A stretch of DNA of 47,830 nt, filler included, from Catajapyx aquilonaris (taxonomy: Eukaryota): NCBI GenBank assembly GCA_000934665.2. It is 2 parts of 2 records of this genome, joined end to end, with 100 filler letters (N's around TTAATTAATTAA, not from the genome) between each part and the next. Parts side by side here need not be neighbours in the genome. Positions count along the whole stretch, not along the records: positions 1 to 23,842 come from JYFJ02005611.1; 1 more part is not named here. One strand, 5' to 3'. How positions within the stretch are numbered: position 1 is the first letter of the stretch; the number at the start of each line of letters is the position of its first letter. The translations under genes and the position numbers were made by a program. This document shows, one piece after another, positions 1-47,830 of the stretch. The notes below the pieces were generated by a model. That model searched no databases. It saw only the letters and a program-made list of their open reading frames with translations, and was not told the origin of the DNA.

Positions 1-3000
1 CAACATCCGGTGTAACATCGAAATAGATGCTTACATTGTCAAAGTAACAAAAGGTGTGCTTACCAAGGGTGAAGTCGAACTCCACAGTGATTTCCTTTCC
101 TCTGACTAGTCTGCATGGTGGTTTGACGCATTCGCTGACTCTCACTTCCAGTAGCTCTCCACTTGCAGTAACCCCTGTTCACAAAATTCAGAAGGATAAC
201 AAGTCACATTGCATGCAACACGCTACGGGTAACAATCATGTGCTTTACGTTCCCATAGACTGACTTTTCCGGGAGATCATTTCAATGCCAAATTGTCCTA
301 AACTAACCTTGCCTTTCAAATATCATGCATGTGTGTCAAACTGGACAAACATTACGTAAGAGTAATTAAGAAATAGTGTGCATTTTTAATTGCACATTCT
401 TATACGTAATGTTTCTCGCAAGTCCCATTCTCAAGTAATTACAGAGTTCCGACGTAATAAATGCACTTGAAAAATTATAATTGCATAGTGTCTGACGTCT
501 GCAGTGTCTTTCAGAGAGTACTGAGATCATGTTGTAATTTGGAAGACAATAGACCAACTGTTTAGTAATGTCACATCAGATGAACGTTCGGCCTACTTCC
601 GAATTTTTGGAGTGAAAGTTGTCAACTTTTTCAGCATTTTGATGACTTGTGATGTAGGAAGAGGGCTTTCTAGATACTGGCAAAATTTTTAGTGCGAAGT
701 ACTGCTACGTAAGGCAATAGTAGGCATATTCTACTTCACTGATTTTAGGTCACTAAAGCAAGTAATTTTTGGGCCAAAACCAACCGTACCTTCCGTGTCA
801 CCCTGTATCATCCAAGATGAAACAACGCACGTTATTTTCCTAACGTTTGCAGGCAAGGGGCAATTTTTCAGAAGGAATTTTTTTATATAAAAATAACACG
901 CATTGCGACATGAATAAGTGACTGTATGGGAATTCCACGAATATTAAAGTCTTCAACATTTCACGCGATTTAATTCAAAACATGTTTTTGAATTTTACTA
1001 CCGGAAATTTTTAGCATTTTGCGGATTTCCAGGTAATCTGAATGTCACCGAGCACAATAGACTGCAGTAAAACCAAGGTTGTAATATGCCAGGGGCATAC
1101 ACTGTATGGCATTGTGCCTAAAAATGGATATAAATTTCCGCCCCCAACCATTGACACTGCATTGTTATGCTGATTGCCGCAGCCACATAATTCGTTATGA
1201 ATAAAGCAAAAATAATGAACAATGAACCAAAAATAACATTTTTCGAAGACATACTGCACATATGAGCCATTTAATTAATTCAAAAGCTGCATGTTGTTAT
1301 TGGACAACAATTTCCAATATTCTCACAATTGGTCCACCTCTAATTAGTCAATGTCACCTGACATGTGAAAATGTTCACTAATTTTGAAATTTAAGAAATT
1401 TGAAAATTAGAGGTGGACCAATTTATTGGTCCACCTCTAATTTTCAATTTTTTTAAATTTCAATTAAAAATTTTCACAATTATTGTGAAACTTTTTAATT
1501 TTTGTGGGTCATTTTCAGGGTAGATAATGACCCACAAAAGCTTCGTTGCTATAATAATTATGTTAAATCAATATGTTCCACACACCATTGTTAAAGACAT
1601 CACAGAATGACTCACATGCAGTTTTGTAATATCGTGAGAGTTGCAACCAGTTCTACTGAAGATGGGAATTTCCCCCATGAAATAATTTGCCCCTCAAAAA
1701 AAATCTATATTACCAAAAAACTTGCTAAGAACCAACCCTTGCAAGGCAGGACATCCAAGGCATCCAAAAGAGCTGGTCCTACAACCAAAACCAACACCAG
1801 ACTCTTGATCATCATGATGTCGATGATTCCAAGTCCTGTCCAGCAATGACGATGCTCTGGGATAAACCAGCTCCTTTTTTCACATTGTTACCACCGACCT
1901 TGTGACTTATTCCCTCCTCCCTTTCCCCTCCCTATCCTCTCTCTCTCTGCCTTTTTACCACCTTTTTAACCTCAGTCCAGCAGGTATGGGATAGGCTAAA
2001 GAAACGAAAGAAAAAAACACGCCCACATTATAGCAACTTTCAAGCAAAATACAAAAATTTCATGCTCGCGTGTTTTTAAAAAAATATATATATTCGTAAA
2101 TCAGTGGCCTTCACTTGCCCTTTATGACCTTCCTATTTTTTTTGTATGGAAAAAGGTGCAATTTTAAAGTGGTTCTCAAGCATGCCAAATTTTAGTGTTT
2201 GAAATGTGCTTCCTGATGATAATGTGAAGAGCTGAGGACAATTGCGAAAAAAAAGGGACAAAAACCTTGGATAAAAGGCGAGAAATTGACATTGGAGGAA
2301 GAGAAAGCTATAGCGCAAGTGTCCTCAATAAATGGTGTAAACTACATTACGTCAAGTGTGATGAAACTTGGTGTAGAAGAGGTGTCCAACTGTTTGTTTT
2401 ATGAAAAAGAAAAAAATGGGTTGAGACATACGTACAATTTTTTTCCGCTATTGATTGGTTCAATGGAGGTAACAATGACATTCATTATATTTATAGAGCG
2501 AACAATGGCCATTTTGTTATGGTATCATCATTTTTGTCAGATTTGCCATGTGCGTCACATAAGGATTCTCTCTTGTACATTACTGATGGTATTAGCCTCA
2601 TCTCGGCTTAACAGGACTTGCAATGGTGCACATGTGCATTTGTGTAAGAAATTTTATTGCACCTGACATCCTGATTACAAAACTATATATCAAAATGAAG
2701 GAAGTACGGTTGAGACATCAGCTGACAAGTGAGTGCCACAAATCATACAGCGGAATGGACAATGCTGAAATGGGTCTTTAACTGCCCGATGAGTAAAGCT
2801 AGCACATGGCTGTCATAGGATATGCTAAGGTCATGTATTACAACACTGCACATGTTCCCTAATATTAAATAAATATTATTAATAATAGTAGCAGTACACT
2901 TCAGTCGTGTCAGCAAATGCTGACACAACTGAAGCGTACTGCTACACATAATACATAGCCATAATTTTGCAAGATTTTCTGCAATGATTTTTGAATCCAT

Positions 3001-3844
3001 GATAAGCCATGCCAAAAGTCAAAGCAGAAAGCCCACAAGCATTATTGTTGATTACTGGATTTTAAAAACATGAGTATTGTGCTATTGTGATTTTCAAAAT
3101 GGGTCGTACACAACATTCGAGCAAAAGGGTTCTGCACCAGCAAGGAGGTGACGATTACTGCTTCTAACGTTAGTCACTCATGATATGCTTTTCAAGGTTG
3201 CTTCTGTCACTTGTAATAAATGTGCTATTTGCACCATGCGGTGCTCGATGCCATTCTCCCACAATTTCATGCAAAATTCACACACGTCTATTTTTGACTA
3301 ACATTCAAGTTGACCTACTTCAGATGCAATGCGAAGATAAATATTCAAGGTTTTAGTGCTGCACAAAGAGCAGACCCATGCTGAGGCTTGCAAAGGTAAC
3401 TTTCTCAGTTGTCCTTTTGTTCCTGTCTACTGGTTTGAAATTTTTTTGTTAGCCCCTTCCTGACCACATCAATGTTTTGCAATGACAAACTGAAATGCAA
3501 AGGACCCACAGAAGGCTAGGAGAGGTTACAAAATCCAAAATATTATTGATTGTTTATTACACTTTAAAACGTCAAGTGACAGTATACATTGCACATGGTG
3601 CTGGTCAAATACTATAGGACATATTCCTTTTAAAACAGTGCGGTTGCCTAAGGAAAGTTATTCAGGCAACCAGTTAATACGGGCCCACGTGTAATGTCAA
3701 CATCAAGTTGGCTTAATAAAAATAAACATCCTGTAAACTAGCAGGAATTGTTACTCGTGCACATCAAGTCTGGCACTCCTTCTCTAATATCTTTCAGGCC
3801 CATCACAACCAAAGTCAGGTACTAAAATCTCACATGACCAGCAC

Positions 3845-5386
3845 TTATAACTTGTGCTCAGGGGGCAGACATGGTGAGGTCGCACTAATCCTCATCAGGC
3901 TCGGAAGTGCAAGAGGCAACCCTAACAACAGTGCCACGTAGAGGCAGTATGGCACTGGCGGGGTCGACCCAAATGGTGGCATCCATATTCCCCTGCGAAG
4001 GGCATCTCGGACATGGTGGGATGAAGAGGATGCAAAAACCATCCACGCCAGATGATGGAGGCAACAGCATGTCCATGATGTGGTGGTGCTGTTGGGTGTG
4101 GGACAGTGCCAGTGCAAGAGAAGCAGGGTAGCCCATAAGATAAGCCAAAATGTGGATCCGTGCAAAGGTGGCCTGTGTAGTAAACTAGTGGCATCTCTCA
4201 GGTGAATGGATCCAGCTGCAGCAAAATGGTCCAAGTCTATGATCGAGGCAACAAGGCTGGCAAAAATTGTCTCGAGGGTTAGGCGTGTCCAGCTGACTGA
4301 CCATCCCATGTAGGGGAGGATGGCTAGGGCCCAGGTAAGGCCTCCTATGGCGGCGTGGAGGCCATTGTCACCCAAGGCCAAGATGGGTCGCCTCTCCTGG
4401 ATCCATTTGAGGCCAAGGAGGGTATCTCCAAAGATGACACATGCAGACAACCCTGCAAATTTAGAAATGAAAACGATTAAAATTAAAAATTTTAAAGCAT
4501 GGAATAATCAGGATCATGACCTCGCACAGCACAAGTTGTCAAATTTCAACCAAGCAATGAGGCCTCGACATTTGACTAAATCGTCTAGTGCACCAACCTG
4601 AAACAAATACCTTTTCACACAGTAACATCCAGGTATTTGTTGGCATTAAGTTACATATGCAGGAATAATTTCATGCATGCAAAATTATCTTTGAAGGTTA
4701 ACCCTACTTAAGTCCCAGTTGAAATTATCTTCTTGCTCATAAATTGACATGCAAATATTGCCTTCCCCAATAAGCTCGACCTCCTAAACCCCACAATAAA
4801 AACCAACATTTACACACAGGAAAAAAATTGATGCAAATCATTTTAAAGGCAACAAGTGGATGCCAACGTTTTTCAAGGATGCAAACCTGCACTGAAACTT
4901 ATCAAGGGCAAAATACTTTCAATGCACATTTGACTACCCTGAAATACTGCAGTCATGTGGGGGCTTGACCACCCAACTTTCCAAAAATTGTTACAGCTGG
5001 TGTCACCCATTTCGCACCACTCAAAAACTGGCTTCCAGGTAATCGGAGACAGGCGCAGAAAATGTCATCCTCTATGAGCATATCTATTTTTTACGCATCA
5101 AAATTCTCCCACGCGCAGCAGTGCTTCCCCTAACTAATCATGTGTCCCTGGATCATCTCACCTCCGTAGAGCACAGCATATAGTATCCACAGAGCAATTG
5201 GGGGCTCCCTCTCTGCGTCCACAACCGCAACGTTGTCGTCGTCCATCAGGCAAGTCCTCTCTTCGTCTTCCTACAAGATGATGAAACCGTATTAACAAAT
5301 TGCATCACAACCACCCTTATAAAAAATAATACCTGATGCACATTAGTGTTCCTATTCATGGCAGGTTCGCCTCTTTTCCCTTCCAT
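3845..5386 (-). CDS. TMEM267: Transmembrane protein 267 (C5orf28) homolog; exons 5386-5333, 5270-5162, 4452-3845
   Basis: The last exon carries the family motifs DNGLHAAIG, ASIIDLDHF, RPPLHGST, SHHVRDALRRGIW and PFGSTPP. GT-AG junctions are phase-compatible (CAG|GTATTA, TAG|GAA; GAG|GTGAGA, CAG|GG). The start is either ATG 5386 (256 aa) or ATG 5246 (230 aa, closer to typical length). Confidence 0.9.
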
Positions 5387-5389
5387 TAT

Positions 5390-5930
5390 TGTGTCTGGTA
5401 TGCTGCCCCTGGTCCTGACTAGTAGAGAGCTGGGTGGTGCAGCAGACCTGTTCCGTCTGTCGTCGTGCTGGCGAGTGGAATGTCCAGTGCTGTTCCCCGC
5501 ACCCTGCAGGACAAGGCCAGGCAAATGGGGACATTCCAGAGCCCAACATCACGCCGTAAAATGCCTCTCAGTTCGACACAATCGGACACAATCCGCATTG
5601 TTGACGTCGCCAAAAAAAATCAGGAAGTTTACACGTGCAATCCATCGCACGCCATTGGCTGCAATATCTGAGCCAATCACAGCTCACCAACTGGGGCATG
5701 TGAACCCGCAGCATTTAATATGAATATGTTTAAACACATCATACCGGTAATAAATTTTAATTGTAATTTCAATCCTACTTAAATGAATGTAGTTTGTTTG
5801 TTAGTGATTTAATATGTATCCGTTTCGTCACTTCCTGTCCGTCCATCGTGGCGTGTCCAGTATCCTGAAGAGGAAAGGGAGAGAACCGGTCGGTGTTTGT
5901 GCCCGGATTTTCTGATAGGAAGGAAAGGTG
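5390..5930. promoter_or_regulatory. Putative bidirectional promoter TMEM267/RPS19, including the RPS19 non-coding first exon (donor at 5928)
   Basis: Head-to-head genes. CCAAT at ~5673, ETS-like/pyrimidine-rich CACTTCCTGTCC at ~5829, strong donor AAG|GTGAGG at 5927/5928. Confidence 0.5.
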
Positions 5931-6181
5931 AGGTCTGCCCCGGGGCTGGGATGGATGCAGGGTGTTGGCCCGTACCATTTGGGACAGACAGGCACGGGCT
6001 GGGGGCAGGGGATGGGCCGCAAAGCAGACTAGGCCTAGCTCGTGCAAGGCCACATGGCATTATTTTCATTGCAATTTGGCCACATTTCATACAAGTTAAC
6101 TGTTATGAAAAGCAGCAAAGTGCCACAGAATGCATACACAACAGTATTGCATATTAACGCTACATTAAAATTCATTTTCAG

Positions 6182-6688
6182 ATGCCGTCGGTTTCAGTGA
6201 AGGATGTGGACCAGCACAAGTTTGTACGAGCTTTTGGAGCTTTCCTTAAGAAGTAAGTGATATGTCGACTGTATCCCATGTTGGACAGGGCTGAACTGCC
6301 TTTTTGCCCTTCAAGGACAGGCAAGATGAAGGTGCCCGAGTGGGTGGACCTTGTCAAAACATCAAAGGGCAAGGAGCTGGCCCCTTACGACGAGGATTGG
6401 TTCTACACTCGGTGTGCTGCCTTGGCTCGTCATATGTACCTCCGCTTCCCAGTGGGGACCGCAGCTGCCACCAAGATATTTGGGTCCCGTAAACGCAATG
6501 GTGTCCGCCCTTCCCATCACGTTCGAGGTTCCCCATCAGTCGCACGGAAGGCACTGCAGGCCTTGGAGGGATTGAAGCTGGTCGAGAAGTCTCCTACTGG
6601 CGGACGCAGGCTCACCACGCAAGGGAGACGTGATCTGGACCGCATTGCGGCACAGATTAAGAACAAGAAAGCATTGGCCAAGGAATGA
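6182..6688 (+). CDS. RPS19: 40S ribosomal protein S19 (eS19); exons 6182-6252, 6316-6688; 147 aa
   Basis: Spliced product [39 protein letters not shown]...[16 protein letters not shown]...[16 protein letters not shown] is unmistakable eS19. Phase-2 GT-AG intron; AATAAA at 6705-6710. Confidence 0.98.
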
Positions 6689-6739
6689 AGGCTGTTAACC
6701 AGTAAATAAAATCGAATCGATTCTAAAAAGACCTATTGT

Positions 6740-7515
6740 TTATTGATTCAGCAGGCGGCAGAAGAATTTCAAGGCGCTGCCTGCCAGAATGAGAGTTCCC
6801 ACATTGCACAGGGTTTTGTGGGCGAGAGTTTGGTTCTCTGGTAGGAACACAGGGCGCATCTGGCGATGGAAGGACAATTTTGACACCAACCACAGTGCTC
6901 CACCCCACGATGCAGCGATTGGGCACTCGAGGCCACCTAACATTAGGAGCCAAATGAACTGGGGATAACTGGATATTCTGAAATCCAATTAAATTGACTT
7001 AGAATCGCTTTTGTCGCTGTGTGTTAATCGCTGTTGGCTATACTTACATGGAACTGTGGATGTAAAATAGGAATCCATATGCCTGTGGAGGCTGGCTCTT
7101 GTTAGTTATGTGCACTGGGCGCAATTGGCTCCTGCGACGTGCTTCATCCAGCTGTCAAAAGAGAGTGTCACGCATTACTAATGGTTAGAGGGATAGACAC
7201 ATGGCGGAGTAAAGCCTTGTCTGATGTAAATGCACTGCATTAATAAAACTGTCATACTTTTTTGGCCCTCCAGAGCATCACGGAAGATCCAGCAGCGACT
7301 GCCATGCAACAACAATAGCTTGCAGGGACAGTTATCTGAATGGAAGGTCCACGGTAGTAAAAGGTCTCCCACGAATTCAGCAAACCGGTGCTGCAATTGC
7401 TTGCAAACTGGCCTGCAAATTAGCTCTCGTTAAACACCTATCCACACTCGTTGCATGAAACCTTACCGATTCCCGGCCACCTCCCCGTTCCATGCACTGC
7501 TTGCAGTACCTCCAT
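6740..7515 (-). CDS. Divergent MAPEG-family (MGST3-like) membrane protein; exons 7515-7467, 7412-7258, 7151-7048, 6977-6740; 181 aa
   Basis: Three canonical GT-AG introns (54, 106, 70 nt; donors GTAAGG, GTATGA, GTAAGT) join four exons with matching phases (1, 0, 2) and no stop. The product contains ...ITVPASY...ARRR...H....YPQFIWLLMLGGLECPIAASWGGALWLVSK...NVGTLILAGSALKF, colinear with MGST3 helices. TATAAAA lies upstream and AATAAA overlaps the stop. Confidence 0.8.
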
Positions 7516-7719
7516 ATTTGCGGTATGAACTTGTTGAGTTCACATGGTTGTTGTGTTCTGTTGGGGGGGTGGCCTAGCAACCGGCATAGTGGACCGGGTC
7601 TGGATCGGGTCTGGATTTGTACTTTCCGCTCAGCAGTCAATTCGGGAGTGCCCAGTAGATGGCAGGGCTTGTCGCTAGAACGGGTCTGCCACCTGCCGAG
7701 CCAACCTTGAACTCGATGG

Positions 7720-7830
7720 ACCGGGTTTTATAAATGGAAGGGGAAGGCGGGGGCGGGGAGAGGGAAGGACAAGGAGGGAGCAGGAGACGGGGAGTGTGTG
7801 ACGTCACGTGTGTAAAAATGTCCTCTTCCG
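7720..7830. promoter_or_regulatory. Putative bidirectional promoter MGST3-like/CNK
   Basis: Minus-strand TATAAAA ~7732-7726, GC boxes (GGCGGGGGCGGGG) ~7747-7758, perfect CRE TGACGTCA 7799-7806 overlapping E-box CACGTG 7805-7810, CTTCCGG ~7825. Confidence 0.5.
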
Positions 7831-8228
7831 GTCTGGATGGAACAGCAGCAGCGATTGTGATGCGATGGGAAAGGAAGTCTGCGGATTCCTGAAGCGGAAG
7901 GAGGTTGGAGGGGGCCCCCAGGAGGAGGAGGAGGAGGAGGAGGAGAACGAGGCTGGGCCTATCTGGCCTGTTCACACGGATGCGGTAACGGGGCAGCCAG
8001 GCAGGCAGGCCTCCCATTTACTTTGCCAGAGGAAGTGAATGAAGCAGGTGAATCAAGGGCAAAGAGGAGGAGGAGGGGGAGGGGAAACAAAGAATGTACA
8101 GAGCGTAAGACCCTAGTACAGAGTAATGAATGGTGCAGGTGCACTGAAGGACTTCTTTGGCCGTAAGCATAATTTTTGTTGAATGAAATTGGTGGTTGTA
8201 ATATACAGTATTAGTTACATACAGTCAT

Positions 8229-8425
8229 AATGTACTAGTTGCAATATATTCGTTAAATACAGTATTGCAATATATTAGTTAAATACAGTTGTAATGTATT
8301 GCAATATATTAGTTAAATACAGTTGTAATGTATTGCAATATATTAGTTAAATACAGTTGTAATGTATTGCAATATATTAGTTAAATACAGTTGTAATGTA
8401 TTGCAATATACACATTAGTTAAAAT
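8229..8425. repeat. 34-bp tandem minisatellite (~5 copies)
   Basis: Unit TATTGCAATATATTAGTTAAATACAGTTGTAATG repeated head-to-tail without spacers. Confidence 0.9.
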
Positions 8426-8434
8426 ATCTACATA

Positions 8435-8435
<1 letters not shown>

Positions 8436-8487
<52 letters not shown>
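8436..8487. repeat. (ATT)n microsatellite
   Basis: Direct reading. Confidence 0.95.
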
Positions 8488-8640
8488 GACAACAACAACC
8501 TATATAAGGGCAAGTTTGCTTGTTTGTCCACGGCAACGGGTTGCCATAGCGACGGGTTTACATGGCATCAAACCATTGAAACAGTTTGTGCGAAGAACAT
8601 GCTATGTAATAATATTAATACATACATCTTCACGGCATTA

Positions 8641-8831
8641 AGGCCGGTATCCACGTACGAGAATCTCGCATACGAGGAGCCGCGAGGAGCCAACTGCGCA
8701 TGCCCAGATATGAGGCGAGGGAGAAAAAGTAGAAAATTTTCTACTTTTTCTCATTTCCTCGTATCTGGGCATGAACAGTTGGCTCCTCGTGGCTCCTCGT
8801 ATGCGAGATTCTCGTACGTGGATACCGGCCT
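8641..8831. mobile_element. PIF/Harbinger (Tourist-like) MITE upstream of the first CNK coding exon
   Basis: Nearly palindromic. TIR AGGCCGGTATCCACGTACGAGAATCTCGCATACGAGGAGCC; TTA duplicated at 8638-8640 and 8832-8834. Confidence 0.85.
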
Positions 8832-8967
8832 TTAGTTCCCATAGAAGGGTAGCCAGTGGTGTCCAGGTATTACCTGACCACCTCGTTAAGACCGACATAA
8901 TGACACCAACTAATAATAATAATGTGTGTGTACAACTTTGATTGTTTTTGCAGTGAGGGGCTGAGCC

Positions 8968-11900
8968 ATGGCGTATGTGAATGTTGAGGAGTGGGAGTGT
9001 GAGCAGGTTGGGGAGTGGGTGAGGGGTCTGGGCGATGGGTGCTTGACGACTGCGGAGGTGCTGGAGAAGGCGGGGGTTGGAGGGCGGCGGTTGCTGCAAC
9101 TCAGTGCGGGTTGCCTTGAAGAGATGGGGATATGGAAGGTGGGGCATCAGGAGCTGCTTCTGGAGGCGCTGGAGCAACTGCGGTTGTTTCAGCATGAGCT
9201 GCATAGGGAGAACTTGCAGCTCCTGGCGTTGAGGGTCACCTGCAGGGCGAGGTCGCTTCTCTCAGCTCTCAGGCCACTCATCAATGCTGCTGCCGCTGCG
9301 GCTGATGGGAAGGAGGCGTCTGATGGGCTTCCAACACATGTTTTAGGTGACATTGCGTATCTGCTGGATGCTGCAAAGGACCTCCTGTCGTGGCTCCACA
9401 GGTGAATAATTTTCATGTTCATCTAGCTCACACAAAGATGGACTAGTAATGAGAGGGATGCTTTCAATCAATGCTATCAACATGTTGCGGATACAAATTA
9501 GGCCTGCTGTCTTCCTGTGTTTGCCCTGTCCTTGGGGGGACTGCAGATAACACTGTTAGTTTTTGAACTTATTAATTTTATAATTTCATGGAGTGACACT
9601 TGACTTTTTCTTAAGTCGGATTTTTAGGGCCAGTTGTATCAGGCCGCATGCATTCAAAATCTCACATGTAACAGATAGCTGTTTGTAACCATTTTCAAAC
9701 AGTGAACAATATCGGTTCAAGCTGCAATTCGTAATATATCTGACCTTGTGCAACCAGCCTTTTAAGTGTTTTTAAATATTGTGCAGCCAGCCTTTCAGCA
9801 GGAAAGGTCATGAGGGTGAGTACTTAACTGAAAGCCAGTGTGGTGCTTTGTTTTTACCATGTCACTCCTTCATTTCAGGCCCCCATTTGAGTCATCTGAA
9901 GCGTACCGTGAGCTGGAGCGTGAGCTGATGTCCCAGTGTATGTCTCTGGCTGTCCAGTCTCGTCGTGAACGCTTTGTTGAGAACCCCCTTCAGTCAGTTT
10001 ACCTCTGTGGCGAGAGGCTGGAACTGGCAGCGCGAACTCTGGTGGAGGACTGGACAGACCCCCTGGTGTTGCAACCAGCCTCGCTTGATGTGGCGACACT
10101 TAGGCGACGGCGCACAGCAGAGGACCTGGGCCTGTTGTTCCTAGATCATGGGCGGCCTGGGATACACCTGGTGGCAGCAGCACAACTTCAGAGTCCCGCA
10201 CACCTCAGTGGGAAACTCCACCGAGGGGACGAGGTGGTACAGGTCAACTACCAGACAGTGGTCGGCTGGGATGCACTAAGGGTGGGACAGTTGCTGGAAG
10301 GGAGCAGTTCAGAAGCTATTTTAACACTGAAGAGGAGACCTAGGCATGCATCAGTTTTTGGACAGATGTATATGCGGCCCTTCCGATTGCCCTCAAAGCA
10401 GCAGCAGCAGCAGCAGAGGGCATTTGTATTCTGGGCACCACCACCACCGTTGCACTTACAGCAACCCAGCATTACTATCAGGGCACCACCGCCTCCTCCA
10501 CCTCCACCGACCCCCCCACCACCATTAGCCACGTCAGAGTCTTCTGAAGACGAAGAAGAGGAGGAAGAAGAGGTGGTGGTTGCAGAAGTAGTGTCACCGC
10601 CTCTGTCAACAAGGTTTTACTTGCCAAAGCCACGGCCACCAGTTCAACGTAGGGCAACGGTGACTGGGGCATCACCCACATCAACCCGCCCACCATTGGA
10701 TTTCGATTGCTTTTGGGCTGAGATTGAGAAGCGTCGATCAAAGAGACGTAGTGGAGGGGATGAAGAAGATACTCAGATCAGAAGACCATCACCTGTGACT
10801 CCTCCTCCTCCCAGACCAGCCACATGCATTGGGACTCGCACCGACTACCCAGACACCCCATCACCACCATCCACACCGTCAACTCCTCTGACCCCCGTGT
10901 CGATAACTTCATCAAGTTCACGCAAAACATCAATGGAGAGGCCAAGACTGGACAAAAGCCAGAGCACTCCAGCATATGACATGGAGCAGTTGGAGCAAGG
11001 ACGGCAGCTGGCCAGGCCAGAGCCCAGAACCCAGCAGAAGTGTAGTGTCGGCGATGATGACGACAAGCCTCTGGAAGGTTGGCTTTATAAGTGTGAGAAG
11101 TCCAGTGCCACTCGGTGGTCCAAACGTTGGTTTGTACTCCGTCGCCACCTGCTGCACTGTTACGTAAGTCCTGAATTGGCTAGCTCAGGACAAGGAGAGA
11201 GTGTTTTGCATGTAGCTGGCTTGAAAGCCACTAATGCTCCTGAAGTACGTTCACGCCCACATGCATTCAAACTATTCCACTCAGGAGCTTCGTTTTATTT
11301 CGCTGCTGACTCCAAGGAGGAGCACCAGGTGTGGATAGAGAGATTAAGCCACGCAGCTGCCCTCAGTGCCAGGAGGCATCAGGATGTGCCAAAACCTCCC
11401 AAGTCCGAGGACAAAGGAGTAGTAACAGGAAGCAGTGGTGGTGATGGAAGACCAGGGGACGATGCGCAGAACATTCGTAAAGCATCGTCGTCACCCAGCC
11501 TGCAGCAGCCTCCACCAAAGAAGTCTGGCATACGGAAGGGACGCACTCAGTGAGTTCGTCATATATTAGCTATAGTTAATTATTTGCTCCTCTATTACAC
11601 TGCAACGGTTGAATAGCAAAAAATTATTTCAATAGTAAAGTACTTATATCTTGATTTAACTTGCTTCTTGCTTTTTGGCAGTGATGAAAAAGGTCGCCAC
11701 TCAGGATCATCCGCATCGTCATCATCATCATCCTCAGTGACCTCCGCCCCTTCCCTGTGTGCCAGCCTGGACCGCAAGTACCTCCAGCTGCTGTCCCTGG
11801 CTAGAGTGAGTCCAGAGCGGCCTGTGCCCACTGCCAAGTACCGCAGTTACCGCCGAGTGACTGCCACGTCTCCGCCCCCTCCACCATTCCCACCGCCTCC

Positions 11901-12471
11901 CCCACCCGCTGCACCACCCGTGCTTTCCCCTGCATGTCCGCCATCTCCTGATGCTTACCAAGACCGGTCCCCAGAGCAACGTTGGCTCAGCTCCCTCCGC
12001 TCCACGCTAGGCCTAAAAAGCACTGCATTGTATCATCCAGTCAGAAGGTCCCAATCTAACACTTCGACATCACCTATGCACATGGCATTTGAAATGAACC
12101 TGGATGACGCTCCTTTGACACCTCCTCCGCCTCCGCCTCCTGCAAAACCCACCGCATTTAAGCAGCTCAAGCAGCTGCTCTCCCCTCGTCCCCACCGACG
12201 TCCTCCCCCACCGGAGAGTGTCTTTGTGCTCCCCCCTGCCCTGCCCCCTGCCCCGATCCCAGCACCCACCATGGGGGTGGCAATGATTGGGAAGCAGCGA
12301 CGCACCCCTCCACCCTCAGCCCCACCTGTACCCGACTACCCTCACCTAAAATATCCCCCAATATTTGAACCTGGAACCTACTCACTTCGGGCTTCTACAT
12401 CGTCTTCCGGCTCAACCTCCATGGCTTCTGTCAAGCGGGTGCCTTCAGACCTGCAGCCACGGAAGGTGTAA
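8968..12471 (+). CDS. cnk: Connector enhancer of KSR (CNK/CNKSR) scaffold; exons 8968-9401, 9879-11549, 11682-12471; 964 aa
   Basis: SAM (WECEQVGEWVRGL...VGHQELLLEALEQL), CRIC (LLSWLHRPPF), PDZ ([26 protein letters not shown]), PH (LEGWLYK...WSKRWFVL...AFKL...FYFAADSKEE...W), and proline-rich tracts. Both introns are phase 2 GT-AG; AATAAA at 12568. Confidence 0.93.
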
Positions 12472-12968
12472 CCTGCCACCTGCATACTCGGATTAATACG
12501 TTATTGTTTTGCACCGACTAACACTAGTTGCTCAAGTTTATGCTTACTCGACAATGGTCACATTTGCAATAAACCATGTTGTACTTTACATGTGGTTGTT
12601 GTTGATTGTTGTTACAATATCCAGTTACATGTCGCAATTCACAAGATTTTCTTGGAATTTGAAATGCCGCAGCATGCCCTTGGCAATAGAAAAGGATCTC
12701 AGGAATCGTTGGGTGCTAGTACACCTGCCGCTTTTATTAAAAGGACTACACTGCTTCACAGATGGTTTACGAGAGGAGATGCAAAGAGGAGCAGGAGAAT
12801 TAAGCCAGTGTCAGTCTGAGCAGCAATTGAACCTGACATGTGAGGACTGGAGGGTAGCAAGGGAGGGAAGAGGAGCAGGAGCGGGGAGGAAGGAAGGCAC
12901 GTGGATTTTGCTCTGCCAGAGTCCGTGACGTACTGCAAATAATGTCGTATAGGAGGTCCAGGCCTGGG

Positions 12969-15846
12969 TCAGACGGAGGTCTCGAAAGTGACCTCTCTTC
13001 CGCCTCCCGGATGGCTCATGGCAGCGGTGGCAGTAGGGTTGACGTGCCCTTCCATCCTGGGGGGGCCGCCCATGGGCAGTTGGCCCCGCATGGACGGAGG
13101 CAGCAGGCGAGGGCTCCTGAACGCGGTGGAGGCCAAGCTGCGAGCTGGGGATGACCCAGCTAGAAGAAACATAAGCATGATCACATCCGTGTCTTATCAA
13201 TTTTTAAAAACTGCATTTGTACATAACCTCCACATTTAAATAAGGTCAGGCTTGTCAGACTGTATCATCTCATCTGCAGGTAACATCCACCAGAGCACAA
13301 AGTGCCCCCCTGTTAGTGCACCCTTCCCCTTTGATAGGCTTCCATTGAATGGGCACAATAAATAACTGAATTTCCCAGAAGAGTGACAATCAGATTGGGA
13401 CGTCCCTTTTGTGCTCCAGCGTTTGTTACCCTCTGTAAAGGCATTCGCTCTGCAAATAGCTTTTCCTAATCAGACCCGCTATCTGGATACGTGGGTGTTG
13501 TCTATCTCCGACGAGCAAAATCAATAGCCGTCCCATCATTCGCTATGAACACACTTTCGAGAACTAATAATGCACAAGCCGTGCTTGCATGCTAATTGAT
13601 TTTTCAGTGGCAATGGCACTGTTTGCATGTCGCTGACAACAAACGTTACGCCAACACTGCGGTTGTGATTTTTCTGGCGCCTTGCCAGCAGGCACGTGTG
13701 GAAGTTGGTGTGACATTTAGTCCAGCTTGCGTTTCCGTAGTGACAGTGTCGTAATACCTCTACAGTGCGGCTATTGATGTGCATGTCAGATAAACGTGAG
13801 CAGTTATAAGCACCTCTATGGAGAACAAATTGAGCCAACCAGTCGGAGGGCTATGTGCAATAAATATTCTAAATTAGTTACATGTAGGATGTGACTAACT
13901 GTTTGAGTATATAGAGGAGGCCCTTCGGTCTGACAGCTGAGGGTGATGGAGGCGCCAGCAGTGCGACCGGACATGTCCCTTGGTTCCAGTGTTCACGGCA
14001 TCAACTGAGAGGGAGCGGTTCATTCCCTGTCTCCATGGGTCGTGGGGGCCGCCCCGAGTCCCATCCTGGCTGCTGGTGCTGGCCCCTCCGCCTGAGGACG
14101 ATGAGGGACCCAGGTGCTCATTCAAGGAGTACAGCTTGTGCGTGATGTCCTTTCCCACCAGGTTGTACATCACAGCCTCCAGGTGAGGGCGGTCCTCCAG
14201 CACAGTTCGGAGCTTGCGCCGGGGCCAGCACAGGTATGTGCTTGGCTCCTCTGCCGTCACCGTCACCTGCGTACCAGACATGTTACTATGCAATTCCTTA
14301 GAAGTTGATTACAAATCAAAGGTCATACCTGGAAGACCTCATCCGAGTCATCAGCGCAGGCCTCCCACTCTGGCGAATCCACAAACTGGTTGGCCTGGAT
14401 GTAATGCAAATGGGTTTGTTCGCAGCTGACACGCAACCTGTAACGACAACCATGTGTGTAGCAATCTGTGGTGAAAGCACCACCACCGTCGTCATGAACG
14501 ATTCAGTGATATATGTTGTACTAACAAGTAAGATGTGACACATTGCAAAGAGCACAGTTTGAACCCCATGTATCATTCACGTTCACTGTCGCCATATACG
14601 ACAACTCAATTCCTCATCATAGCAGGTCGCGTGTGACACTTGCTCAATGACTGCATATTAACTCATCAAAAAGGATAACGTTAAGAAATTATATCCCTCT
14701 TAATGGCTCTTGCAAAAGGAGAGACATGATCATGTTGACACTTGCGTGCAGATAAGATACACCTGACTGATTAGTTACATCCTACTACAATGTCAAAGAT
14801 GGTATGTCAAAAAAGAAAGATAATTTACTCACTTTCCTTTTAACAATATGGAAAGTCTTGGCCCCACAGGAGTGACCTCCTCCACCGCATACGTCTCCCC
14901 TGGTTCCAATGTCAACATTTGGGCGTCTCTCGTCATGTCACGAAAATGTTGCTTGTTCACTTTGAGCGGCTGAAATACCTGTTTGAAACCAAAGAAAAAA
15001 CACTTCATATCAAGTGCTGCACTCCGCTATTATTGTTCAGTGGTGCATTATAGTAATGAATTGCCCTCCACTTTCAAAATACAACGCTCATGGTAAATAT
15101 AGCAGGACATGTTACCTTTTGTCAACGATAGTGAACAGTTTGGCAAAATAATCAACAAATTGCTCGCCTATTTACCACGTAGTAGTATTATTAACGGATA
15201 GATGGCGCATACGCCCTCTGCCCACTCCTGCCACCTGTGCCAGAGAGTGCGATACTATCAGGTCGGACAAACATCCAACGAGTATGTCCCTTACCTTGAG
15301 GTACAGATCGACGAGTTCTGGTCGCAAGCAGGTGGGCACGAGTCGGTAAGCGATGATGAGGGCGTGTGCGAGGTTGGCGGCGCAGAAGGCTGCGTTCCAG
15401 GCGAGGGCGTCCGGGGCGCACATGGAGAGGGCTGCCCACAGCATGGCCAGGAGGAAGCCCACGGTGAGGGTCAGACGCATGATGAGGACACTCTGGCGGA
15501 AGTTGTGAGGGATCAGGAAGGCCGCCGCTAAGAAAAGGTTGGCCGCCTGGAACAATGTGTGCTGGGCGCCCTCCCACTCGGTGCAGAACTGGAGCCTGGT
15601 GAAGACACCAGTGCGGTTGCCCCCGAGGGAACCGTTGCCCATCAGGGCCGCGTCCATACCATCGTCCAGCCCTCCTGGACCCCACAGTCCCACGCCCCAT
15701 GCCAGACCCCATCTGTTCTCTATCCATGGAAAGCTCAGGTTGACCCCTGCTGCTTCGGGCCATGACTCCGGAAGGTCGTCCTCCGTGGTGGTGCTGGCGG
15801 GTTCCTCCCAACTAGAGGAGTTGGTGGAGTCTGTCGGGATCCTCAT
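12969..15846 (-). CDS. BVES: Popeye domain-containing protein, POPDC1/BVES-like; exons 15846-15295, 14978-14833, 14437-14329, 14266-13900, 13159-12969; 454 aa
   Basis: Three TM segments followed by a Popeye domain with RLSILLKGK, FVDSPEW, FQVT and GKDITHKLYSLN. All four junctions are GT-AG and phase-compatible (0, 2, 0, 1). The last exon is the least certain. Confidence 0.9.
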
Positions 15847-18800
15847 GGCAATCGGAGGAGGGTATAAAAGAGGGGTCGGGGCTGCCCAACCACCGCTATC
15901 AGAAATGCAATACCAAGAGACCCAGGAGCTTCGAGGATGGGTCTCTCTTCAGGTTCGGAAGCAGCATAATCACAGGACCAGCCACTGCCGATGGGGGGAT
16001 TTACAAAAGCTACGATTCCAGACCAGGATCACACCTGTCAACAAAGAAGTTGGCATTACTATTGTTGCCCCCAAGACATTGCCCCCTGTAAATCAGGCAA
16101 TATGTACGGCAACAGAGGCTCATAGGTTACCTGGCTTCCAGGATGAAACAATCCAACCGAGGATTATTAACATAGTGATTAAAAAATCTAGCTGGAAAGT
16201 GTCCTACATATAGGACAGTGGGTCGACCAGCTACTCATTTTTGCGTGCAATAATTTTGCAATTTTGTTATTTTTTTCGGGCATTGCAAACGCTTTACATC
16301 ATTTTCAATGTACAAAAAACCGGGCGGAGGAAAACTTGACAGAAAGGGCCGGTTGTATGGTGTACGTGTAACGATAAAAGCGTCGCAAATTTATAGCCTT
16401 TTTAGTCTGAAAAAAGTAATGTCGTATATATGGGAACAGATAAGATCAATGGAGCTGAAGAAAAGTCGGCAGTCTACAGCGTACCATAATGGAAAGTAGA
16501 TCTAGGTTAATGTTCCTTTCATGATGAGTTGTCTACTGATGTCCCCCCAAGATGTATCGGTTGATGGTGACGTTACAGGCGCCAGCGATTGTTAATATGT
16601 TTATAGTTCGTCCAATCGCATGTTGAGGAGAAAATTGGATCCCCCACTTTAACCCCCCCCCCCCCCCCACGCTAACTTATAATGCAATTTGATTGTCGGA
16701 CGAACAAGCAGCCATTTCGCATATCGAATTTTGTCCCCACGCAATGACACTTAGTGACGTGTCATTTCATGGGAGAAGGCTCTACCGAATTGCTAAGTAT
16801 GGCTCTTACAGTATGAACACTTGTTGCTTGAGGAATGTAAGCTACCACCAATGAAATTAACCACATTAATTGGTTTTAAAAAATTATTCATATTGATGAA
16901 TTTATTTATACGTTTTTCCAAAGATGTCGCACTGTCAGTGTCAATTGGCATAAAAATGCTATTTTTGACACATATTGGGTCTAATTTTTCATTCCACTGT
17001 GTAATACTTCAAATTCGTTGCATACACACTGATAAATATTGCATCTTACGAAGCAATCTCGTGCATATGTAAAACAGAAGTTTGTTTGCATGTATGACCT
17101 AACCCACTTCGGAGTACTGAGAGTCTTGAAACTGACGTCTTACATGCCGCTGATTCCGGGAAAAGTCCGAAAATCGCACTTTTTTGAGTCTAAATGCCCA
17201 AAATTTATGATTCTTAAATGATGTTTGGTTAACTTCGGCAACTGTAGCACATTTGTTAATTTTTGACCAAATTGACCTCGGAATTGACCAGTTGAAGATC
17301 ACTCTACAGTTTGTGTGAACTGGGGGGGTCAATACCTCACAGACCATAATACCAACAGGGTACATGTGTCCCAAATGCGTCATTCGGGAGGTCAATAACT
17401 CCCTCTTCAAAACCCCCACAAGAATGCCAACACAATCTATACGCATTGTTCCCACCTCCGACCTCATTTCCCCCCTACACTAGATCAGATAGCACCTTCC
17501 ACACGTACTATTTCCATTTCCACCTATAACCCACCCCCTTCTTCTCCACCACCCAACCACCCCTCCCTTAAAATTGTTCCCAAGCACGCAAAGGGCACTG
17601 CATAAAGGAACATACAAAACCCCTATGGGCGATAATAGCCGACGTTGACTGGATGGATTATGGGGGCACGCCCAGGGGGGTGTTTTAGCCACGCATTTCA
17701 TATATGCCATTATGTCATCCAGATGCGTGAGGTCATGCACATTTCTGAAGGAAAAAAAATGATCGTGACCTCTCCCAATATGTGCCTGATTATTATTAGA
17801 TCTTTGTGACAATGTGGCCCACGAGGTCTTGCGGATGGCGCGTCGGTGTTGGATGGACGCCAAACAGGCCAGTTTTTGCCAGAATCTTGCCGCAGTCCAA
17901 GGGCAGGATTTTTTTTTCTTCTTCTTTGCAAACGAATACGGCGAGTCTCATGTCTGAACATGCTGAAGTAACGGTTAAAATATGACGGTTAGTTACCTGT
18001 TTTCAGGTGACGCCACCGTCCATCAGGGTGCGTATCGGGGTCGCAGAGCTGGGTGTGTGCCCAGCCGACTACTATGGCACACTAGATGGAACTTGCTGAT
18101 GGAGGCCCCCATCACCCCCCATCCACCGACGACGCCGCCGACGCCTCTGCATGCGCCACCCCTTCCCACCGACGCCGTTGCCCGGCGACGCCCTCGACGC
18201 CAGATTATCGACCATATGCCGCTTACGCCCTCTTTTTTTTTTTTTTTGGCAAGATCAGTTTTAGGGGTATTGATAGGTAAGGATAATAAATCATGAAGAG
18301 GTGAACGGCCAAGTACTGGTTTTAGGCCGGTGACACTTTGTCTATATTATTTTGGGATGGTAATAGAGTCCTGCTCGTACAGTACCTGCGATATGAAATG
18401 ATAACTACCCAATAGCATCGATTGACTTGCCATGCCCGGCCTATCTGTCATGAATCATGAAATTGGAGGATTTGTCGGGTTTACTTGCACGATATGAATA
18501 ATAAGAAGCCGCAATTTGCCAATCACGATTGTTTGTCCTTCTGAGCGGGTATTATGTATTCATGAAAATTAGGGATGTGTGGGATGTGTAGGGTACCTGG
18601 CAGAAACACACATCTGTCAGCGATAAAACTACTATGTGTGCGAAAATGCTCCAGAATTAAGGACGTCATGATTGCTCAACAAATTGCGCCACATGCCTTA
18701 TAGTGTGTGAATCAAATTAGGAAAAAAATTATCTAGCATTTACAATATGAAGATTTCTCATGTTTACACTTCTGCAGTAACTGCATAGAACCGTCTACAG

Positions 18801-19080
18801 TACAGTACAATATATCCTTCCATTTAAAAAATGCCATAAGTTGATTGAAAAAATATTTATGTCAAAGCAATGTTACTGCTGAAGATGAAATAATTTGATT
18901 TGCACTACTGCAGTCGGCTGCAGTACATTGCGTCAAACGTTCTGCATTTCAAGTCATCATTACTTCGTATAAGGTCAGTACAAGGAAGAGCGAATGGAAC
19001 AACTAGAGATGAAGGAGACAAGACATTGTTATGAAACAATATGCTGTATTTCCATCACATAATAATAATCTATACACAGT

Positions 19081-21736
19081 CTATAAGAGCTGATCAGAGT
19101 CTCTCTGATAACGAGGCAAGAGGACATTGGTTTGAGCTTTTCTATCCGCTTCGTCGTTGGGGCAAGACTCGGCGTCCTCCATGTCGCAGGAATGGTAATT
19201 GGATGACCCCGTGCCCTGGTCACACTCTGAGGCGTCGAGGTCGTCGCAAGATGGCATCTCCGGAAGTGGCTCCATCTGCTGGAGCAGCAAAGGCGCCATC
19301 TCCGGACTGACGCATCCTCCAAAGGACAGTAGCCTCCCGTTGGCCAAAGAGCTGCTTCGACTGCTTCCACCCCCTAAGGTTGTCGAGTACCTCTGTCAAT
19401 CTGTACACTCAACACTGATGCTGATGGTGCTGTGTATGTGCACCCGTGCATATATACATTCTGTGTATTATGTGCCCAGCAAGTGAAAGATGCCATTGTG
19501 AAAACAGTGTATGTACAGTACAAAGGGGGGGCGACACACGTGTGTACACTGACACGACACGGTGAACGTCACATCGACAGCGGAAAGAAGAGGTGGAAGT
19601 GCGACATATAGGAGGAAGTTACGGTGGTCATCACACGGACGAGGCGTCATGATCTGTAATATTATGACGCACACAGCTGGATTAGGTGGGTTCAACATTA
19701 AAGCACCAGTGGCAATGGCGTACGCTGGTGTACACATCAGGATCTACCAGTGTTTGGAACTGCGTACGCCTATGCCATATAAGAGGAGGAAGAGGATGCG
19801 TCACTAACTATACAGTATAGCCATGCACTGCCGTACACATTTACTTATTAATATGACAGATTGAGTGTTGACGGCAGCAACCATGCATGTCCAAGCAAGC
19901 CAGCAACTTGAGTCATACGTGCCGTTTGTGCTGTAGTAGGCCTATTTCCAGGAGACAAACATATAAGATACATTTCCAGTCTGCCTGTACCTGACTCTGG
20001 AGAGTAGCTCCTTCTCCTGCCCCCCACGTTGTTTCCGGAGATGGACACCCTGGCACTTCGAAGAGGACTCTTGCTGGTCGTAGTACCGTCGCTGCTCTCG
20101 TACAATGTCAGAGTGGACGTCAGGGAAGGCAAACGGATGTCCAGATGGGAGCCCTTTTCCGTCACAATCTGACAATGTTGAAGGACATGTTTGACACAGT
20201 ATTTGTGTACGTAATACGTTGGCAAAAAGGGAGGACTTTTTGCTACATATAGTAAAAGTAAAATGACAGGGTGCCGTACCCTCAAAATGTCATCGTAAAT
20301 ATCTGAAACGATCCCTTCGCTCCGGACTAATACCATGTAATTTGTGTTCGGACATACACGCGAGCAGTATACCTTTTTGTTCATGGCATACAACTTGGTG
20401 GTGATGTCCCTGGCAATGAGTGTGGCCATAACCGTGGCCAAGTATGGCTCCTTCACGAAAATATACTCCAAGGCGGACCTTTGCCAAAACAGGTACAGAC
20501 AAGGTGTGGCAGCAATGATGGACACCTTGAACTTGTCCTCCATGGCAGCCCTGCTGGATTCGAACTCAGGAGAGTCCAGGAACTGCTTTGGGATAATATG
20601 GTGGAGGAAGTGGCTGTCTGACATCACGTTGATCTTTCCCGAAACCAAAAGTCCCAGTCTGTCTGTCCTGGTCAGCTTCTGCATTGCGTAGGCCTCTCCT
20701 GCGTGCAGGCTTAACAGTTGGGCGTATTCGGAGCTGACAAGTCTCTTAAACAGCAGGCGTGACACCTAATGCAAACATTAGCTAATTAATTGCACTGTAT
20801 GTACACTGCACCTGTTATAAATTAAAGCATAGTGGCCTCGAAATGTCTGGAGGGCGAATCTAGCCAAACACGCAGCACATAATGTATGTCAAAGTGTGAA
20901 CCAGGCTGACCACCCTATATACATTTTGAGGTCACAATCTACAAGAAATAGAGGTCCACCCACGCTAAGAGGCTGAAATAGACAGTGGTAGATGGGCTCC
21001 AACTCTGGCTCGAACTTGACCGGTCTCATCTGGTAGATAATATACAGCATCTGTCCCATGTTGAGTATCATAAAGGCAAAGTTCCAGGAGAAGACATCAG
21101 GAGCGCAAATGATGTTCCATGCCCATGTTGAGAAAAGCAGGAAGCCAAGTATCAACACGCAATGCATGAAGAGCAATCCTCGTCTGCTGTTTGGAGCCAG
21201 GTATGATGCGAAGAAACAACCATTGGCCATCTGGAACAGGATGTGCTGGGATGGCCTCCATGTAGCACATGCCACCAGTGCACCTATCAACAAATAAGTA
21301 ACCACTAGACAATTACAAATCCCACCAAAAACCTTTCTGTAAAAAAAGGCCAAGTTCTCCTGACTGCTTGGCCGTAAAAAGTGGTGAGATCTGATAGAGA
21401 TATGCGAGATATGCGAGATGAGATCTGCGAGATATTTTCCTCCATAGCTGGGTTTATTCTACATTATTGTAATGTCATCCAGGTAGTGCAGGATACGCCC
21501 ACAATAATTTACGTTCCAAGCCAAGCTAACCACTAACGACCTTCCAATTATTTTTAAAACCCACCTTGAAACGTGGTGTTCCATGTTGTTAGCGGATTGG
21601 GATCGTCGACCGGGAAGGAAACGATGTCTCCTCCACCGATGTCCAGGTAACTGGCATTGGTCTCCGTGGGCCATAGAGGAGGAAGAGATGATGATGAGAA
21701 GAAGAGGTCGTCCCAGTCGCTCGACTCCGACGACAT
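19081..21736 (-). CDS. Popeye domain-containing protein, POPDC2/3-like; exons 21736-21565, 21283-20964, 20765-20373, 20168-19991, 19373-19081; 451 aa
   Basis: WAWNIICAPDVFSWNF, YAMQKLTRTDRLGLLVSGKI, FLDSPEF, FKVS, DITTKLYAMN, LDIRLPSL. GT-AG junctions are phase-compatible (1, 0, 0, 1). Confidence 0.88.
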
Positions 21737-22449
21737 CCTAGCGATTTCTGCGCGTTTTTTTGCACGCTGCACCCAGCAAAGTTTATACTGGCCTATCGAT
21801 CCTCACCTGAGCGCCTGCGTTTGTGGGAATAGGGCCAAAAGTGCCGCGGCCTTCGTACACTGTACAGCAGTCCGGCTTGCCAATCCCAGACGAAAAACTT
21901 GGCTACCAACGATTAATTGCGCAAAACAGTGTTGCCTCCATTTTTTTTTTAAAAAAAAATCTTCTAATCCGCCATCGGATGTTTGTCCTGATAGTACCAC
22001 TATGGCCCGCACGACATGAAAGTGGCAGGAGTGTGTCGGGGAATGGTGCGCCATCTATGCGCGAAGAATATTACTACGTGGTAAATCAGCCTCCAGATCG
22101 GCGCTATTATGCCGGACAAACATCCGATGGAGATAAATAAAGTATTAGAAGATAAATATTGCAAATTTTGGCAACGGGTTCACTAGTTCTTAAAGAAATG
22201 ACGCAGCCAGTGGACCATATTCGCAATAGTTTTATCCTTCTGGCATAGCCGAATTTCTTTCACACCAGATGTGGCATATTGCCCAGAAATGTCACAGAAT
22301 TGCACTTCGTGTGCAAACCGTAGTTGTGTAAGAACCGTCATTGTCTTTACAGTATCTGCAGTCAGATGGCAATAAAAACTTTTTTTATATCAGATTTTAT
22401 TATTTTTAATCGCAGTTTCACCAATATGACAACTGTTCCTTTCCAGAAT

Positions 22450-23107
22450 TCATGACCCAGAAACGTCAGAGTCGCCAGAAATCTCATAGTAGACTTCATC
22501 AAGGCTATTGCGGCTAGATGGTGGGGAGTCGTACAGTTCAATCCAACGTTCGAGGACGTCGGTGTTTCCCAGCTCTATTTCCTCCATTCCAGTGGTGGTA
22601 ATCACCCGGCCAGTTTCGCGAACCACGACAATAACAGTCGGGATGTTGGTCACGCCAAAGTGTTCACGAAGATCCCTGCGTCGTACATAAAATATATGGG
22701 GCATACAGTGTGTGACTTGGGCAATTACTCATTAGTACTTACAGGGCAAGAGATTCAGCTTCCCATGGAAGAGACAACCAGTCACTAGGGTGACTCTGGT
22801 AGAATTCCATCCTGTCCTCGGGAGTCTCATCGCTGCTGATGAAAATCACTTCCAGGGTAATCTCACTCTCCTTAGCCTCCTGTTATCACCAATTTAAAAA
22901 AATCCAAAATGTAATTAAATGTAATTAAGATTAAGGTACGTGACTCGCCTGGTAAATGTTGGATAGAGACGCAGCGAAAGTTTTGCAAGGTGGACACCAT
23001 CCGGCGCCAAAGTAAAAAGCCACCAAGGTAGTGTCTTCCAAGGCTTCTTTTGCAGGCACCATCTCGCCGCTTTTTGTCTCCAACAGCGCATCTTCCAGAA
23101 AGTCCAT
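22450..23107 (-). CDS. Nucleoredoxin-like/tryparedoxin-type single-domain thioredoxin; exons 23107-22949, 22879-22743, 22675-22450; 173 aa
   Basis: VAFYFGAGWCPPCKTF, LEVIFISSD, WLSLPW, FGVTNIPTVIVV..G.VIT..G. Intron 1 most likely uses a GC donor (CAG|GCGAGT); intron 2 is GT-AG. Confidence 0.9.
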
Positions 23108-23404
23108 ATCTGAGGCTATCTGCGTTCGTCTCACTTGTAAACCCCCTCAAAATTCAAAGGTCCAGGTCGTTGCCTGGCATCATTTGTTTGGACATGCTGT
23201 ATTGTTGGTTTAAGTGTTCCTACAATTTGGAGTAGCCCTAAACAATGCATAAGCAAGAGGCGCAAACATTCGATTTTTGCGTCTCTCTGTTTTGGGCGTT
23301 GCCAAGGCTGGCGGCCATTTTGAAGTGTGTGGAACGCCAACGAGGTATAAATAGGGTACAGGCACATCATGATGAGGCTCACTACATGCTGACAAAAATA
23401 CCCC

Positions 23405-23452
23405 AGCTATTATCATGGGGGACTTCAATGCTCGCGTGGGTAACGAAGTCAG
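23405..23452 (+). mobile_element. Tiny LINE apurinic-endonuclease remnant
   Basis: Translates as IIMGDFNARVGNE, the conserved APE motif; no further extension recognised. Confidence 0.4.
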
Positions 23453-23555
23453 ACTTAATTAAAATAACCACAAAATTAACGGACTAATCAACCAGCTGGT
23501 GATTTGCCCATCAGTCCATTGAGGTGGTTAACTTATTGTCTTTTGATTGATTGAT

Positions 23556-23721
23556 CAGGGGGTTAGCGCGTACGCAGTCCCCCACTACCAGAAATAGCGC
23601 ACTCGAGGTATCCACATTTGGGATACTCGCAGGGGTCAACCCAACCTTGTGTGCAATGGAAGGGTCTCACCCTGGGACAACCTCCTTGATGATCAAGGTA
23701 TGTCCTGTGCCAGGTAAGTAT
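23556..23721 (-). ncRNA. U1: U1 spliceosomal snRNA (166 nt)
   Basis: Starts ATACTTACCTGG. Loop I GATCATCAAG, U1A loop ATTGCAC, SL3 loop CAAATGT, Sm site ATTTCTGG, SL4 with a TACG tetraloop. Stems pair through compensatory changes. Confidence 0.97.
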
Positions 23722-23842
23722 GAGTTCCCAGATTTGTTGGTTGGTTTGGTTGGTTTTTAGGGAAATGCCTGGCTTGTATGGCTCTTTCGTATTGAGCCTT
23801 GGCAGCCAGGGGCCAGGAGTGTTATTGACCCTCCTTAGCCGG

Positions 23843-23942
23843 NNNNNNNNNNNNNNNNNNNNNNNNNNNNNNNNNNNNNNNNNNNNTTAATTAATTAANN
23901 NNNNNNNNNNNNNNNNNNNNNNNNNNNNNNNNNNNNNNNNNN
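23843..23942. other. Assembly gap (100 nt) containing an artificial TTAATTAATTAA spacer at 23887-23898
   Basis: N runs of 44 nt on each side of a palindromic 12-mer with stops in all six frames. Confidence 0.95.
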
Positions 23943-24042
23943 TTGATGCAACAGAGTGATGGAATGTATGTTTACGGGCATGGGCTAGCTAGTTATGAAC
24001 AAAAATCCCAAATCCCAGACCAAGGCTAGTTCCCCATTCTTT

Positions 24043-24171
24043 TAGGGCGGCAGATTTCAAGAGGCGGCAAAATTTAGGAGAAAAATAATTGCATGACTAA
24101 ATTTTGCCGCCCCCTTGAAATCTGCCGCCCTAGGCAACTGCCTAGGTTGCCTTGCCGTAAATCCGGCGCTG
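24043..24171. repeat. Short hairpin/MITE fragment
   Basis: TAGGGCGGCAGATTTCAAG..GGCGGCAAAATTT is inverted at 24099-24132. Confidence 0.55.
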
Positions 24172-25600
24172 CTCGCAGGGTTGCCAGATCTAATGGGCTC
24201 TCTAAGTAAACTATGTGAATAGGGAGCTTGCATTCGGTGACGAAGACGTGAAACTCGGTACAATATAGTTCTTTGCACACTTCCGAACATATCTGGACCT
24301 GGGGACACGATGACCCACCCCGGTGGAGGGCACTATCATGGTGTTGCCAAATCTAACAGACTGTGCAACATGCGTTTATATTTTGATAGGGAGCTTGCAT
24401 TTGGTGACAAAGACGTGAAACTTGGTAGAATTGTTCTTTGGACACGTCCGAACATATCTGGACGTGTAGCCACGATGACCCACCCCGAGGGAGGGCACTA
24501 TCGCAGGGTTGCCATATCTAACAGAATGTGCAACACGTGTTTATTTTTGAATAATGAGCTTGCATTCGGTGACAAAGCCATAAAACTTGGTACGTTAGTT
24601 CTTTGGACACTTCCGAACATATCTGGACGTGGGGCCACGATGACCCACCCCGAGGGAGGGCACTATCGCGGCGTTTCCGTATATAGTCGGGGCAACCTAG
24701 GAATACTCCATATGAATAGGGAGCTTGCAATCGGTGACAAAGCCATAAAACTTGGTACGTTAGTTCTTTGGACACTTCCGAACATATCTGGACGTGGAGC
24801 CACGATGACCCACCGAATGCACGCTCATTATTTAAATATAAACACATGTTGCACATTCTGTTAGATGTGGCAACCCTGCGATAGTGCCCTCCCTCGGGGT
24901 GGGTCATCGTGGCTCCAAGTCCAGATATGTTAGGAAGTGTCCAAAGAACTAACGTAACAAGTTTTATGGCTTTGTCACCAAATGCAAGCTCCCTATCAAA
25001 ATATAAACGCATGTTGCACAGTCTGTTAGATTTGGCAACACCATGATAGTGCCCTCCAGCGGGGTGGGTCATCGTGTCCCCAGGTCCAGATATGTTCGGA
25101 AGTGTGCAAAGAACTATATTGTACCGAGTTTCACGTCTTCGTCACCGAATGCAAGCTCCCTATTCACATAGTTTACTTAGAGAGCCCATTAGATCTGGTA
25201 ACCCTGCGAGTGACCCCCAGCGGGGTCATCCATAGTGGCCTCACTTCCAGGCATGTTCAGTAGTGTCCAAAGACCAATTGGGGCGAGTTTCATGTCTTAG
25301 CAGTGTTTTATCACCGAATGCAAGGGCCTTATTCATGTAAAGGTGTGCAACACATGTTCGATTTGGCAACTCCGAGATAGTGACCCCTGGCGAGGCCACC
25401 AGAGGTCACCCACCGTGACCCCACGTCCAGATATGTTGAGATGTGTTCGAAGAACTACCGTACCGCGTTTCACGTTTTTATCGCCGAATGCAAGCCCCCA
25501 ATTTACACGATCCTCGCAGAGATGTATGTTTAGTCCGTTAGATCTGGCAACCCTGCAAGTGACCCACAGCGGGGTCAGTCATCATGACCCCACATCCAGA
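24172..25600. repeat. ~165-168 bp tandem repeat array with an orientation switch at ~24812
   Basis: Anchor GAGCTTGCATTCGGTGAC at ~24224, 24391, 24557, 24721 on +, and its reverse complement at ~24981, 25148, 25317, 25487. Confidence 0.9.
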
Positions 25601-25932
25601 CAGGCTTTATATCTCGAGAACCTTTTGTCACAAAATTATGAATATTTTTTTGTAGGGTCCCAGGGCCTATTTTGTAAAGCTCAGGTCTCCAGCGTTTTCC
25701 CGAGCTGAGCTGGAAGGAGGTCAAATGTAGTATACGAAGGGGGTATAGTAAAAGGCCCACAGCAGTGTATGTTTAATTTGGTTGCCTGGTTACATGACAA
25801 GTGGCAGTAGGTGATGTGTCGAAATGTAGACTGTGTGTGTGGTGTGGAGTGATGTGGAGTGATGACTTGGCGGGGTGCACTGCCGTGCACCTTGATCTAC
25901 CTAGGTATGAAGGACATAATTATGTTATAACT

Positions 25933-26695
25933 TACTCAATGTAATTTTTTTCTCGATGTAATCTCAATGCACCTGGGACATTTTTGTATGAAAGTGATCC
26001 GATCCCACTTGAAAAAAATTTCAGAAGTTTGGTCTGCAATCTACTGGTCCACCGCCATTATCAATTCATTATCAGCTCCAAAATGACGTCCCCGAAGTTC
26101 TTTTTTAGGTGAGAAAGCCACTCTGGGCCAGGGCCAGAATGTAGGGTGGATCCTAGACAGGGTGGATAATTCATCACTTGGAAACCCCAGTTTCTGATGG
26201 CATCTTGAACAACGCGGCAGATGTGTACTGGGGAATATATTGTCGTCGATCAGACACACACCTCTGATCATCTTCCCGTGTCGTTTTGAAGCAATGGCTT
26301 CTGTCAGTTGCTTTAGTAGGTCAGCGTAGATACTGCCGGTGATTTTTTGTCTTATGGGGCATGTTATCTACCAATAAAACACCTTCAGAGTCCCAAAGTA
26401 TGTGGTCATGATCTTGCCCCACGAAGGTTGCTTATGGCACTTCTTGGGTGGTAAGGAATTCGCGTGCTTCCATTGCATGGACTCCATATGTGTTTCAGGA
26501 TCCCAGGTTTCGTCTCCGGTCACTATCTGGGGCAAAAATATGTCAACAACTACTTCATACGTGTCCAAGTTCTCTTGAGAGCATGCGACGCGAACAGACA
26601 TCTGGAGTGGCGAGAGCAACCTGGGTACCCATCGAGTACAAACCTTCCACATCTCCAAATGATTGTGCAGGATGGTTATAACACTCGATTTGCCC
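25933..26695 (-). pseudogene. Degenerate mariner (DD34D) transposase
   Basis: WVPRLL, IVTGDETW, SMQWKH, IDDN (cf. LHDNA), KKELRGRHF; multiple frameshifts and stops. Confidence 0.85.
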
Positions 26696-27487
26696 AGTAA
26701 TTAAAAATAAGTAATAAGTAATAAAGGAAGACTCTAGTGTAGGTGAACGTCTGGAGTGCCAACTTTGACCCTGGCATTACGTCTGATTCCTCTGGGATGC
26801 TGACCTTTTGGCTAGCAGACATCCTGGGCATGTGAAATACTGGAATCCTCCCCTCCCCCCTCCCCCCCGCGCCCCCCGCCCCCCGCTGTGCCAGCAACGT
26901 GGGCCACCCGTGGTAGCCCCTCTGCCTATTGTCACCATCCACTTGAGCAGCGCGCCCTTTGGCCTCCAGCGCCGCCAGGCGGAAGAAACGTTAACTTCAC
27001 TGCTGTCGACAGAAAGTGAGAAAGGATACCGGCATACCTGCAGCCCGCTACTCCAGGGGCCGCTTCGGCGCTTCCTTAGTTCCTTCGAGGGGCACACCTG
27101 TGTCCTGTCTTGCAGGCTTTGCAGCAAACAAGGCTTACAGTATGCAGTTGCAGCGATGTTGGGTGGGTGTAGCGCGTGTAGGACTGTAAGTGTACTGTAG
27201 CGGTTAACATCTTTTCGTTTGTTTGGTCCAGAGCGGTCCAGAGCACCCAGGGCTCATGACTGCTGTCCGACTGTCCACGAGGCACGAGCACACGGTGCAC
27301 CGCGTCTGACGGAGAGCCCAATGGTGAGTAGACAAAAATAGTGGTCCACACGTGGGCGTAATGTGGTTGGGGCGTCACAATAATGGGCGACAATGGTCAT
27401 CAGCTTCATTTCGCACTTGTGGATAACTGTCTCTGCCCATACATCCAGGCTACTCCAGAGGATGAGGAGTTAATAATAATAATAGGG

Positions 27488-27813
27488 GAGGCGAAGTGGC
27501 GCTGCGGTATGTTAAGGTCCCGGGTTCGATCCCAACCCGGGGTTCCCCCCTTCATCTCGCGCAGAGTGAGACCGTCTCTGGCTTCGTTTCGGGTGGCGAT
27601 CCTTTCACATATGCCACCCGGGGGAGTTCACAAAACGGCACATCAACGACATTGCACACGCACTTTGCACATCCCCTCCTACCTACCCTTGGAACACACT
27701 AAATACTATCTTAGTATACCGGTTCCACCCAAATGGTGGTATTCCACCCCCCTAAAGGAAATGTAACTCCCAATGGGGTAATGCAAAAAATAAAATAAAA
27801 AAAACATAAAAAA
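27488..27813 (+). mobile_element. tRNA-derived SINE, family A
   Basis: B-box GGTTCGATCCC, body shared with the 28532 and 27830 copies, A-rich tail, flanking AATAATAATAATAGGG duplication. Confidence 0.8.
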
Positions 27814-27829
27814 AATAATAATAATAGGG

Positions 27830-28095
27830 TTTAGTGCACTGCCCACAGGGGGCATCTGGCATGGTACCTTTATTCTTGCATAAGTTGTACAAGCTTAAAT
27901 ACATTTTGGACATTTGTCGTAACACCCAGGTACTGTGAGCGAAGGGGGATGAGTAGGAGGGGATGTGCAAAGTGCAGTGCAATGTCTCCTGTATGGTCGT
28001 TTCGTGAACTCCCCGGGTGGTTTATTTAGACTATTGGAAATACCGCCCAAGACGAAGCCAGAGACAGCCCAACTCTGCACGAGATGAAGGGGGTG
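27830..28095 (-). mobile_element. SINE family A, 5'-truncated copy
   Basis: Reverse complement of the CCCCCTTCATCTCGTGCAGAG...TCTCTGGCTTCGT...GAGACATTGCAC body. Confidence 0.7.
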
Positions 28096-28531
28096 GGGTA
28101 AACTTGATAATTACCGAAGTATTCACACTCCAACTAAAATAATTCTGCATCATATACGCATATTATTATACTGTAGTTATTAGGATCAATGCAGCCTTCG
28201 AGTTTAGACACTTGCAAAGACGTCATTTTTTATCATTTCTTTTGCATCTGTTTCAAATATGTTGTCCCATATTTTCTAGAACCCACAGTTTTTAAGTAAT
28301 CGGCATTTTTTAAAGTGTCAAAGGACTTCCCCTGATATACTAGAAATTTTTTTAAATGCTGCTCAAGCTCACACAAGCTACAATATTTGCGCATGTGCAT
28401 TTTAACACCTTAAAATTGCGGATTGGAACTTGGTCAGATAGTAACTTTTTAAGGATGAGTTTTTTGGCAGTTTTTATATGTTTTCCATTCAAGTCAACCC
28501 TCCCGCCTCAACCTGTGAATAGCAAAGAGGC

Positions 28532-28874
28532 AGGGGAGGTGGAGTGGCACTGCTGTAACGTATGCGCCCACGGATGGAAGGGTCCTGGGTTCGATCCCAG
28601 CCCGTGGTCTCCCCCCTTCATCTCGTGCAGAGTTGGGTCTTCTCTGGCTTCATCTCGGGTGGAATCTCCGCTAGACTAATCCACCTGGGGGAGTTCCCAA
28701 CATGTAGCCTACCGTTTGAGACAATGCATTTGCACTTGGCACATCCCCTCCCAGTCACCCTGCCCGTGGCCCATGGCGTTAAGCAACTAGGTCCCAATGT
28801 ACATACATTGTACTCAGGTTCCCCGGAAGACCCCGTAAGGGGTAGCAAGGGGTAAACATATATAATTTTAAAAA
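28532..28874 (+). mobile_element. tRNA-derived SINE, family A
   Basis: Head GGGGAGGTGGAGTGGC, B-box GGTTCGATCCC, imperfect TSD GAATAGC(A/G)AAGA(G/A)GC. Confidence 0.8.
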
Positions 28875-29216
28875 AGAATAGCGAAGAAGCTGTAGCCTAT
28901 AGACATGCCAGATGAACTGGCTGTACAAGGTGTTTAACTTTTCAAGAATGATCCAGTTGCTTTGTGTGACCTCAAAAGGTCATTTTCAACATATAAGGTT
29001 GTACTGTCACACAGGCATCGCCGACAAATAACATGTGACTGAAAATAAATTAGGACCTGCTTGATTTTTAGTGCCTATTTAAGAGCCTATTTTAACTGTT
29101 TTCAGGACCTAAATGCCTGCCTATTTGAGGGTTTTTTAGAACCTAGAAATCAATTCTTTGCTCATTAGCATAAGTTGTGTGATTAAAACTTGATTCATTC
29201 TCAAGTAATTCGTATT

Positions 29217-30770
29217 TGTAACATCGACATGCAGATGATTTTCGTGCTAGGCGAACTTCATTGGTGTTGGGCAAGTACGATAACCTCTCACGTGAGCGTG
29301 TCATCAACTATACTATGAGTGGGTGTTACTCGTGCCCAAATCGTGGTAGGTGAAGGCCTCTGACATGTTTTGCTCGAGAACCTTAGTGTATGCTTCCTGC
29401 AATCCTCCATCTGTGACGGAACTTCTGGTTCGGTCCGGACTCTCCCGAGTGGGCGGACGGCAGGAGTCGCTCTTCTTGGTTGCTCAGTAATTTTCCCCAA
29501 GATATTAAGATTTTGACTTACATGATGCTGGTTTATTGTCGCTGACTCCACTCTTACAATCCTCCTCTCCTTCTCTCACTCACCCCCAACTTCACCCTCC
29601 ACTCTCACTCACCCAACAATCACTCCTCTCAAACCATAGCAACTTTCTTTACAATCAACCACCATTGCTGCCAACATATTTAGTACATCACATTCGTCCC
29701 CCCTTTAAAATAAGAGAGGTGTTCCTTTAACACGGAACACCTCGCCTTATCAAAGACAAGTCCCTATCGCATCCTCATCATCAACTAATCATCTCTTAAC
29801 ATCGTCTCTCAACCTCCTCATCATCCATTATTGAACTAGCTGCCTTCTGCATGGTAGGCGCGTTCTCTTTTTTATGCTCTCATCTTTCTTATTCCTCTAC
29901 TATCAAGTCGAACAAGAAACCTTCTGAAGGATAGGTCTGTTCTCTGTTCTGATTTCCCCAACATTTAACTCCAATACTCAAATCACAATAACTCAATAAC
30001 AACAACTTCTTCCGACGTCTTCTTCTTGGCCATCAGTTGTACATCATCTGTTCATGGTCCCGCATCTTCTCGTCAGTGGTGGAACCACTCAATGGTAATG
30101 TCGTCTGCTTCCTTCCTTCATGTTCTCGTCAGTGGTGGAACCACTCAATGGTAATGTCGTCTGCTTCCTTCCTTCATCTTCTTGTCAGTGGTGGAACCAC
30201 TCAATGGTAATGTCGTCTGCTTCCTTCCTTCATCTTCTCGTCAGTGGTGGACCCGCTTTGGTGTTGGCATCACCCAGGGTGTGTCTGGCACCTGGCACTG
30301 ACTCCTTAATGGGTATCTGCTATTTGTTTCATGACTGGTGTCCGGCTCAGGACTGATGTCCGGCTGTCTCTCATCCTGCTGAATCCCGCCGTAGAGCCAT
30401 GTCCAAGGGAAGTCAGGTACCGATTGGGGGGTCGTCTTATGTCCTTTAGTAGTCGGGATGTCCTCTTCTCCCATCAGTGTCGTCTCTTCTTCGCAATGGG
30501 CCTCGACAGATAAACCCTTGATCCCAGGAAATGGTTCCCTTGGGTGGAAAAGCCGCAGTCTGTCGATGTGTACCAGTTGGGTTTTTGAGTGGTGGACGTC
30601 TTGAATGACGAAGTTAACCTCACTCGTTTGTGCCTTGACACGGAATGGCCCCATCCAAGGAGATCTTAATTTTGGGCTAAGTCCTGACGGGCATTGGGGG
30701 TTGTGGAGTAGCACTAGATCTCCTTCCCCAATTTGTCTGTCTATTGCCTTCTTATCATGGTATAGTGTAG
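29217..30770 (-). mobile_element. 3' remnant of a Ty3/gypsy LTR retrotransposon (integrase C-terminus, PPT, 3' LTR 29692-29217)
   Basis: GDLVLLHNP...PKLRSPWMGPFRV...VHIDRLR (GPY/F module). Polypurine tract AAAGGGGGGACGAA directly before TGTGATG; LTR ends in ...GTTACA and contains AATAAA. Confidence 0.8.
30063..30251. repeat. ~56-bp tandem repeat (3.3 copies) inside the gypsy remnant
   Basis: CATCTTCTCGTCAGTGGTGGAACCACTCAATGGTAATGTCGTCTGCTTCCTTCCTT repeated. Confidence 0.9.
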
Positions 30771-30806
30771 AGCATAAGTTATGTGTACTGTCAAAAAAGA
30801 ACTGAA

Positions 30807-31580
30807 ATTAGATCAAAAACCTTCTCTTCAGTAAAAAAAAGAGAAGTACGACCTCCGCGGCGGAATAAAAGTACTGAAACAAGGCAGGCGCACGTAAGAC
30901 CTTCACCAATTGATTTAAGCTGTACCATAGGTCTTACTCAAGCAATTCTCAAGTACGGTATGGAACGCCTCGTAAAATGACTGCTGCAAACTACTCAGAG
31001 CAGTAGGTAGGATTTTATTATGAAAAGAAAAAAAATGGGGGAAAAACTAAACCCATCCTAACAGACTTGGTCCAATCGAAAAAGACCCTCTAAAATTCAC
31101 CAATTAACGTTTATATGTGAAAAATTAAACGTTATAGATAAAATCAGCATCTAAAAGATGTGCCGATTCTGCATGAATGTTTCATGGCAATAATTCACAC
31201 TAATCGCAAAGAAAATTCAATGTGCTTAATATTGAAGTTCCTAATTTCATAAAACACTAATATGAAGTGGCTCATGGAAAATTAATGGGTGGAATTTTTG
31301 TCGTACTACTATTACTATTAACTATAGGTCTGTAGTTACTGCCTACTTAGCAGTACCATTGCACTACACTGGTACTGCTAAGTTAGAAGTAACTAGTAGT
31401 ACGACAGAAATTCCACAAATTTGTTTTCAGAAAGGAGATTTCATGATGAGTAAGACCTATGGTACAGCTTAAATCAATTGGTGAAGGTCTTACGTGCGCC
31501 TGCCTTGTTTCAGTACTTTTATTCCGCCCCGGATGTCTTACTTCTCTTGTTTTTACTGAAGGGAAGGTTTTTGATCTAAT
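30807..31580. mobile_element. Unclassified non-autonomous element with ~135-bp inverted repeats
   Basis: 30807-30940 is the reverse complement of 31447-31580; no clear TSD. Confidence 0.7.
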
Positions 31581-31863
31581 CAAAAGTAGGATGCTATATT
31601 TTATTTTTATTTTATATTTTATTTACCCCATGGTAGAGCACTGCTCTGTTGGGGGGACACCATCACCACCCTATACAAGAGAAAATTCTATGCGTTTAGC
31701 GACGTTGAGAAAAAAATTATGGACACTATAAAGCAAGTTTGGGTCTGGTTGACAGAAGACATAAATTAGTTTATCAGGTGGAACCCTAGGCAATAATGAC
31801 AGAAATTGACTTCAGGCATGAGGAAATAAGGGCATACAAACATATAATGAAAAAGATCCATAT

Positions 31864-33143
31864 GAGGCGCCTAGAACAAAAGTGGCCGAAGTCCAAAAAT
31901 GCAATTTTCGAGATAGGACTGCCATCACATTCGGAGAACTACTCCAAGTTTGTAAAAAAAAATTGTATAAATCCTAAGTTGGATATTTGGGCAGTAAATG
32001 ACATAATGTCATTTATGCTCCAAGGAGAGTTGCCTACCCCTTGGAACAATCCTGGTGTAAGTCCCATACCAGCTGTTAAAGATGGCCGACGAAGGTCTAA
32101 GCGATATTTATGGCGGCATCTCTACAGACAAAATATTGTTGTGTATGACAAAAAATAATAAGTGTGTGGCTGTCAGTTTTGCCATGTTTAAAATTATTTT
32201 TAATTTGTGAATTTTTAATTTTTGCTGAAAATTTCCTTATCTTAAATTTTTTATTGAAATTAATTGTTATAGTCGGATTCAAAGCTTGACGGAGTGCCTG
32301 GGTTTTTCCCAACCACCCAAATCCTCCTGTCCCAACCCCACCACCTCAAAATGAGCCCCATTCCTACCACACCTAATACGCAAAAGGGTTCCTATGGGTC
32401 AGGCCAGAAGCCGGTATTGCCTAGTACAGACGCCGATACACGACCAGTGCTGTGTCTTAGTTGTTAATTATTGTAAATTATATATCTTACAGGAGACGTA
32501 CGGCACCATTGCATTTTAATCTCTTTCTTGAGAACCCTTTTGCGGATTAGGCTCGGAAGAAATTGGAAGAAATGGTCACATTTTGGAGGTGGTGGGGTAG
32601 GGGCTGGAGGATTTGGGTGGTTGGGGAAAACCCAGGAACTCCGTCAAGCTTTGAAGCCAACTATACTAAAATAATTTTTGATAAAAAATTGAGGAATGAT
32701 CAAAGGAAATTTTATAAATACAGTTGAATCCGGATATAACAGCCTCGGCTATAACAGACTTTCGGTTATAACAGACTCGAAAGGCCGGTTCCGGCATACT
32801 TCTATCATAGATGGTTTTTGTAATCGGATATAAGAGACCTTGGTTATAACAAGACTCTGTTATATCCGGATTCAACTCTATTACACCCAGTCAAAAATGG
32901 TGTAAGTCCATGCGATTTGTAAGATTGATATGGTGTAAGTCACATATGATTTTTTATCAATAAATCAAATTTTTTGTGGCAGTAGTAATACATCTAAGAA
33001 AGATTGCCTGTAATGATTGCCAAGCTGACATATTATGGATCCAGCCATATGATTTCCCTTTTTTCTAGGACCTTCCAAACTTGCAGGTGAATTATCCCAA
33101 CTTGAGTTTTTTGGACTTGGGCCACTTTTGTTCTAGGCGCCTC
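31864..33143. mobile_element. Non-autonomous DNA transposon, Sola-like
   Basis: TIR GAGGCGCCTAGAACAAAAGTGGCC, 4-bp TSD ATAT, internal inverted repeats at 32270-32350 / 32580-32665. Confidence 0.75.
32721..32878. mobile_element. pogo/Tigger-type MITE nested in the Sola-like element
   Basis: TIR CAGTTGAATCCGGATATAACAG, TA TSD, repeated TATAACAG sub-terminal motifs. Confidence 0.85.
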
Positions 33144-33308
33144 ATATTAAGGTCCAGGTTGCACCATTCACATTTTGAATCGAGAAATTCAATTTTAACT
33201 CCTTTTAGCTAGAGATATTTTGGACCATTTCGCAAGCATATCCAGGTGCGCAGTGTAATCAGCGGTAAATTAAAAGACCAGTGCAGTTTCATTCCTTGGG
33301 CACTCTTA

Positions 33309-33559
33309 AGGCCGCTACACAAATTCGGCGGAAGGCTGAGCGGGCGGCAAGAGTGCGTTTGGGGGCATGGTTTGGGGCGCGGAACTGAGCGGTGGCAATC
33401 GCACAAGTCCATCCAGGTGGACTTGAGCGGTTCCCAACGCACCAGTTTCCGCCCGCAGCGCCACCGCTTTGAATTTGTGAATTGCCACCACTCCCATTCC
33501 GCGCCCCAATCGCACGTTTTCCGCCCGCTCAGCTTTCCGCCGAATTCGTGTAGAGGCCT
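33309..33559. mobile_element. PIF/Harbinger-type MITE
   Basis: TIR AGGCC(G/T)CTACAC(A/G)AATTCGGCGGAA; TTA TSD at 33306-33308 and 33560-33562. Confidence 0.85.
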
Positions 33560-33720
33560 TTAATCTCACTGTAATTAGCCGAGAGTTTCCAAGTGAAGTC
33601 TGATCGACATTCAGATAGTAGCTTTCTAACTTATTTTGAAGTTGTCTCATCATGGCCCCGGCCAAATCACATGCCTCAATATTAACTTCTGGCATTCTCA
33701 TCATAAACAGGTCATACCAG

Positions 33721-34009
33721 GGCGGCATGGTGGTCTAACGGTTACTCAGCTGGCCAGCCAAGCGGGGAGGCCGGGGTTCAAATCCCGTCTCCGTCACCTC
33801 TCCTTGGCCAGGTCTTTTTCCGCTTTTCACTCGACATGCTGAGGCAGAATTGCACTCCCTACTCTGCCCGGGGCCAGCAGAAAAGGTCTGGTGTATTTCA
33901 CAGTCAGAAATGACTAAAAATTACAGCGCCCTCCCTTGGGAACCTCCCCTTCCCCCCTAAGAGGGCCATGAGCTCTATCACGGGGTAAAAAAATAAATAA
34001 TGATATATA
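33721..34009 (+). mobile_element. tRNA-derived SINE, family D, full length
   Basis: A-box TGGTCTAACGG, B-box GGTTCAAATCCC, A-rich tail, 18-bp TSD ATAAACAG(G/T)TCATACCAG. Confidence 0.85.
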
Positions 34010-35690
34010 ATAAACAGTTCATACCAGTTACGAGAAGGATATTGACAGGAGGGCCTTGCTGCCTTGGCATAGTTATGTGCAGCTTGCAACAATGAATTTT
34101 CTTTCCTGCCTCCAGCTTACGATAATATTTTATCGCTTGTCTAATTAGAGTCAAAGAAAGTTGTGTAGTGCCAGTTTCAAGCCTGACAAAGAACCTCTGC
34201 CTGTTTGGGAAGTCCTGAGAATTTTTTCAAATAATAGTTTTGTACCCTTTCTCGCTCGTCAATATACTGAAGCCCCCATATGGGAAACCCATACTGGACT
34301 ATTGGTATTACGTGACTTGAAAAAAGTTTCTAAGCCACATTCATATCCCTGACCCGCAATTTCATTAGAGTTGGCCCTTGTCCGTAATGCATTTACGGCC
34401 GCTATTGCCTTACACTTGGTTAGCTCGGCCATTGTATTACATTTACCAGAGGAAGAAACATCACCCCCAGGTCATTCCCCAGGTATTTATAAGATGCTTG
34501 TATTTCTACCGGATTTTTATTAATGAAAAATTTTAAGTCCTGCGAAAGTCGTCCGGCTTTCCTAAAGACCACTGCCTTTGTCTTCGCGATATTCAGTTCC
34601 AGTTCTTTTTCTGATAAATAGGTGACCACTAGGTCAAGCATTCTTTGCAAATATAGAGGTTGTCTGGCCATCAAAGCAATACTATCCGCATACGCAAGCA
34701 TATGTATGTCATTCTCATTCGGCCCAAAATTCACCCCGGGAATTCCGGAGACCTCCAGGCTCCTGGTTAAGTCAGCCACGTAAATACTGTATTAAAAAGT
34801 ATGGGTGATAATACTTCACCTTGCAGCACTCCCCTTCCCACTGACAATCCATTTTCAAAAGCCCCTGCATGTGCCACAATGCGGAAGTTTTGGTATATGT
34901 TACCCAATAAGGTAACCATTTTTGAGCTAATACCAATTTCTGAAAGAGTTTTCCATAAAATATCATGGCTGACCAAATCAAACGCCTTGGAAAGGTCCAG
35001 AAATATCGCATACAGCTTACCCTTAGGTGGATTGACATATTTCTGTATTAATGAATTCAAGGTGTAGATGTGGTCCATACAACCTCTTTTTGGTCTGAAA
35101 GCAGCTTGTGTATCGGAGAAGATCTGACAGCTATCACACCACCTGAGTAACCGTTTCGCCAAAATTGAAGTGAATAATTTCAGTATAGTATTGTTCACCA
35201 GTGAAATGGGCCTGTAGTTTGCAGGGTTACCTCGATCTTCATTTTTAAATATAGGAACCATAGTTGATTGGGGCCCATATACTAGGAATTTCCGCTCTAC
35301 GTAAACAGCGATTGAACAGATCCAGTAAAGGCATTACCACTTCCGGCGTATTCAACTTCACGTAGGCATTTGTGATAAGATCTGGCCCTGCCGATGTGTG
35401 GGACTTCAAGTTAGCTACGGCTTGCTGCAGCTCAGTCAGTGTGATAGTATTGTCTGACAATGACACAGTTCTGAAAGGCCGGTCCAGAATTCTTCGATTG
35501 GCTTTATATCCACCATACATTGAACACAGCCAGGTAGTTCCACCAAACCTCCTGATCTAATTTAACTGGCTTTTTGGTGCTCCTGTGCGCGTTGACAGTG
35601 CCCAGAATACTTTTGATGATGACTATTTAAGAAGAGCCTGCACTGTGACCGCGAAATATTTTCTTTTCATGGCGAGCTTTTGATTCCTAT

Positions 35691-37616
35691 GGGTCATTCC
35701 ATGTCAGTTGGGCCCCCTTTGTACCCTTGATGTGGCGGATTTGAATGATATTCACAGGTTATGGTGACCTAGCGCTGCTAAAACATTGTACCAAAGCGTT
35801 TTGAATTTTTTTGATTTTTACCCTTTTTTGGGGGGTGGTAATTTTGAGCCTTTTCTTTGAGAGCCATTTTTCTTTTGGCTGTTTCTCCGCAACTAATCGT
35901 GAGACAGATGTGCTTTTGATATCAATTTACTCAGAAAGGTTGATATAATCGTAATCTATGGTTAATTTTTAAATTTTAAATTTTTGCGTTAAAAATATTG
36001 AAATTGCAAATTTTAAACATTTAATTTTTAAAATTATTGCCCTTTATTTTTCTCTGGTTTTCACGTATGTTGTAGCCCTACATGTGAACTACATGTGGCC
36101 ATATCAGTCCTGTTGGCTAGTGTAATACTACGGAAGATTGGGCCTCGTAAGTGAGACCCCCTCCATATATGTCGTCATTATGATGGGTACACCCAACATG
36201 CAAATCGCCCCACCTTGCTCAGTGCAAATGTTGATATTCAAGTTGGGATGATCACTGGTGAGAGTACGACACATGTAAGACTCCTTTGGTAGCCCACACC
36301 CCCCTCCCCAAGCAAACCCATGCCTTCCCACCCCACAATAAACACAAATTGATTTGTCAGTTCGGCCCCGTTTGGACCCTTCATGTGGCGGATTTTTATG
36401 ATTTTCTGGGTTTTCGATGACACTGCGATGCTAAAACATGGTACCAAAGCGTTTTGAAAAATATTGATTTTTGCCGATTTTTGGGGAGTGATAATTTCGT
36501 GGTCTACATGTGGTCTACATGTGTGCACAATATAAGACTAGCCAACACGACTGTTGTGCACACATGTAGACCACATATAGGGCTACAACACAACTCAAAA
36601 CCAGCGAAAAATAAAGGGGTATAATTTAAAATTTATTTAATGTTTCGATTTTAAAATTTAAACATTTTTAACAAACAAAATTTAAATTTCACATTTTACC
36701 ATGGCATACGCTTCTAACAGTATTTCTGAGTACAATGACACCAAATTAACTTCTGTATCTTTGATTAGTTCCAGAGAAAAAGCCAAAAGAAGAAGAAGAG
36801 TCTGTAAGGAAATTAAAATTATCACTCCCCCAAAAATCGGCAAAAATCAATATTTTTCAAAACGCTTTGGTACCATGTTTTAGCATCGCTGTGTCATCGA
36901 AAACCCAGAAAATCATAAAAATCCGCCACATGAAGGGTCCAAACGGGGCCGAACTGACAAATCAATTTGTGTTTATTGTTGGGTGGGAAGGCATGGGTTT
37001 GCTTGGGGAGGGGGGTGTGGGCTACCAAAGGAGTCTTACATGTGTCGTACTCTCACCAGTGATCATCCCAACTTGAATATCAACATTTGCACTGAGCAAG
37101 GTGGGGCGATTTGCACGTTGGGTGTACCCATCATAATGACGACATGTATGGAGGGGGTCTCACTTACGAGGCCCAATCTTCCGTAGTATTACACTAGCCA
37201 ACAGGACTGATATGGCCACATGTAGTTCACATGTAGGGCTACAACATACGTGAAAACCAGAGAAAAATAAAGGGCAATAATTTTAAAAATTAAATGTTTA
37301 AAATTTGCAATTTCAACATTTTTAACGCAAAAACTTAAAATTTAAAAATTAACGATGGAATACGATTATATCAACCTTTCTGAGTAAATTGATATCAAAA
37401 GCACATCTGTCTCACGATTAGTTGTGGAGAAACGGCCAAAAGAAAAGTGGCTCTCAAAGAAAAGGCTCAAAATTACCACCCCCCAAAATAAGGGTAAAAA
37501 TCAAAAAAATTCAAAACGCTTTGGTACAATGTTTTAGCAGCGCTAGGTCACCATAATATCATTCAAATCTGCCACATCAAGGGTACAAAGGGGGCCCAAC
37601 TGACATGGAATGACCC
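35691..37616. mobile_element. Foldback-type non-autonomous DNA transposon (Sola2-like) with ~800-bp TIRs
   Basis: 35691-36497 is a near-perfect reverse complement of 36816-37616. Termini GGGTCATTCC; 4-bp TSD CTAT. Confidence 0.88.
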
Positions 37617-38265
37617 CTATACATTCTATGGCATGTTAAGTACTCCTCGAACGTGGAGGTGTCATTACTTACTCTCCAGTTACTTAGCAACTCTCGCAGT
37701 TTTTTTTTGCGATCACGAGCTCTTGATCGTACCAAGGCGTAGAGTGATTCCTACAGTTTCCAGGACTGGATGTTTTTGGGGTAAACAGGCAGCCAAATTC
37801 TCTTAAAAGACCTGTAGCACATTCATTTAAAAAATTAGCCTTGTCCTTGTCTATTCTTTGCTCATATTCTTTTAGCCAATTACTTTCAGCAATATGCGGT
37901 ATCAAATAGCTCAAATCGTACTCTGGGATGGTTAATATTTCTCTCCGCAATTCCCAACTTGCTGGTGGAGGTATATTGAGTGTTATTGCAATGCTCGCCT
38001 TGACCGGCAGATGATCTGAAATGTGCGACATGAGAATTTCCCGATCCCTCACACATGTCAATAGCGACTCCGACACAGTTACATAATCAATAACGCTGTG
38101 ACCTTGCTTACCTAGAAAGGTACAATCTCCCAACTTATCTGCAGGTAATTAACTGTTTAAAATACACAATGATTTTTCTTCCAATACTTTGAACAGTTTC
38201 CAGCCCTGTCTATTAATTACAGAATCCTTAGATTTCCTGGGTTGGAAAGAAGAGTTGTTATCTAA

Positions 38266-38551
38266 TAATTCATACCCCGTTATCAGCCGGTGGCTCTTTA
38301 TGGGGGGAGTTCATCCCAATTTTGTTTTGACTGGAACGCGTTGCTTTCATTTTACTTCGCTTTTTGGGATAGGATAGGAACGGAAGGCAGCGGCTGTGGC
38401 CTATTTTTATGGAAATGACCCCGGAATTATCCTGGTAGGACCGTGGGAAACCACAGAAAACCGCGGTCAGGGTCGCCGGCCCTGGGATTCGAACCCAGGA
38501 CCTCCCGATTAGCAGGCGGACTCCATATCCACTACACCAACCTACTTTGGT
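38266..38551 (-). mobile_element. tRNA-derived SINE, family B
   Basis: B-box GGTTCGAATCCC, GTTTTCTGTGGTTTCCC body, perfect 17-bp TSD GAAGAGTTGTTATCTAA. Confidence 0.9.
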
Positions 38552-38759
38552 GAAGAGTTGTTATCTAAGTTTATCAGAGCTGGGGTGGTTTGCATTTCAC
38601 CCATTCTTGAATTGAAGTCACCAAACATAATGATATTTTCACACACTTGCAAACGGCTGGTCAAACTCTGGAACAGCAACTCTACTAGAGACTCAATGTT
38701 GGCAGCAGATGGAAAGTACACCAAATTAGGACCACCGGACCCACTTCCGAAAAAACAAT

Positions 38760-39690
38760 GAATGGCCCTCTGGAACAAAAGCCCAAGTCCAGTCCAAGAA
38801 ATGGGTGGGCATGAAGGAAATATTTTTTTCCTGGGCATGGCAATGAGCCCTAGGCATTTGACTCCGTGAAACAGGTCCGTAAAGGCCACCCGAATATATG
38901 GTGAGATTCCCGCATCGATACAACAATCAGGGGAACCGTATTTTGCAATTTACTGATTTGGACTTGGGCTTTTGTTCCATAGGAACGGGGATTGCTGAAA
39001 ACGAATTCTGTTCAGTGGCTGCTAATATTAAACTTTGTTAAATTGATATAAATTAATATAAATTAATATGTATTATATGTATTAATATATTAATATAAAT
39101 AAATTATTATAACTTATACATTACGGTAATATATATTAATATAAATAAATTACTATAAAATTAATCTTAATATAGATTAATGTATATTAATATAAATAAA
39201 TTACTATAAAATTAATCTTAATATAGATTAATGTATATTAATATAAATAAATTACTATAAAATTAATCTTAATATAGATTAATGTATATTAATATAAATA
39301 AATTACTATAAAATTAATATTAATTAATATTAAACCTATTAAACTCAAACTAGCAGCTACTTTCAATGCAACAGCTAAATAATCCATGTTAATATTAGCA
39401 GCCACTGAACAGAATTCGTTTTCAGCGATCCACGTTCCCAAGGAACAAAAGCCCAAGTCCATCATTCCCAAGGAACAAAAGCCCAAGTCCAAATCAGTAA
39501 ATTGCAAAATACGATTCCCCTGATTGTTGTATCGATGTGGCAAAATCACCATATATTCGGGAGGCCTTTACGGACCTGTTTCACGAAGTCAAATGCCAAG
39601 GGCTCATTGGCATGTCCAGCAAAAAAATATTTCCTTCGTGCCCACCCATTTCTTGGACTGGACTTGGGCTTTTGTTCCAGAGGGCCATTC
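38760..39690. mobile_element. Non-autonomous element with ~270-bp TIRs and an AT-rich core containing a ~52-bp tandem repeat
   Basis: Termini GAATGGCCCTCTGGAACAAAAGCCC, 3-bp TSD AAT; splits the LINE APE domain. Confidence 0.85.
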
Positions 39691-40653
39691 AATAGAAACA
39701 GCAACATAATATGAGTCACTATCAATTAACGCTGGACACATACTACTACGCACACATAAGGCCTGTCCACCCGACGCTCGTCCTCTTGTAGCCCTCCGCA
39801 CCGCTGGGACTTGAAAAACTGCACACTGTGGCCAGATGTCATCCAATTTTAACTTCTCTGCCCAAGTTTCAACCACCCCAGAACATACATTGGGAAAACC
39901 CCCGTGGGACATGATTTGAAGCCAAATGTAGTACCAGTAGTAGGTGAGCAGTGACAACCACTTGTCACAGCATAGCAGGTGTTCAGTGGGAAAGAAGGGG
40001 TACACTACTATCCATTCGGCCTCCTGCTTGCAAGTTAGTACCGGACACGTAACATGGACCTGCTTGTTGTCGTAGTGTCGTGTAGTCTGCAGAAAATGTG
40101 AACAGAGTGTTAGTGTTGCGACTGTTGCCACTTGCCAGTAATCAAGATGCCACAGAATGATCGGTGCTGCAATCCCTTCAAACTCTCTCGGCACGGGAGA
40201 GGTGCAGGAAGATTGCCACCAGTTTCTCATCCACTTGTAAGACATTATAGAACAATTCCCAAAGGTTCTATGTGCTGTGCTAAGTGCTGGGGTAGGTTGG
40301 AATGCCGAGACCCTTTGCCACGTGGTAGGCCCATGTGGGAAAATGAAAAGGAAACAGATATTCTTTTTTACTCATCAGTGGATCACCATAGAACAAAAGA
40401 CGAACTGTGCAAAAGATTTTCTAGGGCGAGGACAATCTCTGTTACATTGTAATACCACGGTTTTATTCCCAACTATGAGAAGAAGGACTTGACTGTGAAA
40501 AAATATTATTCTTTCACAAACTGTGAAGTATTTACCATAGCATAGTAAGAATAAATGAAAATTCCCTTGTCATGTTCAACAAAGTCTCAATTTGCGAAAG
40601 TGTCAAGTGTTAAATATACTGGATTTGTTAGAATAAAGTCCATGTAGCGTCTA

Positions 40654-41589
40654 GGGGAGACCGGGGCACAGTGGACCACTTTTGCACATTTGAATTTTTA
40701 TATACCTACCTGTTATACCTACACACCCCATATTTTCAGGCATGGTGGAGACACTCCTTGGTAATATAAGTCACTACTATATTCACAGGCAGTGCCATCC
40801 TTTTGGCTTTAAAAAAATTTAGAAGCGACCCCCTGCAAATGGTCCACTGTACCCCGATAGGTGGGGCACAGTGGTCTGGAAGTGACTGGGACCCCTAATT
40901 CACACAAGAAGTTTATTATCATTGCCTAACATTTTTTTTACAGCTGTTCATTTTGAGGACTGTGTCAACATCACAGTTTTGCCCCTTTTTTCTACCTAAT
41001 TCACATTTTAAAAATCATTGTCTCATTTTTTTTTTACAGTTGTTCATTTGGAGGGTGGTTTGTCAAAATCACAGTTTTGCCCTTTTTCTACCTAATTCAC
41101 ATTTTTAAAATAATTGTCTCACATTTTTTTACAGCTGTTCCTTTCGGGACACAGTGTGCATTTCGGGGCACAGTGGTACATGGACCACTGTGCCCCGCAA
41201 ACGACTGGACCACTGTGCCCCGGACAGCAGCAACTGACATAATGCTATGATTGTAACTTCGATTGCAAGTTAGGCTTACCAAACTTGCGGTAATTCATGG
41301 GCAAAGGGCGGCACTATTCCACAATATTTTTATATCAGGCTCATGCCCAACATCTACGCCTGAAGTGGCATTTAAACTGTGGGTTAGTAATTTACTTCAC
41401 TTATCTTCAAATCGATTTCGCTAGATATCTATCGATCGATCGATCGCTAGCCGTTGCCAGCCATGTTGGCAGGAGCATGGCAGTGACTTGTTTCACTTGG
41501 TACCAGATGAAAAAAATTTGGCGGCTTTTTCGATTTTTAAAATGGAAAGGTCCACTGTGCCCCGTGGTCCACTGTGCCCCAGTCTCCCC
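40654..41589. mobile_element. TA-flanked non-autonomous DNA transposon (Tc1/mariner-pogo superfamily-like)
   Basis: TIR GGGGAGAC(C/T)GGGGCACAGTGGACCAC, TA on both sides, internal GGGGCACAGTGG motifs in both orientations. Confidence 0.85.
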
Positions 41590-42010
41590 TACTTTATATT
41601 TGTTTGTTCATTCCTCTATTCCTTCCTAGTCACAGTCCAAATGAATGTTCACTGTTGAGACTTGTATGGAATTCCTTGCAGCTCCATATAATAATAATAA
41701 TATGCAACAATTATGGTGATTGGTCAATGTATCATCTGATTTATGAGTGTCTTTTTTTTGAACCTTTGCGAAACAGTTTGTTATCACAAATCCCAAGAGT
41801 GCCGCCAGATAAAATACATACATTATTTGCTTCAATGCCGGCACCGGCCATAAGCCAGATGTATTTCTTTTTTTCGTCAGCTGTCGACCTTCTGAACCAT
41901 TGTGACATAATACTTAAATGAGGGCTAACATTTATGTATCAGATTACGTCATGTGAAGGGGAGTCTTACTCCCTAATTGTACCCATCAGGGTGAAAGGGA
42001 GTAATAAAAG

Positions 42011-42036
42011 TATTGTATTGTATATTGTATTGTATT

Positions 42037-42077
<41 letters not shown>

Positions 42078-42353
42078 TCATACCCTGTTATCAGCCTATC
42101 AGCTCTTTAGGGGGAAGTTTTTTTTGTTTTGCCTGGAACTCTTTGCTTTCATTTTACTACGCTTTTTGGGATAGGATAGGGACGGAAGGAAGCGGCTGTG
42201 GCCTATTAATTACGGAAGCAACTCCGGAATTTTCCTGGAAGGACCGTGGGAAACCACAGAAAACCATGGTCAGAGTTGCCGGCCCCGGGTTTCGAACCCA
42301 GGACCTCCCGATTAGCAGTCGGACGCCTTATCCACTATGCCAACCTGCTTCGG
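42011..42353 (-). mobile_element. SINE family B with (ATT)n/(TACAA)n tail
   Basis: Same head and tail as the 38266 copy; microsatellite at 42011-42077. Confidence 0.85.
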
Positions 42354-42397
42354 TCTTGCAGCTCCATATGGGGCACTGCTTTCACTATAATGGAGTT

Positions 42398-42679
42398 TTT
42401 AAAATTTATTATTTATTATTTATTTATTTATACCCCATTGGGAAAATCCGCACTCCATTAGGTGGGTGGAGTACCACCATTGGGCATTGGATGGGGCCAA
42501 GGATAGGGAAGGAAGGAGGCGGCTGTGGCCTATTATATGGAAACAACCCCGGAATTATCCTGGGAGGATGGTGGGAAACCACAGAAAACCATGGTCAGGG
42601 TTGCCGACCCCGGGATTCGAACTCTTGACCTCCTGATTAGCAGTCGGGCTCCTTAACCACCACACCAACTTGCTTCAGT
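42398..42679 (-). mobile_element. SINE family B with an alternative tail
   Basis: Same head; TSD CACTATAATGGAGTT at 42383-42397 and 42680-42694. Confidence 0.88.
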
Positions 42680-43196
42680 CACTATAATGGAGTTGCAGTT
42701 CTGCACCTCTCCATATCAGTGATTATAGCTCCGTAACTATTTCGTATGCCAAAATTCCGTTTGTATGGCTGATAGAGGACACTATGAGGAGTTTTTTGAT
42801 ATCAATGTGATGACATTTGACTTTGACTCTTGTTTCGAAAATTTCATTTGTTTGCAAAATTCTCGCTTTTTGCCATGAATTTGCACATCTGTCAGGTAGT
42901 TGGCATTTTTGTTGAAAAGAGGAGACAATTTCACACGTGAAACATGTATCACATCATTCATTTACGTTGTCGTGTAAATGTAATAGGGGTGCGCATCTAA
43001 CTGTGATCAAATTACAATTTGCACCTGAAGAGAGGCAACCACGTATCAGCAGATCAAATCCTTATGGGAAAGGTCCTAACACGACCTGGGCCTAAACATA
43101 TCTCTCACTCATCGACGGGCAAATTTTTTCGTGCAAAAGGTGATCACATTCACGTGGAATTGCCATATGGTACTGTTTATAACTATACAAGCCGGC

Positions 43197-43594
43197 ACCG
43201 AAGCAGCAGTAGCCGAGGGGATTTGGTATCCGGCTGCGAATCGGGAGGTCCAGGGATCGAATCCCCAGGCCGGCAACTCTGACCGTGGTTTTCTGTGGTT
43301 TCCCACGGTCACCCCAGGTGAATACCGGAGTTGTTTCCTAAATTAGTAGGCCACAGCCGCTTCCTGCCTTTCCTATCCCTGTCCCATACTGGAGGAGGTG
43401 CGGCGTTTGCGGGAGGTCTCTGCTCCGCATCTAGAGGGTCGTCTTGTCAACCTAGCCCTCTGAGGGACTGCACACGTCCTCCACCATGAGACATTGCACT
43501 TGCACCACTGTCCCCCCCTCTAATCCCAGCACTGGAGAGTCAGAAAATGGTGGAAAAATCTCCCCCCTACATAGGCCAGAAGGCCTCAAGGGTG

Positions 43595-43621
<27 letters not shown>
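43197..43621 (+). mobile_element. SINE family B, long variant with (AAAT)n tail
   Basis: Perfect 18-bp TSD ATAACTATACAAGCCGGC at 43179-43196 and 43622-43639. Confidence 0.9.
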
Positions 43622-43625
<4 letters not shown>

Positions 43626-43633
43626 CTATACAA

Positions 43634-43912
43634 GCCGGCGCCGGTGGACTGGTGGTTAGCGTGCTCGCCTCTGGTCCCAAAGTTGTGGGTTCGAACCCGG
43701 CTGAGGTAGGTGACTTTTCTCCAGGTGGTAGAAAAGTGAGAGTGCGCCTTTCTTCGGAGGGGAAGTAATGCCGGCAGTCCCGTGTGCTTGTGACATTGCG
43801 CAAGTGCACGTTAACGATCCCTAGAGTGGCCAAATTTTCAGGAGGACGACCACCCCCTGGCATCGGTGTTGATCGTAGCGGCAGAAATAGGCCGACGTTA
43901 AGCACTCTAAAA
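43634..43912 (+). mobile_element. tRNA-derived SINE, family C (resembles tick Ruka-type SINEs)
   Basis: A-box TGGACTGGTGGTTA, B-box GGTTCGAACCC, body CCCGTGTGCT...GTGCACGTTAA...CCC..GTGG.CAAATTT, tail GACGTTAAGC. The Ruka resemblance is from memory. Confidence 0.75.
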
Positions 43913-44357
43913 ACATAATTGTGTGTTTGGACTCACGAGCTTTGTGACAGATATGTTAGTACAGTATTTGAATATTTTGTTAGTGTCAATTTTTTCACTT
44001 TTCAGGTTTAACAAAATATTCAAAGGTATTTTTGAAACTGGAATTAATGTGGAGAGGTGTGGGTTCCACATGTATATGTGTTTTAAATATTTACTAATGA
44101 TATTGAATCTTTCATTTAGGTTTACTGGCTGAAGAATCACGAGCCTATCAACCAGCAGGCCTGCAGAATGGAACATAATGGCAGATCATATACTGTCATC
44201 ATCAGTGTTCAAAAGAGTGATTTCAAAACCGACAGCTGCCCTATACCAATAATTCTTGGAACAAAGTGTTGGTGTCATCGAATTCTCAGGTATGGTTAAA
44301 AAATTTTAAATGTGGGTAATGACTGTGTGCACATTATTATTATAATGGTTATTTTTG

Positions 44358-44503
44358 GGTTCTCTCCATGTTCGCATGGGTTTTCTCAGGGTTCTCTCGT
44401 TTCCTCCCACAATCAAAATCCATCACAGTGCAGGCAATGATTAAAGTTGATGAATGAAAAGACGATCCCCTAAGAGGCCTAGGAGACCTACCACGGGGGT
44501 ATC

Positions 44504-44576
<73 letters not shown>
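44358..44576 (+). mobile_element. 5'-truncated SINE with a V-domain-like core and a long (ATT)n tail
   Basis: GTTCTCTCCATGTTCGCATGGGTTTTCTC...TTTCCTCCCACA core; TSD GTTATTTTTG at 44348-44357 and 44577-44586. Confidence 0.65.
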
Positions 44577-44879
44577 GTTATTTTTGCAATAGGACACCAA
44601 AAAATCCTGCCACTGATAAGCAAATCTAGTCGGCATCGTTGGCAGTAGAAGCGGACTTTTACTGGTAACGCTATATGTACGTATTGCTCTATTATGTAAA
44701 AAACTATGGTGAATTTCTCAGGATTCGTAGCCAATTTTAGATTTTTATTGTCATATTCGTGATCAGCACATTGAAATCATTAATAAATGTCTACGTCAAT
44801 ATCAGAAGTTTGACTTTTGTCAAAATTTGTTGCCCAGTGATCATCAGCGAGGGGTGGTAGATGTCATTGAGACTTTGGT

Positions 44880-45960
44880 TCGGCAAGTGTGCTTCTTGGG
44901 AGGTCAGCCACCATTGCTTGCTACTGTCCTTTGACATATGCAATGCTTTCAACAGGCTGCCGGACACACGCGCATTCTCTCCCATAGTCCCACTTGCAAC
45001 ATCTGGGTTTCCCGAGAGATCTTGGGCGAATTGTGGAGGGATTCCTGGGCCATGGAACATCACCTTTCAGGAGATACAGAGGATCATAGATTGAGGCTGC
45101 CCGCAAGCTTCTAGCTTGGGCCCCATTTTGTGGACAATCACAATGGAGTCGTGGTTCAAGGGTGTACATGGTATGACTGTCTTTCCTCAAGCATACGCAG
45201 ATGACCAGATTTTGTTGCTGACTGGCCCCTCTGTCAAGAAATTGGTAGGGTCCTGGAGGTGAATGGAACCCTTCCTTCTTCGGCTCAGGATTTGGGCCTT
45301 ATAAACCACAGAAAACGGAAGCACTTTTCTTCCCTGACATTCTATCCGAAAGCGTCTTGTCATCACCTTCTGCAGCACTTCTGTCACCATGGGCTAGACT
45401 GCCTATGTTTTGGGACTCCACATCGATTGAAGGCTTTCCTGGAACCCCCACATGGTGGGGACTTCAGCTAGAGTGAGAGACATCTCCACTAGACTGGCGA
45501 GTGGTGGGACTCAATTGGAGACTCGCTTTGCTTCGCATCGTAGGCACAATCCTTTTGGCACCTAGATCTGAGGGCACTGGACCAAACACTGTGATCCTCT
45601 CTTGCCTTTAATCAGCCCTGCAGCCCTTCCTCCTGGCTGCTACTAGAACCTACAGAACTACCCCTAACAACCCAACCTCCTTGGCCGATTGCTTACCCCG
45701 GAGCTGCCGGCCAGGATCATCTGGGAGTCGAGGGATACCTACCACCCCCACGTGAGGGAAGGGGTATCATTGCGTCTGTTCAGTCCTGGTGACCTGCCTC
45801 CTCCGTGGGAGTGGGATAGGCCAACAATTTATACCTGGACGGGATTTCTGGAAGGCTGTGTGGACATCCTCTTTTTCACCGATGGCTGCGTTACAAGGGA
45901 TAGCTCTGGTGGGGGCATCATTTGCATGGATGAGCGAGGGGAGATCAAGCCACGGACTGC
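44880..45960 (+). pseudogene. Degenerate R1/LOA-like non-LTR RT plus RNase H fragment
   Basis: LLSFDICNAFN, GCPQ..SLGPILW, QAYADDQILL, ILFFTDGC..SSGGG; many frameshifts. Confidence 0.75.
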
Positions 45961-46335
45961 GTCCCCTCATTGCTCGGGTTATGAAATACTTTTCTATGTA
46001 GGTCATTGATTTGGTAGTAACCTTTGAAATAATTATGGCTATACAATGTTGGCATACCTGTTACATGGAGCATATTGCATGACTGTGCATGAAGTCCAAA
46101 CACCAAACTGCGGATGTCAGATTGTAAGAGAGTACGCAATACGCCTTAAAAATCCAGCAAAAGTTTATAATGGAAAATTGAAGGTTGTGCAGTAAATGTA
46201 GGATAGCATTGAAAGACCGGCACCTCTCTCAGTCATTCCCCAACCCCAAAATGGCCAATCTGGCCTGGATGACTGTGCCAGCAGGCAGCTATGGGGTCGC
46301 TGGAGAACTCAAGGCCCACCACCACGTTAAGGTTA

Positions 46336-46843
46336 AGGGGGCGCATTAGTAAAAATACGGTAGGTGCATTTTTGAAGGAATTTTATATTTTTGTGGCGAA
46401 ACGCACCGTTAATCGGAATAATCACGAAGAAGGTGCCCTGGGTCCTGCGCAAAGGTTTGGCCTTTACTATATGGTACCATACTCGATATGATTGCATTAA
46501 AATTGTGGACATATGGACGCAGAAGCGTTCCCGAATTTGTCGCGTTCCTGCCGCCATGTTATTCAAATGGGCTTTTCGGGAACGCCATTTTCCTTTCACT
46601 TCAACTCGATGAAAAGGTCACTTCTAGGCCGAAAATGGTCAAATGACGACGAAGGTGCCCTGCGCCTGATCATGTCCTATTTTTTGGTGCAATTTCTGTG
46701 TCCATTGCACCATTTTTGCGCCCGTACGGCCGCAGAAGCGTAGACATGTCGAATCCCCATATGCTGCCCATGCATAAGCGAGTTTGTTTAGGTCGTCGCC
46801 AAGAGCTTCATTGTTACCGTATTTTTTTTGCTAATGCGCCGCT
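46336..46843. mobile_element. Probable MITE with ~28-bp imperfect TIRs
   Basis: GGCGCATTAG(T/C)AAAAA..TACGGTA at both ends in inverted orientation. Confidence 0.55.
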
Positions 46844-47340
46844 CTAGATTATGGAAGTGCTTGTTGACCGCGATGGTACCGTACGTCGTTGCCGTGGGAA
46901 CGTGTTTTTTTTTGTTGTGTTTGTAATATAATGAAATATGGACAGTTAATTATTACGGAACGGGGATGGTGGGGGGGAGTGGGAGGGTGGGTGCATGGGA
47001 CAGGAGGAGGAGGGGGGAAGGTGGGAGGGGGTGATTCAAGGCCTTGGGCATTCAGTGGTTGCCTCGGTAACCCAAGACAGGTGATGTATACAGCCAATTG
47101 CTCATTATTAGAAGAGTGTTCCAAAGTTCTTTCCGCCTCCTGTGGCCAAGGATGACCTCGGAGGTAAATTCCAATGCGCTAAGAACCTTCCCGGTAAAAA
47201 ACTACCCCTGGTGATACCCCTGGGGCATATGTGGAGGCCTCCGTATGGATCTGTTTAGGTGACAGACATCCAGACATAGGTCTTGAAATATGTATTAGAT
47301 TTTTAAGGAGGTTGGCCCAGCATTTGCCATGCAACCTCCA

Positions 47341-47520
47341 AGGATAGGGAAGGAAGGAAGTGGCTGTGGCCTATTATACGGAAGCGACCCCAGAATTATC
47401 CTAGAAAGACCGTGGAAAACCACAGAAAACCACGGTCAAGGTTGCCGGCCCCGGGATTCGAACCCAGGACCTCCCGATTAGCAGTTGGACGCCTTATCCA
47501 CTATGCCAACCTGCTTCGGT
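47341..47520 (-). mobile_element. SINE family B head and body
   Basis: Near-identical to 42170-42353. Confidence 0.88.
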
Positions 47521-47528
47521 AGGAAAGT

Positions 47529-47688
47529 TATACTGTACTATCGGGTTCAAATACTTTTGGCCACTTTATCCTGGTCTTGAAGCAACCCTTCTCTCACACA
47601 CGCCTCCTTAACGCGGGGTCTGTGCGAAGGGTTGCTTCAAGACCAGGATAAAGTGGCCAAATGTATTTGAACCCGATAGTACAGTATA
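47529..47688. mobile_element. Hairpin MITE with ~63-bp arms, TA-flanked
   Basis: TATACTGTACTATCGGGTTCAAATAC...GCAACCCTTC and its reverse complement. Confidence 0.8.
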
Positions 47689-47830
47689 CGACATATAGTT
47701 TCATACACCCCGCAAACGAGCTTTATCCTGGCTATCCTAAGCAACCCACACGGCATGATAACAGACCCGAGTCAGCGGCAACAGGGCTTGGGGGGTTGGG
47801 CTGGCTACGGAACCAGGTGGGGGGGGGGGG

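What the first reader, a model, noticed from the sequence alone, without database searches (positions are those of the whole stretch)
6740..7515. Hidden 4-exon MGST3-like (MAPEG) gene that appears to be a pseudoenzyme
Seen: four short exons splice with canonical sites into an uninterrupted 181-aa ORF, MEVLQAVHGTGRWPGIGQFASNCSTGLLNSWETFYYRGPSIQITVPASYCCCMAVAAGSSVMLWRAKKLDEARRRSQLRPVHITNKSQPPQAYGFLFYIHSSIISSYPQFIWLLMLGGLECPIAASWGGALWLVSKLSFHRQMRPVFLPENQTLAHKTLCNVGTLILAGSALKFFCRLLNQ. It has its own TATA and poly(A) signal, and only the last exon appears in the ORF track. Known: MGST2/MGST3/LTC4S bind and activate glutathione through the QRAHQNxxExYP segment, the GRxxYxxGY segment and a downstream catalytic Arg (R104 in LTC4S); FLAP is the precedent for a non-catalytic MAPEG. 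Here those segments read FYIHSSIISSYP and SKLSFHRQM and no Arg sits at the expected catalytic position. Structural residues (AR, H, YP, GG..P, W, last helix) are kept and a ~38-aa N-terminal extension is added. Inference: an intact but catalytically dead MAPEG, possibly an independently evolved FLAP-like lipid carrier or scaffold, or a regulatory subunit of MGST3 trimers, in an invertebrate.
Basis: partly seen in the sequence, partly recalled or inferred. Interest (0 to 1): 0.85.

Follow-up and report, generated by a model that had tools for sequence, protein, structure and literature searches.

The report
Active-site-less MGST3-like membrane protein gene
A small four-exon gene beside a ribosomal protein gene in an arthropod genome descends from the membrane enzyme MGST3 but has replaced every residue that family uses to hold and activate glutathione, so it is probably a non-enzymatic relative, although whether it is expressed is not yet shown.

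Summary
Four minus-strand exons (7515-7467, 7412-7258, 7151-7048, 6977-6740), all with GT..AG introns, join into 181 codons plus TAA.

A profile built from 15 arthropod MGST3 proteins matches the joined product end to end: 64.9 bits, E 3.4e-22, against 6.5 bits for the best of 200 shuffles.

It is only 21-30% identical to MGST3 proteins that are 66% identical (median) to each other. All 7 glutathione-binding or catalytic positions, which are near-invariant in 121 MGST3 proteins, are replaced.

The divergence is patchy. The two active-site segments keep 4 of 51 identities, while helix 1 and the helix 2-3 core keep 32 of 62.

Several signs argue against a long-dead pseudogene:
- the open frame;
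- hydropathy kept at changed positions;
- in-frame codon usage;
- exons richer in GC than introns.

Not shown:
- transcription (no RNA run was listed);
- exon 1 and the start codon;
- orthologues;
- a canonical MGST3 elsewhere in the genome (no genome is held);
- any function.

Verdict: probably a real, non-catalytic MGST3 derivative. The FLAP-like and regulatory-subunit ideas remain speculation.

The parts
7467..7515 (-). Putative exon 1 (49 nt): ATG at 7515-7513, 16 codons plus 1 nt, donor CG|gtaagg
   Evidence: It is the only in-phase ATG..GTRAG combination within 688 nt upstream. Shuffles give at least one in 132 of 1000 (688 nt) and 76 of 1000 (200 nt). It has no homology to MGST3. Unverified.
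7413..7466 (-). Intron 1, 54 nt, GT..AG, GC 0.43, holds an in-frame stop
7258..7412 (-). Exon 2 (155 nt): 23 extra residues, then MGST3 helix 1 (homology starts at residue 40)
   Evidence: The profile hits this frame alone at E 1.2e-3, profile positions 4-34. Alignments. There is no ATG at the ancestral start position.
7152..7257 (-). Intron 2, 106 nt, GT..AG, GC 0.41
7048..7151 (-). Exon 3 (104 nt): the kept Ala-Arg (Arg73, the equivalent of MGST2 Arg30), the loop, and the remodelled first glutathione segment (Tyr98, His100, Ser101, Ser102)
   Evidence: It gives no profile hit on its own, but it aligns without a gap inside the joined protein.
6978..7047 (-). Intron 3, 70 nt, GT..AG, GC 0.37
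6740..6977 (-). Exon 4 (238 nt including TAA at 6742-6740): Ser105; the kept Tyr-Pro-x-Phe and Gly-Gly-Leu-Glu-x-Pro core; the remodelled second glutathione segment (Lys136, Phe139, Val146, Leu154); helix 4
   Evidence: Profile E 1.3e-11. One hit among 1.84 billion representatives, a MAPEG fragment. AlphaFold2 gives helices 4-17, 19-39 and 47-77. The three best named ESM Atlas clusters are MAPEG, scores 0.88-0.84.
6739..6744 (-). AATAAA poly(A) signal overlapping the stop codon
   Evidence: A motif only. The 3' end would abut that of the convergent RPS19 gene, whose stop is at 6686-6688.
7726..7732 (-). TATAAAA, a possible TATA box 211 nt upstream of the ATG
   Evidence: A motif only; the transcription start is unknown.
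7540..7587 (-). Upstream ORF of 15 codons plus TGA, which would lie in the leader if transcription starts near the TATA box

Best explanation
This is a real gene that arose from an MGST3-type (MAPEG subgroup II) membrane glutathione transferase. It has since been kept as a membrane protein while its glutathione site was dismantled.

Shown:
- It is homologous to MGST3 over the whole MAPEG length.
- An intact spliced frame is present.
- All seven positions that bind or activate glutathione are replaced: Arg51 to Tyr, Asn55 to Ser, Glu58 to Ser, Arg90 to Lys, Tyr93 to Phe, Tyr97 to Val, Arg104 to Leu (MGST2 numbering).
- Helix 1 and the helix 2-3 packing core are kept.
- Hydrophobic character is kept at the changed positions.

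Inferred:
- The protein still folds as a four-helix MAPEG subunit in the ER or outer mitochondrial membrane and probably still forms trimers.
- It cannot make the glutathione thiolate, so it is not a glutathione transferase or peroxidase.
- The former glutathione pocket is now lined by Tyr, Ser, Phe, Val and Leu. The protein would therefore act without catalysis, either by holding a hydrophobic ligand or by joining canonical MGST3 subunits and changing their output.

Which of these two roles applies is a guess.
For: Homology:
- The profile scores 64.9 bits, E 3.4e-22, against at most 6.5 bits for 200 shuffles.
- Profile positions 4-139 of 142 align to residues 40-179.
- The only hit among 1.84 billion representatives is a MAPEG fragment: E 5.6e-4, 50% identity over 36 residues.

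Active site:
- In 121 MGST3-like proteins, Glu58 and Tyr97 are present in 121 of 121, Arg51 in 120, Arg104 in 119, Asn55 and Tyr93 in 118, and Arg90 in 102 (plus 18 Lys).
- The candidate differs at 7 of 7 of these sites. Only 3 of the 121 differ at two or more.
- The MGST2 paper (PMC7979937, passages read) reports that Arg104Ala/Lys is inactive with no thiolate signal, Arg51Ala/Lys loses nearly all activity, and Glu58Ala loses 93%.

Signs of selection:
- Substitution-only neutral drift to 40% or 30% identity left 23 of 3000 and 18 of 3000 replicates free of stops. No indel or splice-site loss was modelled.
- Hydropathy correlation at changed positions is 0.43-0.55 against each of 12 MGST3 proteins and 0.54 against their mean. 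Neutral replicates give 0.19-0.23 (sd 0.10), and 0 of 900 reach 0.54.
- Codon-usage log-odds are +22.5 bits in frame, against -42.1 and -12.2 out of frame. Exon GC3 is 0.57, against 0.37-0.43 overall GC for the introns.
- The divergence is patchy: 17 of 29 identities at residues 105-133 (97 of 10000 permutations reach this) and 1 of 29 at 134-165 (8 of 2000 permutations).
Against: - There is no evidence of transcription or of the three junctions.
- No orthologue exists in any searched collection, although the nearest relatives of this organism in the protein collection are themselves distant: the neighbouring CNK gene is at best 40% identical.
- The ancestral start codon is gone, and the proposed exon 1 could be a chance find about once in ten.
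- An upstream ORF sits in the putative leader.
- Identity at columns invariant in MGST3 (16 of 57) is no higher than overall identity (41 of 137).
- The end branch hit the ceiling of 10 changes per column, against a median of 0.27. That is also what a gene released from constraint would show.
- Exon-wise Pfam gave no MAPEG hit.
- The neutral simulations are simple: random codons, uniform rates, no indels.
Confidence: 0.55

Rival explanations
1. It is a dead or dying gene. An MGST3 copy (or the lineage's only MGST3, no longer needed) evolved under weak constraint for a long time. It is now untranscribed or untranslated, and its frame is still open only because inactivation was recent.
For: - The ancestral ATG is lost, and the replacement exon 1 is only weakly supported.
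- There is an upstream ORF in the putative leader.
- Every catalytic residue is lost.
- The branch length is extreme.
- Invariant columns are kept no better than others.
- No orthologue was found and no annotated protein matches it.
Against: - The frame is open over 142 homologous codons, whereas drift to the observed identity leaves a stop-free frame in only about 1% of replicates.
- All six splice dinucleotides are intact.
- All indels are in frame.
- Hydropathy is kept well above neutral expectation.
- Conservation is patchy rather than uniform.
- Codon usage fits the frame, and exons differ from introns in GC.

These points argue against long neutrality. They do not exclude a recent death.
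Confidence: 0.25
2. It is still an enzyme, with a rebuilt active site that uses another thiol, another substrate, or residues at new positions such as Arg141, Arg144, His140 or His156.
For: - The two segments that line the active site are the ones most thoroughly rewritten, while the scaffold is kept. Positive selection for a new pocket could do this.
- Arg73 (the Arg30 equivalent) and His100 are retained.
- Two Arg and two His lie in the helix 3-4 loop.
Against: All seven positions needed for glutathione binding and thiolate formation are replaced by residues that cannot do the same chemistry. I know of no MAPEG enzyme that works without the Arg..Asn..Glu motif; this is from recall. PMC13605077 (passages read) describes the glutathione site as conserved in all classes except FLAP.
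Confidence: 0.1
3. It is not a gene at all: a chance open frame assembled from fortuitous splice sites.
For: Exon-wise Pfam and PDB sequence searches found nothing. Exon 1 could be chance.
Against: - 64.9 bits against the MGST3 profile, versus at most 6.5 bits for 200 shuffles.
- The alignment is continuous across the joints.
- Only these frames, out of 2259 pieces in the window, match the profile.
Confidence: 0.01

Closest known systems
MGST3 (microsomal glutathione S-transferase 3; MAPEG subgroup II)
   Same: - It is the nearest sequence relative.
- Same length and order of helices, and all indels are in frame.
- The following are kept: helix 1 (15 of 33 identities), Ala-Arg, His, Tyr-Pro-x-Phe, Gly-Gly-Leu-Glu-x-Pro, and the Gly/Trp of helix 3.
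- The nearest rows on the tree are polyneopteran insect MGST3 proteins, though without support.
   Different: - 21-30% identity, where MGST3 proteins share 39-93% (median 66%) among themselves.
- All 7 glutathione or catalytic positions are replaced.
- There is a 36-39 residue N-terminal extension and no ATG at the usual start.
- Only 16 of 57 invariant columns are kept.
MGST2 and LTC4 synthase (MAPEG subgroup I, solved structures)
   Same: - Arthropod MGST3 aligns to MGST2 (6ssr, E 8.7e-14) and to LTC4S, which gave the residue mapping.
- The exon-4 model superposes on MGST2 residues 57-132 with Z 7.6 and rmsd 1.9 A over 75 of 78 residues, rank 1 of 48,161 chains.
   Different: - That Z score is tied with unrelated helical proteins (Z 7.4-7.0), and the model was built from an MGST3 alignment, so it is not independent.
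- Foldseek found no match at E 0.001 or better.
- The catalytic Arg104, Arg51 and Glu58 are absent.
FLAP (5-lipoxygenase-activating protein), the classical non-catalytic MAPEG
   Same: It would likewise be a MAPEG that works without glutathione. PMC13605077 (passages read) says FLAP's activity does not depend on glutathione and that FLAP lacks an arginine.
   Different: - FLAP belongs to subgroup I with MGST2 and LTC4S, whereas this gene derives from MGST3. Any likeness would be convergent.
- FLAP appeared only at Foldseek ranks 36-37 with E 6.2, which is not significant.

Membership tests
MAPEG superfamily (Pfam PF01124) | Significant match to a MAPEG sequence profile | tested here: met
   A profile of 15 MGST3 proteins, all carrying PF01124, gives 64.9 bits, E 3.4e-22 over 136 of 142 positions. 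The Pfam model itself found nothing in single exons. The spliced protein could not be submitted to that tool.
MAPEG superfamily (Pfam PF01124) | Four transmembrane helices in about 150 residues | tested here: inconclusive
   Hydropathy peaks lie at 45-63, 110-128 and 158-176, matching the three peaks of a termite MGST3. The exon-4 model has helices 4-17, 19-39 and 47-77, pLDDT 75. MGST2 is rank 1 by VIA-align (Z 7.6) but tied with unrelated chains. The whole protein could not be folded.
MAPEG superfamily (Pfam PF01124) | Homotrimer with sites between subunits | not testable with these tools
   The joined protein is not accepted by the folding tools. No complex job was run.
MGST3 enzymes (MAPEG subgroup II) | Arg-x3-Asn-x2-Glu glutathione motif in helix 2 | tested here: not met
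   The candidate has Tyr98, Ser102 and Ser105, where 120, 118 and 121 of 121 MGST3-like proteins have Arg, Asn and Glu.
MGST3 enzymes (MAPEG subgroup II) | Thiolate-forming Arg at the start of helix 4 (MGST2 Arg104) | tested here: not met
   The candidate has Leu154, where 119 of 121 have Arg. HMMER and MAFFT alignments give the same placement. The role of this Arg is taken from PMC7979937 passages.
MGST3 enzymes (MAPEG subgroup II) | Arg90, Tyr93 and Tyr97 segment at the end of helix 3 | tested here: not met
   The candidate has Lys136, Phe139 and Val146. There are 0 of 19 identities over residues 136-157.
MGST3 enzymes (MAPEG subgroup II) | Descent from MGST3 (nearest relatives are MGST3) | tested here: met
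   The tree places it among arthropod MGST3 proteins without support, with an end branch of 10 against a median of 0.27.
FLAP | Kinship with subgroup I FLAP sequences | tested here: inconclusive
   The candidate was never compared directly with FLAP sequences. Its best relatives are MGST3 proteins. FLAP matched the exon-4 model only at Foldseek E 6.2.
FLAP | Binds arachidonate and supports 5-lipoxygenase | not testable with these tools
   This needs biochemistry.

The most novel reading that the evidence does not exclude
An arthropod lineage has turned an MGST3 copy into a second, independently evolved non-catalytic MAPEG. Selection kept the trimer-forming helical core and specifically rewrote both glutathione-binding segments into a hydrophobic or small-polar pocket. 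The result would be either a FLAP-like lipid-presenting membrane protein or a silent subunit that enters MGST3 trimers and tunes their one-site-at-a-time catalysis.
Probability: 0.15. Interest if true: 0.7.

Novelty: new variant of a known kind. Interest (0 to 1): 0.45.

Why it matters
MGST3 is one of the most conserved small membrane enzymes. Termite and sea-anemone proteins are about 60% identical, and the glutathione-site residues are almost never changed.

A copy that keeps the scaffold but has lost all seven of those residues would be a natural experiment. It separates what the MAPEG fold needs from what catalysis needs. It would also be a second route, from subgroup II, to a glutathione-independent MAPEG alongside FLAP.

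It shows as well that short, multi-exon, highly diverged genes of this kind escape ORF-based and single-exon domain searches: exon-wise Pfam found nothing.

My three literature searches found no description of an inactive MGST3 paralogue in arthropods. The one paper holding both 'MAPEG' and 'pseudoenzyme' was seen as a listing only and concerns soluble GSTs.

The value is limited until expression and orthologues are shown.

Tried and rejected
- **Exon-wise Pfam** (exons 2, 3, 4): no MAPEG hit.
- **PDB sequence search with exon 4:** none at E up to 10.
- **Own genome:** not held, so no search for a canonical MGST3 paralogue was possible.
- **RNA runs:** no RNA holder was listed, so no reads could be laid.
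- **Exhaustive protein search with exon 4:** one hit only, so no orthologue.
- **Metagenome contigs with exon 4:** 394 pattern matches, none of which encodes a relative.
- **Foldseek of the exon-4 model against PDB:** no match at E 0.001 or better; FLAP only at E 6.2.
- **VIA-align wide search:** MGST2 ranked first but tied with unrelated helical chains.
- **ESM Atlas:** the three best named clusters are MAPEG at 0.88-0.84, below the 0.9 level, so a lead only.
- **Tree:** the candidate could not be placed; there is no starred clade.
- **Other frames at the locus:** no Pfam family on either strand in six frames across 6723-8017. No alternative-frame or second MAPEG exon in the window. This rejects both a compensated-frameshift origin of the rewritten segments and a tandem canonical copy within the window.
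- **TMEM79 paper (PMC7521923):** the passages only describe aligning it to MAPEG proteins, so it was not used further.
- **Literature search:** nothing relevant.
- **Synteny hint (weak, from contig lengths only):** in four polyneopterans (Cryptotermes, Anabrus, Periplaneta, Bacillus), canonical MGST3 and CNK lie on contigs of different length. In Ischnura and Macrosteles they lie on contigs of the same length. This cannot decide whether the gene is a paralogue or an orthologue.

Full report
**What is there**

On the minus strand, four segments join into 546 nt: 181 codons and one terminal TAA.
- The segments are 7515-7467, 7412-7258, 7151-7048 and 6977-6740.
- They are bounded by GT..AG introns of 54, 106 and 70 nt.
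- The donors are gtaagg, gtatga and gtaagt, and the acceptors end in cag.
- The neighbouring RPS19 gene has an intron of about 60 nt with a gtaagt donor (my reading of the sequence printed), so this is the local gene style.
- AATAAA (6744-6739) overlaps the stop codon. TATAAAA lies at 7732-7726.
- A 15-codon upstream ORF (7587-7540) would sit in the leader if that TATA box is used.

The gene lies tail to tail with RPS19, which is Pfam S19e at 1.4e-46; the two stop codons are 52 nt apart. Upstream it faces a CNK (connector enhancer of KSR) gene with SAM and CRIC domains at 8965-9405 and PDZ and PH domains at 9832-11553. No other frame on either strand of 6723-8017 has a Pfam family.

**Is it MAPEG?**

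Single exons give nothing against Pfam or the PDB. An exhaustive HMMER search of 1.84 billion representative proteins with exon 4 (78 aa) found one protein only. It is a 104-aa stick-insect fragment (E 5.6e-4, 50% identity over 36 residues) that is itself Pfam MAPEG at 6e-8. Its relatives are arthropod MGST3 proteins.

I built a profile from 15 full-length proteins of that set. The results were:
- The joined candidate scored 64.9 bits, E 3.4e-22, against at most 6.5 bits for 200 shuffles.
- Profile positions 4-139 of 142 aligned to residues 40-179 without a break at the exon joints.
- In a six-frame scan of the window (2259 pieces of at least 12 aa), only exon 4 (E 1.3e-11) and exon 2 (E 1.2e-3) matched. 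There is therefore no second MAPEG gene in the window.
- The ESM Atlas put exon 4 nearest to three MAPEG clusters (0.88-0.84), which is a lead only.
- An AlphaFold2 model of exon 4, built with an MGST3 alignment, has three helices (pLDDT 75).
- Foldseek found no match at E 0.001 or better.
- VIA-align ranked human MGST2 first of 48,161 chains (Z 7.6, rmsd 1.9 A, 75 of 78 residues). This is tied with unrelated helical chains and is not independent of the alignment used to build the model.

The whole protein could not be sent to Pfam or the folding tools, because joined sequence is not accepted there.

**How diverged is it?**

- The candidate is 21-30% identical to the 15 arthropod MGST3 proteins, which share 39-93% (median 66%) among themselves.
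- A wider profile search found 2247 proteins at E 0.001 or better. The 120 best listed range from insects to cnidarians and a red alga, at 46-100% identity to the termite protein.
- On a tree of 35 named MGST3 proteins plus the candidate, the candidate's end branch reached the ceiling of 10 changes per column, against a median of 0.27. It could not be placed. The nearest rows by path are polyneopteran insects.
- The 35 tree rows were chosen from 129 fetched proteins for having a named organism and for taxonomic spread.

**The active site**

One search aligns a termite MGST3 to human MGST2 (6ssr, E 8.7e-14), which gives the numbering. Passages of the MGST2 structure paper (PMC7979937) state:
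- Arg104 forms the thiolate, and Arg104Ala/Lys is inactive.
- Arg51Ala/Lys loses all or nearly all activity.
- Glu58Ala loses 93% of activity.
- Tyr97Phe keeps 26% of activity.
- Asn55 and Arg90 rearrange on glutathione binding.

Passages of PMC13605077 say three things. The Arg/Asn/Glu motif of helix 2 contacts glutathione. The glutathione site is conserved in all MAPEG classes except FLAP. MGST3 forms subgroup II and is the one eukaryotic member without a solved structure.

I then counted these positions in 121 MGST3-like proteins of 125-270 aa. Eight of the 129 fetched were dropped for length.

| Position (MGST2 numbering) | Conserved in 121 | Candidate |
|---|---|---|
| Arg51 | 120 | Tyr98 |
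| Asn55 | 118 | Ser102 |
| Glu58 | 121 | Ser105 |
| Arg90 | 102 (plus 18 Lys) | Lys136 |
| Tyr93 | 118 | Phe139 |
| Tyr97 | 121 | Val146 |
| Arg104 | 119 | Leu154 |

All seven positions are changed in the candidate. Only 3 of the 121 change two or more of them. HMMER and MAFFT place these positions the same way. Arg73 (the Arg30 equivalent), His100, Tyr107 and Pro108 are kept.

**Relic or maintained gene?**

Against a long-dead pseudogene:
- **Stop codons.** Substitution-only drift was run from six MGST3 proteins (500 replicates each, random codons). It left 81, 23, 29 and 18 of 3000 replicates free of stops at 50, 40, 35 and 30% identity. Frameshifts and loss of the six splice dinucleotides were not modelled and would lower this further (inference).
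- **Hydropathy.** At positions where the residue differs, hydropathy still correlates with MGST3. The correlation is 0.54 against the mean of 12 proteins, with 0 of 5000 permutations reaching it. Three of the 15 rows were dropped there as partial or mispredicted. Against each of the 12 proteins singly it is 0.43-0.55. Neutral replicates give 0.19-0.23, sd 0.10, and 0 of 900 reach 0.54.
- **Codon usage.** A table learned from 1949 codons of other window ORFs favours the proposed frame: +22.5 bits against -42.1 and -12.2. Exons have GC3 of 0.57, against 0.37-0.43 overall GC for the introns.
- **Patchy conservation**:

| Region (residues) | Identities to consensus |
|---|---|
| Helix 1 region (40-72) | 15 of 33 |
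| First glutathione segment (73-106) | 4 of 32 |
| Helix 2-3 core (107-135) | 17 of 29 |
| Second glutathione segment (136-157) | 0 of 19 |
| Helix 4 (158-181) | 5 of 24 |

- The best 29-residue window (17 identities) is reached by 97 of 10000 permutations. The worst (1 identity) is reached by 8 of 2000.
- The two stretches that are most conserved in the family are the most rewritten here. That is the opposite of uniform decay.

For a relic:
- Transcription is unshown (one search listed no run).
- No orthologue was found. This is weak evidence, because this organism has no close relative in the protein collection: its CNK exon is at best 40% identical to any insect protein.
- The ancestral ATG is missing.
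- Exon 1 is the only in-phase ATG..GTRAG option among 11 ATG..GT combinations, but 8-13% of shuffles give one.
- Invariant family columns are kept no better (16 of 57) than columns overall (41 of 137).

**Reading**

The most likely reading (0.55) is a real MGST3-derived gene that keeps the MAPEG scaffold and has lost glutathione chemistry, that is, a non-catalytic MAPEG. Loss of the residues is shown. Loss of activity, retention of the fold and of trimers, and any ligand or partner are inferred.

| Reading | Confidence |
|---|---|
| Non-catalytic, maintained MGST3 derivative | 0.55 |
| Recently inactivated relic | 0.25 |
| Enzyme with a rebuilt site | 0.10 |
| Chance open frame | 0.01 |

The remainder is left for readings I have not thought of. 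Whether this is an extra paralogue or the lineage's only MGST3 cannot be told, because no genome is held.

**Comparison and novelty**

The gene works, if at all, like FLAP, in being a glutathione-independent MAPEG. It is not a FLAP relative, because it descends from subgroup II. It fails the defining catalytic features of MGST3 enzymes while clearly descending from them.

Three literature searches found no report of such an arthropod gene. I rate it a new variant of a known kind, of moderate interest until expression and orthologues are shown.

Noticed in passing
window 6158-6688 (+): A ribosomal protein S19e gene. The second coding exon frame (6257-6688) is Pfam S19e at 1.4e-46. By my reading of the ORF list and the sequence printed, the first coding exon lies in frame 6158-6256 and is separated by an intron of about 60 nt with a gtaagt donor. 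The gene is convergent with the MGST3-like gene, and the two stop codons are 52 nt apart, so the two 3' ends must abut or overlap.
   Followed up: partly
window 8965-12471 (+): A CNK (connector enhancer of KSR) gene. SAM and CRIC domains at 8965-9405, PDZ and PH domains at 9832-11553, and a Pro/Ser-rich frame at 11617-12471. The best database relatives are only about 40% identical (termite, bees, leafhopper). The organism is therefore a pancrustacean or hexapod with no close relative in the protein collection.
   Followed up: partly
window 13895-15948 (-) and 19848-21458 (-): Two tandem Popeye-domain (POPDC1-3) genes. N-terminal halves at 15172-15948 (4.4e-24) and 20889-21458 (1.2e-36). C-terminal parts at 13895-14308 and 19848-20765.
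   Followed up: partly
window 30241-30807 (-), 34420-35333 (-), 37684-38949 (-): Retroelement fragments: an integrase C-terminal domain (1.1e-8) and a reverse transcriptase RVT_1 (9.8e-21). The neighbouring frames at 37684-38148 (no Pfam hit) and 38542-38949 (not scanned) may belong to the same element.
   Followed up: partly
window 24241-25141: Two overlapping 207-aa frames on opposite strands begin with the same peptide and contain repeated units of about 45 aa. This points to an inverted or palindromic repeat. Only a sub-threshold Pfam match was found.
   Followed up: no
window 8430-8500 and 44500-44600: Long trinucleotide microsatellites, read as runs of Asn, Tyr or Ile in the ORF list.
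   Followed up: no
window 3845-4507 (-): A 220-aa frame that looks like a multi-pass membrane protein but has no Pfam family at E 0.01.
   Followed up: partly
tree (proteins P0194, P0205, P0242, P0193, P0197): MGST3 proteins of sciarid flies (Bradysia, Pseudolycoriella) group inside springtail MGST3 proteins with starred support (99/93). This is odd for Diptera. It could reflect gene transfer, contamination or paralogy.
   Followed up: no

What the first reader, a model, noticed from the sequence alone, without database searches (positions are those of the whole stretch)
12969..21736. Tandem POPDC2/3-like then POPDC1-like genes: the vertebrate POPDC3-BVES arrangement in an invertebrate
Seen: two highly diverged Popeye genes on the same strand with different intron positions. 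The downstream one has POPDC1-type signatures (RLSILLKGK, GKDITHKLYSLN). The upstream one has POPDC2/3-type signatures (WAW..CA.D.FSWNF, YAMQ..T..D.L.LLVSG.I, DIRLPSL). Known: human POPDC3 lies immediately upstream of BVES on the same strand at 6q21, the tandem is described for chordates, Drosophila has a single bves gene, and POPDC1 forms heteromers with POPDC2/3. Inference: the split and the linkage predate the protostome-deuterostome divergence, and the heteromeric cAMP-effector pair is ancestral rather than chordate-specific.
Basis: partly seen in the sequence, partly recalled or inferred. Interest (0 to 1): 0.75.

Follow-up and report, generated by a model that had tools for sequence, protein, structure and literature searches.

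The report
Ancient tandem pair of Popeye genes
Two neighbouring arthropod genes for cAMP-binding Popeye membrane proteins match the two vertebrate types, POPDC3-like upstream and BVES/POPDC1-like downstream, so the two types look older than the chordate origin given in reviews.

Summary
Two Popeye-domain genes (Pfam PF04831) lie head to tail on the minus strand. Gene A has its CDS at 21736-19848, or to 19081 with a conserved alternative last exon. Gene B has its CDS at 15846-12969 and a 5'UTR exon at about 18247-17997. Contigs of run X5 skip five segments with GT..AG ends at the predicted junctions; DNA run X1 does not.

Gene A is 76-79% identical to arthropod "POPDC3-like" proteins. Gene B belongs to an arthropod-wide "BVES-like" group (45-57% identity in the membrane region).

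In a 61-row maximum-likelihood tree, A groups with lophotrochozoan, ambulacrarian and vertebrate POPDC2/3 proteins (98/92; 98/96 in a trimmed set). B lies on the other side with mollusc/annelid BVES-like, hemichordate, amphioxus and vertebrate POPDC1 proteins. AU tests reject:
- an arthropod-only duplication (p 5.5e-11)
- a protostome-only duplication (p 0.0006)
- a chordate-only duplication (p 0.0012)

Shared characters agree: a DIRLP motif (A-type), an intron before the Val217 codon, and a C-terminal FETSV-like end (B-type).

The ancient split is therefore supported, against review-level statements. Ancestral linkage is plausible but shown in only one protostome genome. Heteromer formation was not tested. 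The genes themselves are ordinary family members.

The parts
21565..21736 (-). Gene A (POPDC2/3-type) coding exon 1: ATG, extracellular N-terminus with two N-x-S/T sequons; donor CAAG|GTGGGT, phase 1
   Evidence: Model; sequons. The junction to exon 2 is inferred from splice signals and from the alignment with arthropod proteins. No X5 contig bridges it.
20964..21283 (-). Gene A exon 2: three membrane helices (CATW...FQPLS)
   Evidence: Pfam PF04831 1.2e-36. tblastn 64-80% identity to arthropod POPDC3-like proteins. The 3' junction is supported by X5 joint 20762/20961, cut +3.
20373..20765 (-). Gene A exon 3: the whole Popeye (cAMP-binding-like) domain, with DSPE, FKVS and the alphaC helix
   Evidence: 76-79% identity to arthropod POPDC3-like proteins. 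X5 contig covers 20373-20762, and its 11-letter loose end reads the start of exon 4.
19848..20168 (-). Gene A exon 4: IVTEKGSHLDIRLPSL motif and tail. The stop is at 19848 if read through; a possible donor lies at 19991.
   Evidence: An X5 contig is colinear with the genome over 19043-20019.
19081..19373 (-). Gene A probable alternative last coding exon (..LANGRLL..EMAPL..MPSCDDLD..YHSCD..)
   Evidence: Matches the C-terminus of the Blattella A-type protein, E 4e-5, and resembles Schistocerca, Lasius and Tenebrio C-termini. The splice is inferred only.
18248..19080 (.). Spacer of about 0.8 kb between the end of gene A and the first exon seen for gene B
   Evidence: The limits are approximate.
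17997..18247 (-). Gene B (POPDC1-type) 5' untranslated exon; donor AAAACAG|GTAACT
   Evidence: X5 joint 16032/17995, cut +2, CT..AC. Splice context. The 5' limit is approximate (loose end at 18247).
15295..16034 (-). Gene B exon with ATG at 15846: N-terminus with four N-x-S/T sequons and three membrane helices
   Evidence: Pfam PF04831 4.4e-24. Exhaustive phmmer: 350 hits at E<=0.001, best at 45-57% identity. X5 joints on both sides.
14833..14978 (-). Gene B coding exon 2 (VFQPLKV...RLSILLKG-K), phase 2 donor
   Evidence: X5 joints 14975/15292 and 14435/14831; model.
14329..14437 (-). Gene B coding exon 3 (LRVSCEQ..FVDSPEWE..EVFQ); ends just before the Val that aligns with human POPDC1 Val217
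   Evidence: PMC6501641 gives human BVES exon 6 as Val217-Lys272.
13900..14266 (-). Gene B coding exon 4 (VTVTAEE..GKDITHKLYSLN.. and tail with RSLSVDAV motif)
   Evidence: X5 contig covers 13900-14265 and joins to 13159.
12710..13159 (-). Gene B last exon: the CDS ends at 12969 with ...FETSV-stop; 3'UTR with AATAAA near 12735
   Evidence: X5 joint 13159/13900, CT..AC, and contig down to 12710..

Best explanation
The region holds two expressed paralogous Popeye-domain genes of a pancrustacean-like arthropod, arranged head to tail on the minus strand. Each encodes a short glycosylated N-terminus, three membrane helices and a cytoplasmic Popeye domain that keeps the DSPE and F-Q/K-V motifs used for cAMP binding, plus the hydrophobic alphaC helix used for dimer contacts in vertebrates. 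Gene A belongs to the POPDC2/3-type lineage. Gene B belongs to the POPDC1 (BVES)-type set. The two types separated before protostomes and deuterostomes diverged, not at the base of chordates. Shown here: the gene models and spliced contigs, family membership, an arthropod-wide orthologue set for each gene, and the tree with its AU tests. Inferred: (i) the order in the window, POPDC3-type upstream of POPDC1-type on one strand, is the retained product of the original tandem duplication, as in chordates; (ii) both proteins bind cAMP and may pair with each other.
For: Family membership: Pfam PF04831 for both genes.

Expression and gene models: five GT..AG-ended skips in X5 contigs and none in DNA run X1.

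Gene A relatives: 193 relatives at E<=0.001; the 120 listed are all arthropod or unnamed, 48-79% identical (top hits 76-79%), mostly named POPDC3-like.

Gene B relatives: of 10 top hits looked up, 9 carry a name and all 9 are arthropod. Seven are named BVES-like, from locust, cricket, mayfly, crayfish, shrimp, ant and sea spider. The other two are a planthopper and a centipede protein.

Careful IQ-TREE (61 rows x 299 columns, LG+C20+F+G4; supports are ultrafast bootstrap / SH-aLRT):
- arthropod A + lophotrochozoan A 100/99
- these with vertebrate POPDC2/3 (100/100) and ambulacrarian POPDC2/3-like (100/100): 98/92
- arthropod B 99/99, with lophotrochozoan B 93/91
- central split 93/83

Trimmed set (48 rows x 231 core columns): the A/POPDC2-3 clan gets 98/96.

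AU tests:
- arthropod A+B as one clade: dlnL 91.7, p 5.5e-11
- protostome A+B as one clade: dlnL 35.2, p 0.0006
- chordate POPDC1+2+3 as one clade: dlnL 27.7, p 0.0012

Shared characters:
- G..DIRLP after the alphaC helix in A, Tachypleus, Asterias, Saccoglossus POPDC2-like and Xenopus Popdc3, with variants DLRHP in Owenia and DIRLA in Neogobius Popdc2. It is absent from every B/POPDC1 row shown.
- An Arg at the start of helix 2 in every B/POPDC1 row shown.
- B's intron between Q269 and V270 (phase 0) sits where human BVES exon 6 begins, at Val217 (PMC6501641).
- Ends in [ED][ST][ST][VL]: B ends FETSV. Of 315 stored proteins, 7 have such an end, all B/POPDC1-side: Mya ESTV, Ornithodoros ETSL and five Branchiostoma ETTV.

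Both types occur in single species: Schistocerca gregaria, Nymphon striatum, Ornithodoros turicata and Saccoglossus kowalevskii.
Against: - The tree has no outgroup, so whether the B/POPDC1 side is a clade or a grade is open. Inside that side the branches are weak (74/23, 61/80).
- Vertebrate POPDC2/3 is sampled thinly: one full Xenopus Popdc3, three partial Popdc2 and one unnamed row. It sits on a long branch (1.08).
- Pairwise identities do not separate the types. winA is 34-36% identical to POPDC1 rows and 29-36% to POPDC2/3 rows; winB is 34-36% and 29-34%.
- A third arthropod clade (ArC) and an unnamed environmental clade join the A side, so the history has more than one duplication.
- Linkage: in Ornithodoros turicata the two types are recorded on contigs of 59.5 and 108.6 Mb, and in Nymphon striatum on different scaffolds. 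Adjacency is therefore not general in arthropods.
- Rows for the final trees were picked by hand from an exploratory tree. The protostome grouping was named after the tree was seen.
- X5 is not on record as RNA.
Confidence: 0.7

Rival explanations
1. Lineage-specific duplication: the two genes arose by tandem duplication within arthropods (or within this lineage), and their likeness to POPDC1 and POPDC3 is convergent or superficial.
For: They are adjacent, as young duplicates are. Reviews state that arthropod Popdc genes form an independent subgroup (PMC4080823) and evolved independently (PMC5872366). Pairwise identities to vertebrate POPDC1 and POPDC2/3 barely differ.
Against: The two genes are only 35% identical. 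Each has its own orthologues in insects, crustaceans, a myriapod and chelicerates. Holding arthropod A and B rows together costs 91.7 lnL units, AU p 5.5e-11.
Confidence: 0.02
2. Parallel duplications: protostomes and deuterostomes (or chordates) each duplicated a single ancestral Popeye gene. The A-with-POPDC2/3 grouping would then be a tree artefact of unequal rates, and the tandem in the window would be unrelated to the chordate tandem.
For: This is the scenario of the reviews (PMC5872366, PMC8706714: first duplication in early chordates). A-type proteins evolve slowly and B-type and POPDC2/3 proteins fast, which can mislead trees. The central split gets only 93/83 in the full set. There is no outgroup.
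Against: AU tests reject protostome monophyly (p 0.0006) and chordate monophyly (p 0.0012) under a site-heterogeneous model. The split rises to 98/96 after long rows and terminal motifs are removed. Characters outside the trimmed columns agree: DIRLP motif, C-terminal FETSV-like end, intron before Val217. Saccoglossus has one gene on each side.
Confidence: 0.13
3. The split is ancient but the adjacency is secondary: the two types are old paralogues, and their neighbourhood in this genome is a later rearrangement, not retained ancestral linkage.
For: The two types are not on the same contig in a tick or a sea spider. Only one protostome locus, this window, was seen directly.
Against: [quoted passage not shown] Re-creating order and orientation by chance is unlikely. 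In Schistocerca gregaria both lie on the same 510.9-Mb contig, which is weak support.
Confidence: 0.15

Closest known systems
Vertebrate and lower-chordate POPDC3-POPDC1 (BVES) tandem locus (human 6q21)
   Same: Two Popeye genes on one strand with the POPDC3-type upstream of the POPDC1-type. The reviews describe a tandem organisation kept down to tunicates and cephalochordates, with predicted POPDC3-POPDC1 fusion transcripts (PMC4080823, PMC5872366, PMC8706714; passages read). The downstream gene has more exons than the upstream one. One intron of gene B matches the start of human BVES exon 6 (PMC6501641).
   Different: The host is a protostome. The spacer is about 0.8 kb, against about 20 kb in human (PMC4080823). 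B shows 6 exons against 8 in BVES. No POPDC2 counterpart is expected. B ends in FETSV, which the vertebrate POPDC1 rows held here lack.
Arthropod 'popeye domain-containing protein 3-like' predicted proteins (e.g. Tachypleus, Blattella, Macrobrachium, Penaeus)
   Same: Gene A is 76-79% identical over the Popeye domain and nests inside this clade (99/97). It shares the GSHLDIRLPS motif and the YHSC C-terminal exon.
   Different: No protein of 90% or higher identity appeared, so this species' own record is not among the hits. In the window, the only transcript contig seen runs unspliced through the last intron.
Arthropod 'blood vessel epicardial substance-like' predicted proteins (e.g. Gryllus, Schistocerca, Procambarus, Penaeus, Strigamia, Nymphon)
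   Same: Gene B nests in this clade (99/99), with up to 56% identity over 289 columns. It shares RLS(I/V)LL.GK, GKDIT.KLYSLN and the RSLSVDAV tail motif.
   Different: This group evolves much faster than the A type. A word-based search with B's membrane exon found nothing. Many database models seem to lack the last small exon that carries the FETSV end.
Drosophila bves (single Popeye gene)
   Same: Same family. The reviews give it as the only Popeye gene of dipterans (PMC4918794, PMC5872366).
   Different: This genome keeps two types. I could not determine which type Drosophila retains, because no dipteran sequence was among the named hits.

Membership tests
Popeye domain-containing proteins (POPDC, Pfam PF04831) | Match to the PF04831 profile above its gathering score | tested here: met
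   A: 126.4 and 31.6 bits. B: 85.6 bits. The cut-off is 28.1 bits.
Popeye domain-containing proteins (POPDC, Pfam PF04831) | Short N-terminus with N-glycosylation sequons followed by three membrane helices | tested here: met
   Sequons: 2 in A and 4 in B before helix 1. The helix region aligns column by column with vertebrate and invertebrate members. No dedicated membrane-helix predictor was run.
Popeye domain-containing proteins (POPDC, Pfam PF04831) | cAMP-contact motifs DSPE and FQVT (human POPDC1 D200, S201, E203, V217; PMC4918794 figure legend) | tested here: met
   A has DSPE at 228 and FKVS at 243. B has DSPE at 253 and FQVT at 268. The spacing is the same as in the POPDC1 rows.
Popeye domain-containing proteins (POPDC, Pfam PF04831) | Binding of cAMP | not testable with these tools
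   Needs a binding assay.
POPDC1 (BVES) type | Groups with vertebrate POPDC1 rather than POPDC2/3 in a tree | tested here: inconclusive
   B lies on the POPDC1 side of the central split (93/83; complement of the 98/96 clan). Without a root that side may be a grade, and its inner branches are weak.
POPDC1 (BVES) type | Sequence signatures RLSILLKGK and GKDITNKLYSLN | tested here: met
   B has RLSILLKGK and GKDITHKLYSLN. The gecko and other POPDC1 rows have RLSILLKGK and GKDITNKLYSLN. The gecko row is labelled POPDC1 through its nearest atlas cluster.
POPDC1 (BVES) type | Gene structure: intron directly before the Val217 codon (human exon 6 = Val217-Lys272, phase 0) | tested here: met
   B has an intron after codon 269, phase 0 (EVFQ|VTV). 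The alignment places V270 at the Val of FQV in POPDC1 rows. Human data come from PMC6501641 (passages). A has no intron there. Whether vertebrate POPDC2/3 lack it could not be checked.
POPDC1 (BVES) type | Eight exons, seven coding (PMC6501641, PMC5872366) | tested here: not met
   B shows six exons, five of them coding. Exon number can change, so this is weak evidence.
POPDC2/3 type | Groups with vertebrate POPDC2/3 in a tree | tested here: met
   The clan of arthropod A, lophotrochozoan A, ambulacrarian POPDC2/3-like and vertebrate POPDC2/3 gets 98/92 and 98/96.
POPDC2/3 type | DIRLP motif after the alphaC helix and WAW..CA.D.FSWNF in helices 2-3 | tested here: met
   DIRLP is present in A, Xenopus Popdc3 (FDIRLPN), Asterias and Saccoglossus POPDC2-like, with DIRLA in Neogobius Popdc2. 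It is absent from all B/POPDC1 rows shown. Xenopus Popdc3 has WAWMDVCAADVFSWNF.
POPDC2/3 type | Four-exon gene (PMC5872366) | tested here: inconclusive
   A has four coding exons in the read-through model and five with the alternative last exon. I found no source for human POPDC2/3 exon boundaries.
POPDC3-POPDC1 tandem arrangement | Both genes adjacent, on the same strand, POPDC3-type upstream | tested here: met
   Window: A at 21736-19081, B at 18247-12710, both on the minus strand.
POPDC3-POPDC1 tandem arrangement | Arrangement conserved in other protostomes | tested here: inconclusive
   Only contig sizes could be read. Schistocerca gregaria: both on a 510,884,443-bp contig. Ornithodoros turicata: 59.5 against 108.6 Mb. 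Nymphon striatum: 158 kb against 1.6 Mb. No tool here reads arthropod genomes.

The most novel reading that the evidence does not exclude
The POPDC3-type/POPDC1-type tandem is an urbilaterian two-gene unit. It would have been kept adjacent and co-oriented for more than half a billion years because the two products work as an obligate heteromeric cAMP effector, with POPDC1-type pairing with POPDC2/3-type for membrane delivery as in human muscle, and are co-regulated or co-transcribed from one locus. The POPDC1-type partner would originally have been anchored to PDZ scaffolds through a C-terminal FETSV-like ligand that vertebrates later lost.
Probability: 0.25. Interest if true: 0.65.

Novelty: new member of a known kind. 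Interest (0 to 1): 0.45.

Why it matters
[quoted passage not shown] Their membrane delivery depends on POPDC1-POPDC2 complexes (PMC9830914). Reviews up to 2021 place the POPDC1/POPDC3 duplication in early chordates and treat invertebrate duplicates as independent (PMC4080823, PMC5872366, PMC8706714).

If the two types are bilaterian-wide orthology groups, then:
- arthropods, molluscs, annelids and ambulacrarians that keep both genes become simple two-gene models for the heteromer question. Drosophila, with one gene, is the exception and not the rule.
- names and functional inferences can be transferred by type.
- a conserved tandem would point to shared regulation.

The shared C-terminal FETSV-like end of B-type proteins suggests a PDZ-scaffold link that can be tested directly.

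Tried and rejected
- No whole genome is held for this window, so other Popeye copies in this genome could not be sought.
- A word-based search with B's membrane exon found nothing: 293 candidates, none at E<=0.001. The exhaustive search then found the family.
- No Popeye structure is in the PDB by sequence; the best hit was an unrelated Ycf54, E 0.069.
- The look-up of sequencing runs: no RNA holder listed. X5 is of unrecorded kind and is read as transcript-like only because its contigs skip GT..AG segments.
- The metagenome scan with A's domain exon gave 4 loci: 2 kb at 48% identity, two at 34-35% and one 16-residue match. None was useful for synteny, and I did not follow them.
- Earlier-findings look-ups by place, words, sequence and relatives returned nothing on this locus. 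One note on a bacterial Popeye-like protein was not used.
- Complex prediction (Schistocerca gregaria A and B Popeye domains, alignments A1 and A2): queue full, then declared not available. Nothing was folded.
- Paper search was badly framed (10,816 papers, none on POPDC).
- Human POPDC2/3 exon boundaries were not found (one search was a mistyped term).
- The splice that would join A exon 4 to the conserved last exon could not be fixed: 63 frame-compatible GT/AG pairs. The pair 19991/19373 looks best but is unsupported by reads.
- Pairwise identity as a test of type was rejected as uninformative.

Full report
WHAT IS THERE

The finding's limits coincide with the coding limits of two genes on the minus strand. 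Stop-to-stop ORFs and Pfam show Popeye (PF04831) matches in two places:
- Gene A: 20889-21458 (1.2e-36) and 19848-20765 (2.1e-7).
- Gene B: 15172-15948 (4.4e-24) and 13895-14308 (1.5e-4, below the cut-off).

Using tblastn with arthropod homologues and splice signals, I built these models:
- Gene A: 21736-21565, 21283-20964, 20765-20373, 20168-19848 (401 aa).
- Gene B: 15846-15295, 14978-14833, 14437-14329, 14266-13900, 13159-12969 (454 aa).

All introns are GT..AG.

Two public runs were laid on 12500-22500.
- Contigs of run X5 (kind not on record) skip 13160-13899, 14436-14830, 14976-15291, 16033-17994 and 20763-20960, each with CT..AC ends. DNA run X1 has none of these joints.
- This supports four B junctions, including a 5' untranslated exon ending at 17997, and the A exon 2/3 junction.
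- An 11-letter loose end supports A exon 3/4.
- A exon 1/2 and B exon 3/4 rest on splice signals and homology alone.
- One X5 contig runs colinear with the genome over 19043-20019. Yet 19373-19081 encodes a C-terminus conserved with cockroach, locust, ant and beetle A-type proteins. Gene A therefore probably has an alternatively used last exon. Its splice could not be fixed.
- About 0.8 kb separates the end of A from the first exon seen for B.

WHAT THE TWO GENES ARE

Gene A's domain exon finds 193 relatives at E<=0.001. The 120 listed are arthropod or unnamed, 48-79% identical (top hits 76-79%), and mostly called 'popeye domain-containing protein 3-like'.

Gene B's membrane exon finds nothing by word search. 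An exhaustive phmmer over 1.84 billion representatives gives 350 hits at E<=0.001, and the best are 45-57% identical.
- Ten of the best hits were looked up; nine carry names and all nine are arthropod.
- Seven are called 'blood vessel epicardial substance(-like)': locusts, cricket, mayfly, crayfish, shrimp, ant and sea spider.
- The other two are a planthopper and a centipede protein.

Each window gene therefore has its own arthropod-wide orthologue set. Both types occur together in Schistocerca gregaria, Nymphon striatum and Ornithodoros turicata.

Further look-ups, one atlas call (32) and a length-restricted search seeded with part of the Asterias protein gave labelled rows:
- B/POPDC1 side: molluscs and annelids of the B type (Mya, Bulinus, Littorina, Lamellibrachia), Saccoglossus POPDC1-like, Branchiostoma BVES-like, lamprey POPDC1-like, and a gecko protein whose nearest atlas cluster is 'Popeye domain-containing protein 1'.
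- A/POPDC2-3 side: Owenia, Asterias and Antedon POPDC3-like, Saccoglossus and Glandiceps POPDC2-like, Xenopus Popdc3 and three partial vertebrate Popdc2.
- A third arthropod clade (Penaeus japonicus, Rhipicephalus).

PHYLOGENY

How the rows were chosen:
- I took the 147 new proteins listed plus 15 A-type proteins, 162 in all; three of the 15 were also among the 150 listed.
- Proteins under 230 residues were dropped, leaving 96 proteins plus the two models (98 rows).
- Fourteen rows with under 80% core coverage were then dropped.
- An exploratory FastTree of the remaining 84 rows guided a hand-picked set of 59 proteins plus the two window models.

The careful IQ-TREE search (61 x 299, LG+C20+F+G4 by PMSF; ultrafast bootstrap / SH-aLRT) gives:
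- winA inside arthropod A (99/97), joined to lophotrochozoan A (100/99).
- These with vertebrate POPDC2/3 (100/100) and ambulacrarian POPDC2/3-like (100/100) at 98/92.
- The third arthropod clade plus an unnamed environmental clade joining this side.
- winB inside arthropod B (99/99), joined to lophotrochozoan B (93/91).
- Vertebrate POPDC1 with amphioxus (87/46) and Saccoglossus POPDC1-like on B's side of a central split of 93/83.

AU tests on this data set reject three groupings:
- arthropod A+B as one clade: dlnL 91.7, p 5.5e-11.
- protostome A+B as one clade: dlnL 35.2, p 0.0006.
- chordate POPDC1+2+3 with amphioxus as one clade: dlnL 27.7, p 0.0012. This is the review scenario.

For a robustness check I removed 13 rows: four long B rows, the seven rows of the third and environmental clades, one partial row and one row of odd composition. 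I kept only the 231 columns from helix 1 to the end of the alphaC helix. The A/POPDC2-3 clan then gets 98/96. The inside of the other side stays unresolved (61/80).

Limits of the tree:
- There is no outgroup, so 'POPDC1 type' may be a grade.
- Vertebrate POPDC2/3 is thinly sampled and sits on a long branch.
- Pairwise identities alone do not discriminate the types.

CHARACTERS OUTSIDE THE TREE

- The motif G..DIRLP after the alphaC helix is present in A, Tachypleus, Asterias, Saccoglossus POPDC2-like and Xenopus Popdc3, with variants in Owenia (DLRHP) and Neogobius Popdc2 (DIRLA). It is absent from every B/POPDC1 row shown.
- All B/POPDC1 rows in that display share an Arg at the start of helix 2. 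Invertebrate A rows have His there, and vertebrate POPDC2/3 rows have Tyr or Phe.
- B's intron after codon 269 (EVFQ|VTV, phase 0) lies exactly where human BVES exon 6 starts (Val217-Lys272, 168 bp; PMC6501641, passages read). The DSPE-to-Val spacing is the same in B and in POPDC1 rows. Gene A has no intron there.
- B ends in FETSV. Of the 315 proteins held, 7 end in [ED][ST][ST][VL]: Mya B-type (FESTV), Ornithodoros B-type (ETSL) and five Branchiostoma BVES-like entries (FETTV). No A-side row does. This looks like a class I PDZ ligand; that assignment rests on my recall of the consensus.

FUNCTION

Both proteins keep the features that define the family:
- N-terminal sequons.
- The three-helix membrane region.
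- DSPE and FQVT/FKVS, corresponding to human D200, S201, E203 and V217 (PMC4918794 legend).
- The i/i+4 hydrophobic array of the alphaC helix. Human POPDC1 has L245, F249, I253, I257, L261, L264; A has L, M, I, I, L, M; B has L, M, V, I, L, L. PMC9830914 (passages) links this array to POPDC1-POPDC2 complex formation and surface delivery. The same paper reports POPDC1-POPDC3 binding but no direct POPDC2-POPDC3 complex.

I infer that both are membrane cAMP effectors able to dimerise.

COMPARISON WITH THE LITERATURE

Passages read in the reviews say the following:
- POPDC1 and POPDC3 are tandem-organised in vertebrates, tunicates and cephalochordates.
- Invertebrate genes 'evolved independently'.
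- Many insects have two genes and Drosophila has one.
- POPDC1 has 8 exons and POPDC2/3 have 4 (PMC5872366; similarly PMC8706714, 2021).
- 'Orthology cannot be determined' (PMC4918794).

Searches of the held library found no paper that assigns invertebrate Popeye genes to the two vertebrate types or reports the tandem in a protostome (terms POPDC with invertebrates/phylogenetic, tandem/insects, evolution/duplication/invertebrate). Subscription-only papers (Brand 2005; Andree et al. 2000) were not seen. NCBI's automatic names already split arthropod proteins into 'POPDC3-like' and 'BVES-like'.

LINKAGE

The window shows the POPDC3-type upstream of the POPDC1-type on one strand, as implied for vertebrates by the predicted POPDC3-POPDC1 fusion transcripts (PMC4080823). 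For other protostomes I could only compare recorded contig sizes:
- Schistocerca gregaria: the same 510,884,443-bp contig.
- Ornithodoros turicata: different contigs.
- Nymphon striatum: different scaffolds.

Ancestral linkage is the simplest reading of same order, strand and closeness, but it rests on one locus.

VERDICT

The ancient split is supported at about 0.8. Retained ancestral tandem stands at about 0.5-0.6. An ancestral heteromer is untested. The genes are ordinary members of a known family. The interest lies in moving the POPDC1 versus POPDC2/3 duplication from chordates to at least the bilaterian ancestor, and in offering two-gene invertebrate models.

Noticed in passing
window 8965-12468 (+): A CNK-like scaffold gene (connector enhancer of KSR). 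SAM and CRIC domains lie in 8965-9402, PDZ and PH domains in 9832-11550, and a proline-rich ORF in 11617-12468. It converges on the 3' end of gene B.
   Followed up: partly
window 6257-6685 (+): Uninterrupted ORF with a full ribosomal protein S19e domain (1.4e-46). It could be an intronless gene or a processed copy.
   Followed up: no
window 22453-23153 (-): ORFs with a thioredoxin-like WCPPC motif (nucleoredoxin/tryparedoxin-like by eye), just upstream of gene A. There was no Pfam hit at E<=1e-4.
   Followed up: no
window 30244-30807 and 34423-35333 (-): Retroelement remnants: integrase C-terminal domain (1.1e-8) and reverse transcriptase in two ORFs (9.8e-21 and 6.1e-7).
   Followed up: no
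window 21319-21394 and about 15172-15505: Short high-copy repeats: word depth about 11,250 and 476 in DNA run X1, against about 18-20 elsewhere. The first lies in gene A's intron 1 and breaks contigs in both runs.
   Followed up: no
window 23843-23886 and 23899-23942: Two runs of 44 N each (assembly gaps).
   Followed up: no
proteins P0183, P0213, P0214, P0240 (related loci, not the window): A third, fast-evolving arthropod Popeye clade (Penaeus japonicus 'POPDC3-like X1', Rhipicephalus microplus). It groups at 98/96 with an unnamed clade from environmental and Logan assemblies (P0184, P0231, P0264) on the POPDC2/3 side. Whether this genome has such a copy is unknown.
   Followed up: partly
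window 12969-12983 (-); proteins P0200, P0266, P0148: Gene B ends in FETSV. Mya (FESTV), Branchiostoma (FETTV) and Ornithodoros (ETSL) B/POPDC1-type proteins end alike. This PDZ-ligand-like C-terminus is absent from the vertebrate POPDC1 rows held and from all A-type rows.
   Followed up: partly
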